A DNA stretch of 51,336 nucleotides from positions 1-51,336 of the IMG/VR virus record IMGVR_UViG_3300044538_000007; one strand, written 5' to 3'. The DNA is from a virus (taxonomy: Duplodnaviria; Caudoviricetes). The translations under genes were made by a program, and so were the position numbers. Under the pieces are notes generated by a model, which saw nothing but the letters and a program-made list of their open reading frames with translations, searched no databases and had not been told where the DNA came from. Each line of letters begins with the position of its first letter. Within the stretch, counting starts at the first letter, position 1. This document shows, in pieces, positions 1-51,336 of the stretch.

Positions 1-9
1 GGCCCTGAC
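1..9. repeat. Terminal 9-bp direct repeat GGCCCTGAC, left copy; possible cos overhang
   Basis: Identical to 51328-51336; lies between a small HNH-like gene and terS. Confidence 0.6.
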
Positions 10-63
10 CCGGCTCGCAGCCAGGGTTTTCTACACACACCGTTTTTCTCTGGGGGTGACGCC

Positions 64-366
64 ATGCCTGCGCAGCGTAAGCCGTCTCGGCTGAGGGTTG
101 TCGCCGATGGCGAGCCTGCCCGGTCCCGGAAGCTGACGGTGAAGGCGGCGGCGGATTCTGGTGAGCGGCGGGATCTGCTGGTGGCCCTGCGGGCGCGGAT
201 CGCCGCGGACATCGACAGCCCGAATACGCCGCCCCGGGATCTGGCGGCCCTGTCGCGGCGCCTGCTGGAGATCGTCAAGGAGATCGAGGCGCTGGACGCG
301 GAAACCAAGGTGGACGACGTTGGCGAGGCAGCAGGAACCCCAGACGAGGCATGGGCTGCTAACTGA
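64..366 (+). CDS. terS: Terminase small subunit
   Basis: 100 aa, first gene; typical actinophage TerS segment (LRARIAADID...PRDLAALSRRLLEI); overlaps terL. Confidence 0.8.
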   Translation: MPAQRKPSRLRVVADGEPARSRKLTVKAAADSGERRDLLVALRARIAADIDSPNTPPRDLAALSRRLLEIVKEIEALDAETKVDDVGEAAGTPDEAWAAN

Positions 367-1774
367 GGCTGCCCACGTCGTTCTACCGAAGGGGATCGTC
401 TCGACGGGGTTTCCGGCAACGGAGGCGACGTGTCGGCGAATCGGGATCCTGTTCGACCCGTGGCAGGCCGATCTGAACCGGTGCCTGCTCGCCAAGGACG
501 CCGCTGGCATGTATGCGGCGGACACGGTGGCCCTGTCGATTCCTCGGCAGGTGGGGAAGACGTTCGACGTTGGCGGGGTCGTCTTCGCTGACTCGATCAT
601 CAACCCGGGGACGACGACGGTGTGGACGGCGCACCGGTTCAAGGTGGCGCGGGAGTCGTTCAACGAAATGCGCGGCTGGGCGAAGACGTCCCTGCTGAAG
701 GCACACATCGACTACGACGACATCACCACGGCGGCGGGTAATGAGTGCATCCCGTTCCGCAATGGGTCGCGGATTGTGTTCGCTGCCCGGGAGCGGGGCG
801 CGATCCGCGGGTTCACGAAGGTGCGCAGGCTGGTGCTGGATGAGGCACAGATCCTCACCGAGCATGCTCTGGCGGACCTGGCGCCGACACAGAACCAGGC
901 CGTCAATCCACAGCTGATCCTGATGGGTACGCCGCCGAAACCAACTGATCCGGGTGAGGTGTTCACGCGGCTTCGCCTGGAGGCGTTGGACGGTGTCAGC
1001 GATGGTGTCCTCTACGTGGAGTTCGCGGCGCCGAAGGATGCGGACCCGGATGACCGGGACGCGTGGCGGATCGCGAACCCGTCGTTTCCGCGGCGGACGC
1101 CAGAGAAGGCGATCATGCGGCTGCGGAAGCTGCTCAGCGACGAGGACTTTAAGCGTGAGGCGCTGGGCATCTGGGATGACCGGCAGCACCATTGGCAGGT
1201 CATTTCGGAGGCGGCGTGGGTGGCTGCCCTTGACCCGCGGTCGACGATCGCTGGCCGGCTGGCGTTGGCGGTGACATCGCAGCGACCAGATCGGGCGTGG
1301 GTGGCGATCACCGCGTCGGGCCGGTCACCGTCGGGGCGCAGGCATGTAGAGGTGATTGAGCACCGGCCGGGTACGCGGTGGACCATTCCACGACTGAAGG
1401 AGCTGGTCGATAAGCATCAGCCGGTGGCGACCGTGGTGGATGACCAGCAGTTGGCTGACGAGGCAGAGGAGGCTGGGCTGGTCGTGTACCGACCGACCGC
1501 CGGTGACATGGTGTCAGCGGCGGGCATGTTCCACGCTTCGGTCGCTGATCCGGATCCGGTCCGCCGGGACTTGGTGCACATCGGCCAGCGGCATTTGACG
1601 GATGCGGTTGCTGGAGCAGGCAAACGCACGGTGGGTCAGAGCTTGTGGGCATGGGAGCGGATCTCGGTGTTCGACGACGTGTGCCCACTGGTCGGCGGAT
1701 CGCTGGCGTTGTGGGCGGACGCGACGCCCCGGATCCACGTTCCGCGGATGACCCCGTTCGCGATGTTCGGTTGA
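320..1774 (+). CDS. terL: Terminase large subunit; start uncertain (TTG at 320 chosen, ORF open from 161)
   Basis: Walker A-like IPRQVGKT, Walker B LVLDEAQ, MGTPP motif, ANPS motif, C-terminal nuclease region. Confidence 0.92.
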   Translation: MARQQEPQTRHGLLTEAAHVVLPKGIVSTGFPATEATCRRIGILFDPWQADLNRCLLAKDAAGMYAADTVALSIPRQVGKTFDVGGVVFADSIINPGTTTVWTAHRFKVARESFNEMRGWAKTSLLKAHIDYDDITTAAGNECIPFRNGSRIVFAARERGAIRGFTKVRRLVLDEAQILTEHALADLAPTQNQAVNPQLILMGTPPKPTDPGEVFTRLRLEALDGVSDGVLYVEFAAPKDADPDDRDAWRIANPSFPRRTPEKAIMRLRKLLSDEDFKREALGIWDDRQHHWQVISEAAWVAALDPRSTIAGRLALAVTSQRPDRAWVAITASGRSPSGRRHVEVIEHRPGTRWTIPRLKELVDKHQPVATVVDDQQLADEAEEAGLVVYRPTAGDMVSAAGMFHASVADPDPVRRDLVHIGQRHLTDAVAGAGKRTVGQSLWAWERISVFDDVCPLVGGSLALWADATPRIHVPRMTPFAMFG

Positions 1775-1784
1775 TGGGAGCCTG

Positions 1785-3176
1785 ATGGGTATCTGGGAGC
1801 GTGTCTTCCGCCGCCGGGCGACCGAGGGGCGTTCGTCGGTGCAGACGTTCGTGGATCTGATCACCAATTCGGACCTGTTCCCCATGCTGCGTACCACGAT
1901 GCCGGCGCTCGACGAGGAGCAGGTGGTTGGCAGCCTGTCGCAGGTTGCGAAGACGAATGGGCCGGTGTTCGCGCTGATGCTGGCCCGGATGCAGGTGTTC
2001 TCCCAAGCCCGTTTCCAGTGGACCCGGTTCCAGCGGGGCGAGCCTGGTGACCTGTTCGGCTCCGACGAGCTGTCGGTGCTTGACCGGCCGTGGCGGGGTG
2101 GGACGACCGCGGACCTGCTGTCCCGGATGGAGATGGACGTCACCGGGGCGGGGAACTTCTACGGCCGCCGGGTTCGGCGGGTCCGCTTCGGTGAGGACCG
2201 CATTGTTCGGCTGCGGCCGGACTGGGTGACGATCATCATGGGTTCGCGGGAGGACGCCGAGCATCCGGCCGAGGCCGCCGACGTTGAGCTGCTCGGCTAT
2301 GCGTATGCGCCGCGGCACGAGCGGGGTGACCGGCTCCTCGTGTTGGAGCCGGATGAGGTGGTGCATTTCGCCCCGTACCCGGACCCGGACGCGGTGTTCG
2401 CCGGCCAGTCCTGGGTGACCCCGGTCATCCGGGACGTGTGGGGCGACAACGCCGCAACCATCCACAAGGACCGGTTCTTCCGCAACGCGGCCAGTCCCAA
2501 TCTGGCCATCAAGTTCGACCCGTCGATCACCATCGACGCGGTCAAGGAGTTCAAGGAACTGCTTGAGGCCGAACACAAGGGCGCGTGGAACGCATACAAA
2601 ACCCTGTATCTGGGTGGTGGCGCGGACCCGGTCGTCATCGGCAGGGACATGCGGCAAGTCGATTTTGCGGTGACGACAGGTAAGGGCGAGTCGCGGCTGG
2701 CCGCCGCGGCGGGGGTGCCGCCGTCGTGGGTCGGCTTCTCCGAGGGGCTGCAGGGCAGTTCGCTGAACGCGGGCAATTTCACCGCCGCTCGGCGCCGGTT
2801 CGGCGACGGGACAATGCAACACCTGTGGGCCAACGCGGCTGCGTCGTTCGAAACGATTCTGACGCCGCCGTCGTCGCGGTTCCCGGACTCGGCGCCGGCC
2901 CGGCTGTGGTTCGTGACCCGGGGCATTCCGTTCTTGAACATGGACGCCAAGGACGCGGCCGAGGTGCAGTCGCAGGAGGCGCAGACCATCACCGCGTTGG
3001 TGCGTGACGGGTTCACCGCGCAGTCGGCGATCGCCGCGGTGCAGAACCAGGACTGGTCGCTGCTGGTGCACACCGGAATGGTGTCGGTTCAACTGATTCC
3101 GCCCGGCCAGGCGACTGCGAACGGCAACGGAAACCAGGAAGGCGCCAGGGCAGCGCTGCTGGGAGGCAAAACATGA
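1785..3176 (+). CDS. Portal protein (HK97-like)
   Basis: Position after terL; GNFY, RLRPDWV, FFRNAASP, LAAAAGVPPSWVG motifs. Confidence 0.9.
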   Translation: MGIWERVFRRRATEGRSSVQTFVDLITNSDLFPMLRTTMPALDEEQVVGSLSQVAKTNGPVFALMLARMQVFSQARFQWTRFQRGEPGDLFGSDELSVLDRPWRGGTTADLLSRMEMDVTGAGNFYGRRVRRVRFGEDRIVRLRPDWVTIIMGSREDAEHPAEAADVELLGYAYAPRHERGDRLLVLEPDEVVHFAPYPDPDAVFAGQSWVTPVIRDVWGDNAATIHKDRFFRNAASPNLAIKFDPSITIDAVKEFKELLEAEHKGAWNAYKTLYLGGGADPVVIGRDMRQVDFAVTTGKGESRLAAAAGVPPSWVGFSEGLQGSSLNAGNFTAARRRFGDGTMQHLWANAAASFETILTPPSSRFPDSAPARLWFVTRGIPFLNMDAKDAAEVQSQEAQTITALVRDGFTAQSAIAAVQNQDWSLLVHTGMVSVQLIPPGQATANGNGNQEGARAALLGGKT

Positions 3177-4144
3177 CCACGGTGCTGGATCCGCGGCAGG
3201 TGCTGCGGTCGGAGATCCGGTCGCACTTCTTCGAGTTCCGCGCCGCCGAACCGGGTTCGGACGGCGACGGCCGGACCCTCGAAGGATATGCGGCGGTGTT
3301 CGACCAGCCGACGACCATCGAGTCGTACGCCGGCGACTACGAGGAGGTCGTGAAGCGGGGCGCGTTCCGTAAGACGCTGCGTGAGCGGGCGCCGGTGATG
3401 CAGTTCGACCACGGCAACGACAAGCGGGTCGGGTCGGCACCCATCGGCGGGATCGAGGATCTGCACGAGGACGATGAGGGTCTGTTCGTGCGGGCCCGGC
3501 TGTTCGACACGGAGCGGGTGGAGGACATTCGGCAGGCCATCGCCGCGCAGGCCATCCGGGGCATGTCGTTCAAGTTCCGGGTGTTGCAGGACCGGTGGGT
3601 GGACCGGGACGGGAAACGCATCAAGGACGACGACCTGGCCGACCTGCTGGCGGACCCAGGCGACCGTGGCCCGATCCGCCGTGAGATCACCGAGGTTCAG
3701 CTGTTCGAACTCGGCCCGGTGGTGTTCCCCGCCTACGAGCAGACCAGCGTCGGTGTGCGGGGGTCGGTGTTCGACCCGAACCGGGTGGCGCTGCGTGGGG
3801 TGGTCGCCCAGTTCGGATTGGACGTGCGGTGCATCCGGCGGCACCTGCAGGTGTTCGACGCCGACGCCCGGGCAGCGCTGGCGGATGAGATCGCCGACAG
3901 TTTCCCCGAACTGCTGCAGGTGCTGCAGGAACGTGCCGTGGTGGCCGAGGCCGAGGGCATCGCCGCTGCCGGACTGGACCCTGCCGCCACCGCCGCGTTC
4001 GTTGCCGATCCAGAGACTTCTCCCGAGCCGGCTGCGGCCACTCGGGAATCGAGAGACACCGAGCCGGCGCCGGTGCGCCACTCGGCCTTCCTGACGGAGG
4101 CCGCCGGCTGGCACCTCCCCGACAACCCGTATCGACGGAGGTAA
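3173..4144 (+). CDS. HK97-family prohead protease
   Basis: LEGYAAVFD, FDHG, GLFVRARL, GMSFKF, LFELGPVVFPAY. Confidence 0.93.
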   Translation: MTTVLDPRQVLRSEIRSHFFEFRAAEPGSDGDGRTLEGYAAVFDQPTTIESYAGDYEEVVKRGAFRKTLRERAPVMQFDHGNDKRVGSAPIGGIEDLHEDDEGLFVRARLFDTERVEDIRQAIAAQAIRGMSFKFRVLQDRWVDRDGKRIKDDDLADLLADPGDRGPIRREITEVQLFELGPVVFPAYEQTSVGVRGSVFDPNRVALRGVVAQFGLDVRCIRRHLQVFDADARAALADEIADSFPELLQVLQERAVVAEAEGIAAAGLDPAATAAFVADPETSPEPAAATRESRDTEPAPVRHSAFLTEAAGWHLPDNPYRRR

Positions 4145-4150
4145 CCAGAA

Positions 4151-5635
4151 ATGCCTGATGTGGCGCACGAGCCCACGTCCATCGAGGACCGTGAGGTCCG
4201 TATCCAGGAGATCGACGGCCGGCTGGCGGAGATCGACGCCGAGTACGCCGGCACGGTCATGTCGCAGGCCGCGGCGGAGGAGTGGGAGCAGCTCAACGCC
4301 GAACGCGACCAGCACGCTGCGGCGGTCGCCGAGCTGCGGGTGCGGCGGCAGCGGCTGCAGTCGCTGGCCGGTGCCCCGGCGGCAACCGAACGAGGCGCGG
4401 CCGAGGCGCCGTCGTTCGTCCGCAAGCGCGGCGATGACATCTATGACCTGAACCAGATCCGGTCGAACAGCCCCTCGGAGGAGGAGTACCGGGACGCGTT
4501 GCACGACAACGCCCGCCGGGCGATCGAGCGTAGCCGGCCGGCACTGTACCGCCAGCAGTCCAAGGAGGCCATCCAGGGCCATGTCGAGGACCTGCTGGCA
4601 CGGTGCGACGACAAGCACGGCACGTTCGCGAAGCGGATCCTCATCACCGGGAACCCGACCTACCAGCGGGCGTTCGGCAAGTACCTGCTCACCGGAAACA
4701 AGGACCTGCTGTCCCCGGAGGAGGCGCGGGCACTGTCGACGGGTGGTGGGTCGCCGGTCGGCGCCGAGGGTGGGTTCGCGGTCCCGTTCGACCTGGACCC
4801 GACGGTGATCCTGACCAGCGATGGGCAGGTGTCGCCGCTGCGGCAGATCGCCCGGGTGGAGTCGATCGCCTCCAAGACGTGGCAGGGCATCACCTCGGCC
4901 GGGATCGTCGTGTCCCGGTCCGCCGAAACCGACGAGGGTGAGGACAACGCGTTCGCCATCGACCAGCCGGAGGTGTCCCCGACCCGGGTTCTGGCGACCG
5001 TGCCCTACTCGGTGGAGATCGACCAGGACTGGCCGCAGCTTCGCAGCGAGATCGCGCGGCTGCTCGCCGACGCGAAGGACGTCGAGGAGGCGACCAGCTT
5101 CGTCACCGGCGACGGCCAGGGCAACAACCCGGAAGGCGTCGCCGCCGGCCTGGACGCCGCGTCCGAGGTGGACATGTCCACCGCGGCCATGATCGACCTC
5201 GGTGGGGATGGTTCCACCGTGGGCCTGCTGGACCTGGAATCGGAGCTGCCGGTGCGGTTCCGCGGCCGGGCCCGGTTCCTCGGCAACAAGTCCACCTACC
5301 AGGCCGTCCGTGGTCTCGGCGCCGGTTCCGACGGTGCGGACCTGTGGGTTCGGCTGTCCGCGTCCCAGCCGCCGGAACTGCTCGGCTATGCGGCGCATGA
5401 GGCGTCCGCGATGGATTCCCTCGGCGACGCGTCGGGTCGGGTGCTGATCCTGGGCGACTTCCAGAACTTCCTGATCGTGGACCGGCTGGGCATGATCGTG
5501 GAGGTTCAGCCGCACGTGCTGGGAGCGACCCGGCGCATGTGGACCGGCCAGCGGGCCATCAACGCCATGTGGCGTAACAGTTCGCTGGTGCTGGTCGACA
5601 ACGCGTTCCGGGTGCTGGTCGACCCCAGCACCTGA
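4151..5635 (+). CDS. Major capsid protein (HK97 fold with N-terminal coiled-coil delta domain)
   Basis: GGFAVP, GDGQGNNPEG, LLGY, ILGDFQNFLIVDR; RBS GGAGG upstream. Confidence 0.93.
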   Translation: MPDVAHEPTSIEDREVRIQEIDGRLAEIDAEYAGTVMSQAAAEEWEQLNAERDQHAAAVAELRVRRQRLQSLAGAPAATERGAAEAPSFVRKRGDDIYDLNQIRSNSPSEEEYRDALHDNARRAIERSRPALYRQQSKEAIQGHVEDLLARCDDKHGTFAKRILITGNPTYQRAFGKYLLTGNKDLLSPEEARALSTGGGSPVGAEGGFAVPFDLDPTVILTSDGQVSPLRQIARVESIASKTWQGITSAGIVVSRSAETDEGEDNAFAIDQPEVSPTRVLATVPYSVEIDQDWPQLRSEIARLLADAKDVEEATSFVTGDGQGNNPEGVAAGLDAASEVDMSTAAMIDLGGDGSTVGLLDLESELPVRFRGRARFLGNKSTYQAVRGLGAGSDGADLWVRLSASQPPELLGYAAHEASAMDSLGDASGRVLILGDFQNFLIVDRLGMIVEVQPHVLGATRRMWTGQRAINAMWRNSSLVLVDNAFRVLVDPST

Positions 5636-6333
5636 TGACCGGTGGAGGTTCGGCGGCGGACCCCGGTCCGCCGCCGGACTGGACCATCCTGGTCGCGACG
5701 ATCGGTGAACGGCGGGACCTGCTCGCCAGGCTGCTGGACGTGCTGCTGCCGCAAACCGACCCGTATGGTGGCCGGGTCAAGGTGCTGGCCTACTGGAACA
5801 ACGGCGACCCGCCGCTGCCGGACATCAGCCAGCGGCTGGTGGAGGCGGCCACGTCGGAGTATGTGTGCCGGGTCGACGACGACGACCTAGTGGCGGAGTC
5901 CTACGTGGCCGACGTGATGGCGGCGCTCAACCAGCGGCCGGACTATGTGGGCTGGCTGGTGCAGTGCTACACCAACGGGAAGAAGACGGCGGTGGCGGAG
6001 CACAGCATCCGCCACCGGGGCTGGTTCGCCCGCGGTGGCCGGCTGTACCGGGACCTGTCGCACATCAACCCCATCCGGGCCGACCTAGCGCGGCGGGCCG
6101 ACTTCCGGAAGGTGAAACCGGGACAGCCGGAGGACCGGGCATGGGTTGCCCAGTTGCGTGGCCTGGTACAGACCGAAGTGTTCATCGACAAGATCATGTA
6201 CCACTACCTGTGGTCGACGTCGAAGACGGCCGGCACCGGGTCCCGGTGGCGGAAACCGGGCCTGGTCAAGGCGGACGGGTACCAGCCGCTGCCGGTCGAC
6301 CATCCACACTTCTCCTACCTCGACCGGCGATGA
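5635..6333 (+). CDS. Glycosyltransferase (GT-A/GT2-like)
   Basis: TILVAT...EAATSEYVCRVDDDD (DxD motif), PEDRAW. Confidence 0.8.
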   Translation: MTGGGSAADPGPPPDWTILVATIGERRDLLARLLDVLLPQTDPYGGRVKVLAYWNNGDPPLPDISQRLVEAATSEYVCRVDDDDLVAESYVADVMAALNQRPDYVGWLVQCYTNGKKTAVAEHSIRHRGWFARGGRLYRDLSHINPIRADLARRADFRKVKPGQPEDRAWVAQLRGLVQTEVFIDKIMYHYLWSTSKTAGTGSRWRKPGLVKADGYQPLPVDHPHFSYLDRR

Positions 6334-6342
6334 TCGGGTGGC

Positions 6343-7047
6343 GTGGTGTCGGCTGACCTGCTGCAAATCATCCCGACCCGTGGCCGGCCGAACAACATCC
6401 GCCGCGTCATCGAGGCGTGGGACACCACCGGCGCTTGGGACGTGGCGAATCTGCTGCTGGTGTTCGACGCCGACGACCCGGAAAACCCCGGCTACCAGCA
6501 GGTGCTGCGTGAGGCGGACAGGTGTGGCCTGTCCGGGTTGGAAATGCCGCAGTGGGCGCCCATGGTGCACAAGCTGGACGAGGCCGCCTGGCAGTCCGCC
6601 GGCAGCTACTTCGCACTCGGGTTCGGCGGCGACGACCACGTGCCACGCACGGCCGGATGGGCGAAAACGTATGTGGAGGCGCTGCGCGCGCTGGGCAGCG
6701 GAATCGTGTTCGGCGACGACGGATACCAGCACGAACGGTGCCCGACGCAGTGGGCGCAGACGGCGGACATTGTGACCGCGCTGGGCCGCATGTGCCCGGC
6801 ACCGGTGGAACACATGTACTCCGACGTGTCGGTCCTCGACCTCGGCCGGGCGGCCGGATGCATCCGCTACCTACCGGAGGTGCTGGTCGAGCACATGCAC
6901 CCGATTGTGCGCAAGGCCGACAACGACGAGCAGTACCAGCGGGTGAACAGCCGCGACCAGTTCCGGCGGGACCTGGACATTTACCGTCGCTGGAAGCGGT
7001 CCGAACTACCCGGGCAGGCTGCGGCGGTGAAGGAGTTGCGGTCATGA
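6343..7047 (+). CDS. Glycosyltransferase (GT-A-like)
   Basis: IIPTRGRP, FDADD, GFGGDDH, HMYSD, VEHMHP. Confidence 0.75.
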   Translation: MVSADLLQIIPTRGRPNNIRRVIEAWDTTGAWDVANLLLVFDADDPENPGYQQVLREADRCGLSGLEMPQWAPMVHKLDEAAWQSAGSYFALGFGGDDHVPRTAGWAKTYVEALRALGSGIVFGDDGYQHERCPTQWAQTADIVTALGRMCPAPVEHMYSDVSVLDLGRAAGCIRYLPEVLVEHMHPIVRKADNDEQYQRVNSRDQFRRDLDIYRRWKRSELPGQAAAVKELRS

Positions 7048-7634
7048 ACACAGCCGCGGTCCTGCGCCAGCTGCGTAGGGTTCGCGGCGCAACACCACCC
7101 GATGTGATGGCCGTGCTGGTCGACCTGGCCGAACGAGTGCCCGCAGATCAGGCGATCGTGGAGCTGGGCGTATTCCACGGGAAGACCGCACTGGTCATGG
7201 CAATGGCCGCACGAACTGGCGGTGGCGCGCACGTCTGGGGCATCGACGCCTGGGACCTGCCCGGCAATACGTACGGTCCACCGTTCACCGACGCCGTCAC
7301 CCGCGTCCGTGCATATGCCCATGTGAAAACCCAAGGTCTCGTTGACCAGGTGACGCTCGTGCAGGGATTCTCGATCGGCGAGGCCGCCCGCTGGTCGGGA
7401 CCGAGGATCGGACTACTGTTCCTGGACGACGACCATTCGCACGGCGCGGTGCGGGCGAACGTGCGGGCATGGTCCCCGCACCTCGCGGCTGGCGCGGTGC
7501 TCGCGTTCGACGACTATGGCCACCCGGACTGGCCGGGGGTAGCGAAGGCGGTCGACGAAATGGTCGTCGAGGGGCTGCTGGCACCGCCGGAAGTGCACCG
7601 TTCCCGGCTCGCTGTGACGAGGATCGTGGCGTGA
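7044..7634 (+). CDS. Class I SAM-dependent methyltransferase (Methyltransf_24-like)
   Basis: IVELGVFHGKT, GIDAW, LLFLDDDHS, VLAFDDY; ATG overlaps the upstream stop. Confidence 0.85.
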   Translation: MNTAAVLRQLRRVRGATPPDVMAVLVDLAERVPADQAIVELGVFHGKTALVMAMAARTGGGAHVWGIDAWDLPGNTYGPPFTDAVTRVRAYAHVKTQGLVDQVTLVQGFSIGEAARWSGPRIGLLFLDDDHSHGAVRANVRAWSPHLAAGAVLAFDDYGHPDWPGVAKAVDEMVVEGLLAPPEVHRSRLAVTRIVA

Positions 7635-8269
7635 GCCTGTCGGCGGTGGTGATGGGCCACCCCGACCGGCGTAGTCGGGTACTGGACCTCGCCGACCAGC
7701 TCGGCGCCGAGGTGGTGTGGGACCGGCACCACGACGTGGTGGAAACGTGCCTGAGAGCGTTGCAGGCGTACGACCCGGCCACCACCCATCACCTGGTGTT
7801 GCAGGACGATTCGATCGTGTGCCGGGACCTTCTAGCCGGGCTGGCGAAGGCATGCCAGGTTGCCGGGGAGCGGCCGGTGTCCCCGTATCTTGGCACCTAC
7901 GGCTCCCGGATGGACCTGATCGGCCGGGCCGCGGCGAAAGCCAGCCAGCTGGGGGCGCCGTGGGTTGAGGCGCCGGGGCCGCGGTGGGGTGTGGCGCACG
8001 CACATCCGACCCGGCTGCTGCCCAAGGTGATCGACCTGTATCGGCAGATCAACTCCACCTGCGACGACGCCCGGCTCAACGCCGTGTACGGCAAACTCGG
8101 CATCGCCTGCTGGTACACCATGCCGAGTCTGGTGGAGCACGACGACGACCTGCCCAGCCTGACCAAACGGGGCTGGTCCGGCCATCACAGGCGGGTGGCG
8201 TTCCGGTTCCTCGGCGCCGACGCCAGCGCGTTGGATGTGGACTGGTCCGGCCCCATCATCAGAAAGTGA
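7631..8269 (+). CDS. Glycosyltransferase-like protein
   Basis: VVMGHPDR, HHLVLQDD, PSLVEHDD motifs; GTGA overlap with upstream gene. Confidence 0.7.
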   Translation: MSLSAVVMGHPDRRSRVLDLADQLGAEVVWDRHHDVVETCLRALQAYDPATTHHLVLQDDSIVCRDLLAGLAKACQVAGERPVSPYLGTYGSRMDLIGRAAAKASQLGAPWVEAPGPRWGVAHAHPTRLLPKVIDLYRQINSTCDDARLNAVYGKLGIACWYTMPSLVEHDDDLPSLTKRGWSGHHRRVAFRFLGADASALDVDWSGPIIRK

Positions 8270-8278
8270 GAATGACGT

Positions 8279-8557
8279 ATGTGTCGACTGGTTGTGGCGA
8301 AGCGGACAGCGGCGGCGGCGGGGCGAAGAGTGCGGCGCGGCGCGGTGCTGTGCGCCGATGATCCGGTGGTGAAGCGGGCACCGGGCCTGTTCGAACCGTA
8401 CGCGCTGCTCCACCACTGCGCGGCCGGGAACGCACCGGTGGAGCGGGCGACGGCCGCGCCGGGTGAGCTGCGCGACGTCCAACTACCCCGATCCGACGAG
8501 GAGAAGCCGCGGCGTGGCCCGGGCCGCCCACGCAAGCAGGCCGAACCGGAGGAGTGA
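8279..8557 (+). CDS. Small hypothetical virion-region protein
   Basis: DDPVVKRAPGLFEP...VERATAAPGE motif common near actinophage capsid genes; start uncertain. Confidence 0.6.
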   Translation: MCRLVVAKRTAAAAGRRVRRGAVLCADDPVVKRAPGLFEPYALLHHCAAGNAPVERATAAPGELRDVQLPRSDEEKPRRGPGRPRKQAEPEE

Positions 8558-8982
8558 TGGCCGAAATCGTCTACAACCGGGGGAAGACCCGTATCCTGGC
8601 CGGTGACACCGCACTGGACACATCGGACCTGCGGATGGCGCTGATCACTGGGACGGTGACTGGTGCGGACAGTCCGGACCTGAACACGGTTGCCGACCTT
8701 GATGCGGTGTCCGGGGTGGGCATCCACACCGAACGGGTGGCGCTGTCGTCGAAGACGGTGACGCAGGACGACACGAACGACCGCGCCAATGCCGACTGCG
8801 CCGACGTGGAGTTCGCGGCGGCGGCCGGGGTGACCGCGTTGGCCGCCGTGGTCTACGACGAGGGTTCCGGCACGGACGCCACCCGGCATCTGGTCTCGTA
8901 TCACGACACGAACTTTGGCGCCGGTAAGCCGCTCGACGGTGGGCTTACCGTCCAGGTCGCCGACTGGCTGCGGGGCACGTGA
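8557..8982 (+). CDS. Putative structural protein
   Basis: RBS GGAGGAG; acidic, beta-rich composition; structural operon. Confidence 0.65.
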   Translation: MAEIVYNRGKTRILAGDTALDTSDLRMALITGTVTGADSPDLNTVADLDAVSGVGIHTERVALSSKTVTQDDTNDRANADCADVEFAAAAGVTALAAVVYDEGSGTDATRHLVSYHDTNFGAGKPLDGGLTVQVADWLRGT

Positions 8983-8992
8983 GCCAGCGGCC

Positions 8993-10408
8993 ATGACGAT
9001 CGTCCGCGGCAACGTCCCGACCCCGGACGGTGGGAACAACCGCACCAGCCTCACCCTGACCAAGCCGACCGGCCTGGTCGACGGCGACTTCCTCATCGTC
9101 GAGCTGACTTTGGGTGCCAACAACACCCCCACCGCCCCGTCCGGTGCCTGGGGAAGCTGGGCCCAGTTCGTCACCGTCAATCAGGCCAACGTGGTCGTCA
9201 AATGGGGCTACTACCACATCGTCGCCGACACCACATTGGAACCGGCCAGCTACAGCTTCACGTGGACCGGTAACGCCCGGGCGACCGGGATCATCGTCGC
9301 CTACTCAGGCGTGGACACTTCGACCCCGATGGACGTGGCCACCCCAACAACCGCGATAGCCAACACCGGCACCACCCTGGCCGTATCCGGTATCACCACC
9401 GTCACTGATGGGGCGATGCTGCTGTCCGGCGCCGGTCAGGACTCGTCCGGCACCGGCACATGCACCCCGCCGGGGACGATGAGCGCCATCGCAGCCGCCC
9501 CGACGGCGGGCAAGGCGGCCAGGCTCGCCGACGAAACGTTCACCACGGCCGGGGCGACGGGTACCCGGACGTGGTCGTTCAGCGCATCCGCTGCCCATGC
9601 CGTCTGGTTGGCGGCGCTTCGGCCGTCCGGGGCCGCCGGCGAAACCGTCGACCTGGCTCCCGCCGTGCTTGACCTCGCTGCGCAGCCGGTTACACCAGTA
9701 TCCGGGCCGGTAACCGTCGACCTGGCGCCAGCGATCCTCGACCTGGCCGCGCAGCCGCTCACTCCGGTGGTTCCGCCTCCATCGGTTGCGTTGGCCCCTG
9801 CGGCATTTGCGCTGACCGCCCAACCGGTCACTCCGGTACCCGGCATGGTGACCGTCGCCCTGGCGCCGGCCGTCATCACCCTCGCGGCCCGACCGCTGGT
9901 GCCGGTGCCCGGCCCGCTGAGCGTGCCCCTGGCACCCGCAGTGATGCCGCTGGTTGGCGTATCCCTCACCCCGGATCCCGGACCTGTCAGCGTGCCGCTG
10001 GCGCCGGCCGTGATGCCGCTGGCGGCCGTACCGCTCTCACCGTTCCCAACATCCGGGGGCGTCATCCTGGCGCCGGCTGTGCTGACGCTGATGGCGCAGC
10101 CGTTGACCCCGGTATCCGGCCCGGTCGCGGTTCCCCTTGCCCCCGCGATCCTGGAATTGACCGCGCAGCCGGTCACGGCCATACCCGGCCCAGTCATGGT
10201 GCCGTTGGCCCCGGCACAGCTGACGTTGGTTGCGGTGCCCCTTGGCTTTGCCACCCCGGTCACCGCCGGCACCATGCATCCTGCCACCCGCACCACCGCC
10301 ACCGCGTCCAGGCAGACCCGCACCACCGCGACCGCCGCCACCGCTTCCGGCACCACAGCGGAAGCATCCGCCGCCGCACGGACGGCCCCAACGATGACAG
10401 GCAGGTGA
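8993..10408 (+). CDS. Putative head fibre/decoration protein with nine ~23-aa repeats
   Basis: Thr/Gly-rich N-terminal domain, VxLAPAxxxLxAQPxTPVxGP repeats, Thr/Ala-rich tail. Confidence 0.6.
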   Translation: MTIVRGNVPTPDGGNNRTSLTLTKPTGLVDGDFLIVELTLGANNTPTAPSGAWGSWAQFVTVNQANVVVKWGYYHIVADTTLEPASYSFTWTGNARATGIIVAYSGVDTSTPMDVATPTTAIANTGTTLAVSGITTVTDGAMLLSGAGQDSSGTGTCTPPGTMSAIAAAPTAGKAARLADETFTTAGATGTRTWSFSASAAHAVWLAALRPSGAAGETVDLAPAVLDLAAQPVTPVSGPVTVDLAPAILDLAAQPLTPVVPPPSVALAPAAFALTAQPVTPVPGMVTVALAPAVITLAARPLVPVPGPLSVPLAPAVMPLVGVSLTPDPGPVSVPLAPAVMPLAAVPLSPFPTSGGVILAPAVLTLMAQPLTPVSGPVAVPLAPAILELTAQPVTAIPGPVMVPLAPAQLTLVAVPLGFATPVTAGTMHPATRTTATASRQTRTTATAATASGTTAEASAAARTAPTMTGR

Positions 10409-11253
10409 CCATGTTCGACCTTGGTGAGCCGGTGCCGCTCGGCGTCGACGTCACCGACGCCGCCGGGGACCTGGTCGACGCGGACACGATCACCCTGACT
10501 GTCACCCTGCCCGACGGCACCGCCGTGACCCCGACCGTGCCGAACCCACCCACGACGACCGGCAAATACCAGTACGACTACGTCACCGTCCAGGCCGGGT
10601 TGCACCGGTACCGGTTCGCCACCACTACCCCAACCACCGCCTACGCGGACGTGTTCAACGTCGTCTCCGCGGACTGGCCCGCCATCGTCGGCCTGGCCGA
10701 AACCAAGAAGCATCTGAACATCGAACCGGATGACACGTCCGCCGACGAGGAGCTGCGCGGATTCATCCTGTCCGCCTCCGCGGTCGTGGAGGACGTGGTC
10801 GGCGCGGTGGCGAGGCGGACCGTGGTCGAGACCTGCTCTGGCGGGTCCGGGCTGGTGCGGCTGGCCACCGTCCCGGTCCTGTCCGTCGACCAGGTGCTCG
10901 CCGACGGCACCCTGGTCGACCCCGGAGACTACAGCTTCGCCGCATCGGGCATGGTCGTGCACCGCTGGGGCTGCTGGCCGACCGGGCTACGCAACGTCGA
11001 GGTTACCTACACCGCCGGCCGTCTGGTGGTACCACCGAACCTGCTGGACGGGGTGAAGGAGCTGATCCGGATCAACTGGCGGCCCCAGGAGGGCGGCAAC
11101 TATTCGCCGTTCGATGGCGGCGGGGAAGACGACTTCGGTGTGTCCCGGGCCACTGAAGGCTCCCTGCAGGGGCAGATCCGGCTCGGATTCTTCGTCCCGA
11201 ACACGGTCACCGAACGGCTGATGCCGCAGCGACGCGGCCCGGTGGTGATGTAG
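10405..11253 (+). CDS. Head-to-tail adaptor with an N-terminal Ig-like domain
   Basis: LAETKKHLNI...DEELRGFILSASAVVE, VEVTYTAG. Confidence 0.75.
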   Translation: MTMFDLGEPVPLGVDVTDAAGDLVDADTITLTVTLPDGTAVTPTVPNPPTTTGKYQYDYVTVQAGLHRYRFATTTPTTAYADVFNVVSADWPAIVGLAETKKHLNIEPDDTSADEELRGFILSASAVVEDVVGAVARRTVVETCSGGSGLVRLATVPVLSVDQVLADGTLVDPGDYSFAASGMVVHRWGCWPTGLRNVEVTYTAGRLVVPPNLLDGVKELIRINWRPQEGGNYSPFDGGGEDDFGVSRATEGSLQGQIRLGFFVPNTVTERLMPQRRGPVVM

Positions 11254-11255
11254 CC

Positions 11256-11708
11256 GTGGCCTCGAGCGTGCCGACCGGCGTGGACTGGCTGGTTGCCCAG
11301 ATCACCGCAGCCGCACCGGACGTGCTCGTGGCCGATGGCTGGCCCGTGGGCCGCAAGGACGACGTGATCGCCGTGGGGATCACCCCCGACGGCGACGAAA
11401 CCGGGGTATCCGCCACCTACGCCCAACTGTCCGGCCTCGAAGAGGAGAACGTGCTGCTGCCATCGGTTGTCTCGGTGCGTCGCAGCGGCGACAACGCCGC
11501 CTCGCGGTCCCGGGCCGCCGCGGTCGCGCTGATCGACGTGATCCGCGGCGTGGTGAACGCGGACCGCAGGTTGGGTGGTGCCGTGGTGCCCGGGCTGCCG
11601 GCCCGGGTGTCCGGGTGGCGGCTGGCGCAAACCTCGTCGGCCCGGCCCGCCGGGGAAGGCCGCACCTGCGAAATCATCGTCATGATCTCCTGGCAGCACC
11701 GGGGCTAG
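11256..11708 (+). CDS. Head-tail/tail terminator-like protein
   Basis: Position and size; DRRLGGAV motif. Confidence 0.55.
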   Translation: MASSVPTGVDWLVAQITAAAPDVLVADGWPVGRKDDVIAVGITPDGDETGVSATYAQLSGLEEENVLLPSVVSVRRSGDNAASRSRAAAVALIDVIRGVVNADRRLGGAVVPGLPARVSGWRLAQTSSARPAGEGRTCEIIVMISWQHRG

Positions 11709-12049
11709 TACGGCGACGGGCCCGTTGGTTTCTGGATCTCGGTCGTCGCACCCTTGATCACCACACCGGTCACGGTCGCGATGCCGCCGAGCCCGATGAT
11801 GACCCACACGAGGACCTTCGGGGTGTTGCGGGCGGAGTCGCAGGCAGCCACAGCGTTGTCAGTGAAGCCCCGCGCACCGGCGAAGGTGCCGGCCAGATCC
11901 GACACATAGGCGTCATCAGTTGCGCGCAGGGCGGTGCCGCATTTAACACCGTCGGCGTGGATGGGCACGGCGAGGCCGATGAGGAGGCCGAGGCCGACCA
12001 CTGCCAGCCCGATCAGGCTCAGCGCAGTGCTTACAGCTTTCGATCCCAT
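11705..12049 (-). CDS. Membrane protein (two predicted TM segments), antisense within the late operon
   Basis: Two hydrophobic stretches flanking a loop with two Cys; fills the gap between + strand genes. Confidence 0.7.
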   Translation of the reverse strand: MGSKAVSTALSLIGLAVVGLGLLIGLAVPIHADGVKCGTALRATDDAYVSDLAGTFAGARGFTDNAVAACDSARNTPKVLVWVIIGLGGIATVTGVVIKGATTEIQKPTGPSPY

Positions 12050-12090
12050 GGCGCGCACCGTACACCGCCGATGCAAGGGGGACAGTCGGG

Positions 12091-12504
12091 ATGGCGACAG
12101 AGGACCTGGCCGCCTTCCGAATGGCCGTCACCGAGCTGCGGACCATGCCAGCCGAGATCCGCAAGCAGCTGCGGCCCGCACTCAAGCAGGCGGCGCAGCC
12201 GATCGTCACCGCAGCCAAGTCCAACGCGTCCTGGTCGACGCGCATCCCCGCCGCGATCAATGTGCGGGTCCTGAAGAAGGGTGTGGAAATCCGCGTCAAC
12301 CGGAAGAAGGCCCCCCACGGCCGGGTGTACGAGGGCCTGTCCGGCATGACGTTCCGGCATCCCGTGTTCGGGGACCGGGATGTGTGGCGGGCACAGCGGG
12401 CCCGCCCGTATCTGCTGCCGGCGGTACGCGCGCACCGCGACGAGGTGCGCAAGGCGATCACGGGCGTGGTTGAGCAGGTGGCCCGCGACCACGGATTCCA
12501 CTGA
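12091..12504 (+). CDS. HK97 gp10-like tail completion protein
   Basis: Basic protein with FRHPVFG and RARPYLLPA. Confidence 0.7.
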   Translation: MATEDLAAFRMAVTELRTMPAEIRKQLRPALKQAAQPIVTAAKSNASWSTRIPAAINVRVLKKGVEIRVNRKKAPHGRVYEGLSGMTFRHPVFGDRDVWRAQRARPYLLPAVRAHRDEVRKAITGVVEQVARDHGFH

Positions 12505-12515
12505 GAGGACCCCCA

Positions 12516-12722
12516 ATGGCCGAATATGTGTGGCTCGTCCATCCCAACCTGCCCGGCCAGCCCATCCGGGTACGTGAGCAGGCGGTGCCCACGTACCGGG
12601 CCTCCGGCTGGCAGGTCGAACCCACACCCGAACCCGAGGCCGAGGCGGCCGAGGAGAAGCCGCGGCGCCGGCCGCGCAACACCCCGAAGGAGATGAGCAC
12701 CGATGGCGCCGACGCCGCTTAG
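12516..12722 (+). CDS. Hypothetical protein
   Basis: RBS GAGGA; 68 aa; SGWQ motif. Confidence 0.65.
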   Translation: MAEYVWLVHPNLPGQPIRVREQAVPTYRASGWQVEPTPEPEAEAAEEKPRRRPRNTPKEMSTDGADAA

Positions 12723-13188
12723 CACGACCTCGCGGTACATCAGCCCCGAGGTCACCAAGATTTACTGGGTGGCGACCGTGGCCACCCTCGCCAGCCCGAC
12801 CCGGTCCGAGTTGGACGCCGGCACGGACCTGACCGCGGAGGTGGCCGCCGCCACCGGGTGGGAGATCACCGCGGACCGGGTCGCCGTCCCCGACCTGGGT
12901 ACCAAGTTCGTTGGTCGCATCTCCGGGCGGGTCAACCCGGGCGACGCGCAGATCGTCTTCTACGCATCCGAGGACACGGAGGATGTGCGGGACGTTCTGG
13001 CCCGCGGCGACCAGGGGAACATTTTCATCGGCGACGGTGGGGACGTGACCGGGCAGAAGGCCCGCATGTTCGCCGTCGAGGTGTCCGCGGTGACCCCCAC
13101 TGTGGATGTGGCCGGCACCGAAGGTGCCCGGATCATGGTGGACTTTTCGATCACCGCCGTGGCTGAAGAGGTCATCGTTCCGTCGTGA
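12703..13188 (+). CDS. Major tail (tube) protein
   Basis: SPTRSELDAGTDLT...VPDLG motif; precedes the chaperone and tape measure. Confidence 0.85.
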   Translation: MAPTPLSTTSRYISPEVTKIYWVATVATLASPTRSELDAGTDLTAEVAAATGWEITADRVAVPDLGTKFVGRISGRVNPGDAQIVFYASEDTEDVRDVLARGDQGNIFIGDGGDVTGQKARMFAVEVSAVTPTVDVAGTEGARIMVDFSITAVAEEVIVPS

Positions 13189-13787
13189 GCGCCGATCAGC
13201 GTCAGCGTCTGCTGGCCCGGCCCCGGCCGTCGATCGGCTACCCGCTGCAGGTGGTCGACCAGCAGACGCTCACCGCGGCGCAGCAGGAGCTCGGCGCGGC
13301 GCAGGCCGACCTGCGGCAGGTCATCCTGTCCGACAAGCCGAAGACGTCGGTGGTGCGGCGGAAGGCGGACCAGCGGGTCGCTGCCGCGCAGGCCGCGTTG
13401 GATCTGTGCTACGAGACCATCACCCTGACCGCGCTGCCCACGGCCGGGGAGCTCACGGCGGAGACGCTCGCGGCGGCGCATCCGCCCACCGACGCGCAGA
13501 TGGCCAAGGCCCGGCAGGAACGGCAGGAAGCCGCGCAGCGGGGTGAGGCGCCGCCGCCGTGGCCGGTGTGGAACGACGACACGTTTCGCCCCGCGCTGCT
13601 GGCCGCCTGCTGTACCAACGGCATGACGGCCGAGGACTGGGCGGCGTTCCTCGGCCAGCATGTGTCCACCGGTGAGGCCAACGGCATCTGGCTGGCGTGT
13701 TTGGCCATCAACCAGCGGGAGCGGGTCGCCGACCCGCTGGTCATCCCAAAAGGCTCGACGCAGATGCTCAGCTCGCTCTTGAGCTGA
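13185..13787 (+). CDS. Tail assembly chaperone (G)
   Basis: Between tail tube and tape measure; slippery site at IPKG. Confidence 0.8.
   Translation: MSADQRQRLLARPRPSIGYPLQVVDQQTLTAAQQELGAAQADLRQVILSDKPKTSVVRRKADQRVAAAQAALDLCYETITLTALPTAGELTAETLAAAHPPTDAQMAKARQERQEAAQRGEAPPPWPVWNDDTFRPALLAACCTNGMTAEDWAAFLGQHVSTGEANGIWLACLAINQRERVADPLVIPKGSTQMLSSLLS
13745..13751 (+). other. -1 programmed frameshift site C CCA AAA
   Basis: X XXY YYZ heptamer in the chaperone frame; the -1 frame stays open to 14068. Confidence 0.8.
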
Positions 13788-14068
13788 GCATCTGCCGCGC
13801 CTACCAGATCCCCCACTCGGCGTTTCTGGGCTGGTCGAAGGATGACCGGGACAAGGCGATCTGGCAGTGGCTGCGGGAAAAGCAGACCTGCCCATCCTGT
13901 GGCACCCGGCCGGCGGAATGGTCCGAGGCTCAGGATGGCCGGCGGGACGCCTACGAGCCGGTGCTGGACCGGTGTCCCGGCTGCGAAAAGTTGGCCTACT
14001 TCCGCGACGGCGTCGACGAGAAGAAGGCCGGCAAGGGCACGTTTGTGCGGCTACGGCCACACCCATGA
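13745..14068 (+). CDS. Frameshifted C-terminal part of the tail assembly chaperone (GT)
   Basis: -1 frame ORF (LDADAQLALELSIC...WSKDDRDKAI...CPSCG). Confidence 0.75.
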   Translation, partial: PKRLDADAQLALELSICRAYQIPHSAFLGWSKDDRDKAIWQWLREKQTCPSCGTRPAEWSEAQDGRRDAYEPVLDRCPGCEKLAYFRDGVDEKKAGKGTFVRLRPHP

Positions 14069-14084
14069 CGAGGGGAGGTGAGCG

Positions 14085-16871
14085 ATGTCCGAAAAGGACC
14101 TGAACTACCGGCTCACCGCCGACTCGTCGCAGATGGACAGGGGTTTCAAGTCCGCCGAGGCCAGCGCCCGGGTGTTCGAGCGGGAGCTTGCCCGGCTTGA
14201 GGCGCAGCAGAAGCGTGTCCACGACGCCATGAGCATGGTCGGCAAGGGCATGCTCGCCGGCGGCGCCGCGATCGCCGCCGGCCTGGCCCTGGCGGTGAAG
14301 GCCGCCATCAACTGGGAATCGGCGTGGACCGGCGTGGCGAAGGTCGTCGAAGGCTCCCCCGAACAGATGGCCGCCCTGGAAGAGCAGCTGCGCGGCCTGA
14401 CGTTGGTGCTGCCCCAGTCCGCGCAGGAGATCGCCGGGGTGGCCGCCGAGGCCGGCGCCCTGGGCATTGCCCGCCAAGACATCGCCGACTTCACCAAGAC
14501 CATGGTGATGATGGGGACGGCAACCAACCTCACCAGCCTGGAAGCCGCCGACGCGTTGGCCCGGCTGATGAACATCATGAAAACCGCTCCGTCCGACGTG
14601 GACCGGCTCGGGTCAACCATCGTCGCGCTCGGCAACGCTGGCGCGTCCACGGAGTCGGAGATCACGGCGATGGCGCTGCGGATCGCCGGGGCCGGGCAGA
14701 TCATCGGCCTGTCCGAATCGGATGTGCTCGGGTTCGCGTCTGCCCTGTCTAGTGTGGGTATTGAGGCGGAGGCCGGCGGGTCGGCGATCTCCACCGTGTT
14801 CGTGAAGATCGAAACGGCGGTGCGGTCCGGCGGAGAAAAGCTGGACCGATTCGCGGCGATTGCCGGCATGACCGCCGAGCAGTTCCGGCAGGCGTACCAG
14901 ACCGACGCGGCCGGCGCCATCGACACCTTCATCCAAGGGCTGGGCGGAATTGCCCGCTCCGGTGGGGACGTGTTCAGGACGCTTGAGGGTCTGAACATCA
15001 CCGAGATCCGGCAGCGGGACGCGCTGCTGCGGCTGGCCGGCGCCGGCACGATCCTCACCCAGTCGCTGCAGACGGGTGAGCAGGCATGGCGGGACAACAC
15101 AGCGTTGGCAGCCGAGGCGGAACGGCGGTACCAGACGGTTGAGGCGCGGATGCAGATCGCCCGCAACGCCATCACCGACCTGGCCATCGACCTGGGGCAG
15201 GTGCTGCTGCCGGTGGTGGGGAAGGCCGCGGACACCGTGTCCGGGCTGGTTCAGGTGATCAACGACATGCCTGGCCCGCTGAAGACCGCCGCCGTTGTGG
15301 TGCTCGCATTGACGGCCGGGCTGGCGCTGGTCGGCGGGGCCGCTTTGGTCGCGATCCCCCGCATCGCCGCGTTCAAGGCATCCCTGGACACGCTCGCCGC
15401 GTCGGAGGGCCGGGCCGCCGCCGCCGCGGTCACCGCTGGCCGGGCGATCAGCACCACCGGCAGCCTGCTCGCCGGCCCGGTCGGTATCGCGCTGGCCGCC
15501 GCTGTCACCGCGTTCGGGATCTTCGCCGCCAAGCAGGCCGACGCCAAACGCCGCGTCCAGGAGCTGACCGAAACCCTGGACAGGCAGACCGGTGCCATCA
15601 CCGAGGACACCCGGGTCAAAGTCTTCAACGAACTGCAGACCTCGGGCATGGCCGACGCTGCGCAGCGGCTGGGTATCAACCTGGCCGACCTGACCGACGC
15701 CGCCCTCGGCGAGGCGGAGGCGCTGGCCCTGGTGAACAGGGTCATCGCGGAGAACGCCGACAAGTCGAAGGTGCCGCAGGCGCAAGGCAAGGAGGAAGCC
15801 CGGGCCGCACTGCAGCGGGTCAAGGATGCGATCGCGTTGAAGGAGGCACTGGAGCGGCAGTCCGGTGCGGTGTCCGATTCCCGTGAGAAGTGGCAGCAGC
15901 AGAAGGAGGCTGTCGGCGGGGCGGATGAGGCGGCCAGGCAGGTGGAGCCGTCGGTCCGCCAGCTCGGCGAAACGTTGGGTGTGTCGGGGCAGCAGGCTGA
16001 GGACGCCTCCAAAGCGGTCGACGAGCTGAGCAAGGAACTGGACACCCTGTTCAACACGCTGTTCGGGGTGGAGGAGGCCGAGGACGCCACCGCGGAGGCG
16101 TTCCAGCGGGTCATTGACACGGTCAAGCAGGCCACCGGTGAGCACGACAAGCATGCCAAGTCGTTGGACGGCAATTCGAAGGCCGCACTGGCGAACCGGG
16201 ACAACGTCCGCAACCTGGTCAAGTCCTACTACGACCAGATCAACGCGTTGGCCGAGTCCGGCGCCAACTCGGACACGCTGCGCAAGAAGACGGAGGAGCT
16301 GCGCAAAAAGTTCGTTGACCAGATGCGGCAGGCCGGCTTCTCCGAAGCCGCGATCGCCGAGTATGCGGCCGCGTTCGACGACATCCCTGCGGCGGTGACC
16401 ACGGCGCTGAAGGCGGACACGGCGCAGGCGTTGCGGGCCATCAAAATCCTGCGGCAGGCCATCCGGGACATTCACGGTAAGACGATCGGTATTCACGTGT
16501 CGGGTGGGATCGGCTCCGGCACGCAGGTTGCCGGTGCCTCCACCGGCGGCCCGATCCTCGGATCCACCCCGAAGGGTGTGGACGCACAGTTGCGCCGGGT
16601 CGCCGTCGGCGAGCACGTGCTCACCGCCGAAGATGTGGATGCCATGGGCGGACAGTCCGCCGTGTCCGCATTCCGCCAATCGCTGCACTCCGGAGCCCGG
16701 ACGGCGGTGGCTGCGCCCACCCTGGCCGCCGCGTCAGCACCTGCTGCGGCGCCGTCGTTCGACGTGCGCGTCTTCGTCGGGGACCGGGAGCTGACCGACA
16801 TCGTCAACGTGCAGATCTCCGAACATGACCGGGGTATTCGGCGCCGGGTACAGGCGGGGGTGAGGCGCTGA
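14085..16871 (+). CDS. Tape measure protein (TP901-like core)
   Basis: 928 aa, Ala-rich; WESAWTGVAKV, GIEAEAGGSAIS. Confidence 0.93.
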   Translation: MSEKDLNYRLTADSSQMDRGFKSAEASARVFERELARLEAQQKRVHDAMSMVGKGMLAGGAAIAAGLALAVKAAINWESAWTGVAKVVEGSPEQMAALEEQLRGLTLVLPQSAQEIAGVAAEAGALGIARQDIADFTKTMVMMGTATNLTSLEAADALARLMNIMKTAPSDVDRLGSTIVALGNAGASTESEITAMALRIAGAGQIIGLSESDVLGFASALSSVGIEAEAGGSAISTVFVKIETAVRSGGEKLDRFAAIAGMTAEQFRQAYQTDAAGAIDTFIQGLGGIARSGGDVFRTLEGLNITEIRQRDALLRLAGAGTILTQSLQTGEQAWRDNTALAAEAERRYQTVEARMQIARNAITDLAIDLGQVLLPVVGKAADTVSGLVQVINDMPGPLKTAAVVVLALTAGLALVGGAALVAIPRIAAFKASLDTLAASEGRAAAAAVTAGRAISTTGSLLAGPVGIALAAAVTAFGIFAAKQADAKRRVQELTETLDRQTGAITEDTRVKVFNELQTSGMADAAQRLGINLADLTDAALGEAEALALVNRVIAENADKSKVPQAQGKEEARAALQRVKDAIALKEALERQSGAVSDSREKWQQQKEAVGGADEAARQVEPSVRQLGETLGVSGQQAEDASKAVDELSKELDTLFNTLFGVEEAEDATAEAFQRVIDTVKQATGEHDKHAKSLDGNSKAALANRDNVRNLVKSYYDQINALAESGANSDTLRKKTEELRKKFVDQMRQAGFSEAAIAEYAAAFDDIPAAVTTALKADTAQALRAIKILRQAIRDIHGKTIGIHVSGGIGSGTQVAGASTGGPILGSTPKGVDAQLRRVAVGEHVLTAEDVDAMGGQSAVSAFRQSLHSGARTAVAAPTLAAASAPAAAPSFDVRVFVGDRELTDIVNVQISEHDRGIRRRVQAGVRR

Positions 16872-18895
16872 TGCCGGATCTGTATGCCGACTATGCCGCC
16901 CTCGCCGCAGCGGAGACGGAAGGTGTCGACTACACGCGGACTGCGCAGACACCGTCGGGTGCGTGGTGGGCGGCCATTGCGATCCACGGTGGGCTGATCG
17001 AGGCCGGCACTGGACCCCTGGCGAAGCAGGTCGCCGATCTGCGGCGAATGGCGTTCTACGAGTTCAAAGGCATCCGCGCCGGCTCACAACCCGATTTGCA
17101 CATCACCAGCGAAAACTTCGACGAACCGAACGCGCTGGCCCTGGTCGCCAAGGCCGGCCGGATACTCAGCTTCCACGGCTTCACCGGCACGACCGGGGTT
17201 GAGGAAACCCTGATCGGCGGGTTGGACGCGGGGCTGCGGGACAAGGTGATGGCCGCCCTCGTGGCGGCCGGGTTCACGGTCTCCGTCGCCGCGTCGGAGT
17301 ATCCGGGTACGTCGGCGGACAACATCTGCAACAAGTCGGCCACCGGGGCAGGTGTGCAATTGGAGTTGTCCCGCGCGCAGCGTGAGGCATTCTTCCCCGG
17401 CGGCGACCTGACCCTCCCCACATTGGACGATCCGGATGCGCGGACGGCCACCTTCGACGCCTACGCTGCGGCGGTGGCGTCGGCGATGGTCCCGACCCTG
17501 GTCTACGACGCGCAGCTGTCCCGGGTGCGACTGTCAGGTGTGGCGCCGGGCTGGAAAGACAACTTCGGCCGCACGGTCGTCGACGGCTGGGAGGCGTCGA
17601 CCAGCGGACACAACTACATCACCGTCGGCGCGGCAACGGCGTTCCAGGTCAACGGTGGTGTCGGCAAGCACATCCACACCGCGGCTGCCGTGTCCCGCTG
17701 GTCTTTGGCCGCCACCTTGCAGGCCGACTGGGACGAGGCTGCCGAGGTGTCCACCGACCTGCTCGCCGCCGGAGGTGGCCAATTCCACCTGCTGATAGGC
17801 CGATCCACTGATGATGGGGCCACCTGCTATGCGGCCCGGGTTGAATTCTCGGCGACTCAGACGGTCATCCTGACTTTGCGGAAGCGGGTCGCCGGCACGG
17901 AGACGTTACTGGTGCAGCACACCACCGGCCTGACCCATGCGGCTGGCACGGCGGTGCGGTTCCGGTTCCAGGGCCTCGGATCGCAGCTGCGGGCGAAGGC
18001 GTGGCTCGCATCCGGCACCGAACCCGCAGCTTGGCAGCTGACAACCACCGACACGGACGTGACCGGTACCGGTCGGGTCGGTATCCGTTCCATCCTGGCA
18101 TCCACCTACACCGGCACCCTGCCGGTCACCTCGTCCTGGGGCAATGCGGTGTCCTACTCGAAGGCCACCGTCCAGCGGTCCACGGACGGGGTCCGCTGGA
18201 CGACTGTACGCGGCGCGGCCACATTGGCCGGTGACGCCTTCGGCCCGGTCGCGGTAGACGACTACGAGTTTGTCGCCGACGTGGCCAACCAGTGGCGGAT
18301 CCGTACGTTCGAGCCGTCATCGGGGCGGACGCTGGCGGTCGCGCAAGACTCGCTTGCCCCCGACCTGGCCGGTGTGGTGTGGCTCAAGTCGGTGGTGCGG
18401 CCGTTCCTGAACCGGCCGGTCCGCATCCGCGACCAATCAGATTTCACCCGGCCCAGCAGGTCTGGCCGCTTCCCCATCGTCGGCCGGTCGCTGCCCGTCG
18501 CGGTCACCGACGTCCGCGGCGGCAAACAGTTCGTGTTGGAGGTGTACGCCGCAGATGCGGTCGAGGCGCGTGTCATCGATCTGCTGTTGGCCTCCGGCGA
18601 CATCCTGTTCGTCCACACCCCGGCCACCGGGCGGCTGTCCAGGGTGCCCAGCGGCTACGTGGACGTGGGCGACAGCGTAGAGGAGATCCTGCCAACCGCC
18701 GACTACGACCTCGGCTACTTCGCCCTGCCCTGCGCCCATGTGGCCGCGCCCACCCCCGACGTGGTAGGGGTTACGTACACCTGTCAGGGTGTCCTCAACG
18801 ACTACGCCACCTGCGCCGACCTGCTGGCCGCGTTCGCCACCTGCGCCGACCTGCTCGACAACGTCGGCTCGGCCGAAGACATCATCGTCGAATGA
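16871..18895 (+). CDS. Minor tail (Dit-position) protein with an N-terminal poly-gamma-glutamate hydrolase (PghP/YjqB-like) domain
   Basis: AIHGGLIEAGT, LHITSENFDEP, SFHG, NICN...GVQLELS; C-terminal part resembles actinophage minor tail proteins. Confidence 0.75.
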   Translation: MPDLYADYAALAAAETEGVDYTRTAQTPSGAWWAAIAIHGGLIEAGTGPLAKQVADLRRMAFYEFKGIRAGSQPDLHITSENFDEPNALALVAKAGRILSFHGFTGTTGVEETLIGGLDAGLRDKVMAALVAAGFTVSVAASEYPGTSADNICNKSATGAGVQLELSRAQREAFFPGGDLTLPTLDDPDARTATFDAYAAAVASAMVPTLVYDAQLSRVRLSGVAPGWKDNFGRTVVDGWEASTSGHNYITVGAATAFQVNGGVGKHIHTAAAVSRWSLAATLQADWDEAAEVSTDLLAAGGGQFHLLIGRSTDDGATCYAARVEFSATQTVILTLRKRVAGTETLLVQHTTGLTHAAGTAVRFRFQGLGSQLRAKAWLASGTEPAAWQLTTTDTDVTGTGRVGIRSILASTYTGTLPVTSSWGNAVSYSKATVQRSTDGVRWTTVRGAATLAGDAFGPVAVDDYEFVADVANQWRIRTFEPSSGRTLAVAQDSLAPDLAGVVWLKSVVRPFLNRPVRIRDQSDFTRPSRSGRFPIVGRSLPVAVTDVRGGKQFVLEVYAADAVEARVIDLLLASGDILFVHTPATGRLSRVPSGYVDVGDSVEEILPTADYDLGYFALPCAHVAAPTPDVVGVTYTCQGVLNDYATCADLLAAFATCADLLDNVGSAEDIIVE

Positions 18896-18905
18896 GGACC
18901 GTCCG

Positions 18906-20030
18906 ATGAGGCCGGTGTCTGATGCGCTGCTGGCCACGGTGCGCGGTTCGCATGGCATGGCCGCCCGCGTCCGGGTGGTCACCACGTACCAAGAAGGCAC
19001 CAACCCGGACGGTGTGGATATCCCGATCGTCGCCGGGGACGTGCAGTTGGACGCGACGGCCGATATCCGATCCACGGTGGACCTGACCACCGATCCCACG
19101 AAGTGGCCGGCCGGGGTCGCCGACCTGGTCACCCCGTACGGCAACGAACTGTTCGTCGAGCGGGGTGTGAAGATCGGCGGCGGCGTGGTCGAGTGGGTAT
19201 CCCAGGGCTATCACCGCATCGACACGGTCGGCCAGGCCGACGCACCGAAAGGTGCGGTCCGCATCGCAGGTAAGGATCGTATGGCCGGCATCGTCGACGG
19301 GCGCCTGGTCGCGCCGCGCCAGTTCGCCGCCACCGCCTCCTATGGTGACATCGTCACCGACCTGATCCGCGACATCTACCCGGCAGCCACTATCGAATGG
19401 GACGACGACACCTATCTGGACACTGCCGGCCGGGCTGGGCTGGTCGCCGAGGAGGACCGGTTCGGATTCCTCAACGAGCTGATCAAGTCCGCGGGGAAGA
19501 TCTGGTATTGGGATCATCGTGGTGTGCTGGTAATCAGGGATCTCCCCGACCAGGCCGACCCGGTCTACGAAATCAGCCATGGCAAGGATGGGGTGCTGGT
19601 CAAGCTCGACCAGGAAATTACCCGCGACGAGGTCTACAACGGGGTCGTCGCAACCGGGCAGGCCGCAGACGACCAGCCACCGGCCCGCGCGGTGGTCGTC
19701 GACAACTGGCAGTCCTCACCCACCGTGTGGGGTGGCCGATTCGGGAAGGTGCCCCGGTTCTATTCGTCGACGTTCATCACTACCGACACGCAAGCGGCAT
19801 CGGCGGCCCTGTCGCTGCTCAGGCAGTCCGTTGGCCTGCCCTACCAGGTCAACTTCGCGGCGGTACCGAACCCGGCGCTTGAACCACACGACCCGATCAA
19901 GGTCCGCTACTCCGGGCAGCGGGGCGCGCAGACCCATGTGGTGGAAACGCTGACCATCCCCCTGACCGCCGCCGACGCCATGATTGGCCGCACCCGCGAG
20001 CAGACGTTCGTCGACCTGGCGGTGACGTGA
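18906..20030 (+). CDS. Minor tail/baseplate hub protein (DUF5047-like)
   Basis: TPYGNELFVERG, YNGVVATG, FGKVPRFYSS, PNPALEPHD. Confidence 0.85.
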   Translation: MRPVSDALLATVRGSHGMAARVRVVTTYQEGTNPDGVDIPIVAGDVQLDATADIRSTVDLTTDPTKWPAGVADLVTPYGNELFVERGVKIGGGVVEWVSQGYHRIDTVGQADAPKGAVRIAGKDRMAGIVDGRLVAPRQFAATASYGDIVTDLIRDIYPAATIEWDDDTYLDTAGRAGLVAEEDRFGFLNELIKSAGKIWYWDHRGVLVIRDLPDQADPVYEISHGKDGVLVKLDQEITRDEVYNGVVATGQAADDQPPARAVVVDNWQSSPTVWGGRFGKVPRFYSSTFITTDTQAASAALSLLRQSVGLPYQVNFAAVPNPALEPHDPIKVRYSGQRGAQTHVVETLTIPLTAADAMIGRTREQTFVDLAVT

Positions 20031-20031
20031 C

Positions 20032-20289
20032 ATGCCATCCGACGACGTGGCCCCCCTGTTCGCAGGCGAACCATCGCAGGGCCTCAGGCTGCGGCAGGGG
20101 ACTGTGGTCGCATTCAACACCACCACAAGGCAGAACACCGTAACCGTGGATGGGCAGACATTCACGGATCTGCCGATGCTGTTCACCGGCGAGAACTTGG
20201 CCGCAGGCAACGTCGTCGCCATCGTCACGGCCGGTGGATCCGCCAGGTCATGGTTCATACTCGGCCGCATCCGCAACCCCACGTCGTAG
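20032..20289 (+). CDS. Small minor tail protein
   Basis: LRQGTV...WFILGRI; position. Confidence 0.7.
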   Translation: MPSDDVAPLFAGEPSQGLRLRQGTVVAFNTTTRQNTVTVDGQTFTDLPMLFTGENLAAGNVVAIVTAGGSARSWFILGRIRNPTS

Positions 20290-20299
20290 GGAGACGACT

Positions 20300-20899
20300 A
20301 TGCCCGATACTCCGGTCTACGGGTTTCCGTACCTTGCGTTGACCGACGCGCCGGACATACCCGCCGTGACGCAGGGGCTCGCCGGAGCGGTCGAAAGCAC
20401 TCTGCAAGCGGAGCTGCCGGCCGCCGCCAAGGGGCTGATCAAAACCCTGACCACGACATCGGGTGATCTCAGTGTTGGCAACACCGATACGGCTGAGAAA
20501 CTGGTTGACACGATCAACAATGTGACCGTCGGCCCCACTGGCGGCGCGAACCGTGCCATCAGGCTAATGTGGAATTTCATGGGCACCGTCGGCGATGCCG
20601 GCCAGTACAACTTCCGCGCCAAGGCGTACTACAAGGCGGCCACCAGTTTCGGTACCCTGTCCGGCGCCACACAGTTCATCAACGGGGTGATGTCCTGGGA
20701 CTGGGCGAACTTCAAGGACGATCTGATCACGATCCCGTTCTACACGTCGCTCGGGTCGGTCACCGTGTACTCGTTTGGCCTGTCGATCCAGCGGATCACC
20801 GCCGGCACGCTGAGCGGCGGATACACGGTCCGTGGCAGTAGTAACTATCCGCGGCGCGCGCTGCTGGAGGACATTGGCCTCGGTTCGGCTATCGCCTAG
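20300..20899 (+). CDS. Minor tail / receptor-binding-like protein
   Basis: MPDTPVYGFPY...DAPDIP N-terminus typical of tail fibre anchors; RBS GGGAG. Confidence 0.7.
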   Translation: MPDTPVYGFPYLALTDAPDIPAVTQGLAGAVESTLQAELPAAAKGLIKTLTTTSGDLSVGNTDTAEKLVDTINNVTVGPTGGANRAIRLMWNFMGTVGDAGQYNFRAKAYYKAATSFGTLSGATQFINGVMSWDWANFKDDLITIPFYTSLGSVTVYSFGLSIQRITAGTLSGGYTVRGSSNYPRRALLEDIGLGSAIA

Positions 20900-21789
20900 C
20901 CGCAGTTCGCGGTCTCCCACGCCAGCAGGTCCGGCGCCCGGTTGGTGATGATGCCGTCAACCCCGGCGGCGGCCAGTTTGGACCAGTTGGCCGACGTGTC
21001 GGTGGTGGCGGTGTCCGAGGTCCAGGTGTAGACCTGCAGCCCATTGTCGTGCCAGTACCGGATCGCCGATGCGGTGACACCCAAGTACAGGACGGTGTAT
21101 GCGGAGCCGCCCTGCGCCCGAACGTAGGCGCCGGAGCGGATCTCACCCGCGGCGGTCATCGCGCTCAGCGTCGAGTAGCCTTCGATCACCACATACGTAA
21201 AGTTCGGGTACATGGCCCGCATCGTCTTAACCGTCGCGGCGTTGGCCTGGAACAAGGTCCGGCCAGACCAGCCGAACAGGTTCACGTAGGCGGCCAACTT
21301 GTCCATCTGCACCCGGGTCGGCACCTGCATGATGTCCAGGACCACGTCCAGGTTGCCCGTCGAAGCTGCTTTCATGAAGTCGTAGCCGTAGGGGACGTGC
21401 TCGTCCGGGTAGGTGGCCATCGTGTCGACCCGCAGCGCGGTTGCCTGCGACAGGTACAGGCCGGTCACAGCCCCGGCGCCGTTCGTGGTGCGGTCAACTG
21501 TCGGGTCGTGCATGAGGACCGGAAAGTCTGATCTGGTCCATCGGACGTCCATCTCGACCGCCTTGGCGCCGGCGGTGGCCGCCCATTGGATCCCGACCAC
21601 CGTGTTTTCCGGTCGAGCTCCCATACCCGTGCGGTGGACGATCACGTCGGGGCAGCCGGTGAGGGCGGCGGTCGGTTCGATTCGGGTGGGGCTGCTGTCG
21701 GGGCTGCCCATGATGGCCTGACCGGCCAATGCGCCACCGGTGAGTGTGAGGACGGCGGCGGCGAGTAGGGCGATGCGTCTGCGGATCAT
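20896..21789 (-). CDS. Secreted glycerophosphodiester phosphodiesterase (GDPD)
   Basis: Signal peptide MIRRRIALLAAAVL; VHRTG, PENT, VEMDVRWT, VLMHDPTVDRTT, VYTWT, GVDGIITNR. Confidence 0.88.
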   Translation of the reverse strand: MIRRRIALLAAAVLTLTGGALAGQAIMGSPDSSPTRIEPTAALTGCPDVIVHRTGMGARPENTVVGIQWAATAGAKAVEMDVRWTRSDFPVLMHDPTVDRTTNGAGAVTGLYLSQATALRVDTMATYPDEHVPYGYDFMKAASTGNLDVVLDIMQVPTRVQMDKLAAYVNLFGWSGRTLFQANAATVKTMRAMYPNFTYVVIEGYSTLSAMTAAGEIRSGAYVRAQGGSAYTVLYLGVTASAIRYWHDNGLQVYTWTSDTATTDTSANWSKLAAAGVDGIITNRAPDLLAWETANCG

Positions 21790-21794
21790 TGGTT

Positions 21795-22019
21795 TCACTT
21801 CTCTCGTAGTGCGGTGATGACGGTGTGGACGGTGACTCCGACTTGGTCGGCGATTTCGGCGCGGGTGCCTGCCCCTGTGCGGTGGGCGACGCGGATCGCT
21901 TCGTCGCGGATCGTCTGCGCGGTGGTGGTTTGCTGCCGGACTTGTTCGATGAAGTCCTGCGCCGCCCGGGCACGCCTTACGGGGTCTTGGATGGTTCGGA
22001 TGGTGCCGAGTTGGCTCAC
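21795..22019 (-). CDS. Small HTH DNA-binding protein
   Basis: TRAEIADQVGVTVHTV HTH; GTG start 6 nt after a TATGTT -10. Confidence 0.7.
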   Translation of the reverse strand: MSQLGTIRTIQDPVRRARAAQDFIEQVRQQTTTAQTIRDEAIRVAHRTGAGTRAEIADQVGVTVHTVITALREK

Positions 22020-22025
22020 ACAACC

Positions 22026-22060
22026 AACATAGCATGTACCGTGTAACACGCTACACGGTA
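22026..22060 (-). promoter_or_regulatory. Leftward extended -10 promoter with operator TACCGTGTA-N6-TACACGGTA
   Basis: Perfect 9-bp inverted repeat at 22037-22045/22052-22060; TGcTATGTT on the minus strand. Confidence 0.6.
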
Positions 22061-22137
22061 GGTCTGGTGTTGCACGGGGCGCCACAAACACCCATCCCCC
22101 AGAAACATGACACACTGCCCGTGAAGGGAGGCCGGCA

Positions 22138-23043
22138 ATGGCGATTGAGGGTGTGGACTACGCCGGTTCGCGGCCGTCCCCGGCCGGCCTGTTCGCGGCA
22201 GGGAAACGGTTCGCCGTCCGCTACGGCGGCCCCGGCGGATCGTGGAAGCATCTCACCAAGGCCGAGGCCGGGTCGCTGACCGCAGCCGGGCTGTCGCTGG
22301 TCGCGAACGCCGAAGGCACCGCGGATGGTCTGCTCGGCGGCCGGGCCGCCGGGGTGGCGTGGGCACGGGCGGCCGATGAGCATTTCCGGGACATCGGCAT
22401 GCCCGCCAACCGGCCGATCTACCTGTCGCTGGACATCGACCCGAGGCCGCTGACCGGCGGACAGTGGGCCGCGGTGGACGCCGCTTTGGACGGCGCCGCC
22501 GACGTGCTCGGCCGGGGCCGGGTCGGCATCTACGGCGGGCACGCCGCGATCGCCCGGTACGCCGCCAACCGCAAAGCGGTCTGGTACTGGCAGACCTACG
22601 CGTGGAGTGGTGGGCGGTGGCACGACCGGAACCACCTGGAGCAGTACCGCAACGGCGTCACCATGGCCGGCGGACAGGTGGACTTGTGCCGGGCGTTGAC
22701 CGCCGACTATGGACAGTGGGGCCAGCCAACCGTGGAGGACGACATGAACAACGCGCAGAACAATGCGCTGAGCGATGCGTGGGCCGTGTCGGAGGCGTTG
22801 CGCTCGGGCGGCAACGCGCCGGCGAGCTCAACCGACACGGCCGGGCCGGTGTGGCTGGTCGAGCAGGTCAAGAAGATGACCGCGGAGTTGGCCGCGATCC
22901 GCGCCAGCCTCGGGGACCTGGACGAGCACGCCGTCGCTGCCGCGGTACTGGCCGTGCTGACCCCGCAGGCGATCGCCGCGGCCATCCCGGCGGAGCTCGC
23001 CGGGCAGGTCGCCGACGAGCTCGCCACTCGGCTCCAGAACTGA
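22138..23043 (+). CDS. Endolysin (DUF1906/Rv2525c-like glycoside hydrolase)
   Basis: GVDYA...FAVRY, PIYLSLD, GIYGG, WQTYAWSGG; followed by membrane proteins. Confidence 0.85.
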   Translation: MAIEGVDYAGSRPSPAGLFAAGKRFAVRYGGPGGSWKHLTKAEAGSLTAAGLSLVANAEGTADGLLGGRAAGVAWARAADEHFRDIGMPANRPIYLSLDIDPRPLTGGQWAAVDAALDGAADVLGRGRVGIYGGHAAIARYAANRKAVWYWQTYAWSGGRWHDRNHLEQYRNGVTMAGGQVDLCRALTADYGQWGQPTVEDDMNNAQNNALSDAWAVSEALRSGGNAPASSTDTAGPVWLVEQVKKMTAELAAIRASLGDLDEHAVAAAVLAVLTPQAIAAAIPAELAGQVADELATRLQN

Positions 23044-23059
23044 CGGGTCGGCTGCGTGA

Positions 23060-23317
23060 GTGAAGCCAGAGCGCGTCGTACCGGTCGTCCGGGACGTGGT
23101 GTTCCTGTTCGGCGGGACATTCGTGTTCGTCAACGAAGCCCTCGCCCAGGCCCGGTGGATACCGATGGTCCTCGCCATGCTGTTCGCGGCCGGCCCCGCA
23201 GCCGTGGCGGCGTACTGGTCTACGGGACGTACCCCGGCCAGTGGGTCGTCGGCGCCGTCTCCGCCATCCTCGTCGTCATCATCGCCGTCACCCTTGTCTT
23301 CGCCAGGTGAGCCATGA
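23060..23317 (+). CDS. Membrane protein (lysis cassette)
   Basis: Two hydrophobic segments and a Ser/Pro-rich tail. Confidence 0.65.
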   Translation: MKPERVVPVVRDVVFLFGGTFVFVNEALAQARWIPMVLAMLFAAGPAAVAAYWSTGRTPASGSSAPSPPSSSSSSPSPLSSPGEP

Positions 23318-23628
23318 GGAGATCCGGAGTGCTTGCCCCCGGGTCGCCGCGGTGGCGGGCGGTTGCGTTCGTCGCGTCGCTGCTGGCCGTCGTCGGGCTG
23401 AATATTGGCTACACGAGCGTGGTGCAACATCAGGCGAAGGCGCGGGCCGCGGCGGAGCAGCGGGCCCGGGAGGCGGCACTGGCCGAGCAGCAGCGGGTGA
23501 CCCGCCTGGTGTGGTGCACGGTCGCCGAACCGGTCATCGCGCAGGCGAAGAAACATCCGCCGGCCACCGACGTGGAGCGGCGCCGGCTGTACCTGGCCGA
23601 GCAGTTGTGGACCGCCTACCGCTGCTGA
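23314..23628 (+). CDS. Membrane protein (lysis cassette)
   Basis: One TM segment, coiled region, two Cys. Confidence 0.65.
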   Translation: MRRSGVLAPGSPRWRAVAFVASLLAVVGLNIGYTSVVQHQAKARAAAEQRAREAALAEQQRVTRLVWCTVAEPVIAQAKKHPPATDVERRRLYLAEQLWTAYRC

Positions 23629-23695
23629 CAAGTCGTGCCCCGGTCGCCAAGGGGTCGACCCGGGCACCCAACCCCCAACCCCCGAAGGAGAGATC

Positions 23696-23971
23696 ATGCC
23701 CCTAGCGGAAATCGACGGCTCGCGCGAGAGCATCGAGGCGCAGCTTGAGGGCCGGCACCCGGCCACGGTGAGCATCGCTCGCTACTTCGCCTACTCGCAC
23801 CTGAAGACGCCGCTGCGTGGGATCAGCGCGGCCTGCGCCACGATGGCGCTCAACCTGATAGGCAGCCTGCCCGACGGCCCGGAGCTGACCACTGGTCTGC
23901 GCAAGTTGCTGGAGGCGAAGGATTGCTTCGTCCGCGCCGCGCTCGACACCGCACAGGAGAGAGTCCGATGA
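23696..23971 (+). CDS. Conserved small helical phage protein
   Basis: FAYSHL...LPDGPELTTGLRKLLEAKDCFVRA; RBS AAGGAG. Confidence 0.75.
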   Translation: MPLAEIDGSRESIEAQLEGRHPATVSIARYFAYSHLKTPLRGISAACATMALNLIGSLPDGPELTTGLRKLLEAKDCFVRAALDTAQERVR

Positions 23972-24201
23972 AGGGTTTCAAGTTCGAGCCGGTCAAGTGG
24001 GGCGCAACCATCGTCGCCCTGGTGATCGCGGCCATGTCGGTCCCCGAGTTCGTGAACATCCTGCCGGAGAACGTACGTGGCTGGGTTCTGATCGGCATCG
24101 CGGTCGCGGTTCGGCTGGGCGTACCGGCTATCCGGTCCAAGACGACACCGCTGGCCGCGCCGGAGGACGCCGAAGGCCGGCAACTGGTGCCACGGTCATG
24201 A
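23968..24201 (+). CDS. Holin-like membrane protein
   Basis: EPV N-terminus, two TM segments, RSKTTP end. Confidence 0.6.
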   Translation: MKGFKFEPVKWGATIVALVIAAMSVPEFVNILPENVRGWVLIGIAVAVRLGVPAIRSKTTPLAAPEDAEGRQLVPRS

Positions 24202-24524
24202 CCAGTGAAGGGTGGGCCAAGTCGTGGACCGGTGTACGACCTGAGTCCCCCGCGTCGCACGCCAAGGACGCGGTTCTAACGATACGGATGCCCGCCGACC
24301 TGCTCGCGGCACTGCGCGAGTTGGCCGACGAGCGTGGCCTGACCACGAGCGATCTGCTGCGGGGCGAGATTCAGCGACTGACCCGGAAGCCGATCGGCTG
24401 GGCGTGCGAGCACGTGAACATGACCTCGCTGCCGGGTGTGCTCAAGCAGTTGACCGGCGGGTGCGGCTGCGAGATGCGGCCGGTTTACCACGTCCGGGAT
24501 CTTCCGCCGGTACCGGTGCCATGA
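24198..24524 (+). CDS. Ribbon-helix-helix DNA-binding protein
   Basis: VLTIRMPADLLAALRELADERGLTTSDLLR. Confidence 0.75.
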   Translation: MTSEGWAKSWTGVRPESPASHAKDAVLTIRMPADLLAALRELADERGLTTSDLLRGEIQRLTRKPIGWACEHVNMTSLPGVLKQLTGGCGCEMRPVYHVRDLPPVPVP

Positions 24525-24628
24525 CCCAGGCCGTTGTCGTACTGATGTGCGACAATGAACGAAGGGTGGCCCCGGCGTGCGTGAACACCCGGGGCCTGAC
24601 GGAACACCTATCGGAGAGGCGTCCGCTG

Positions 24629-25120
24629 ATGCAGACTATCCCGCTGACCCGCGGCCGGGTATCCCTGGTCGATGACGAGGACTATGCGGCAGTGATGGCT
24701 GCCGGTTCGTGGCAGGCCCATCGCCTACGGGACGGCAGCGATATCTGGTATGCAGTGAGAAGGCAATACTCTGACGGCAAACGCCGACATGTAGCCCTGC
24801 ATACCTTCCTAACCGGCTGGTCCTACGTCGACCACATCAACAGCGACGGCCTCGACAATCGCCGCAGCAACTTGCGACCGGTGAACGCTTCACTGAACTC
24901 GGCGAATCGCCGCATATCTAGTAGGAACACCAGCGGGTACAAGGGAGTGAGTTTCCAGCGGTCGTCCGGCTGGTGGCACGCCTACATCAAGGTCAACCAG
25001 CGTCGACGCCACCTCGGTTACTTCGATACCGCCGAAGCCGCAGCCCACGCGTACGACGCTGCCGCCCTGGACATCTGGGGTGAATATGCCCGGACCAACT
25101 TCCCTGTGAGCCAGCGATGA
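24629..25120 (+). CDS. HNH-AP2 homing endonuclease
   Basis: VDHINSDGLDNRRSNLR, NTSGYKGV, HLGYFDTAEAAAHAYD. Confidence 0.92.
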   Translation: MQTIPLTRGRVSLVDDEDYAAVMAAGSWQAHRLRDGSDIWYAVRRQYSDGKRRHVALHTFLTGWSYVDHINSDGLDNRRSNLRPVNASLNSANRRISSRNTSGYKGVSFQRSSGWWHAYIKVNQRRRHLGYFDTAEAAAHAYDAAALDIWGEYARTNFPVSQR

Positions 25121-25383
25121 CACAAGATTCCGCCTGGATCGGCTTCCTCGCCGGCGCCGGCGGAATGCTGCTCGCCGGGGGTGCCTGGTTCTGGCGGCTG
25201 GAAGCCCCCGGCCTCAAGCCGGAGAAAGGGTCGCTCACCTTGTCGTGGACTTTGCGTCGCTGGCTGGGTGTGCGCCCGGCGGCCTCGAGGCGGGTGTGGG
25301 CGGTGCCGCTGTTCCTCGCGTTCCTCGCCGCCGTGGTCGGCGGGGCATGCTGGCTCGGCGTGCACATCGTGGCTGGTGGCTGA
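25117..25383 (+). CDS. Membrane protein
   Basis: Two TM segments, TLSWTLRRWLG. Confidence 0.7.
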   Translation: MTQDSAWIGFLAGAGGMLLAGGAWFWRLEAPGLKPEKGSLTLSWTLRRWLGVRPAASRRVWAVPLFLAFLAAVVGGACWLGVHIVAGG

Positions 25384-25577
25384 TGGCCGACTTCGAGCGC
25401 TGGCTGCGCAGCACCGGCGGTGGCCGGCCATTGCCCGACGCCCGACAGCGGATGGCAGCCCAGCTCTACGCGGCGACCGGCTGGGACATCTTCTCCGAGG
25501 CGTCAGCAGAACGACCGTACGTCTCTCGACTCTGGGCTGAGGACTGGGACAGCCCCGAGGACGTGGCGGGTGGCTGA
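25383..25577 (+). CDS. Hypothetical protein
   Basis: TGATG coupling; ends WAEDWDSPEDVAGG. Confidence 0.6.
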   Translation: MADFERWLRSTGGGRPLPDARQRMAAQLYAATGWDIFSEASAERPYVSRLWAEDWDSPEDVAGG

Positions 25578-25687
25578 TGACTGACCTCGAACGTTGGGTG
25601 CGTCATGCGGCGGTGGTGGCCCGGGTGCGTCGCCGGTACCGCCGCCGCGCCCTGTCGCGCGTCAGCCCCGGCTGGTGGTGCCGGTGA
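25577..25687 (+). CDS. 36-aa hypothetical protein (not in the ORF track)
   Basis: MTDLERWVRH...WWCR; TGATG coupling at both ends. Confidence 0.45.
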   Translation: MTDLERWVRHAAVVARVRRRYRRRALSRVSPGWWCR

Positions 25688-25845
25688 TGGCCCGCATGCT
25701 CGGCCGCTTCGGCTGGCATCTGCACGGCCACTCCGGCCAGTACCCGTGCCAGGAGTGCAACTCCGGCCACTTCATCGGCCGCCGGGAACGGAAGCGGATC
25801 GAGACGCGGCAGTGGAAGCGGGAAGTACGCAGGTGGTGCCGGTAG
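25687..25845 (+). CDS. Small basic hypothetical protein
   Basis: MARMLGR...CQEC...KRIETRQWKRE. Confidence 0.55.
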   Translation: MARMLGRFGWHLHGHSGQYPCQECNSGHFIGRRERKRIETRQWKREVRRWCR

Positions 25846-25934
25846 ACTGAACCCCCCGGCCGGTTGTAAGCCCGGTGGGTGCCAGGCAGCTAGTGTCGGC
25901 CCGCTACGGTGGTCACCGGCCAGAGTCCACATGC

Positions 25935-25969
25935 GAAGCGCCGCTCTCCTTCGGGGAGGGCGGCGCTTC
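25935..25969. terminator. Probable bidirectional intrinsic terminator
   Basis: GAAGCGCCGCTCTCC-TTCG-GGGAGGGCGGCGCTTC hairpin at the convergence of two transcription units. Confidence 0.75.
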
Positions 25970-25982
25970 TTGCTGTCCGGGG

Positions 25983-26183
25983 TCAGTGGAAGACCGGCGG
26001 CTCCGGCACCTTCCCCACCGTCAGGTCGAAGTCGTCGTCGTCGATCGACGGCTCGGTGAAGGGGATGATTCGGGCGGCGGGCCGACCGTTGCGGGTAAGG
26101 ACGATGTCCGCGCCCTGCTGGGCCGCGGTGATCAGGTCACCGAGCCGGCCCCGGGCTTCCTCAATGCCGTATCTGCTGGTCAT
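25983..26183 (-). CDS. Phd/YefM-family antitoxin (no adjacent toxin seen)
   Basis: YGIEEARGRLGDLITAA..G.DIVLTRNGRPAARIIP. Confidence 0.85.
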   Translation of the reverse strand: MTSRYGIEEARGRLGDLITAAQQGADIVLTRNGRPAARIIPFTEPSIDDDDFDLTVGKVPEPPVFH

Positions 26184-26190
26184 GACTCAA

Positions 26191-26220
26191 AGCTTAAGGG
26201 ATTCGCTGGGCTTGCGTCAA
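26191..26220 (-). promoter_or_regulatory. Sigma70-type promoter TTGACG-N18-TAAGCT for the Phd-like gene
   Basis: -10 ends 7 nt before the ATG, implying a (near-)leaderless mRNA. Confidence 0.7.
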
Positions 26221-26230
26221 GGGGGGGGCC

Positions 26231-26473
26231 TCAGTAGTCGGTGGCGCCGCGGGTCCGGTCCAGCAGCAGCCGCGCCTTCTCCCGTTCCGCGTCCGCCCAC
26301 GTCGGGCAGCCACCCTGCCACAACACACCCGCCCAGTTGCAGCCCGCCTTGCAGGTGCCATCCGTCTGGGTGGTGTGCGCCTGCAGGATTGCGTCGAGGT
26401 CGGGCAGGTTGCGGGTCGGTTTCCAGCTGGCCGGGCCAGGCCATTCCCGGCGAATGTCGTCCACGGTGCTCAC
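26231..26473 (-). CDS. Hypothetical Cys/His-containing protein
   Basis: RBS GGAGGAG; H...CKAGC...CP. Confidence 0.6.
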   Translation of the reverse strand: MSTVDDIRREWPGPASWKPTRNLPDLDAILQAHTTQTDGTCKAGCNWAGVLWQGGCPTWADAEREKARLLLDRTRGATDY

Positions 26474-26559
26474 AGCCACTCCTCCCACATGTGGTGGGGT
26501 TCCCGGCCGGCGGCGGTCAAGGGCGGCGGCACCGCCGGCCGGGAAGACTCGGGGATCAT
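26470..26559 (-). CDS. 29-aa hypothetical peptide (not in the ORF track)
   Basis: RBS GGAGG then MIPESSRPAV...WEEWL; GTGA overlap with the next gene. Confidence 0.4.
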   Translation of the reverse strand: MIPESSRPAVPPPLTAAGREPHHMWEEWL

Positions 26560-26653
26560 CGTGGGGTTCCTCCGTGGGTTAGGGGCGCGGCGGCCGGGTC
26601 GCTGCCCGGTAACGGGGGTACCTTGCTCCGGCCGCCGCGCGTTCATGGGGTCG

Positions 26654-26971
26654 TCAGTCCGTCCACGGCGGGTTCAGCGGATCAATCCCCTCGTCCTGCT
26701 GGAACGTGGAGACCGGGTCCGGGTTGGATCCGCTGTCCGACAGGGCGTTGGAGACACCGACAACGATGAGGAGCCCGACGATGATCGTTGCGGTCATGAG
26801 CAGGATCGCCTCGGCCAGGGCGATGATGCCGAGGACACGCAGCACGGCGGTGCTGCGCCGGCCATGCGGGGTCGTCTGCCGGTAGGTGGTCGGGCTGGCC
26901 GGCGGGGACACTGGGGCCGGTGGCCACACCTTCCGCTCGTATGGGGTGTGGGGCGGGTTGGGCTGGGACAT
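26654..26971 (-). CDS. Membrane protein
   Basis: Pro-rich N-terminus, long hydrophobic segment; RBS AAGGAG. Confidence 0.7.
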   Translation of the reverse strand: MSQPNPPHTPYERKVWPPAPVSPPASPTTYRQTTPHGRRSTAVLRVLGIIALAEAILLMTATIIVGLLIVVGVSNALSDSGSNPDPVSTFQQDEGIDPLNPPWTD

Positions 26972-27105
26972 TGGGGTTCATCTCCTTGCCGAAGCTTGCC
27001 GAAGCTGGGCGCGGCGGCCGGCAGCTTCGGCAAAACCGGCCGCCGCTCTCGGGACGCTCGCCGTACCAGGCGCCAACCGTGGCCCGTGCGCGTCCCTCAT
27101 CTGCT

Positions 27106-27137
27106 AAGCTAGTTCACGTAGTGCACCACGTCAACTA
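27106..27137 (-). promoter_or_regulatory. Leftward promoter TTGACG-N17-TAGCTT overlapped by a 28-bp palindrome (likely GntR operator)
   Basis: TAGTTCACGTAGTGCACCACGTCAACTA at 27110-27137, two mismatched pairs. Confidence 0.7.
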
Positions 27138-27170
27138 CGGTCTTGAAGTGGGAGGCTCGATCATGGTCAG

Positions 27171-27419
27171 ATGGAGGTGCCAACCGTGGAGATGACCGTG
27201 CCTCGTCTGACCTACCGTGAGATCGCCGACGACCTCGCCGCCCGCATCCGTTCCGGGGAGTACCCGCCGGGTGCGTCGCTGCCGTCGTACGCGAATCTCG
27301 CCAAGCTGTACTCCGTGTCCGTGTCCACCGCGCAGCGGGCCGTCGCGCTGCTGCACGACCGGGGCCTGATCATCGGTGAGAAAGGCGTCGGCCTGTACGT
27401 CGCCGGAGGGGAAGCGTGA
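27171..27419 (+). CDS. GntR-family winged-HTH regulator (HTH only); start may be 27186
   Basis: YREIADDLAARIRSGEYPPGASLPS...LAKLYSVSVSTAQRA...GVGLYV. Confidence 0.92.
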   Translation: MEVPTVEMTVPRLTYREIADDLAARIRSGEYPPGASLPSYANLAKLYSVSVSTAQRAVALLHDRGLIIGEKGVGLYVAGGEA

Positions 27420-27691
27420 TGGCCGGGAAGTCGTGGCGCGAGGTGGCGGATTTGCTGGCCGCCCGCCTTTATCACAGCGCCCACTGCGAGGCGCACCCTG
27501 AGTCGAAGCCGGACCTGGATAAGTGTCCGCCCTGTCGCGACCGGGCGGCCTACCGGACGTGGGAGATCAAGAGCGGCCGGACCCACCGCGATCCGCCGTA
27601 CACCGGTGAAATCGTGGACGTTCTCAAGCACGCACGCGGGGAAGTCGTGTCGCAGCCCGCCGCCGGCGTGTTCGTGAAGGAGAAGACGTGA
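27416..27691 (+). CDS. Array gene 1, hypothetical; ends GVFVKEKT
   Basis: GTGA coupling; Cys/His motifs. Confidence 0.7.
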   Translation: MMAGKSWREVADLLAARLYHSAHCEAHPESKPDLDKCPPCRDRAAYRTWEIKSGRTHRDPPYTGEIVDVLKHARGEVVSQPAAGVFVKEKT

Positions 27692-27897
27692 ACGCCTACG
27701 CCTCCCGTCCGTTCGTTCCGGAGTCCACTGACCCGCGTCAAGTAGTGGCCGAGACGCTGGCACGCTATGACGACTGCGAGGTGATCCAGCCCGGCCACTG
27801 GTGGCGTGCTGGCCAGGTTGTGAAGGCGTTGAAGGGCAAGGGCATGATCCGGCCGCTGCGCGAGCGTCGGGGTGTGTTCGTGAAGGAGAAGACGTGA
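27688..27897 (+). CDS. Array gene 2, hypothetical; ends GVFVKEKT
   Basis: Bounded by repeats at both ends. Confidence 0.65.
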   Translation: MNAYASRPFVPESTDPRQVVAETLARYDDCEVIQPGHWWRAGQVVKALKGKGMIRPLRERRGVFVKEKT

Positions 27898-28166
27898 TGG
27901 CGAAGACCGGAGGCGGTGGCGCCCCCTGGATGGAGTTGGAACACCCGAAGCCCCCTCGTGTCGGCGACCGCTACGCCTACTGGAGCGAAGAGCCGCCGGA
28001 AGTGTCGGCGCGTTGCCGGTACTGGCTGCGGCAGATTGACCGTGGGTGGCGGCCGAATGGGCGTCTCGCCAGCGAGTGTTACGACTGTTCGGCCGAGTGG
28101 TACGGGATCTACATCTGGGAGTACCTGAACCTGATCGCGCCGAAGCTGAGGAGCGTAGTGCCGTGA
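27894..28166 (+). CDS. Array gene 3, hypothetical (Trp/Tyr-rich)
   Basis: Starts inside repeat copy 2. Confidence 0.65.
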   Translation: MMAKTGGGGAPWMELEHPKPPRVGDRYAYWSEEPPEVSARCRYWLRQIDRGWRPNGRLASECYDCSAEWYGIYIWEYLNLIAPKLRSVVP

Positions 28167-28396
28167 TGGAGCTACTCAATGACGTCCGCTGGCAGTGCGC
28201 TGGCTGCTCACGGTTCATTGCCGAGTCGGCCGTGGGCAGCGAGGACTACCTAGACCCGGGTGCCTACTACGGCGTCAGTACCCGAAGGTGGGCGGACTGT
28301 CCCCGCTGTGGGCGTACCGACGATCCGCGGGTTGTGGTTATCGGGCAGGTGCGGTACCCGGACTCCCGGGGCGTGTTCGTGAAGGAGAAGACGTGA
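28163..28396 (+). CDS. Array gene 4, zinc-ribbon protein; ends GVFVKEKT
   Basis: CAGC...CPRCG; begins MELL. Confidence 0.65.
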   Translation: MMELLNDVRWQCAGCSRFIAESAVGSEDYLDPGAYYGVSTRRWADCPRCGRTDDPRVVVIGQVRYPDSRGVFVKEKT

Positions 28397-28791
28397 ACCT
28401 GACAGACACAGACCAGATGACTACGTGGGTGCGCACCGAACAGCACATCCTCTGGCACGACTTGCGTGAGGCGATCGGCGGCGCGTTCCACGGCGTGTGG
28501 TCCATCCGGGCGGCGAATATCGCTCACCGAATCGTCGAGGCGGCCCGGCTGGTCGGTCCGACGCCCTACGGCGAAGTACCCTGGCCGATCCTCGCTGGCG
28601 GCGTTTACGAGGCCGTCCTGCGCGCCGGGGAACTATCTCCCGAGCTTCCCGATGAGGCAGAGTGGCTTCGCTTCGACGGACTCATGCAGCGCTACGGCAC
28701 CCGCGCCACACTGCGGCCACAGTTCGCGGCGACGGTGGCCGAGATCAACACCGACCGCGAACGCAACTGGATCAACCGTGGGGATGAGTAG
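28393..28791 (+). CDS. Array gene 5, hypothetical
   Basis: Starts inside repeat copy 3. Confidence 0.65.
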   Translation: MNLTDTDQMTTWVRTEQHILWHDLREAIGGAFHGVWSIRAANIAHRIVEAARLVGPTPYGEVPWPILAGGVYEAVLRAGELSPELPDEAEWLRFDGLMQRYGTRATLRPQFAATVAEINTDRERNWINRGDE

Positions 28792-28825
28792 CGGAGGGGC
28801 CGGGTGTGTTCGTGAAGGAGAAGAC

Positions 28826-28972
28826 GTGACGGACTTGACTGAGCGTCGGACGTGGCCGGGCTGGCCGCGTTTTCTACGTGGCACCGCTGCGATCTTGCGT
28901 AGTGGTGGAGGGCTGGCCCTGACTGTTGCCGATCTGCGGGCCGGGATCCGTTGGTGGGTGCGGGGGTCGTGA
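28826..28972 (+). CDS. Array gene 6, short hypothetical
   Basis: Starts inside repeat copy 4. Confidence 0.5.
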   Translation: MTDLTERRTWPGWPRFLRGTAAILRSGGGLALTVADLRAGIRWWVRGS

Positions 28973-29308
28973 TGGAGCTGGTGGAGTTTCTACGCCAACG
29001 TCTCGACGAAGACGAGGCAGCGGCTAAGGCGTGGCTGCCGATTGGCAACCCGGATGCAGCACAGCGCGAGCACATTGCCCGCCATGATCCGGCGCGGGTG
29101 CTGCGGGAAGTCGACAGCAAGCGACGCATCGTGGAGCAGTACGAGGCGATGCAAGCTGGGGTTGAGGCGGCGGCCGGCACCATCCTGGCTGGCGCGGCCA
29201 AGGTTCGGCTAGGCGCATACAAGTTCGCGCTGAAGTGCCTGGCTCTGCCGTACGCCGACCACCCGGACTACGACGAGAAGTGGCGGTCGTGATGGAGCTG
29301 GTGGAGTT
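28965..29308 (+). repeat. Second 24-bp direct repeat GGTCGTGATGGAGCTGGTGGAGTT at 28965 and 29285 (12-bp partial copy at 28162)
   Basis: Read directly; flanks array gene 7. Confidence 0.95.
28969..29292 (+). CDS. Array gene 7, DUF6221-like protein
   Basis: LVEFLRQRLDEDE...HIARHDPARVLREVDSKRRI...LALPYADHPDYDEKW. Confidence 0.8.
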   Translation: MMELVEFLRQRLDEDEAAAKAWLPIGNPDAAQREHIARHDPARVLREVDSKRRIVEQYEAMQAGVEAAAGTILAGAAKVRLGAYKFALKCLALPYADHPDYDEKWRS

Positions 29309-29561
29309 CCCCCGCACCCGACGCTTCTGGACCTATCCCCGCAGCGAGTGGGATCCGGAGTGGTGGCACAAGGCCGGCGTCCCCTACTTCGGCGGTGACG
29401 AGTGGGGCCGCCGCACGATCGTGGTCGGCTTCTGGTTCGTTGGCTACCTGGTGTGGGCGTGGCGCACCTGCTGGTGCCCGGAGTGCCACGAGATGCGCGA
29501 GCAGACCTACCGGCTGTTGAACGAGGACCCCGGCGGTGTGTTCGTGAAGGAGAAGACGTGA
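29289..29561 (+). CDS. Array gene 8, hypothetical; begins MELVEF and ends GVFVKEKT
   Basis: Bounded by both repeat types. Confidence 0.65.
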   Translation: MMELVEFPRTRRFWTYPRSEWDPEWWHKAGVPYFGGDEWGRRTIVVGFWFVGYLVWAWRTCWCPECHEMREQTYRLLNEDPGGVFVKEKT

Positions 29562-30190
29562 GCGAGGAACCGTACGACAGCACCGCCGACACGTTGAGGC
29601 ACAGCCTCCGCGTCGGCGAACTCGTGGGCGACGCAGTGAAGGAGCTGGTCGACCGGTCCGTCCGGCACGACATCAGCAAGACCTTGGAGCCGGAGGTTGG
29701 TGTGTTCAACGAGTTCACGCCGAAGCTGCGGACGAGCACGTACGGGTCCGACGAGTACAAGGGCTTCCTCGCGGCGATGGGCGAAGGTCTCGCGCACCAC
29801 TACGCCAACAACCGTCATCACCCGGAACACTTCACTGACGGTGTGAACGACATGACCCTAGTCGACCTGATCGAGATGCTGGCCGACTGGAAGGCGGCGA
29901 CCGAGCGGCACGCCGATGGCGACCTCGCGCGCAGCCTGGACATCCAGCGAGAGCGGTTCGGCATGTCGGACCAGCTCTACCGGATCTTGTGGAACACCGC
30001 CCGGCACTTCGTGTGGATGCCTGGCCGGCTGTGCGGCGCCAGCCATACGTGGCCGGACGGGCTGACCTACACCTGCAATGTGCCGCTCGATGGCCCGGGC
30101 TGGCATTGGGGCGGCCATGCTGACGGCAACTTTGATGGCGGTCAAGCCGAATGGTGGGGGCAAGGAGCGCGTGCATCCAAAACTGTTTAG
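29558..30190 (+). CDS. Array gene 9, DUF5662/HD-like protein
   Basis: HDISK, HHYANNRHHPEH, DLIEMLADWKAA. Confidence 0.75.
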   Translation: MSEEPYDSTADTLRHSLRVGELVGDAVKELVDRSVRHDISKTLEPEVGVFNEFTPKLRTSTYGSDEYKGFLAAMGEGLAHHYANNRHHPEHFTDGVNDMTLVDLIEMLADWKAATERHADGDLARSLDIQRERFGMSDQLYRILWNTARHFVWMPGRLCGASHTWPDGLTYTCNVPLDGPGWHWGGHADGNFDGGQAEWWGQGARASKTV

Positions 30191-31035
30191 GGCGTACGTC
30201 GCGCGGCGGCTGCCCCGCTGGCCGGCAGAGGCAGCCCGGACACCGCGGCATGCAGCAGCTGCGGTTGCACCCGCCGGTAGATCGCCGTCGTGGCCGGCTT
30301 CGCGTGGCCGAGTAGCTGCTGAGCGACCTGTATGTCGGCCGTGTCCAGGTAGGTGGCGTACCAGTGCCGGAAACGGTGCATGGTGACACCGGTCAGGCCG
30401 AGCTTACGGAACTGGGTGCCGGCCATCTGGGAGATGTACTGCGCCGACGCGGGCAGCCCCCTGCGGGTGCGGGCCACCCGACCGGGCGGCAGTTGCCGGA
30501 CGGCGTCGTACACCTGCTGTGGGGTTGGCACCACCCGGTGTTTGTCGCCCTTGCCGGACAGCCAGGTGATCTCTTCGGTCACGTCGTCGCGGTCCAGCCG
30601 GGAGATTTCGACGTCGCGGGCGCCGAGCCCGGCCGCCAGCAGCACCCACAGCCGGTACGGGTCGGCGGCCTCGGCGAGGACGCGGCGCAGCTGGTCGTGG
30701 CTGACCGGCCGGGGGCTGCCGGCCGGAGTCTTCGGCCGGCGGATGTCGGCCACCGGGTCGCAGGCCAGACCGCCGCGGCGACCGGCGAAGTGGGTGTAGA
30801 AGCCGGCGAGGGCGGCGCGGTAGGAGGCGCGGGCGTTGGCGGTCAGCGGGCCGCGCTGTCCGGGCCGCTGGAGCCAGGCTTGGATCTCGTCGCGGGTGGC
30901 TTCGAGGCCGCGGGGGAGTTCGCGGTCGGCTTTGGTGAGGACGGCGCGGCGGTGGTCGATGGTGCGGTCGGCGCGTTCGAGCTCCACCCGCAGGTATTCG
31001 CAGTAGGTGGTGATGAGGTCGGCGCATGGTGACAT
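30187..31035 (-). CDS. int: Tyrosine integrase/recombinase with no arm-binding domain; ORF open to 31134
   Basis: Catalytic R (GARDVEI), K (GKGDK), HRFRH, LLGH, TTAIY. Confidence 0.92.
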   Translation of the reverse strand: MSPCADLITTYCEYLRVELERADRTIDHRRAVLTKADRELPRGLEATRDEIQAWLQRPGQRGPLTANARASYRAALAGFYTHFAGRRGGLACDPVADIRRPKTPAGSPRPVSHDQLRRVLAEAADPYRLWVLLAAGLGARDVEISRLDRDDVTEEITWLSGKGDKHRVVPTPQQVYDAVRQLPPGRVARTRRGLPASAQYISQMAGTQFRKLGLTGVTMHRFRHWYATYLDTADIQVAQQLLGHAKPATTAIYRRVQPQLLHAAVSGLPLPASGAAAARRTP

Positions 31036-31175
31036 CGGATCATGGTTGGTTCGGTGTCGCGGTGAAACATCCGCCAGTTGGCTGATCTTCGACCGGTTGG
31101 CGATCAAGGCTTGCTCACCGGCTCCAGTAGTCACAGTCGGGGTATGGCGCGCAGGCCAGGCGTCGGGTGGGCATG

Positions 31176-31556
31176 TCAGGCCGCCGGGATGCGGGTGGCG
31201 CGGCCGTGGCCGAGGGTCATCTTGTCGGTGGGGGCGGGCCGGGGCGTCCGGACGGGGGAGACGCCGATGGTGCGTACCGTGCCGTACCGTGACATCTTGG
31301 GCGTCCTGATTGACTGGGCAATAGATCCGTTCTGAGGGAAGAGCCGGTTCACCGGCACGTCCAGTACTGTCGCGATCCGCTCCAGGTCATCGAGATCAAA
31401 CGCTGTATCTCCGGTCAGCCGTCGAGACACGTACGCCTGTGACCGGCCGATCGCCGAGGCGAGCCCGGCGCCAGTGACGCGCCGCCGCGTCATCCACACC
31501 CGGACCTCTTCGGCGACCGCAACCCTCAGTCGCTGAGCGGTTCCCATCTCTGCCAT
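31176..31556 (-). CDS. Immunity repressor (XRE HTH) with a long C-terminal extension ending IPAA
   Basis: GLASAIGRSQAYVSRRLTG; upstream of int, divergent from Cro. Confidence 0.85.
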   Translation of the reverse strand: MAEMGTAQRLRVAVAEEVRVWMTRRRVTGAGLASAIGRSQAYVSRRLTGDTAFDLDDLERIATVLDVPVNRLFPQNGSIAQSIRTPKMSRYGTVRTIGVSPVRTPRPAPTDKMTLGHGRATRIPAA

Positions 31557-31655
31557 GTGCAGAGTGTTACACGCTCAGCGTGTAGATCACAATGCCTGAG
31601 ATTCGAGCTTACGCGCTTGCTTGACATCTTCCGCTCAGCGTAAGACACTTCCGGT
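31529..31655. promoter_or_regulatory. Lysis-lysogeny switch: divergent leaderless promoters and three CGCTCAGCG/CGCTGAGCG operators
   Basis: Rightward TTGACA(31621)-N17-GACACT-N6-ATG; leftward TTGTGA-N18-AACACT-N6-ATG; operator palindromes near 31531, 31572 and 31632. Confidence 0.75.
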
Positions 31656-31889
31656 ATGAGCAAGCCTCTCCCCCAGTTCGTTGCCGAGCGGGTGCGTGCC
31701 GAGTTGGGCATCCAGCAGATCAGCGGCGCCGAGCTGGCGCGGCGGATGAACGTCAGCCAGGCGTACGTCTGGCGCCGCCTCAACGGCGAGACGCCATTCG
31801 ACGTCGCCGAGCTCGCGAGCCTTGCTGAACTGCTCGGCGTACCGGTAACCCGGTTCCTGCCGGTCGATATCGAGGCGGCCGCGTCATGA
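31656..31889 (+). CDS. Cro-like XRE HTH protein
   Basis: ELARRMNVSQAYVWRRLNGETPFD; recognition helix almost identical to the repressor's. Confidence 0.85.
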   Translation: MSKPLPQFVAERVRAELGIQQISGAELARRMNVSQAYVWRRLNGETPFDVAELASLAELLGVPVTRFLPVDIEAAAS

Positions 31890-32893
31890 CCGAGCTCGCG
31901 CTATCCGGCATCGTCTTCGACCCCGACGTCTACCCGCGGTCCGAGTGGTCGCAGGCGACGGTGGACCGGTACGCCGAGGCCCTCGCTGCCGGGGATGTGT
32001 TCCCGGCGATCGCGCTCGAGGCGGGCACGAACCGGCTGCTGGACGGGATGCACCGGGCTCGAGCGCACCGGCAGGCCGAGCGGGACACGATCGACGTGGA
32101 CTACCACTCGATACCGGCCGGCGTTCCGGTGAAGCTGTATGCCGCGTCGCTGTCGACGAAGCACGGCGACCGGATCGCCTGGACTGATCTGGCCGCGATC
32201 GCGCGGGAGATCGCCGCGGCGAACCCGGACTACTCGATCGCGACGATCGCAAAGTACGCCGGCGTTACGCCGAAGACGGTCGGGAAGTGGACCGCAGACA
32301 TCACTGAGCGGCGTCAAGCGCTGCTTGCCATCCGCGTCCTACTGCTGACCCGCGCCGGATGGAAGCAAACCGAGGTAGCTGAAGCGCTGAACGTCAGCCA
32401 GCCGACTATCAGCCGTATTCAGAACCGGAACGGGGAAGATCTGAATATCGGTGAGGATCTACTTCGCGAGGCCGTGGAGGGCCTGCCCGCTGAGGTGGAT
32501 GCGGACGCGATCGTGGAGGAGATACGGCAGGAGCGCATCTTCGCCCAATGGTCCGACGAGGACCGGGACCTACTCAAGCGGCTCCGCGATGGCGAAACCG
32601 TCGTCGTGTCCATGCGCACTCACAACAACCTGATCGGCTGGGCGGAGACTGCGGGGCTGTACGAGCGGGTGGACCGGCGCAGCCCGTGGGGCAACCCGTT
32701 CGAGATGCCCGACGACGGCGACCGCGACACGGTGATCCGCCACTACGAACAGCACTACCTGCCGCACAAGCCGTCGCTGCTGGCCAAACTCGACAGCCTG
32801 CGCGGTAAGGCACTCGGCTGCTGGTGCGCGCCGGAAGCCTGCCATGGCGACGTGCTCGCCGCATGGGCCGAAGGGCGGGGCGAGCAATGCTGA
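31886..32893 (+). CDS. ParB-like N-terminal domain + HTHs + C-terminal DUF4326-like domain
   Basis: YPR...LLDGMHR; QTEVAEALNVSQPTIS; DRRSPWGNPF...LRGKALGCWCAPEACHGDVL. Confidence 0.8.
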   Translation: MTELALSGIVFDPDVYPRSEWSQATVDRYAEALAAGDVFPAIALEAGTNRLLDGMHRARAHRQAERDTIDVDYHSIPAGVPVKLYAASLSTKHGDRIAWTDLAAIAREIAAANPDYSIATIAKYAGVTPKTVGKWTADITERRQALLAIRVLLLTRAGWKQTEVAEALNVSQPTISRIQNRNGEDLNIGEDLLREAVEGLPAEVDADAIVEEIRQERIFAQWSDEDRDLLKRLRDGETVVVSMRTHNNLIGWAETAGLYERVDRRSPWGNPFEMPDDGDRDTVIRHYEQHYLPHKPSLLAKLDSLRGKALGCWCAPEACHGDVLAAWAEGRGEQC

Positions 32894-33636
32894 CCATCGA
32901 CGATTTCGTCATGCTCGGCAAGACCGTACCCGAGCCCACCCGCCGCGACGGCCGCGTGTTCGTCTGCTCCGCAGGTATCAGTCCGACGCTCCGATCGTTG
33001 ATACGCATCTACCCCCTCGCGCGTCGGAACACGCCGCCGAGGTGGTCGGTCAGCACAGTCAAGCTGATCCGCAACCCCGACGACAGCCGGACGGAGTCGT
33101 TCAAACTCGAGGGCGACCGCCGACCAGGCGCGCACGAGTGGATCAACAACTCATTCCAGATCGACGGCATGTGGCCGCCGGCCGCTCGAGCAGACCTGCT
33201 GTCGCGGTACGTCGTCGGCAGCATTCCAGAGGCGAACGACAAGCGGCTCAGCTTGGCGATCATCCACCCGGACCAGGTGGAGCTGACCTTCAAGCACAAC
33301 CCCGACTCGCCCGATTCGCCGCTGCTCACGCTGTTCGACCTCGAGCCTAGGCCGACCGAGGGTGCCAAGCGGTTCGCCTACATCCCGCAGCTCAGCTTCA
33401 AGGACGCTGACCGCGAGAACCACCTCATGCTGCGCGATTGGGGCTGCTTCGAGTTCATGCGCAAGCAGGGCGACGCTAAGCGATTCCAGCTCTCCGATGC
33501 GCTCCACCTCACGCCACTGAGTTCGCTGCTCGTCGGCAACTTCAACCAGCACCGCACCTCATGGCTGGTCATCTCGGTGCTCAACGGCCTCCGAAACGCA
33601 CCGTCCCTACTCGACGAACTGGAGGCCGCGTCGTGA
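32887..33636 (+). CDS. Hypothetical protein (KTVP...VCSAG...IRIYP family)
   Basis: Coupled to the upstream gene; DWG, VGNFNQH...WLVIS motifs. Confidence 0.7.
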   Translation: MLTIDDFVMLGKTVPEPTRRDGRVFVCSAGISPTLRSLIRIYPLARRNTPPRWSVSTVKLIRNPDDSRTESFKLEGDRRPGAHEWINNSFQIDGMWPPAARADLLSRYVVGSIPEANDKRLSLAIIHPDQVELTFKHNPDSPDSPLLTLFDLEPRPTEGAKRFAYIPQLSFKDADRENHLMLRDWGCFEFMRKQGDAKRFQLSDALHLTPLSSLLVGNFNQHRTSWLVISVLNGLRNAPSLLDELEAAS

Positions 33637-33818
33637 GCAAGCCGGCGAAGCAGATCCCGCCGCCGCCCAAGCAGCCCAAGCCGACCAAGCAGATCCCACC
33701 CGGCAAAGGCGGCAACGGGGCGAAGAAGGGCATGCCGCCGTGGCGGCCGAAGAAGAACCCACTACCCGCGCTCCTCGCCTTCCACCGGGGCCGCACCTAC
33801 ATGGAGGCAAGATCATGA
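33633..33818 (+). CDS. Lys/Pro-rich small protein
   Basis: GTGA/ATGA coupling at both ends. Confidence 0.5.
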   Translation: MSKPAKQIPPPPKQPKPTKQIPPGKGGNGAKKGMPPWRPKKNPLPALLAFHRGRTYMEARS

Positions 33819-34093
33819 GCGTCACCAACTACTGGCGGCCCGAGGACAAGCAACTCGCCGAAGAAATCGGCAACATGCTCTGGCACATCGAGGGCAACTA
33901 CAACCGCGAGGGCTCCGGCCCCGGCTCCCGCTTCGAAGGACAACGGCTGGAGATCGTCCAGGCGCACGCGGTGATCCGACGGATCCGCGAGCACCTCGAT
34001 GCCGCCGAGCCGGTCGAGACAGCGGAGCAGTCGGCGGCGATCGTGGACGCGAATCTGCGTCGCATGGGAATCACCCTAGGCGGCGAGTCGTGA
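33815..34093 (+). CDS. Hypothetical protein
   Basis: RBS GGAGG; coupled. Confidence 0.65.
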   Translation: MSVTNYWRPEDKQLAEEIGNMLWHIEGNYNREGSGPGSRFEGQRLEIVQAHAVIRRIREHLDAAEPVETAEQSAAIVDANLRRMGITLGGES

Positions 34094-34338
34094 TCCGCCG
34101 TCTTGGCCTACTGGCCATTGCCGCCGGCACCGTCCTCACCGTCGCCGGCATCGTCAGCTTGCAGGCCGGATCCGGTGGCCGATCCACCGCCCTACTCGTC
34201 GCCCTGGCCCTGCTGTACGTGGGTGGCATGTACGGCCGGGCCGTCCTCACCGCCGTGACGAGTCAGCCGGTGCCGGTGCCCCCCGGCCCGTCGGGGCCCA
34301 CCATGCCACCCCGACCCCGCGTAGAGGTGAAGCCGTGA
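34090..34338 (+). CDS. Membrane protein
   Basis: Two TM segments; coupled. Confidence 0.65.
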   Translation: MIRRLGLLAIAAGTVLTVAGIVSLQAGSGGRSTALLVALALLYVGGMYGRAVLTAVTSQPVPVPPGPSGPTMPPRPRVEVKP

Positions 34339-34532
34339 CGCGCCCCGATGTAACCGTCCCCGGCTGGGAGGGCTCCACTGGCCCGTTCCCCGGCCAGTAC
34401 AACCTGCCGCACGTATACGCCCGCGACATCCACTCCGGTGCTGGCAACTGCGTCTGCGGCCGGGCTCTCGGCCATTCAAAGCATGTCCAGGCCGCGCCAG
34501 GTGTGCCGATCCCCGATCACCTGCGCCCATGA
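34335..34532 (+). CDS. Hypothetical protein
   Basis: Coupled; CVCG...H motif. Confidence 0.6.
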   Translation: MTRPDVTVPGWEGSTGPFPGQYNLPHVYARDIHSGAGNCVCGRALGHSKHVQAAPGVPIPDHLRP

Positions 34533-34653
34533 TCTCCGGGTCCGGTTCGCCGCGCACGGGAACGCGGGCCGGACCCGGCAGCACACACAAAACCAGCGTC
34601 CGCCAACTGAGTGCCGAACCCGGATGACGGACGCCAGACCAAAGGAGTATCGC

Positions 34654-35124
34654 ATGACACAGGTAAGCCTGTCGTTCATCGTCGGCCTGATCGTCGCAGG
34701 CCTCATCACCGTCGCCGGCATTGTGGTGACCGTCCTCGGGGTCCGTTGGTGGCGCCGCGAGCGTGCGGACCGGAGCTACTCGGAGACCGAGTTCGCCGCC
34801 GTAACAACCATCGCCGGCATCGTCGCCGTCGTCGTCACCCTCGGCATCTCCGCCTGGGTGTTCTTCCCCTACAGCATGGAGTACCACCAGTTCCGGCACG
34901 TTGAGGGCAACGTCCAGGATGTGCAGTCCCGGTTCCTAGGCGACGGCAAGTCGACCAGCCAGAACTACGCCGTCCGGCTCACCGAGGACGGGCAGACGTA
35001 CCGGTGTGACGACTCTCGATGCTCGCTGCTGAAGCCGGGGGACCACATCTCGTTGTGGTGTATCCGGGAGTGGCAGTACGCGTCTACGTCCGGGTACCGG
35101 TGCCGTTTCGAGGACGCGTCATGA
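34654..35124 (+). CDS. Membrane protein
   Basis: RBS AAGGAG; two TM segments and a Cys-containing domain. Confidence 0.7.
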   Translation: MTQVSLSFIVGLIVAGLITVAGIVVTVLGVRWWRRERADRSYSETEFAAVTTIAGIVAVVVTLGISAWVFFPYSMEYHQFRHVEGNVQDVQSRFLGDGKSTSQNYAVRLTEDGQTYRCDDSRCSLLKPGDHISLWCIREWQYASTSGYRCRFEDAS

Positions 35125-35630
35125 CCGTCACCGACCGCCAGCTGCTCGACAGCGTCCGCACCGTCTGCGACTCACCCCAGTTCACCGACGACGCGCAGCG
35201 CATCCGCATCATCCGGCAGATCGTCGACACCCACCGCCCGGGGGACACGTCCCCGGCCACGGCGGTGAAGACCGTCGCGGTTGTGACCACCGCCGGCGGT
35301 CTGCTCACCGACGACTCCACCCTCACCATCAACGGGGTTGCGTTCCCAATCCCCACCAAGGGCGAACTGGCCAGCGGCACGCAGACCACGTTCGCGCCGC
35401 ACCGCATCGTGCAGGCCATCAAGGACGCCGGATACCGCAAGGTGGGCATGTTCACCGAGCGCGATTCGGACCGGGTGGAGATCGAGGTTGAGCCGGCGGC
35501 CGAAGTCCCCGCCGACCTCCCACCGCGCGATGAGCCGGTACGGCCTGGCGAGCCCTGGACCTTCGAGCGGCACGCCGATGGCGACCTGTACGTCCGCTAC
35601 CTCACCGAGTCAGAGGACGGCACCCAATGA
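35121..35630 (+). CDS. Hypothetical protein
   Basis: ATGA coupling; high GC3. Confidence 0.65.
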   Translation: MTVTDRQLLDSVRTVCDSPQFTDDAQRIRIIRQIVDTHRPGDTSPATAVKTVAVVTTAGGLLTDDSTLTINGVAFPIPTKGELASGTQTTFAPHRIVQAIKDAGYRKVGMFTERDSDRVEIEVEPAAEVPADLPPRDEPVRPGEPWTFERHADGDLYVRYLTESEDGTQ

Positions 35631-36007
35631 TCAACCGCACGCCCGCCGAGATGGACCAGCCCCGCCAAGCACTCATCGCTGGCCTGCGCGAACTGGCCGA
35701 CTGGTACGAGCAGCACCCCGACGCGGCGTTGCCGATGTACCCGTCGATGCTGGTCTGCGTCCACGCCACCGATGACGGCGACGGCCTGTACGAGGTCGAA
35801 CGAATGGCCGGCATCCTCGGCGTCAAGCCTCAGTACAGCGTCGGGCAGCAGGTCGCCGCCGAGCGGGCGTTTGGGTCGCTGGAGTTGCGCGTGTACTACA
35901 ACACCCGCGACACGATGGCCGCGTACAACGCCCGGCAGAGGATTGCCGAAGCGGCGACGCCGGCGCAACTGGCGGCGGCCGGATACACACCGGAGCGTGC
36001 GTCGTGA
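35627..36007 (+). CDS. Hypothetical protein
   Basis: LIAGLRELADWYEQHPD motif common in actinophages. Confidence 0.7.
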   Translation: MINRTPAEMDQPRQALIAGLRELADWYEQHPDAALPMYPSMLVCVHATDDGDGLYEVERMAGILGVKPQYSVGQQVAAERAFGSLELRVYYNTRDTMAAYNARQRIAEAATPAQLAAAGYTPERAS

Positions 36008-36462
36008 CCGGGAACAGCCCCGAGGTGCAGCGCCTCATCGACCTGATGCGCCGAGAGATGACCATGCGCCCCCACTGCGGAGCCGAATACGCCATCGCCG
36101 CGGGAACCATCGGCGGCATCATGAATCCGGGATCCGGCAGGTACGCCCACGCCACCCGGCAGCAAAGGTTGGATGCCATAGCCGACGTGCTGCTGGCGTT
36201 GGACATGGCAACAGACTCCGGGATGGGCGCTGCTGTGCCACCAGCAGGGGTTCAGCGCTCCCCGGAACGGGACGGCGGCGGTTATGACGCTGCCGTCCCG
36301 GCCCGGTCCGCCGTCGTCTCCTCCCCCACTCTTGAGGGCGGCGGGCCGGGCACCGACCTGACACCACACGGCCGCACCTGCCTGTGCACCGACTGTTTGC
36401 CCGACAGGTTCGCCATGGGTACCGCGGACTACGCATCTGCGAAGCGGGTGATGTGGGCATGA
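36004..36462 (+). CDS. Hypothetical protein
   Basis: Coupled. Confidence 0.55.
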   Translation: MTGNSPEVQRLIDLMRREMTMRPHCGAEYAIAAGTIGGIMNPGSGRYAHATRQQRLDAIADVLLALDMATDSGMGAAVPPAGVQRSPERDGGGYDAAVPARSAVVSSPTLEGGGPGTDLTPHGRTCLCTDCLPDRFAMGTADYASAKRVMWA

Positions 36463-36764
36463 CACTCGACCTCGAAGCCATCCGGGCACGTGCCGAGACG
36501 GCACAGCGGTGGATTGAGGCTGCCGAAGGAGGCCCAAACGGCGGTTGGCTACCGTTCTCCGTCCGGGAACACTTCGGCACCGACACACCGAAGCTGCTGG
36601 CCGAGGTGGAACAGCTCCGCGCCCTGCTCGCCGAGTTCGTCGACGACGAGCCGTGCGAATTCGACCACCACGGCGGCTGCCAGACCCACGGATTCCTGGA
36701 GCCGAGGCCCGGGCAGCGCTGCCATGTAGCCCGGGCACGCGAACTTCTCGGCGGTGCACTGTGA
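36459..36764 (+). CDS. Hypothetical protein
   Basis: LDLEAIRARA...LLAEVEQLR; CEFDHHGGCQTH. Confidence 0.7.
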   Translation: MTLDLEAIRARAETAQRWIEAAEGGPNGGWLPFSVREHFGTDTPKLLAEVEQLRALLAEFVDDEPCEFDHHGGCQTHGFLEPRPGQRCHVARARELLGGAL

Positions 36765-37102
36765 CCATGTTCGCTGAAGAGTCCGCCCGGGAAGCCCCGT
36801 CGTGGATGCTCGCCCACCACCCACTGTCCACCCCAGACGCACTCATCCCGATGCGGGACCCAGCCGAGCTGGCCCTGCTGCAGGAGCGGGCCGAAGCGTG
36901 GTCCGAGGTGGCCGAGACGTATCGGGACCAGACAGTGCGGCTGTGGCAGTTGGAGGACCGGCCCACCGCAGACGGCCCACGGCTGTGGCGCGCCGAGAAA
37001 CAGACCACCCCGGCCGCCGCGTGGGCCTGGTTCCACGGCTTCCACATGCCCGCCGGCCACCGACTCGTACTGATCGACACAACCAAGGGGAACAAGCCGT
37101 GA
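36761..37102 (+). CDS. Hypothetical protein
   Basis: Coupled. Confidence 0.55.
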   Translation: MTMFAEESAREAPSWMLAHHPLSTPDALIPMRDPAELALLQERAEAWSEVAETYRDQTVRLWQLEDRPTADGPRLWRAEKQTTPAAAWAWFHGFHMPAGHRLVLIDTTKGNKP

Positions 37103-37413
37103 CCACCGTCATCGAAATAGACGTGCTGCGCCGGGAAACGCTGCAGGCCGTCGCCGCACTCGCCTACCAGCACCACCTGCCGTCCCCGTCGCGGGTGTTC
37201 GCCAACGACCACCCGGACTACACATACATCACACTCACCCTGGACTTCACCAGCCGGGGCGCCGTGGACCTGTGGGCGCGCATTCTGGGGCTGCCCCGTC
37301 CGGGCATGTTCGGCGGCAAGTACGAGTCGTTGGGGTTCCGCGCCGACAACGGGCCGATCTGGTTGGGGTGGCAGGTTGTGGCCATCCGCACCGACGAGGC
37401 GGTGACGGCATGA
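37099..37413 (+). CDS. Hypothetical protein
   Basis: Coupled; RBS AAGGGG. Confidence 0.6.
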   Translation: MTTVIEIDVLRRETLQAVAALAYQHHLPSPSRVFANDHPDYTYITLTLDFTSRGAVDLWARILGLPRPGMFGGKYESLGFRADNGPIWLGWQVVAIRTDEAVTA

Positions 37414-37715
37414 GGCGTCTGCGCGCGTTTCTGCGCAACCTGCTCGCGCGGTTCATGCCCGCCCCCATCCCCGAAGGCTGGACCGAGAAAGCAATGGCCG
37501 AAATCCGGCCCCGGGGGGATGAACCATTCACCGGTGAAATCCCCGCCGTCGAAACCACCGGCCCCATCATCGTCGTCGACGAACACTTGGGCACCTTGTT
37601 CGCCGCCGACATGACCCCGTCCCGGGCGTGGCTGTTCGAAGCCGTGCGGGACCTGCATCCGGTGGACCTTACGTGGGCGCCGGGCTGGCTCGACTGGGCG
37701 GGGGCGACGGCGTGA
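37410..37715 (+). CDS. Hypothetical protein
   Basis: Coupled. Confidence 0.55.
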   Translation: MRRLRAFLRNLLARFMPAPIPEGWTEKAMAEIRPRGDEPFTGEIPAVETTGPIIVVDEHLGTLFAADMTPSRAWLFEAVRDLHPVDLTWAPGWLDWAGATA

Positions 37716-37885
37716 GCGAAGTCGTTAAGTGGCTGTTGGTCTCCTGGTTCGCCTGGTCAGCATTGGCGGTGGTTCTGGGAGTGGGCAAGCCACGTAAGCC
37801 CATAACACCCGGGATGGCGGCGTTGTGCTTGCTGGTCGTGGCCGCGGAGATCGTGGCTGTCCTGGTCTTCTGGGAGTCGTCGTGA
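37712..37885 (+). CDS. Small membrane protein
   Basis: Two TM segments around GKPRKPITP. Confidence 0.65.
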   Translation: MSEVVKWLLVSWFAWSALAVVLGVGKPRKPITPGMAALCLLVVAAEIVAVLVFWESS

Positions 37886-38199
37886 CCGCCAACCCCATGA
37901 CCGCCGACCTGGCAGCCCTGTACGGCGTCGGCCTCATCGTCGCCGGTGCGTTCATCCTGTGCGCGCTGATGTGGTTCTGCCACAGCGCCCGCGACTGGCT
38001 GCAGGGACTACGTCAGGCGTTCCTGGACGGTAAGGCCCGTGGCGAGGCGGACGCGATGCGGCTGATGCACCGCAACGACTGCGACGACACGCCGACGGCG
38101 GTGGACGAGGCGGTGCTGCGCGCACAGATGGACTACGACCGGTATCGCTTCCAGTACCTGGCACCGGGGGAGCACGACATCGCCTGGAGGCGGCCGTGA
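37882..38199 (+). CDS. Membrane protein
   Basis: N-terminal TM segment; coupled. Confidence 0.6.
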   Translation: MTANPMTADLAALYGVGLIVAGAFILCALMWFCHSARDWLQGLRQAFLDGKARGEADAMRLMHRNDCDDTPTAVDEAVLRAQMDYDRYRFQYLAPGEHDIAWRRP

Positions 38200-39977
38200 C
38201 CCCGGAGATTGCGCAGCTGCTGCGGCAGCCGTTCCCGCCGGAGAAGATCGGCAAACTGCCGCGGGTCACCTGCGGCGACTGCCGGGACGCGCGGAGCCGG
38301 GTGTGCGACAAGCACACCAAGAGCCGCTGCGGCGAATGCGCATCCTGGATCACCGGGGCGCACATTCACCTGGACTTCGTGGGCCACGCCGACACCACCG
38401 ACCGGCTGCTCGAGGCGGACCCGGAGTGGACGTGGGAGCCGTTCGCCCTGGACCCGCGGGGCCTGCCCGCGCTGGACGACAACGGCGGCATGTGGATCCG
38501 GCTCACCGTGTCCGGTGTGACCCGCATCGGCTACGGCGACGCGGACGGGAAGCGTGGCGGCGCCGCGATGAAGGAAACCATCGGCGACTGTCTCATCACG
38601 GGCACACCGATCCTCACCCGTGACGGTTGGCAGCCGGTCGAGACCGTGGCCGTCGGCCAAGAGGTACCGACGCGCCACGGGTGGCGCCGGGTGACTGATC
38701 ATTGGCTATCGGCCGAGTCTGCGCCCGTGCTGGCAGTGCTAGTCGACGACGGCCGCGTCCTGGTGGCGACACCCCATCACCGCGTTCCGACACAGCGCGG
38801 CGCGGTATCGGTGCGGGCGCTCCGCAACGGAGATATGCTGTATGCATGGCCGGATACCGCAAGGCAGCCAACGCAGAAGACTTGGTCTGGGCTGGGCGCA
38901 TCTACCGCCGCCACCCCAACCATTCGGACAGGCACCGGCGGGTTTACTTCATGGCCACCACAGAACCTAGGACGTTCTTGCACCGGGATATCTATATCGC
39001 GGAGCATGGTGCCATCCCCGATGGCTGGCACGTCCACCATCGCGACCACGATCCTCTCAACAACGCCCCGGCCAACCTCGTCGCGATCTCCCCTGTTGAG
39101 CACGCCCAGCATCACTACGAGGAACGAGAGCCGTTGTCCTACCGCTGCGCGCATTGCGGTTGCGACTTCGCCTCCTACAAGCGCACACGCAACGTCCGGT
39201 GGTGCAGCGCCCGATGCAAGGAAGCGGCTCGGCGGGCCGCAGGGCTTGTCAAGCCTCGCCCCAGTACTGCCAAGCCGCCCATCGACCGGACCTGCGCCGA
39301 ATGTGGTGTCGCCTTCGCAACCACTAAGCCGTGGGCCGTCTTCTGTGGCCCCGCGTGTCGTGGCCGTGCTGGACGCCGGCGTCGCGCCGGTGTGGAACCT
39401 CAGCGTTGACGAGGTCCATGAGTACGTAGCCAACGGACTCTTCGTCCACAACAGCATCCGTAACGCGTCGATGCGGTTCGGGGTGGCGTTGGACCTGTGG
39501 CGCAAGGAAACCCATGTGGACGAGTCCACCGCACCCCGGCCGCGGCCACAGGAGCCGGCCCCGGTGCCACCGAACCGGCAGAACATCCTGACCCGCGCCG
39601 CTGTGAAGATCCGGGACGCCACCTCGAAGGATGACTGCGACCGGATCGGCCAGCGGATCACCGAGCATGAGAAAGCGCAGCGCATCACCGCGCAGGACGC
39701 GATCGATTTGCGGCGACAGCTGGTGGCCCGGCAGGAGGAACTGTCCCCGACCAGCGCGGTCATGCCGGTCACCGAACGACAGCACAAACGCATGCACGTG
39801 CTCTGGCCCCAGGTCGGGTTGGGTGGCACGGAGAACCGGGAGATGCGGCTGACCCGCACGTCACTGATCGTCGGCCGCGACATTGACTCGTCGGCGCACC
39901 TGACCGCAGCCGAGGCTGACCGGGTCATTGACGCGTTGGAGGCCGAACGCAAAGCGAGCAAGGAGGAAGCGAAGTGA
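38196..39977 (+). CDS. Rad52/Sak-like single-strand annealing protein containing an intein
   Basis: LRQPFP, LDFVGHA...DRLLEADPEWTW; spliced junction KETIGD|SIRNASMRFGVALDLW. Confidence 0.85.
   Translation: MTPEIAQLLRQPFPPEKIGKLPRVTCGDCRDARSRVCDKHTKSRCGECASWITGAHIHLDFVGHADTTDRLLEADPEWTWEPFALDPRGLPALDDNGGMWIRLTVSGVTRIGYGDADGKRGGAAMKETIGDCLITGTPILTRDGWQPVETVAVGQEVPTRHGWRRVTDHWLSAESAPVLAVLVDDGRVLVATPHHRVPTQRGAVSVRALRNGDMLYAWPDTARQPTQKTWSGLGASTAATPTIRTGTGGFTSWPPQNLGRSCTGISISRSMVPSPMAGTSTIATTILSTTPRPTSSRSPLLSTPSITTRNESRCPTAARIAVATSPPTSAHATSGGAAPDARKRLGGPQGLSSLAPVLPSRPSTGPAPNVVSPSQPLSRGPSSVAPRVVAVLDAGVAPVWNLSVDEVHEYVANGLFVHNSIRNASMRFGVALDLWRKETHVDESTAPRPRPQEPAPVPPNRQNILTRAAVKIRDATSKDDCDRIGQRITEHEKAQRITAQDAIDLRRQLVARQEELSPTSAVMPVTERQHKRMHVLWPQVGLGGTENREMRLTRTSLIVGRDIDSSAHLTAAEADRVIDALEAERKASKEEAK
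38589..39452 (+). mobile_element. Intein (288 aa, Cys1...His-Asn, Ser+1)
   Basis: Block A CLITGTPILTRDG, block B LVATPHHRV, blocks F/G VWNLSVDEVHEYVANGLFVHN/S. Confidence 0.93.
38846..39409 (+). CDS. HNH homing endonuclease with zinc fingers, overprinted out of frame inside the intein
   Basis: LHRDIY..EHGAIPDGWHVHHRDHDPLNNAPANL...EHAQHH; CAHCG...WCSARC; CAECG...FCGPAC; GGAG 13 nt before the ATG. Confidence 0.88.
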   Translation: MAGYRKAANAEDLVWAGRIYRRHPNHSDRHRRVYFMATTEPRTFLHRDIYIAEHGAIPDGWHVHHRDHDPLNNAPANLVAISPVEHAQHHYEEREPLSYRCAHCGCDFASYKRTRNVRWCSARCKEAARRAAGLVKPRPSTAKPPIDRTCAECGVAFATTKPWAVFCGPACRGRAGRRRRAGVEPQR

Positions 39978-40486
39978 GCCGGCAAGAGGACATCTCCCAC
40001 ATCCTGCTGTGGGAACAGCTCGCGGCCAAAGCCAAGGCCAAGGCGAGCGCGATCCGGGAGCAGCTGGCGGAGGATGCGCGGGCCGAGTTGAAGGAGCAGG
40101 GAACGGCGCCGACGTGGCGGCTACCCGAGGTCGGCGTGGTGTCCCTTCCCGTCAGCCAGGAGTCGGTGTACGTCCGGGACGAATCCGCACTGGTGGAGTG
40201 GGTGCGGGTGTTCCATCCCGACGAGATCGAAACCGTGGAGAAGGTGCGGCCGGGTTTCGTCAACACCCTGTTGTCGGAGTCGCGCGGCGAGGGCGAGGAC
40301 GTGGTGTGGATGCGGGAAGGCGCCTTGGTGGCCGGGCTCGGTATCCGGCCGGGTGGCCTGCCATTGGCCTTGTCGTTCCGCCCCACCCACGACGCACGGC
40401 AGGTTGCGGGGGCGGTGGCGGACAAGCTCATCGGCGAATGGGAGCAGCAACTGTCCGAGCCGGTTGTCATCGCCGGGGACGACTGA
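39974..40486 (+). CDS. Hypothetical protein (recombination module)
   Basis: RBS AAGGAGG; coupled. Confidence 0.7.
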   Translation: MSRQEDISHILLWEQLAAKAKAKASAIREQLAEDARAELKEQGTAPTWRLPEVGVVSLPVSQESVYVRDESALVEWVRVFHPDEIETVEKVRPGFVNTLLSESRGEGEDVVWMREGALVAGLGIRPGGLPLALSFRPTHDARQVAGAVADKLIGEWEQQLSEPVVIAGDD

Positions 40487-40869
40487 TGCGCAAGTCGCCG
40501 TTGAAGTACCGGTACCGCAACACCGGACCCCGCAAGTCCACACGCGTCATCGTGCTGGAGCGGGCCGGGGACAGGTGCGAATGGCCGGACTGCACCGCAT
40601 GGGCGACGGAGATACACCACCGGCTGAACCGCAAGATGGGCGGCCGGAAAGGCGAACGCGCCGAGCAGTTGAACGGGGTGGCGTGGTTGCTGGCGGCCTG
40701 CGGCTACCACCACATGCGTGTCACGTCAGCCAAGGGTGACCAGCTGGACGAGGCGAAGGACTACGGCTGGGTGCTGCTCGAGCGCGAGCTCGCCGAGGAG
40801 ATCCCGGTGGCGATGGATGGCGGCGCGTACTGGCTCGACAACGACGGGGGAAAGGAACTGGTGCCGTGA
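40486..40869 (+). CDS. HNH-like nuclease
   Basis: VLERAGDRCE..DC...EIHHR.NRKMGG...CGYHH. Confidence 0.7.
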   Translation: MRKSPLKYRYRNTGPRKSTRVIVLERAGDRCEWPDCTAWATEIHHRLNRKMGGRKGERAEQLNGVAWLLAACGYHHMRVTSAKGDQLDEAKDYGWVLLERELAEEIPVAMDGGAYWLDNDGGKELVP

Positions 40870-41291
40870 GCGACAAGACGATGCGGGTACTGGTGACCGG
40901 CTCCCGGAAGTGGCGAGACCAGGAGCTGCTCCGGATCGCGCTGGACGCCGTGGCGGTCGAGGCGGTGAACGCCGGCTGCACCGAGCTTGTGGTGGTCCAC
41001 GGCTGCGCGCCGGGCGCCGACATCATGGCCGACTACTGGGCGCGTAACCGCCGCGAGTACTGGCCGGTGAGGGCGGAACGGCATCCGGCGGACTGGCGGC
41101 AGTACGGCAAGGCGGCCGGTGTCCGACGCAACCGGGAGATGGTCCGGCTCGGCGCCGACGTGTGCCTTGCGTTCCTGCTCGACGACTCGCCCGGCACCAC
41201 CCAATGCGGCGGACTGGCCGAACGGGAAGGCATCCCCACCCGCTGGTTCCGGCAGTACTCAGACACCCCACCAGGAGGAACCGATGCCTGA
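40866..41291 (+). CDS. SLOG-family protein (DUF2493/YspA-like)
   Basis: RVLVTGSRKW, VVHGCAPGAD, HPADWRQYGKAAGVRRNREMV, SPGT. Confidence 0.88.
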   Translation: MSDKTMRVLVTGSRKWRDQELLRIALDAVAVEAVNAGCTELVVVHGCAPGADIMADYWARNRREYWPVRAERHPADWRQYGKAAGVRRNREMVRLGADVCLAFLLDDSPGTTQCGGLAEREGIPTRWFRQYSDTPPGGTDA

Positions 41292-41688
41292 CATGGTCAT
41301 GTTCGACGCCGTCTGGAAGGACGGAAACGGCCGGATCCGGTCGACGCGCGTGTTCGGGGAACTGATCGTGCCTGGCCTGGTCGTGGCGCCCTGTGTTGAC
41401 GGCGATCGGTACCACGGCTCCTGGTCGGTGGTCCACGTCGAGACGGGACACCGGGTGTCGGGTCCGCCGATGTGCCTGCGCCACGCCCGCCGCGCCGCGC
41501 AACAGATTGTTGCCCTCGGCTGCGACTGGACGCAGGGCATGGACGGCGTCAAAGACGATCCGAAGGCGAAGGACGCCGGCAGCATCCACTCGGCCGAAGG
41601 GATGGACTGCGCCGGTGGCTACTGCTGCGACGACTGGGAGATGTTGACCCCGGCCGAACGTGCGCAGGAGAACGCCGATGCCACCTAG
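41284..41688 (+). CDS. Hypothetical protein
   Basis: RBS AGGAGG; WSVVHVETG. Confidence 0.65.
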   Translation: MPDMVMFDAVWKDGNGRIRSTRVFGELIVPGLVVAPCVDGDRYHGSWSVVHVETGHRVSGPPMCLRHARRAAQQIVALGCDWTQGMDGVKDDPKAKDAGSIHSAEGMDCAGGYCCDDWEMLTPAERAQENADAT

Positions 41689-41941
41689 GAAGCGTCATCC
41701 GCTGGACCGGCAAGTCCTCGGCGTAGTGAAGGCGCAGCGCAAACTCTGGTCCACGACGGTGGTCGGGAACCGCCGCCGGCACGAGTCGCGCGCCCAGGCA
41801 TACCGGTACGTGGAGAACGACCGCCGAAACTGGCTCGCTGGGGCTCTCCGCGATTCCGTGGTGAACGTGTGGGTGGACGAGCGTGACGGCCGCGGCTGGC
41901 AACTGTACGAGCGGATCGACTTCGCGGGGGAGGGGAAGTGA
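41678..41941 (+). CDS. Hypothetical protein
   Basis: RBS AGGAG; VWVDERDGRGWQLYE. Confidence 0.65.
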   Translation: MPPRKRHPLDRQVLGVVKAQRKLWSTTVVGNRRRHESRAQAYRYVENDRRNWLAGALRDSVVNVWVDERDGRGWQLYERIDFAGEGK

Positions 41942-42204
41942 CCCGGCGTAGCAGCTACGGCCTGGACGTGCTCGACGACTGGCGGCACCGCAGCGCCTGC
42001 CGTAGCCACGACGGGGAGTGGTGGTTCCCCGACGAATACCGCGGTGCCACGGCGCAGCTCATCCAGGACCGGGCCAAGCGCATCTGTGCCGGCTGCCCGG
42101 TACGGGCCGAGTGCCTTGCGTGGGCGTTGGAGACGGATCAGCGGTTCGGGATTTGGGGTGGGTTGACGGATTCGGAGCGTGGCGACATGCGGGGACGGCG
42201 GTGA
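41938..42204 (+). CDS. whiB: WhiB-family transcription factor
   Basis: SAC...WFP...AKRICAGCPVRAECL...GIWGGLTDSER. Confidence 0.95.
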   Translation: MTRRSSYGLDVLDDWRHRSACRSHDGEWWFPDEYRGATAQLIQDRAKRICAGCPVRAECLAWALETDQRFGIWGGLTDSERGDMRGRR

Positions 42205-42560
42205 CCGGATGCAACGCCGTGCAGCACGGATCCACCTACGCGTACGCCAAGTTCGGGTGCCGCTGCCCCGACACCGTCGAGCTGATGCGGGCCGCCTGGC
42301 GGCAGCATGGCCGGCTACGCCCGAAGGGGCGGCAGCGGGGAGCCAGGCCGGCGGGGTTCGACGAAATGGCGGTGCAACGGGCTTGCGGTGGGGACCGGCA
42401 GCTTCGGCTGTCCACGGCGGAGATGACTGCTGTTGTCGCCTATCTGACCGGGGCGGGGATGTCGGCGGCGCAGATCGCCATCCGGCTCGGGGTGTCACCG
42501 CGGACCGTTCAGCGCCATCGGGGACGTGTCCACAGCTTCGTACACACTGTGGACACGTGA
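42201..42560 (+). CDS. HTH DNA-binding protein
   Basis: HG..Y...GCRC; MSAAQIAIRLGVSPRTVQRHR. Confidence 0.8.
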   Translation: MTGCNAVQHGSTYAYAKFGCRCPDTVELMRAAWRQHGRLRPKGRQRGARPAGFDEMAVQRACGGDRQLRLSTAEMTAVVAYLTGAGMSAAQIAIRLGVSPRTVQRHRGRVHSFVHTVDT

Positions 42561-42570
42561 AGGGCCAGCG

Positions 42571-42771
42571 ATGAGCCGGCCGGCGCATTGTCCGAACCCG
42601 GAGAAGCGTGCCTACCGCGACGGGGAGCAGGCGGCGGTGGCGGCGGAACGGATGACCCGCACCGTCGGTGTGCCCATGTTCGCCTACGCCTGCCGGTGCG
42701 AGTCGTGGCATTTGACGAAGCGGCCGACCAGGGGTTCGGTGTGCCCCACCTGCGGGACGGTGCAGTCGTGA
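42571..42771 (+). CDS. Small zinc-binding protein
   Basis: CPNPEKRAY...AYACRCESWHLT. Confidence 0.7.
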   Translation: MSRPAHCPNPEKRAYRDGEQAAVAAERMTRTVGVPMFAYACRCESWHLTKRPTRGSVCPTCGTVQS

Positions 42772-42961
42772 GGCCGCCGGCTGGCCGGTGGATTGTGACC
42801 AAGACTCTGACCGGCGCCCGCTACCCGTGCCGGTGCCACAAGAACCAGAACTGCCGGCCGCGGCGCTGCCCATGCGACGGCCGACCCGACGGACAGCACA
42901 TGCAACCCCGGTGCTGCGCACGCCGCGCGCACGACACAGCACAACGGACGAAGGAGAACGA

Positions 42962-43951
42962 GTGAGCGAGCTGGCCGCCCGCGGGGGCGAAGTTGAACTG
43001 GCTGGCGTCGAGCTGACCCGTACGGCGTTGACGCTGCCCGACGGGTTGGACTTCGACGACTGGGCGGCGTACGGCAAACGCCTGTCGCACATGGCCGAGG
43101 GTGTCATGTGGTGGATCGGCGACTGGTGGCGGTACGGCGAACACCGTTACGGCGAGCGCGCCGCGCAGGTACTCGACCCCGACACTTACTCGTTCCAGAC
43201 TTTCGCCGATGCGGGGTGGGTGGCCGGCAAGTTCGAAACTTCGGATCGATCCGAAGTTCTCTCGTGGACGCACCACCGTGTTGTCGCCGCTCTCGCTGGT
43301 GACGACCTGTCCAAGGCACGTCAGGCGCTGGCGCTGGCTGAGGAGCAGGACTGGTCCGTTCAGGATCTGCGGCGGCACGTGCGTGAGATCCGGCGGCAGC
43401 GACGGGTTGAGGAGATAGCTCGGCAGCACAGCGAAGACCCGTCGACGCTGGGCGCCTTCCCGGTGCTGTACGCGGATCCGCCTTGGCGGTACGACTTCGC
43501 CGAGGACGAGGAAAGCCGGGCGATCGAGAACCACTACCCGACCATGAGCGTTGAGGAGATCGCCGAACTCAAACCGCCGGCTGCGGAGGACGGCGTGCTG
43601 TTCCTGTGGACGACGAGCCCGAAGCTTCGCGAGGGGCTACAGATCGTCGATGCCTGGGGCTACGAGTACCGGACGTGCATGGTGTGGGTGAAGGACCGCA
43701 TCGGCATGGGCTACTACGCCCGCCAGCAGCACGAGTTGCTGCTGATCGGTGCCCGCGGCAGCATCCCCGCACCGCCCCCGTCGGTCCGTCCGGCGTCGGT
43801 TATCCACGGTCCACGTACCGAGCACAGCGCAAAGCCCGACGAGGCGTACCAGTTCATCGAGCGCATGTACCCGGACTACCCGAAGTGCGAGCTATTCCAG
43901 CGCCGCCCCCGAGAGGGCTGGGTCGGCTGGGGAAACCAGGTCGAGTCATGA
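42962..43951 (+). CDS. LmbU-like N-terminal domain fused to an MT-A70-family adenine methyltransferase
   Basis: WWIGDWWRYGE...LSWTHH; YADPPW, HYPTM, LFLW, HSAKP, ELFQR. Confidence 0.88.
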   Translation: MSELAARGGEVELAGVELTRTALTLPDGLDFDDWAAYGKRLSHMAEGVMWWIGDWWRYGEHRYGERAAQVLDPDTYSFQTFADAGWVAGKFETSDRSEVLSWTHHRVVAALAGDDLSKARQALALAEEQDWSVQDLRRHVREIRRQRRVEEIARQHSEDPSTLGAFPVLYADPPWRYDFAEDEESRAIENHYPTMSVEEIAELKPPAAEDGVLFLWTTSPKLREGLQIVDAWGYEYRTCMVWVKDRIGMGYYARQQHELLLIGARGSIPAPPPSVRPASVIHGPRTEHSAKPDEAYQFIERMYPDYPKCELFQRRPREGWVGWGNQVES

Positions 43952-44361
43952 CTACCTACGAACCCAAGTTCGACCACGACTACCAGTACGGACGACAAGG
44001 CGAGCTGCTCATTGGCGACGCGTTGGCTGCCCTGCGGGACGGCCAGGGGCGAATCGAAGTCAAGCGTAAGCGGTACCTCGACGGCAAGATCTACGTCGAA
44101 CTCCTACAGGACCCGGGCGGTACCGGCAAGCGGTGGAAGCCAAGCGGCCTGAACGTGACCGACGCGGAGTGGTGGGTGTACGTAGTCGGCGAAACCGGGG
44201 TGCTGCTGTTCTTCCCGACCGATTTGCTGCGGTGGGCAATCAAGACCGACGCCGGCCGACCCTGCGCCGAAAAGGACGGCGACAACCCGACCGAGGGCCG
44301 GCTCCTAACCGTTGCTTGGCTATTGCAAGAGCTTGCCCAATGGCAGAAGCAGCGGTCATGA
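43948..44361 (+). CDS. Possible PD-(D/E)xK-like nuclease
   Basis: FDHD...GE...IEVK...YVE...PSGLNVTDAEWW. Confidence 0.55.
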   Translation: MTTYEPKFDHDYQYGRQGELLIGDALAALRDGQGRIEVKRKRYLDGKIYVELLQDPGGTGKRWKPSGLNVTDAEWWVYVVGETGVLLFFPTDLLRWAIKTDAGRPCAEKDGDNPTEGRLLTVAWLLQELAQWQKQRS

Positions 44362-44612
44362 CCGCCAAGAACGCGTCCCGCAGCCGGCCGCGGGACACCC
44401 GCAAACGTGACGCCGTGGTGCCGTACATGGCTGGCGCCGCCAACACCGTCCCACCCGAGGCGCCTACGTTGACGTGTGCGTGTGGCGGCCGGTACCGGGA
44501 CCACCCGGAGTCGAAGGCCGCGCACCAGGCCGTGTTCGGCCACCGGCCAATAGGGACAGCGGGGACAGCGGGGACAGCGGGGATACCCGGAGGAGACGGG
44601 TGGACTGGGTGA
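44358..44612 (+). CDS. Hypothetical protein
   Basis: Coupled; CACG...H...GH. Confidence 0.55.
   Translation: MTAKNASRSRPRDTRKRDAVVPYMAGAANTVPPEAPTLTCACGGRYRDHPESKAAHQAVFGHRPIGTAGTAGTAGIPGGDGWTG
44553..44587 (+). repeat. Tandem GGGACAGCG x3 plus a partial copy
   Basis: Read directly; immediately upstream of the putative replication gene. Confidence 0.85.
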
Positions 44613-45235
44613 AGCTGGCCGTCCGCTACTACGGCGACCCACGTGTCGAATCATTGGACGACGCGGCCGAACTCATGTTCGTCCGCGGACTCGCACGCGC
44701 CGGCGAAGTAGGACAGGAAGGCTTCATCCCCGAGGGCAGCCTGCCGCAACTTGCTCGGAGACGCAGGTACGAAACCTCGGTCAACGCGTTGCTGTCGAAC
44801 GGCCTGTGGACTAGGGCACCCGGTGGTTTTCGGGTCTCGGCGTGGTCTGACTGGCAAGACGGCATGGACGAGTTGACGAGGCGTCGTACTGCGGATCGCG
44901 AGAGGAAGCGCCGCAAGCGAGCCCAAGCCAAGTTGTCCGCGGACAGTCCGCGGACAGTCCGGCCGCTAGAAGGAGAGAAAGACCTAGGGGTACAGGTAGG
45001 GGATAGAACTCACGGTCCGCGCGCGAGACCCGAACCCCCCCGCCAATGCCAACAACACCAAGACGATCCCCAACCGCCACCCTGCGGTGCCTGCGCCGAC
45101 GCGCGCCGAACACACGAACGGTGGCAAACCCAACGCGCTGCACGTGTCGCTGCTGCTCCTAAATGCCGCAAGCACCGCGGACAGCTCGCCAACAACTGCG
45201 CACTATGCCGCGCCGAACACCTGGCCGCGTCATGA
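44600..45235 (+). CDS. Putative replication initiator
   Basis: WVKL...DPRV N-terminus, DRERKRRKR, internal repeats, C-terminal C..H...CGAC; RBS GGAGGAG. Confidence 0.65.
   Translation: MDWVKLAVRYYGDPRVESLDDAAELMFVRGLARAGEVGQEGFIPEGSLPQLARRRRYETSVNALLSNGLWTRAPGGFRVSAWSDWQDGMDELTRRRTADRERKRRKRAQAKLSADSPRTVRPLEGEKDLGVQVGDRTHGPRARPEPPRQCQQHQDDPQPPPCGACADARRTHERWQTQRAARVAAAPKCRKHRGQLANNCALCRAEHLAAS
44934..44962. repeat. Iteron-like GTCCGCGGACA x2.5 including the palindrome TGTCCGCGGACA
   Basis: Inside the initiator gene, followed by a purine-rich stretch. Confidence 0.6.
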
Positions 45236-45354
45236 TCCAGGAGCCGTCGACGTGGCGGTCCATGCGCCACGGAACCCCACCCACCGACGACTACCTCGAG
45301 GCGAGGGAGCAGTTGAAAACCGGCAGCGAGAATCAGGAAGGAGCTGGCGAATGA
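45232..45354 (+). CDS. Small hypothetical protein
   Basis: ATGA coupling at both ends. Confidence 0.45.
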   Translation: MIQEPSTWRSMRHGTPPTDDYLEAREQLKTGSENQEGAGE

Positions 45355-45917
45355 ACGTCACTCAAGCGGAGCAGTTCTTCGCCCGCGTCGACGCTGAAGG
45401 CGACTGCTGGCAGTGGACCGGCTCGGACAACGGGAAGGGCTACGGGGTCATCCAGTTCGACGGACGGCTACAGCGTGTCCACCGACTGTCCTGGGAATAC
45501 CTTGTGGGGCCGATCCCGGATGGCCTGGTGCTGGACCACCTGTGCCGCAACAAGCGGTGTGTCAACCCTGACCACCTTGAGCCGGTGACCAATCGGGAGA
45601 ACGTCCTACGCGGCTACGGGATTTCGGCGCAGTTGGCGCGGAACACCGAATGCCCCAACGGACATCCGTTCAGCGGTGACAACCTGATCATCACGGACTC
45701 TGGCCGGCGCTGCCGAATCTGCAACCGCGCCACGATTAGGAAGGCGAGGCGGCGGCTCAAGGCCCAATTTGAGGCGGGGCGCTCGGGCATAAGGCACGGC
45801 ACCGTTTCGGGGTACACGCTCGGATGCCGCTGTGAGCACTGCAAACAGGCACGCAGTGACTACGACAAGGCCCGCTCGGCTCGCCTTCGCGCACAAGCTG
45901 GAGGAGTAACCCCGTGA
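45351..45917 (+). CDS. HNH endonuclease
   Basis: CWQWTG, GYG, HRLSWE..GPIPDGLVLDHLCRNKRCVNPDHLEPVT..EN. Confidence 0.93.
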   Translation: MNVTQAEQFFARVDAEGDCWQWTGSDNGKGYGVIQFDGRLQRVHRLSWEYLVGPIPDGLVLDHLCRNKRCVNPDHLEPVTNRENVLRGYGISAQLARNTECPNGHPFSGDNLIITDSGRRCRICNRATIRKARRRLKAQFEAGRSGIRHGTVSGYTLGCRCEHCKQARSDYDKARSARLRAQAGGVTP

Positions 45918-46634
45918 CCAACCCTGATCCGCCGTATCCCCCGCATCCCCCGGACGTCGTTGTGGGTAGGCCGCGGGGGTTGGACCTGTTTTCCGGCGCA
46001 GGTGGGGCATCGAAGGGCTACACCGACGCCGGTTGCGAGATGACCGGGGTCGACAAACACCCGCAGCCGAACTACCCGTACGAGTTCCACCAGGCCGACG
46101 CGCTCGCGGTGCTGGACGACGCGGCGTTCCTGTCCGGGTTCGACTTCATCCACGCGTCGCCGACCTGCCAGACCCGCAGCCGGGCAACGGCGTGGCGGGG
46201 CCGGCGGGAGGACCATCCGGACCTGCTCACCCCCACCCTGCGGGCGTTGGAGAAGCAGACGTTGCCGTGGGTGGTGGAGAACGTCCCCGAGGCCGCCTGG
46301 GACGGGACGATGCGCGCCGACTGGCTGCTGTGCGGAACCCAGTTCGGGCTCAACGTGAAACGGCATCGGGTGTTCCAGACCGGCAACTGGTCCGCGTTCA
46401 CCCTGCTGTCGCCGTGCACCTGTCACCGCAACCCGCGGCTGCTGCCGTTCATGCACAAGGGCGAACGTGCCTATGCGGACGCGATGGAATGCGGGTGGAT
46501 GACCAAGTTCGAGGCGCGTCAGGCCATCCCGCCGGCCTTCACACACCACATCGGCGAACAGTTGATCAGCCATCTTGTCAGTGGAGGAGTAACCCCATGA
46601 CCAACCCTGATCCGCCGTATCCTCCGCATCCTCC
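45899..46634 (+). repeat. 53-bp direct repeat (3 mismatches) at 45899-45951 and 46582-46634 flanking the methyltransferase gene
   Basis: TGGAGGAGTAACCCCRTGACCAACCCTGATCCGCCGTATCCYCCGCATCCYCC. Confidence 0.95.
45914..46600 (+). CDS. DNA cytosine-C5 methyltransferase (short phage type)
   Basis: LDLFSGAGG, IHASPTCQ, VVENV, RHRVF, QAIPPAFT. Confidence 0.88.
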   Translation: MTNPDPPYPPHPPDVVVGRPRGLDLFSGAGGASKGYTDAGCEMTGVDKHPQPNYPYEFHQADALAVLDDAAFLSGFDFIHASPTCQTRSRATAWRGRREDHPDLLTPTLRALEKQTLPWVVENVPEAAWDGTMRADWLLCGTQFGLNVKRHRVFQTGNWSAFTLLSPCTCHRNPRLLPFMHKGERAYADAMECGWMTKFEARQAIPPAFTHHIGEQLISHLVSGGVTP

Positions 46635-46677
46635 TGTACCACCCGAACCGCTGATCAGAACGGAGCAGTACCAATGA
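46597..46677 (+). pseudogene. 26-codon junction remnant MTNPDPPYPPHPPVPPEPL...
   Basis: Made almost entirely of two duplicated junction sequences. Confidence 0.5.
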
Positions 46678-47000
46678 GCGACCCGACCGTTAGCCAGCGC
46701 GTTCTCAACACGCCCCTCGGCGAGAACGACGCCCACGCGGCAACCGTCCGCGACTACCTGATCGCCCTGCTCGTACAACTGTGGCGGGAGGAGGAAGGCT
46801 TCGACGGCAAGCGGCCGTTCGGTAACAGCGGCTGGGCGTACGAGGTGTACGGGCCGCTCGTCAAGGCCGGGCTCATCGAGGGCGTGGTCGACGAATACGG
46901 CGACGTTGACCTGGACGTACGGGCAGCCGACGCCTTGATCATCGACGCGATCAAGTCGCTGCCGGTACCACCCGAACCCCTCGGAGCCCCGAATGTCTGA
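46674..47000 (+). CDS. Hypothetical protein
   Basis: TVRDYL..LL..LW.EEEGFDGKRPFGNSGW. Confidence 0.75.
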   Translation: MSDPTVSQRVLNTPLGENDAHAATVRDYLIALLVQLWREEEGFDGKRPFGNSGWAYEVYGPLVKAGLIEGVVDEYGDVDLDVRAADALIIDAIKSLPVPPEPLGAPNV

Positions 47001-47232
47001 GCAGCCGTACGACATCGCACTCATGGACCAGGCACTCGCCGAAGCGAGGGAAGACCTGCTGCGGCTCGTTGGTCATCTACGCCAATGCACCGATGACCGG
47101 GCCCGGTCAACATCTGGCTTGGTGCAGGGGCTACTTGACCATCCGGAGTGGGACCGGCTGATGTTGGCGTCAGTGCTGGGCGCGGCCGTCGTCTTCATCG
47201 TTGAGCATTCGCCGGAGGCCACCGATGTCTGA
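46993..47232 (+). CDS. Hypothetical protein
   Basis: RBS GGAG; coupled. Confidence 0.6.
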   Translation: MSEQPYDIALMDQALAEAREDLLRLVGHLRQCTDDRARSTSGLVQGLLDHPEWDRLMLASVLGAAVVFIVEHSPEATDV

Positions 47233-47830
47233 GCCGCAGCCGGTCACCATCCACGCCGCCCGGCGGCACGACGACGAATCCTGGCCGGGCGGCGGCTGGT
47301 ACTACGTCCAGTTGGACGACGGATGGTACGGGCTGTCTCGGTACGCCGACGGCGGACAGCCTGGCGGCACCTATCCGGTGCGCATCACCACCACCGACCC
47401 CGCCCGGGACGCCGTCGTCGAAGCCGCCGTTACGCACGTCCAAGCCGGCACAGTCGACGCTTGGCGCAACCTCAAGGCGGCCGTGAACCGTCTCGCCGAA
47501 GCCGGTCAGCCGACCATCGAGCCAATCCCCGACCTCACCGAGGCGGAGAAGGCCGCGTTCCTTGCCGCTGACCGGGAGCTGAACGGGCCGGCTGGCTTGT
47601 CCGCCGAGCAGGAGATCCCGCAGACGCTTGAGGCGGTCCGGGTTGGCCTGGACACCGAGCAGGAGATCCGAGCCCGCGCCGCCGAGCTGCTGATCGCCGA
47701 CCGCGCAGCCGGACAGGTGCTCGGTTGGAAGCTTGGCGACTGGTGCCGCTGGATTCGCATCGGCCGAACCCCGGAGCAGCCCGACTTTGCACAGGCGCTT
47801 GCTGGCGGGGGTGTTCCCGATGCCGGCTGA
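47225..47830 (+). CDS. Hypothetical protein
   Basis: RBS GGAGG. Confidence 0.6.
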   Translation: MSEPQPVTIHAARRHDDESWPGGGWYYVQLDDGWYGLSRYADGGQPGGTYPVRITTTDPARDAVVEAAVTHVQAGTVDAWRNLKAAVNRLAEAGQPTIEPIPDLTEAEKAAFLAADRELNGPAGLSAEQEIPQTLEAVRVGLDTEQEIRARAAELLIADRAAGQVLGWKLGDWCRWIRIGRTPEQPDFAQALAGGGVPDAG

Positions 47831-47987
47831 GCCCCGCGACTGCGGCTTCACTTGGCGCCCGCAACCCGGCGAGAAGGTGCTCGGTCAGCACGTCTGCGCG
47901 CGCCTAGACGAGCACGACATGCACCGCTGCTGCTGCGGTGCCGAGAACTCGCAGACCACACCGAAGGAGGCCACCGATGCCGGCTGA
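47820..47987 (+). CDS. Small Cys/His-rich protein
   Basis: Flanked by a 17-bp direct repeat. Confidence 0.55.
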   Translation: MPAEPRDCGFTWRPQPGEKVLGQHVCARLDEHDMHRCCCGAENSQTTPKEATDAG

Positions 47988-48324
47988 GCCAACCTGGACC
48001 CCCGAAGACGTCGAACTCGTCGCGGAGGCGATGCACCGACGTGAGTGCAACTGCGGCGCGTCCGACGTGGTCTCACGAAACTGGGCCGAGGACGTCCTGG
48101 CTGCTTTGGCTGAGGCAGGCCGGCTTCGCGAACCCGGTGGCGAGCCGGACCTGTGGCAGTACGCGATTCCGTGCGCCGGCGGACCAGAGGAGCCGATTGG
48201 CCCAGTCCCGATTGAGGGCAAACCGCGCTACATCTCGCCGCGTTGGGTTCGTCGACCGCTGTACGCCGGTGGTTCGTGGCAGCCCGTGGACACCCCGAAG
48301 GACGGCCAGTATGCCGCTGAATGA
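47977..48324 (+). CDS. Hypothetical protein
   Basis: RBS AAGGAGG. Confidence 0.65.
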   Translation: MPAEPTWTPEDVELVAEAMHRRECNCGASDVVSRNWAEDVLAALAEAGRLREPGGEPDLWQYAIPCAGGPEEPIGPVPIEGKPRYISPRWVRRPLYAGGSWQPVDTPKDGQYAAE

Positions 48325-48823
48325 CATTACCGATGAAGGTTGGAAGGCAGGCGTCGCGGCCGCTCGCGACTGGGCACGCGTGCATGGACAGCCACAGCCA
48401 GACGATCGCATGCTCGACCACTTCGGCCGCGCCTACCACCAGGCGTCGGGCCGCGGTGTTGCCACCTGCGTCTTCTGCGACATCGTCGCCGGCAGAGCAC
48501 CGGCAGACATGGTGGCGGCAATTCCCGACTCGATTGCCTTCCGCCCGCTGAATCCGGTCGTGCCCGGCCACGTGCTCGTGGTGCCAAAAGTTCACGTCCG
48601 CGACGCAGCGGAAGATCCAGATATCACCGCAGCCACCATGAGGCATGCGGCCGTCTTGGCGTCGATAGTGACCCCGGGACAGTTCAACCTGATCACGTCG
48701 GCTGGGTCGGCTGCTACTCAGACGGTGTTTCACCTGCACGTCCACATCGTTCCACGCATTGCTGGTGACGGATTGTTGCTTCCGTGGCAGCCCGTGGACA
48801 CCCCGGAGGAGCCCCAGCCATGA
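48311..48823 (+). CDS. HIT-family hydrolase
   Basis: CVFCDIVAG, PLNPVVPGHVLVVPK, QTVFHLHVHIVPR. Confidence 0.92.
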   Translation: MPLNDITDEGWKAGVAAARDWARVHGQPQPDDRMLDHFGRAYHQASGRGVATCVFCDIVAGRAPADMVAAIPDSIAFRPLNPVVPGHVLVVPKVHVRDAAEDPDITAATMRHAAVLASIVTPGQFNLITSAGSAATQTVFHLHVHIVPRIAGDGLLLPWQPVDTPEEPQP

Positions 48824-49074
48824 CCGCGACCTGTGGTGGCTGCCGGCGCACCTGGCGTGCGACCAGCGAAGCGCATTGTGGATCTTGTCATCGGCATTGG
48901 CGCAACGTGTCCGGTTTTGACGCGCACCGCCGCAACGGGGCCTGTGTCGTCCCAGACGGCTTCGAACAGCGTGCCGGTATGTGGGCTACCCCGGAGGGCC
49001 ATCAGGCGGCTGAGCGTGCCCGCAGGGTGCTGGAATCGGCACGGCAGGCGAACACCCCCGGAGGTGGACGGTGA
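48820..49074 (+). CDS. Small zinc-binding protein (FDxHR type)
   Basis: CGGC...HCGSCH...FDAHR. Confidence 0.75.
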   Translation: MTATCGGCRRTWRATSEAHCGSCHRHWRNVSGFDAHRRNGACVVPDGFEQRAGMWATPEGHQAAERARRVLESARQANTPGGGR

Positions 49075-49208
49075 ACCGGCACCAGCGGACCGCGCTCGAC
49101 CGGCACTGCCGGCTGTCGATCGAAACAATGCACCCCGACTTCGGGCGTCGCCTACCCAGCGGCCTGACCGTCGTCCTGACCGTGAACAGCGGCTACGAAT
49201 GACTACAG

Positions 49209-49514
49209 ATGCAGCTTGGCGGGCCGGTCTGGCACGTCTCAGTCTCATCGCCCGGTATCCCGCTCCGGTCGCCGCTCGAGGTCGAATGCGGGCGCCAACT
49301 GGCCGGGGTCGGCAATCCGCTGGCCGGCGAGTGGCGGGAATGGACCGGCCGCGCGTTCCACCTGCGGCGCCGGCTGACCGCCAGGGAACAACTCGCCGTT
49401 GGTCCCGTCATCGACATCCGGGGCAGCGAGGAAGCGCGGCGCCGGGCGGAGCGTCTCGGCCCGCTGCTCGACTACGCGCCAGCCGAAGTGTTGCGAGACG
49501 AGCTACGCCGATGA
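49209..49514 (+). CDS. Hypothetical protein; start uncertain
   Basis: GGPVWHVSV...HLRRRLT. Confidence 0.55.
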   Translation: MQLGGPVWHVSVSSPGIPLRSPLEVECGRQLAGVGNPLAGEWREWTGRAFHLRRRLTAREQLAVGPVIDIRGSEEARRRAERLGPLLDYAPAEVLRDELRR

Positions 49515-49607
49515 GGTGCTGGGAGTTCGGCCAGCACAAGGTCCATGTTGCTGTGCGGGAGTCCGCGTGACCAGGGCTCCCAGCCATGACCGGCCAGGAG
49601 GCCAACC

Positions 49608-49814
49608 ATGATCACCAAGTGGGAGATTGAGCGCCTGATACTGCGCTGGCAGGTGGTCCGCGAGGACTCGTTCCCCAACGGTGTGGCCGGGGTTCCCGTG
49701 CGCCCGTTCCGATTCGCCGAGCGCCGATTCTGGCGCTTCTCCAGCGCGGTTGAATACGCGGGGGCACGCCAGGCAGGGAAGATCGCATTCGATGTCATTA
49801 CGGGGTGGCGATGA
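49608..49814 (+). CDS. Hypothetical protein
   Basis: RBS AGGAGG; coupled. Confidence 0.6.
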   Translation: MITKWEIERLILRWQVVREDSFPNGVAGVPVRPFRFAERRFWRFSSAVEYAGARQAGKIAFDVITGWR

Positions 49815-50305
49815 AGGCCCCGTCCCATGACCGGCTCACCCACGACCGGCACGAGAAGCTGCGCACCCTAGACGACAAGTTGGCCGACATGGTGTGGCAG
49901 GTCCGGCAGCTCACCGACAACATCCTCATGGCGCACCGCCGCAGCATCCTCACCCACAACTGCCTCCTCGACGAGCTCCGCGACGCCTGCACCCCATCCG
50001 GGCAGACCCTCATGGAAACCACCCGGAAACGGGCCAAAGAGTCGCAGCCGCCGGCGTCCACCGCCGCCATCTCCACCCTCTCCGACATTTACGTGGGGAT
50101 CTCGTACTGGCACCAGAAGCTGGACCTGCCGTCACCGGACCGGTCGTTGGATTGGCAGAAGACGGCCCTGCAGCAGATCGCCGCCGCCGTGGATGGGCTC
50201 GCCCCGCAAGTTCAGGAGTGGCTGGTCCACGAGGTGGAGTCCTGGTGGCACGATTGCGCTGTGGGTTCCGGCTGGCGACCCGACGACCTACGGAGACTCC
50301 GATGA
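49811..50305 (+). CDS. Hypothetical protein
   Basis: Coupled; LLDELRDA...SQPP. Confidence 0.7.
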   Translation: MKAPSHDRLTHDRHEKLRTLDDKLADMVWQVRQLTDNILMAHRRSILTHNCLLDELRDACTPSGQTLMETTRKRAKESQPPASTAAISTLSDIYVGISYWHQKLDLPSPDRSLDWQKTALQQIAAAVDGLAPQVQEWLVHEVESWWHDCAVGSGWRPDDLRRLR

Positions 50306-50724
50306 CCGAGACCTTCGCCAGCATCGCCGCCATAGTGCTCAGCGGCATCGCCCTAGCCGCCAACGCCCTCACCTGGCGGCTGCAACGCCGACAACGTCAC
50401 ATCCTCGACGGCGCGGCAGAGGCCACCGTGCTTCATCCGGGTGACCGGCTCGTCGTCCGCTTCGGACGGGACACCACAATGGCCGAGGCGCAGGAGTTCC
50501 GCGACCGGTTCGCCCAGCACCTATCTGGGATTACGCCGGTCATCTGCGCCGCGGATCAGATGTTCGTCGTCCAGCGGGGCGAACCCAGCTGGTATGTGCC
50601 CGCCGACGCTACCCATTGCCCGCGCTGCGGTGACCAGAACTGGGACGACACCCGAATGTGCCTGACCTGCACCCATCCGGATGACCCGTGCAGCGTGGCC
50701 TACCACCAAGCCGACACACCGTGA
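50302..50724 (+). CDS. Membrane-anchored hypothetical protein with a C-terminal zinc ribbon
   Basis: N-terminal TM segment; CPRCG...CLTC. Confidence 0.6.
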   Translation: MTETFASIAAIVLSGIALAANALTWRLQRRQRHILDGAAEATVLHPGDRLVVRFGRDTTMAEAQEFRDRFAQHLSGITPVICAADQMFVVQRGEPSWYVPADATHCPRCGDQNWDDTRMCLTCTHPDDPCSVAYHQADTP

Positions 50725-50953
50725 TGTCCGATATGCCTAACCTGGCAGATGGATGCTACGCTCGCGCTGTGTAGCGCGTGTGTCTCTAGCGCGAGCCCCC
50801 CATCCCGCCCGCCGAATCCCCCACTCGGCGGGCGCCCCCTTGCATCAAGGGCAGCCATCCACCGGACACCCCAACCCAACAGGTGGCACCCCCACCGCTA
50901 GCCACCCATCCCCCACCCCCCACGGCGCAGCCCTGCCACGACAGGTGAACACG

Positions 50954-51250
50954 ATGCGCAAACCCACCACCACCGAACGCGGCCTCGGCTGGGCACACCA
51001 GCAGGCCCGCACCCAGGCCCTCGCCACCCTGGTAGACGGCACCCCATGCCCCCGCTGCCACCACCCCATGTGGCGCAGCCAAGCCCGACAGCTCGACCTC
51101 GACGACTGGCCAGGCCGCGTCTTCGGCGGACCACAGGTCAAGCGGCTAGCCCACCGCAGGTGCAACCGGTCCGCTGGTGCTGTGCTCGGCAACACGCTGC
51201 GAGCAGCACGACGACAGACACAACGCATCGTTCACTCACGACGCTGGTAA
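50954..51250 (+). CDS. Small HNH-like protein next to the genome end (packaging-associated position)
   Basis: RGLGWAHQ..R, CPRC..PM, LDLDD, LAHRRCNRSAG. Confidence 0.75.
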   Translation: MRKPTTTERGLGWAHQQARTQALATLVDGTPCPRCHHPMWRSQARQLDLDDWPGRVFGGPQVKRLAHRRCNRSAGAVLGNTLRAARRQTQRIVHSRRW

Positions 51251-51327
51251 ACGCACAACTTCACCGATTCACATCGCAGCGTGGTAGCCGGCACCCAGGG
51301 GGGGAGGGTGCTCGCGGGCATCGATCC

Positions 51328-51336
51328 GGCCCTGAC
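51328..51336. repeat. Terminal 9-bp direct repeat, right copy
   Basis: Identical to 1-9. Confidence 0.6.

What the first reader, a model, noticed from the sequence alone, without database searches (positions are those of the whole stretch)
27410..30190. Cassette-like array of nine small genes joined by a shared RBS/stop/start junction, abutting a tyrosine recombinase
Seen: GG(C/T)GTGTTCGTGAAGGAGAAGACGTGA occurs five times (24-bp cores at 27668, 27874, 28373, 28806, 29538). Four unrelated proteins therefore end in GVFVKEKT, and five genes get the same RBS and GTG start. A second unit, GGTCGTGATGGAGCTGGTGGAGTT, occurs at 28965 and 29285, with CGTGATGGAGCT at 28162. All nine gene starts, including the one at the GntR stop, sit in a CGTGA core. 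The two units join through that core into one composite site (left arm-CGTGA-TGGAGCTGGTGGAGTT); copy 2 already reads ...GACGTGATGG. Genes 4 and 8 begin with the right arm and end with the left arm, so circularising them would rebuild the site. Inference: a gene capture or shuffling hotspot where each incoming ORF gains a ready-made translation signal, driven either by the adjacent tyrosine recombinase or by the phage's Rad52/Sak annealase. It is not a classical integron: there are no attC-like palindromes and the array lies 3' of int.
Basis: partly seen in the sequence, partly recalled or inferred. Interest (0 to 1): 0.85.

Follow-up and report, generated by a model that had tools for sequence, protein, structure and literature searches.

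The report
Recycled gene ends link phage cargo
In a temperate phage, nine small genes are joined by two short repeats that match the tail of a GntR regulator gene and the head of a DUF6221 gene; three other phage-like loci carry the same repeats around entirely different genes, so the repeats likely serve as recombination linkers for gaining and swapping genes, probably without the neighbouring integrase.

Summary
The repeats are real: five copies of a 24–27-bp unit A and two (plus one partial) of unit B at gene junctions. Their origin can be traced. A is the 3' end, RBS and stop/start overlap of a GntR gene (a relative's GntR ends in it). B is the normal 5' end of the DUF6221 gene. None of 102 homologues of four cargo genes carries either end, so both were grafted on. 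Three other GntR-linked loci have A and B around wholly different cargo, with 'empty' B+A units and truncated stubs. The integrase is likely a bystander: the two relatives with enough DNA carry a different tyrosine integrase or a serine recombinase, 11 contigs with this integrase's relatives lack the repeats, and similar junction duplications lie far from int. Best model (inferred): staggered microhomology insertions duplicate the junction, selection keeps coupled, translated products, and the copies then act as linkers for the phage's annealing protein. This is a coding-derived variant of linker/PeSL shuffling (precedent: Island3 genes 67/68), not an integron. No circle or clean single-gene gain or loss was seen.

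The parts
27072..27170 (+). Non-coding region upstream of GntR, conserved in relatives; likely control region of the operon
   Evidence: Region 27072-27422 is 84% identical to L175 and 81% to L173; no sigma-70 consensus found
27171..27419 (+). GntR-family wHTH regulator heading the array; its ortholog in L173 ends in unit A
   Evidence: PF00392 E 7e-15
27416..27691 (+). Gene 1, 90-91 aa, unknown function, A tail
   Evidence: 2 homologues, neither with the tail
27665..27691 (+). Unit A copy 1 (GntR-type coding tail + RBS + GTGA stop/start)
27688..27897 (+). Gene 2, 69 aa, orphan, A tail
27871..27897 (+). Unit A copy 2
27894..28166 (+). Gene 3, 89-90 aa; neither end grafted; relative in Gordonia phage Nordenberg gp20 in an unrelated position
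28162..28173 (+). Partial unit B
28163..28396 (+). Gene 4, 76-77 aa, CxxC protein, partial B head and A tail
   Evidence: 84 homologues, 0 with either end
28370..28396 (+). Unit A copy 3; 32 nt identical to the internal copy in L173
28393..28791 (+). Gene 5, 132 aa, unknown; stops 11 nt before A copy 4
28803..28829 (+). Unit A copy 4 (not the coding tail of gene 5); 31 nt identical to the copy in L174
28826..28972 (+). Gene 6, 48 aa, unknown; no family
28965..28988 (+). Unit B copy 1, the native start of the DUF6221 gene
28969..29292 (+). Gene 7, DUF6221 protein, source of unit B
   Evidence: PF19730 E 3e-29; family consensus starts DLVEFLRARL
29285..29308 (+). Unit B copy 2
29289..29561 (+). 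Gene 8, 89-90 aa, B head and A tail around a conserved core
   Evidence: 13 homologues, 0 with either end
29535..29561 (+). Unit A copy 5
29558..30190 (+). Gene 9, DUF5662 protein; invariant HD and His motifs; predicted HD-phosphohydrolase-like fold (weak)
   Evidence: PF18907 E 7e-33
30187..31035 (-). Short tyrosine integrase, convergent with the array; likely a bystander
   Evidence: PF00589; integron-integrase model 56.9 bits against cut-off 265
38196..39977 (+). Intein-containing single-strand annealing protein, candidate recombinase for the repeats
   Evidence: phrog_3290 E 5e-46; intein matches

Best explanation
The array is a variable gene slot behind a GntR gene whose two repeats match recycled gene ends (A, the GntR tail with RBS and stop/start overlap; B, the DUF6221 head); they were likely duplicated by staggered, microhomology-guided insertions and now likely serve as short homology linkers for the phage's single-strand annealing protein rather than for the integrase. 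Steps: (1, shown) A and B match the termini of GntR and DUF6221 and are grafted onto cargo whose homologues lack them. (2, inferred) A foreign gene enters at the coupled junction with its two crossovers offset: upstream of the RBS on the right (copies A onto its tail), downstream of the start on the left (copies B onto its head), or at the common CGTGA overlap (no copy). All junction types seen in four arrays fit these three outcomes. (3, inferred) Only products in which both the new gene and the next gene keep an RBS and start survive, which fixes the repeats on junctions. (4, inferred) Once present in several copies, 24-32-bp identities let related phages swap or delete whole genes; B+A mini-units and DUF6221-like stubs are the relics.
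For: L173 GntR ends GRGLFVKEKT in unit A; L166/L176 GntR end GRGVFVK. DUF6221 consensus begins DLVEFLRARL; 21 of 80 loci match the head motif. 0 of 84, 0 of 13, 0 of 2 and 0 of 3 homologues of genes 4, 8, 1, 3 have an A tail or B head. L173, L174, L175 have A and B behind GntR; among 18 cargo proteins of the four arrays the only matches are through the shared tail. B+A mini-units at L175 7416-7460 and L173 3492-3541; stubs MELVEFLRP* and MELVEWLRVKL... Recombinase beyond the array: 393-aa tyrosine integrase at 28% in L175, serine recombinase in L173. 0 of 11 distinct contigs (13 rows) with this integrase's relatives carry A, B or a triple 15-mer. Two-copy junction duplications far from int, e.g. 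about 50 bp of RBS+start flanking the methyltransferase at 45900/46583. A's left edge falls on GC-rich 6-mers 5-8 times more common than uniform in one context, 2-4 times in another, against mostly 0.6-1.6 inside A. Minimal pairing length is 23-27 bp for Red-beta and 31-34 for RecA (PMC3945230, passage).
Against: No pair of close relatives differing by one gene at a repeat boundary was found, and no joint or circle form was listed. GntR directly followed by an intact DUF6221 gene, the presumed ancestral junction, was not seen. The window's own GntR does not end in A, and L173's GntR copy differs from the internal copies at its left edge, so present copies are not fresh copies of the resident gene. 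A is 23 of 24 identical in L175 while GntR bodies are about 85% identical, and its left edge is tight, which a sequence-specific process would also give. L173 and L174 were found by an exact search for A, so their identity is ascertained; 1 of the 3 hits of that search (L172) is in an unrelated context. The 6-mer test mostly reflects GC content. Annealase activity on these repeats is untested, and whether L173/L174 encode one is unknown.
Confidence: 0.62

Rival explanations
1. A and B are kept as expression signals (SAS-like translation or RNA-binding elements) that tune a coupled operon; recombination is incidental.
For: A holds a strong RBS and the GTGA overlap; synonymous positions are identical; copy 4 and the L173 internal copy keep the DNA without the peptide. 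SAS elements are proposed to act in translation (PMC3203893, passages).
Against: A extends about 12 nt upstream of the RBS through codons that match the GntR wing; B lies inside coding sequence and equals the DUF6221 head; empty units and stubs point to rearrangement; no structure (z -0.06 to 1.39 in 9 folds).
Confidence: 0.15
2. A dedicated sequence-specific system (a host or phage factor other than the adjacent integrase) recombines at the CGTGA core; B-cargo-A units are cassettes and the 45-50-bp B+A unit is an empty one.
For: Every junction reads A-core-other or other-core-B, like attL/attR products; mini-units are flanked by the core on both sides in L175 and L173; tight left edge of A.
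Against: No hairpin; B's right edge varies from about 9 to 24 nt and longer flanks are co-duplicated in L173; unpaired A and B copies; CGTGA is common at other overlaps (11 of 31); no candidate enzyme is seen to be shared by the loci, which share GntR and one small upstream gene.
Confidence: 0.1
3. The adjacent tyrosine integrase captures and shuffles the genes, integron-style.
For: It abuts the array.
Against: Not IntI (56.9 against 265 bits); replaced by a 28% identical integrase in L175 and a serine recombinase in L173; 0 of 11 contigs with its relatives have the repeats; it sits with repressor and Cro-like genes as an ordinary lysogeny module.
Confidence: 0.05
4. GVFVKEKT is a selected C-terminal peptide tag.
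For: Four window proteins and one in L174 end in it in frame.
Against: Gene 5 stops before its A copy; the L173 mini-ORF reads A out of frame; no synonymous change in the 24-bp core; homologues lack it.
Confidence: 0.04
5. The array is a chimeric assembly through short repeats.
For: Metagenomic origin; contig break and depth step 13.2 to 10.1 at 27644-27665.
Against: A separately assembled contig spans all five copies with 0 differences; the same repeats occur in three other records.
Confidence: 0.04

Closest known systems
Shared 3' ends of mycobacteriophage Island3 genes 67/68 (PMC3029335, section 13 read)
   Same: An unrelated small gene carries a copy of its neighbour's coding 3' end (60 bp, 18 residues); a relative has one copy; general recombination enzymes are invoked.
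   Different: One pair there; here five tail copies plus three head copies, two traceable donors, and four arrays with different cargo.
PeSL cassettes of T4-type phages (PMC2839356, passages)
   Same: Short repeats between ORFans in a variable region act as recombination linkers and bring expression signals; no dedicated recombinase identified.
   Different: PeSLs are intergenic promoter + stem-loop units with shown mini-circles; A/B are coding ends with RBS and stop/start, no promoter or hairpin, in a temperate actinophage-like genome; circles not shown.
Linker / boundary sequences of modular phage evolution (Botstein and Campbell as summarised in PMC2839356; boundary sequences as cited in PMC3029335; originals not read)
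   Same: Short conserved sequences at gene borders give correct placement and expression after exchange.
   Different: Here the linkers are tandemly multiplied in one operon and their origin from two gene termini is visible.
Start-associated sequences (SAS) of cluster K mycobacteriophages and Microbacterium cluster EF (PMC3203893, PMC7302621, passages)
   Same: Asymmetric, over-conserved repeat at the RBS of small non-structural genes, one orientation.
   Different: SAS is 13 bp, in 11-19 copies across the right arm and follows gene families; A is 24-27 bp, mostly coding, confined to 1.9 kb and absent from the cargo's homologues.
Integrons (IntI, attI, attC)
   Same: Array of small unrelated genes read from one upstream region, next to a tyrosine recombinase.
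   Different: No IntI, no attC hairpins, array at the 3' side of int, repeats uncoupled from the recombinase.

Membership tests
Integron | Integron integrase (IntI) | tested here: not met
   TIGR02249 56.9 bits against cut-off 265; XerC-like models score higher
Integron | attC hairpin at each cassette end | tested here: not met
   9 junction folds, z -0.06 to 1.39; only the + strand was folded
Integron | Array begins at attI on the 5' side of intI | tested here: not met
   Array ends at the int stop codon, overlapping at 30187-30190
PeSL cassettes | Repeat holds a sigma-70-like promoter and a stem-loop terminator | tested here: not met
   0 promoter-like and 0 terminator-like sites in 26900-30400; the scan may miss actinobacterial promoters
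PeSL cassettes | Repeats flank ORFans in a hypervariable region | tested here: met
   No shared cargo among four arrays
PeSL cassettes | Mini-circles formed between repeats | not testable with these tools
   Only contigs of one run; no joint listed
SAS elements | Over-conserved asymmetric repeat at the RBS, just before start codons | tested here: met
   5 of 5 A copies
SAS elements | Many copies spread over the non-structural arm, tied to gene families | tested here: not met
   No further copy with up to 3 mismatches in 51 kb; homologous proteins lack the encoded tail
Linker / boundary sequences | Same short sequence at gene borders in related phages with different flanking genes | tested here: met
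   L173, L174, L175
Linker / boundary sequences | Exchange shown to occur within the shared sequence | tested here: inconclusive
   Identity between arrays begins and ends at A/B, but no near-identical relative differing by one gene was found

The most novel reading that the evidence does not exclude
The A/B pair is the two arms of a true recombination site that arose from a GntR-DUF6221 gene junction, and an unrecognised sequence-specific factor uses it to drop B-cargo-A cassettes, or the empty 45-50-bp B+A unit, into CGTGA stop/start overlaps: an integrase-independent, scarless gene-capture platform of temperate actinophages.
Probability: 0.1. Interest if true: 0.85.

Novelty: new variant of a known kind. 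Interest (0 to 1): 0.52.

Why it matters
Whether phage mosaicism comes from conserved linkers or from random joins filtered by selection is a long-running question. This locus suggests how the second can produce the first: ordinary gene ends are duplicated during insertion and become linkers. Both donors are identifiable, and intermediate states (GntR still ending in A, both-end grafts, empty units, stubs) are preserved in four loci. It gives a small, defined substrate for testing annealase against integrase. Junction-repeat arrays as a class are not rare (4 of 160 fetched loci; many earlier notes of this scan), which limits the surprise. The cargo is a pool of uncharacterised accessory genes, one predicted HD-phosphohydrolase-like.

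Tried and rejected
Exact A pattern: 0 hits in viral contigs and genome contigs; 0 of 401 genomes sampled from the family of G001 with 1 mismatch (not found in those searched). B pattern in viral contigs: 15 hits, none with array or window homologues, treated as chance. L172, 1 of 3 metagenome A hits, unrelated context, dropped as chance. Idea that gene 1 is a split GntR: rejected, its homologues share the N-terminus and lack only the tail. attB search with 31040-31480 in 31 genomes: only short scattered matches; no tRNA in the window. Cargo: no PHROG/NCBIfam family except DUF6221-like phrog_6326, and one weak PADLOC match treated as noise; genes 5, L174 gene 1 and the L175 array have no match among GenBank phages. 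Gene 9 model: no Foldseek match; top six VIA rows are HD-domain phosphodiesterases at Z 4.6-6.6, rmsd 3.0-4.5, 101-123 aligned, a lead only. Atlas for gene 7 returned only DUF6221. No RNA holder listed. The contig branch near 27644-27665 was not resolved. Literature searches for this exact arrangement or the two DUFs found nothing specific; most subscription papers are not in the library and supplements were not read.
Full report
Setting. The window is a whole 51,336-bp virus record: terminase, portal, capsid, tail and lysin genes on the left, integrase, repressor and Cro-like genes in the middle, replication genes and a single-strand annealing protein on the right. GntR and gene 8 relatives are in Micromonospora, so an actinomycete host is likely but not shown. 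No reverse transcriptase appeared among the 39 ORFs scanned.

Observation. Unit A occurs five times and unit B twice plus one partial copy, at the stated places, with chance expectation 0.00. All nine starts sit in CGTGA. A contig of a public run, possibly the source sample, spans all five A copies without a difference. Three qualifiers: gene 5 ends 11 nt before its A copy; CGTGA is the commonest overlap elsewhere in the genome (11 of 31); and the full A-core-B composite is in none of the arrays examined.

Where the repeats come from. GVFVK is the wing end of GntR proteins: L166 and L176 end GRGVFVK, and in L173 (81% identical GntR) the gene itself ends in unit A, GRGLFVKEKT. Unit B encodes MELVEF, the start of gene 7; the DUF6221 consensus from 53 of 80 loci begins DLVEFLRARL and 21 of 80 loci match the head motif. 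The ends are foreign to the cargo: 0 of 84 homologues of gene 4, 0 of 13 of gene 8, 0 of 2 of gene 1 and 0 of 3 of gene 3 have an A tail or B head (alignment).

Relatives. L175 (found by GntR, 87%; a 45-kb contig sharing little else with the window), L173 and L174 (found by an exact A search, 2 of 3 hits) each have small coupled genes behind GntR with A and B at the junctions. Among 18 cargo proteins of the four arrays the only similarities run through the shared tail. L175 and L173 hold B joined directly to A as 45- and 50-bp mini-units, and truncated DUF6221-like starts; L173 also duplicates a longer stretch (a gene tail plus B). Nine distinct loci with GntR at 59-64% have neither unit. The identity of A in L173 and L174 is ascertained by the search; L175 is not (23 of 24, GntR body 85%).

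The integrase. It is not IntI and the junctions do not fold. Beyond the array L175 has a 393-aa integrase at 28% identity and L173 a serine recombinase; L174 is too short to tell. Eleven distinct contigs (13 rows) with 32-45% relatives of this integrase, each with over 5 kb on its 3' side, have no A, B or triple 15-mer. Two-copy junction duplications also occur far from int: about 50 bp of RBS, start and first codons flank the methyltransferase at 45900/46583, and others lie at 48275/48783, 47817/47974 and 25368/25562. The process is thus genome-wide and only concentrated here.

Mechanism (inferred). An insertion at a translationally coupled junction with offset crossovers copies the stretch between them. 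A right crossover upstream of the RBS gives the new gene an A tail and keeps the next gene's RBS (genes 1, 2, 5). A left crossover past the start gives it a B head (L175 gene 3). Both give B-cargo-A (genes 4, 8). Crossovers at the common CGTGA overlap copy nothing (genes 3, 6). Selection for expression keeps these. A's left edge lies on the first GC-rich, common 6-mers upstream of the purine-rich RBS, as microhomology would favour, although this largely reflects GC content. The resulting 24-32-bp identities match the 23-27 bp that Red-beta needs, below RecA's 31-34 (PMC3945230, passage), and the phage encodes an annealing protein, so later swaps and deletions by annealing are plausible. Against: no clean single-gene indel, no circle, no intact ancestral junction was found, and A's conservation and tight edge leave room for specific recognition. 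I give this model 0.62.

Comparison. It works like PeSL or linker shuffling (PMC2839356, passages) but fails the promoter and stem-loop test; it resembles SAS in position but not in spread (PMC3203893, PMC7302621, passages). The nearest published case I read is Island3 genes 67/68, a single shared coding 3' end (PMC3029335, section 13). PMC4503421 (passages) served only as a pointer. Among 160 loci fetched by two cargo genes, 6 had a 15-mer in three or more spaced copies, and 4 of these (L007, L090, L094, L156) are RBS/start junction repeats. A word search of this scan's earlier notes returned 70 findings, the eight shown being similar arrays (unchecked). Searches found no paper describing linkers traced to GntR and DUF6221 ends; the library lacks most subscription journals.

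Cargo. Mostly unknown. Gene 9 (DUF5662) has invariant HD and His motifs and a model whose best structural matches are HD phosphodiesterases at low Z: a lead, not an assignment.

Verdict. Real, and a new variant of a known kind: an integrase-independent gene slot with linkers made of recycled gene ends. Interest 0.52; a dedicated capture system remains possible at about 0.1.

Noticed in passing
window 45900-45951 and 46583-46634: About 50-bp duplication of RBS, start and first codons flanking a DNA methyltransferase gene; the second copy heads a 26-codon ORF. Looks like a single B-type insertion.
   Followed up: partly
window 48275/48783, 47817/47974, 25368/25562: Further two-copy duplications of gene ends or starts (23, 17 and 41 bp).
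   Followed up: partly
window 29902 and 35564: 24-bp exact repeat inside coding sequence (ERHADGDL) shared by gene 9 and the 35019-35630 ORF.
   Followed up: no
window 30187-31889: Short integrase, repressor with a long C-terminal extension ending in AA, and a divergent Cro-like gene; recalls integration-dependent immunity with attP inside the repressor (PMC4557955, abstract). No attB found in 31 genomes.
   Followed up: partly
window 38196-39977: Single-strand annealing protein interrupted by an intein.
   Followed up: partly
window 25983-26183 (-): Phd/YefM-type antitoxin gene with no toxin partner noticed, in the leftward operon opposite GntR.
   Followed up: no
window 5635-8269: Three glycosyltransferase-like genes directly after the major capsid gene.
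   Followed up: no
window 20896-22035 (-): Reverse-strand ORF among tail genes with tail-fibre/phosphodiesterase PHROG matches.
   Followed up: no
window 27644-27665: Contig break with depth step 13.2 to 10.1 just before the first A copy in run X1; could mark a variant population.
   Followed up: no
L007 4113-4853, L090 6491-7232, L094 5979-6890, L156 2645-3427: Unrelated phage contigs with their own repeated RBS/stop/start junctions; in L007 and L090 unrelated proteins share a coding tail (EK, GKDE).
   Followed up: partly

Follow-up and report, generated by a model that had tools for sequence, protein, structure and literature searches.

A phage intein with an HNH endonuclease gene in a second reading frame and a candidate start signal within its splicing region

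How does an intein come to hold, in a frame other than its own, what looks like an intact endonuclease gene, how would such a gene be expressed, and may it serve to spread the intein? These questions are raised by a phage locus in the window analyzed here, a stretch of viral DNA of 51,336 nucleotides. On the plus strand, an ORF of 593 aa (38196..39977) runs with zero internal stops and encodes a single-strand-annealing-like protein interrupted by an intein. The N-extein (38196..38588) ends in ...IGD and aligns with intein-free homologues as far as the insertion site; the C-extein (39453..39977) starts with the codon AGC, the Ser+1 of the intein, where intein-free alleles have Ala. In the alignment of the insertion site, 97 intein-free homologous proteins span the intein position. 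Once the 288-aa intein is spliced out, the product would be a protein of a predicted 305 aa.

The host protein matches PHROG 3290 'single strand annealing protein' (E=5e-46), and its N-extein is similar to mycobacteriophage genes annotated as single strand annealing protein. Pfam Rad52_Rad22 matches 5 of 12 intein-free homologues with E values of 0.014-0.19, under the cut-off. A PDB sequence search using the intein-free alignment returned no match, and Rad52 is absent from the fold-search lists of the host model, which are filled by the Hint domain, an absence compatible with a Rad52 fold. Based on PHROG and annotation, the host is a likely DNA-annealing protein, with Rad52/Sak as the candidate type. 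The phage encodes a WhiB protein, which points to a likely actinobacterial host.

The insert is a class 1 intein, predicted to be self-splicing from its motifs, profile matches and modeled fold. It extends from C132 (38589) to N419 (39452) of the host ORF, with block B as TPHH at 38769-38780 (T192-x-x-H195), and ends with the VWNLSV stretch of block F followed by VHN (H418-N419) and Ser+1 (S420). The intein sequence alone matches Pfam Hint_2 (E=1e-6) and exceeds the cut-off of TIGR01443 intein_Cterm. In the AlphaFold model, residues 129-419 match intein structures (Z 21, rmsd 1.8), the NpuDnaB intein giving Z 21.0 and rmsd 1.8 over 132 aligned residues and gp41-1 a Foldseek E of 2e-7. The class 1 signature (position 1, TxxH, terminal Asn, Ser or Cys at +1) is kept in 22 of 22 family members. 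The canonical intein proposed for this ORF by the original prediction is thus borne out. Its N-terminal splicing region, with blocks A and B (38589..38864), is confidently modeled and is followed in the same frame by a disordered linker (38865..39341) and by the C-terminal splicing region with blocks F and G (39342..39452). Profile searches of the intein frame matched no family of nucleases, leaving the place of a canonical endonuclease between blocks B and F to the linker. As had been described, this linker is open, motif-free and rich in Ser, Thr and Pro (46%); its length is about 159 aa rather than 180 (residues 224-382, pLDDT<50).

The same DNA encodes a 187-aa HNH protein (38846..39409, plus strand), in a frame offset from that of the intein by +2, that is, -1. 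Its predicted catalytic core (residues 44-87, 38975..39106) matches Pfam HNH_3 (PF13392, E=1e-12), with H64, H65, N73, N77 and H86 invariant in 22 sequences. Two zinc fingers of the CxxC..CxxxC type follow: the first (C101, C104, C120, C124; 39146..39217) is invariant in 22 sequences and the second (C150, C153, C167, C171; 39293..39358), which has a YacG-like fold (Z 5.4), in 13 close relatives. The protein is modeled with a pLDDT of 91, and its best structural match is I-HmuI, an intron-encoded enzyme. A Pfam search up to E=1 gave no match to the endonuclease VII family (IPR004211). The catalytic motif is intact, and activity is predicted. The stop codon falls inside block F, 43 nt upstream of the intein end, so that the last HNH codons overlap the C-terminal splicing region. 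The HNH domain, its two fingers and the overlap all agree with the earlier description.

Is the second frame maintained by selection? We found the intein in 21 homologous proteins, at one shared site in 20 and with an open linker in all; intein length is 286-288 aa in 16 of 22. The matching DNA covers only three of these 21 proteins; for the remainder, the HNH frame is deduced from the linker shadow. In all four other homologous DNA loci, one of which is cut by a contig end, the HNH gene lies in the same frame and starts at the same place. Over six pairs, dN/dS is 0.10-0.32 in the HNH frame and 1.3-2.7 in the intein frame of the same bases, from alignments built on the HNH frame and with synonymous sites near saturation; the N-terminal splicing region gives 0.04-0.29. 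Likewise, identity of the linker to the homologous locus L002 is 37% in the intein frame versus 71% in the HNH frame. A profile built on linkers only scores held-out linkers at 22-122 bits versus at most 12 for shuffles. The expectation that both frames stay open in homologues, with low dN/dS over the linker only in the HNH frame, is therefore upheld, and selection on the HNH frame, not on the linker, is supported.

Stops are avoided in the intein frame. The AT-rich relatives have 0 where 4-7 are expected (P<=0.004, 4 loci), and the corresponding frame of four free-standing or split relatives contains 7-14 stops. In the window itself (65% GC), two nulls based on synonymous shuffling put the chance of a stop-free frame at 0.02 or 0.36; this open frame by itself is weak evidence, and the strong evidence comes from the family. 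Judged at the sequence level, dual coding is real and conserved. Among 80 viral loci chosen by HNH similarity, 58 are intact inteins with HNH at offset +2, 11 have a broken form in which the intein frame is interrupted, a form also seen in L033 and L034, and none has an in-frame HNH (offset 0). The out-of-frame layout is present in three phage records of GenBank in which the gene is annotated as a terminase. Tetrasphaera phage TJE1 is an isolated phage with this arrangement. Close relatives of the intein are found neither in GTDB genome contigs nor among GenBank phages. A search for in-frame fusions among longer proteins yielded two matches, a zinc-finger repeat protein and an intein of a portal protein, the latter with an in-frame but distant HNH, a scarcity that is weak evidence of absence; a genome scan detected at least some distant in-frame HNH inteins, matching over short motifs only. 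The HNH gene has free-standing relatives, L036, which adjoins terS, and L012. Taken with the constraint on the HNH frame, this suggests that the 'overprinting' of the nuclease on the intein, as originally described, is probably reversed, the linker being the passive shadow of the HNH gene.

How, then, would the HNH gene be started? The hexamer TATGCT (38834..38839) lies within the intein codons D-M-L, 12 to 7 nt upstream of the HNH ATG, and occurs at this place in five of five family loci, which are related to one another. Leaderless genes are marked by TANNNT about 12 nt ahead of their start (PMC3160421, PMC3898074), and TATGCT has this geometry. TANNNT stands exactly at -12 in 5/5 family loci and 3/8 others, against a background of 4 in 1736 ATG/GTG codons on the plus strand of the window (0.23%). 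Conservation of D-M-L could reflect the needs of the fold, the T of GAT being the only free test: the Asp codon that gives the first T of the box (38832-38834) is GAT in six of six GC-rich loci, while Asp is written GAT in 14/121 cases in their exteins and 11/27 earlier in the splicing region. A -35 box is not evident in the window, and a sigma-70 consensus scan, which needs a -35 match, reported no promoter and no terminator here. An Rfam search for an RNA element or intron gave one chance-level match below the gathering score, and this candidate was rejected. The invariant position of TATGCT makes an internal promoter and a leaderless mRNA likely for the HNH gene, as predicted from this -10 box.

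An alternative keeps the same dual-coding element and has the HNH protein made by internal ribosome binding at an upstream GGAG (38829..38832), without a promoter of its own. The tetramer does lie 13 nt ahead of the ATG, as originally noted, and is shared with L002, with a duplex of about -6.5 kcal/mol; Shine-Dalgarno (SD) motifs are also given for the +2 ORF of a cyanobacterial dnaX intein (bioRxiv 10.64898/2026.09.14.751524). Its role as the start signal is not supported by the family, however: the spacing is long, and the word at this position is GGAG in two of the five loci, GGCG in two and GGGG in one, whereas TATGCT at -12 is invariant. In a wider set of 51 loci, an SD-like word precedes the HNH start in 27 (background 9%) and TANNNT occurs at -13..-11 in 15 (background 3%); the two are found together in 0/51, which is partly geometric, as they compete for the same positions. 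We therefore hold ribosome binding at GGAG to be an unlikely route; the internal -10 box fits HNH expression better than either GGAG or a frameshift.

The distribution of the intein bears on whether the nuclease serves homing. Most homologous proteins (97 of 119) lack the intein, and the residue at +1 is Ala in 94 of these 97 and Ser or Cys in 22 of 22 intein alleles. On the DNA side, loci L118-L197 supply 73 distinct intein-free sites. One intein protein (P0006) and one intein-free protein (P0092) are 95-99% identical. An AU test rejected a single intein clade (p=2e-7), on a subset of 32 rows chosen after the tree was seen. On the extein tree, intein presence requires 9 changes versus 20 for shuffled labels; intein alleles are thus also clustered, which implies that much inheritance is vertical, and such counts fit loss as well as gain. 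Overall, intein-bearing and intein-free alleles are interspersed, the pattern expected under homing. We may also hypothesize that the HNH protein is expressed and selected, yet acts elsewhere, with another phage role or another target, the patchiness reflecting loss. The tree counts would allow this, and the free-standing relatives would agree with it. Against it, the 18 HNH sequences nearest to ours cluster together (SH-aLRT 93), and all five of these with known DNA context sit in the annealing-gene intein; intein-free alleles predominate and the +1 residue tracks the intein. A nuclease unconnected with the intein site is, in our opinion, distinctly improbable.

The original prediction had left the choice between independent translation and a frameshift. 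A programmed -1 frameshift would generate a fusion of N-extein, intein and HNH protein; -1 is the commonest programmed frameshift and also the offset of the HNH gene, and in the window 49 codons ahead of the ATG are free of stops in the HNH frame. However, no slippery heptamer is found in phase. The lone XXXYYYZ heptamer, at 38940, is not in the required phase; it falls within the HNH gene, and L002, L003 and L006 lack an equivalent. In three of four relatives, stops close the HNH frame 6-9 codons ahead of the start, and a start codon (ATG or GTG) is conserved where 13 close HNH proteins begin. We rejected this route as very unlikely; the nuclease gene appears to have a start of its own. That the window is a metagenome assembly and that in-frame HNH inteins occur in distant families might suggest two compensating assembly indels or a decayed in-frame nuclease, of negligible probability given that independent contigs and GenBank phage genomes share this offset, that homologous loci rule out an assembly error, that catalytic and zinc residues are invariant with low dN/dS, and that the start and the stop of the HNH gene both fall within the splicing regions. 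DNA reads of one run show no differences from the window; this run may be its source and is hence not independent. Among the sequencing runs listed as containing this DNA, none is an RNA run.

We consider it probable that this locus is a two-gene mobile element, consisting of a self-splicing intein and a separate HNH gene in the -1 frame, maintained by purifying selection, with its own promoter and leaderless mRNA, which spreads by homing. Class 1 splicing through Cys1, the block B His, the terminal Asn and Ser+1 would release the 305-aa protein and discard the linker. The D-M-L codons ending the N-terminal splicing region would double as a TANNNT -10 box for the principal sigma factor of the host, and the transcript would begin at the A of the HNH ATG, making a Shine-Dalgarno site and a frameshift unnecessary. 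In a co-infection, the HNH nuclease would nick or cut an intein-free allele near the IGD|A(L/I)RN codons, and repair would insert a copy of the element together with the +1 codon that it carries, so that Ala gives way to Ser or Cys. The element may have originated by insertion of a free-standing HNH gene of a phage into a mini-intein or a split intein. The +1 frame of the HNH gene would hold few stops, clearable by synonymous change, which would explain the recurrence of the same offset. If so, the change from Ala to Ser or Cys suggests that inteins can occupy sites lacking a nucleophile at +1.

More tentatively, and with somewhat less confidence than we would need to favor it, out-of-frame HNH inteins, far from being rare, may form a large phage family in which the nuclease is a separate transcription unit with its promoter in splicing-domain codons, one branch having moved from a terminase-like gene to the annealing recombinase gene with rewriting of the +1 Ala to Ser or Cys. 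Three layers of code would share one stretch of DNA, the element would parasitize the very protein that repairs its own cut, and the rewriting on arrival would spare it the need for a resident nucleophile. Many phage inteins read as 'decayed' or 'nuclease-less' would then hold a working homing gene missed by annotation, and estimates of how many inteins are mobile would change. A separate promoter would set the timing and dose of the nuclease apart from those of the host protein, and would answer how hidden nucleases are expressed, a question open in three recent papers.

The novelty of the layout had been overestimated: same-strand, out-of-frame endonuclease genes within true inteins are the subject of two preprints. 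The endonuclease VII-like frame-3 inteins of Gosselin et al. (bioRxiv 10.1101/2025.01.02.630785) resemble ours in being true inteins with a same-strand nuclease at +2, an unstructured in-frame middle, an actinophage setting and a proposed origin from a free-standing nuclease gene. They differ in the nuclease, which is I-HmuI-like HNH_3 with two C4 zinc fingers in our case; an annealing-like host is absent from the host proteins in section 6 of that preprint, and 'promoter' and 'leaderless' from its main text. The dnaX intein, whose LAGLIDADG gene lies in the +2 frame (bioRxiv 10.64898/2026.09.14.751524, with credit given there to Gorbalenya 1998), shares the offset, the disordered linker, the frame-dependent dN/dS pattern and the coexistence of full and empty alleles. 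Unlike here, its nuclease is a LAGLIDADG enzyme, the host gene is chromosomal and SD motifs are its proposed initiation signals; mini-intein alleles are frequent in that system, whereas none was seen in the annealing-gene family.

The ShiLan domain of actinophage methylases (PMC11855218) also combines an in-frame insertion that stays open with an HNH gene in a different frame, with leaderless initiation suggested and no promoter named; that insertion lacks a splicing domain and stays in the host protein, whereas a complete Hint domain flanks the HNH here. In fractured genes (Dassa et al. 2009, PMC2677866), an endonuclease gene with its own control elements lies between intein halves and runs at its 3' end into the C-terminal part of the intein, as here; their intein frame is broken and splicing occurs in trans, whereas ours is continuous. 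The likeness to I-HmuI (PDB 1u3e; residues 14-93, Z 6.6, rmsd 3.1, 73 aligned) is modest (Foldseek E=0.046), one of fold alone and known here from a model, and the C-terminal part with its two C4 zinc fingers is unlike that of I-HmuI. Our literature search, which covered few subscription journals, found no paper on an intein in a Sak/Rad52-type annealing protein or on expression of out-of-frame intein nucleases from an internal leaderless promoter. The basic architecture was thus already known; what this locus appears to add is the annealing-protein host, the Ala-to-Ser/Cys swap at +1 and a likely start signal for the hidden gene.

The host ORF at 38196-39977 on the plus strand (593 codons) contains an intein at 38589-39452 (host residues 132-419), recognized by motif, profile and predicted fold; this fold matches that of the NpuDnaB intein with Z 21.0 and rmsd 1.8, and disorder is predicted for host residues 224-382. 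At offset +2 from the intein frame lies an HNH ORF, 38846-39409, which matches HNH_3 (E=1e-12) and stops 43 nt 5' of the intein end. Its fold is predicted with pLDDT 91, and the nearest structure, I-HmuI, is a modest match (Z 6.6). All sequence features listed in the original prediction were found in the window. The exteins match PHROG 3290, a single-strand annealing protein (E=5e-46); Pfam Rad52_Rad22 is matched in 5 of 12 intein-free homologues, each time under the cut-off, so that 'Rad52/Sak' is a likely rather than an established identity for the host.

The window is a whole assembly of 51,336 bases (about 68% GC), and the single public sequencing run that contains it, a sediment metagenome, may be where it originates. 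The assembly encodes portal, capsid and tail proteins as well as WhiB, which points to an actinobacterial host. It also encodes an MT-A70-type methyltransferase (42788-43951) and a HIT-domain protein (47852-48823). The gene at 16871-18895, 3' of a tape-measure-like gene, has an N-terminal poly-gamma-glutamate hydrolase domain (E=1e-49); its product is possibly a capsule-degrading tail protein. An antisense ORF of 407 codons (38777-40000, minus strand) spans the second half of the intein, and locus L001 has one of 292 codons at a like position. This ORF probably arises from high GC content combined with constraint on two sense frames.

Among the best 120 of 234 protein matches, 119 proteins were parsed (including that of the window and excluding P0100): the intein is present in 22 and absent in 97. 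Cys1, TxxH and the terminal Asn occur in every one of the 22 inteins, followed at +1, the first C-extein residue, by Ser or Cys; 16 inteins are 286-288 aa long. The penultimate His occurs in just nine, replaced elsewhere by N, R, S, F, Q or Y, with the rest of block G conserved. A single insertion site is common to 21 of the 22; the intein of homologue P0021 lies five residues further on, a second site within the same host gene, and precedes a Ser found at that position in 7/97 empty alleles. DNA was obtained for four further family members (L002, L003, L004 and L006), and in all of them HNH lies at offset +2 with its start at intein codon 86-87; L004 terminates within the HNH gene. Furthermore, a linker-only profile derived from nine loci scored held-out linkers at 22-122 bits and shuffles at no more than 12, and family linkers are therefore shadows of related HNH genes.

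The open intein frame in the window is by itself weak evidence, the probability of no stop being 0.02 under extein codon usage and 0.36 when codons are drawn from the gene itself. The family evidence, however, excludes chance or error as the source of the dual layout. In six pairs of the family loci, the HNH frame has a dN/dS of 0.10-0.32, the intein frame over identical bases one of 1.3-2.7, and the N-terminal splicing region one of 0.04-0.29; these values are rough, since the HNH frame guided the alignments and synonymous sites approach saturation. The intein-frame excess over 1 mirrors constraint on the other frame and is not positive selection. Four AT-rich relatives lack any stop in the intein frame, against 4-7 expected (P<=0.004), and the count is 7-14 in four free-standing or split ones. 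We regard it as virtually certain that dual coding is under selection. Fewer stops are expected in the HNH +1 frame (1.6-6.9) than in the +2 frame (2.8-32.4); this difference would account for the recurrence of the same offset here and in two preprints discussed below.

How is the HNH gene started? A frameshift, one of two routes proposed originally, is not supported: an in-phase slippery heptamer is absent, and a stop closes the HNH frame 6-9 codons upstream of the start in three relatives. GGAG at 38829-38832, the start signal of the other proposed route, lies 13 nt upstream and occurs in two of five family loci. The sequence TATGCT (38834-38839), at -12 to -7, is invariant, and no other TANNNT occurs within 60 nt in any of the five; TANNNT occupies the same place in 3/8 other loci (background 4/1736). 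According to PMC3160421, TANNNT about 12 nt 5' of the start is a leaderless-gene signature, and PMC3898074 reports it in M. tuberculosis as a -10 box lying 7-12 bp upstream of 73% of primary starts, with the -35 consensus absent. The Asp codon supplying the first T is GAT in 6/6 GC-rich loci, compared with 14/121 Asp codons in their exteins and 11/27 in the earlier splicing region; the next residue (M, I, K or T) has an A-starting codon in 21/22 proteins. The D-M-L residues may instead be retained for the fold, and the relatedness of the TATGCT-bearing loci weakens the promoter reading; a strict sigma-70 scan found no promoter at the HNH start. On balance, these motifs make a leaderless promoter a reasonably probable candidate.

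In a wider set of 51 intact inteins (after removal of four duplicates and four poor start calls), TANNNT falls at -13 to -11 in 15, 13 of them at exactly -12 (background 3%), with TTG at -35 spacing in 7 of the 15. SD-like words occur in 27/51 (background 9%), both signals in none and neither in nine; this exclusion is partly geometric, because both words compete for the same positions.

Intein presence on the N-extein tree (135 columns, many open forks) requires 9 changes, of which well-supported branches force 5. With labels shuffled the number rises to 20, and intein alleles are thus clustered as well. A single intein clade is rejected (p=2e-7; 20 intein and 12 intein-free rows, picked after tree inspection, with two long-branch rows excluded). 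Homologues P0006, with the intein, and P0092, without it, are identical at 136/138 and 201/212 positions. The +1 residue is Ala in 94/97 intein-free proteins, coded GCN in 79/79 DNA loci (one of two search patterns demanded Ala), and Ser (19) or Cys (3) in intein alleles, with AGC in the four loci having that end. From AGC, GCN is two changes away and TGC, the commonest +1 codon of the wider family, one; the element therefore likely carries its own +1 codon. P0092, the sole empty allele with Ser at +1, may represent precise intein loss. A homing role for the putative HNH nuclease appears highly probable.

Related HNH genes with this offset occur within inteins of large-terminase-annotated genes in Tetrasphaera phage TJE1, Acinetobacter phage Highwayman and Rhodobacteraceae phage LS06, and within inteins of Streptomyces and Bacteroides genome contigs. 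In three GenBank phage records (inteins at 2223-3176 in L032, phage TJE1; 2226-3206 in L035; 2501-3310 in L037) only the terminase is annotated over the intein and the nested HNH is not; TJE1 has TANNNT at -12, and L037 a strong SD. Scanning viral contigs by HNH alignment yielded 374 confirmed stretches from 11 of 64 collection parts. Among the best 80, 58 have an intact intein with HNH at offset +2, a share leaning high because inteins supplied 4/10 queries and the intein profiles were self-built; six have both halves in one frame, separated by stops, five have halves in different frames, four the N half alone and seven no intein. None of these 80 has an in-frame nuclease. Judged from the flanking motif, most hosts read as terminase-like.

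In terminase-like hosts with intact inteins (L038-L117), the insertion point varies around one motif Asp: 25 sites two residues before, 19 one before, one directly after, six two after and four unparsed. The site in the annealing gene is similar to the 'directly after' register, and D-A-(L/I)-R is common to both targets; this may have offered a route for host switching. In Vibrio phages 1.245.O and 1.238.A (L033 and L034, 2429-3419), the terminase ORF ends at the HNH start and a separate Hint-domain ORF lies on the other side: a split version of the nested arrangement, in isolated phages. Two nested HNH ORFs show the opposite frame relation (L028, 1789-3711; L018, 1219-3801), one within a DNA-methylase-like ORF, in a ShiLan-like arrangement, the other overlapping an intein in a terminase-like ORF.

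The feature is genuine and has strong support; it functions like, and belongs with, non-canonical inteins bearing a same-strand out-of-frame nuclease. One preprint (bioRxiv 10.1101/2025.01.02.630785) describes actinophage inteins that have an endonuclease VII-like gene in frame 3, and cautions that inteins of this kind are recognised too seldom; its supplementary table could already include HNH-type cases. Another (bioRxiv 10.64898/2026.09.14.751524), which credits Gorbalenya 1998, describes a dnaX intein with a +2-frame LAGLIDADG gene and the same dN/dS pattern as our annealing-gene intein. PMC11855218 presents a non-intein HNH case and PMC2677866 split forms with their own promoter elements; a term search of PMC4760082 returned neither Rad52, Sak, RecT nor Erf. 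What sets the present intein apart from the known out-of-frame-nuclease inteins is its type of nuclease, its host gene and its likely start signal.
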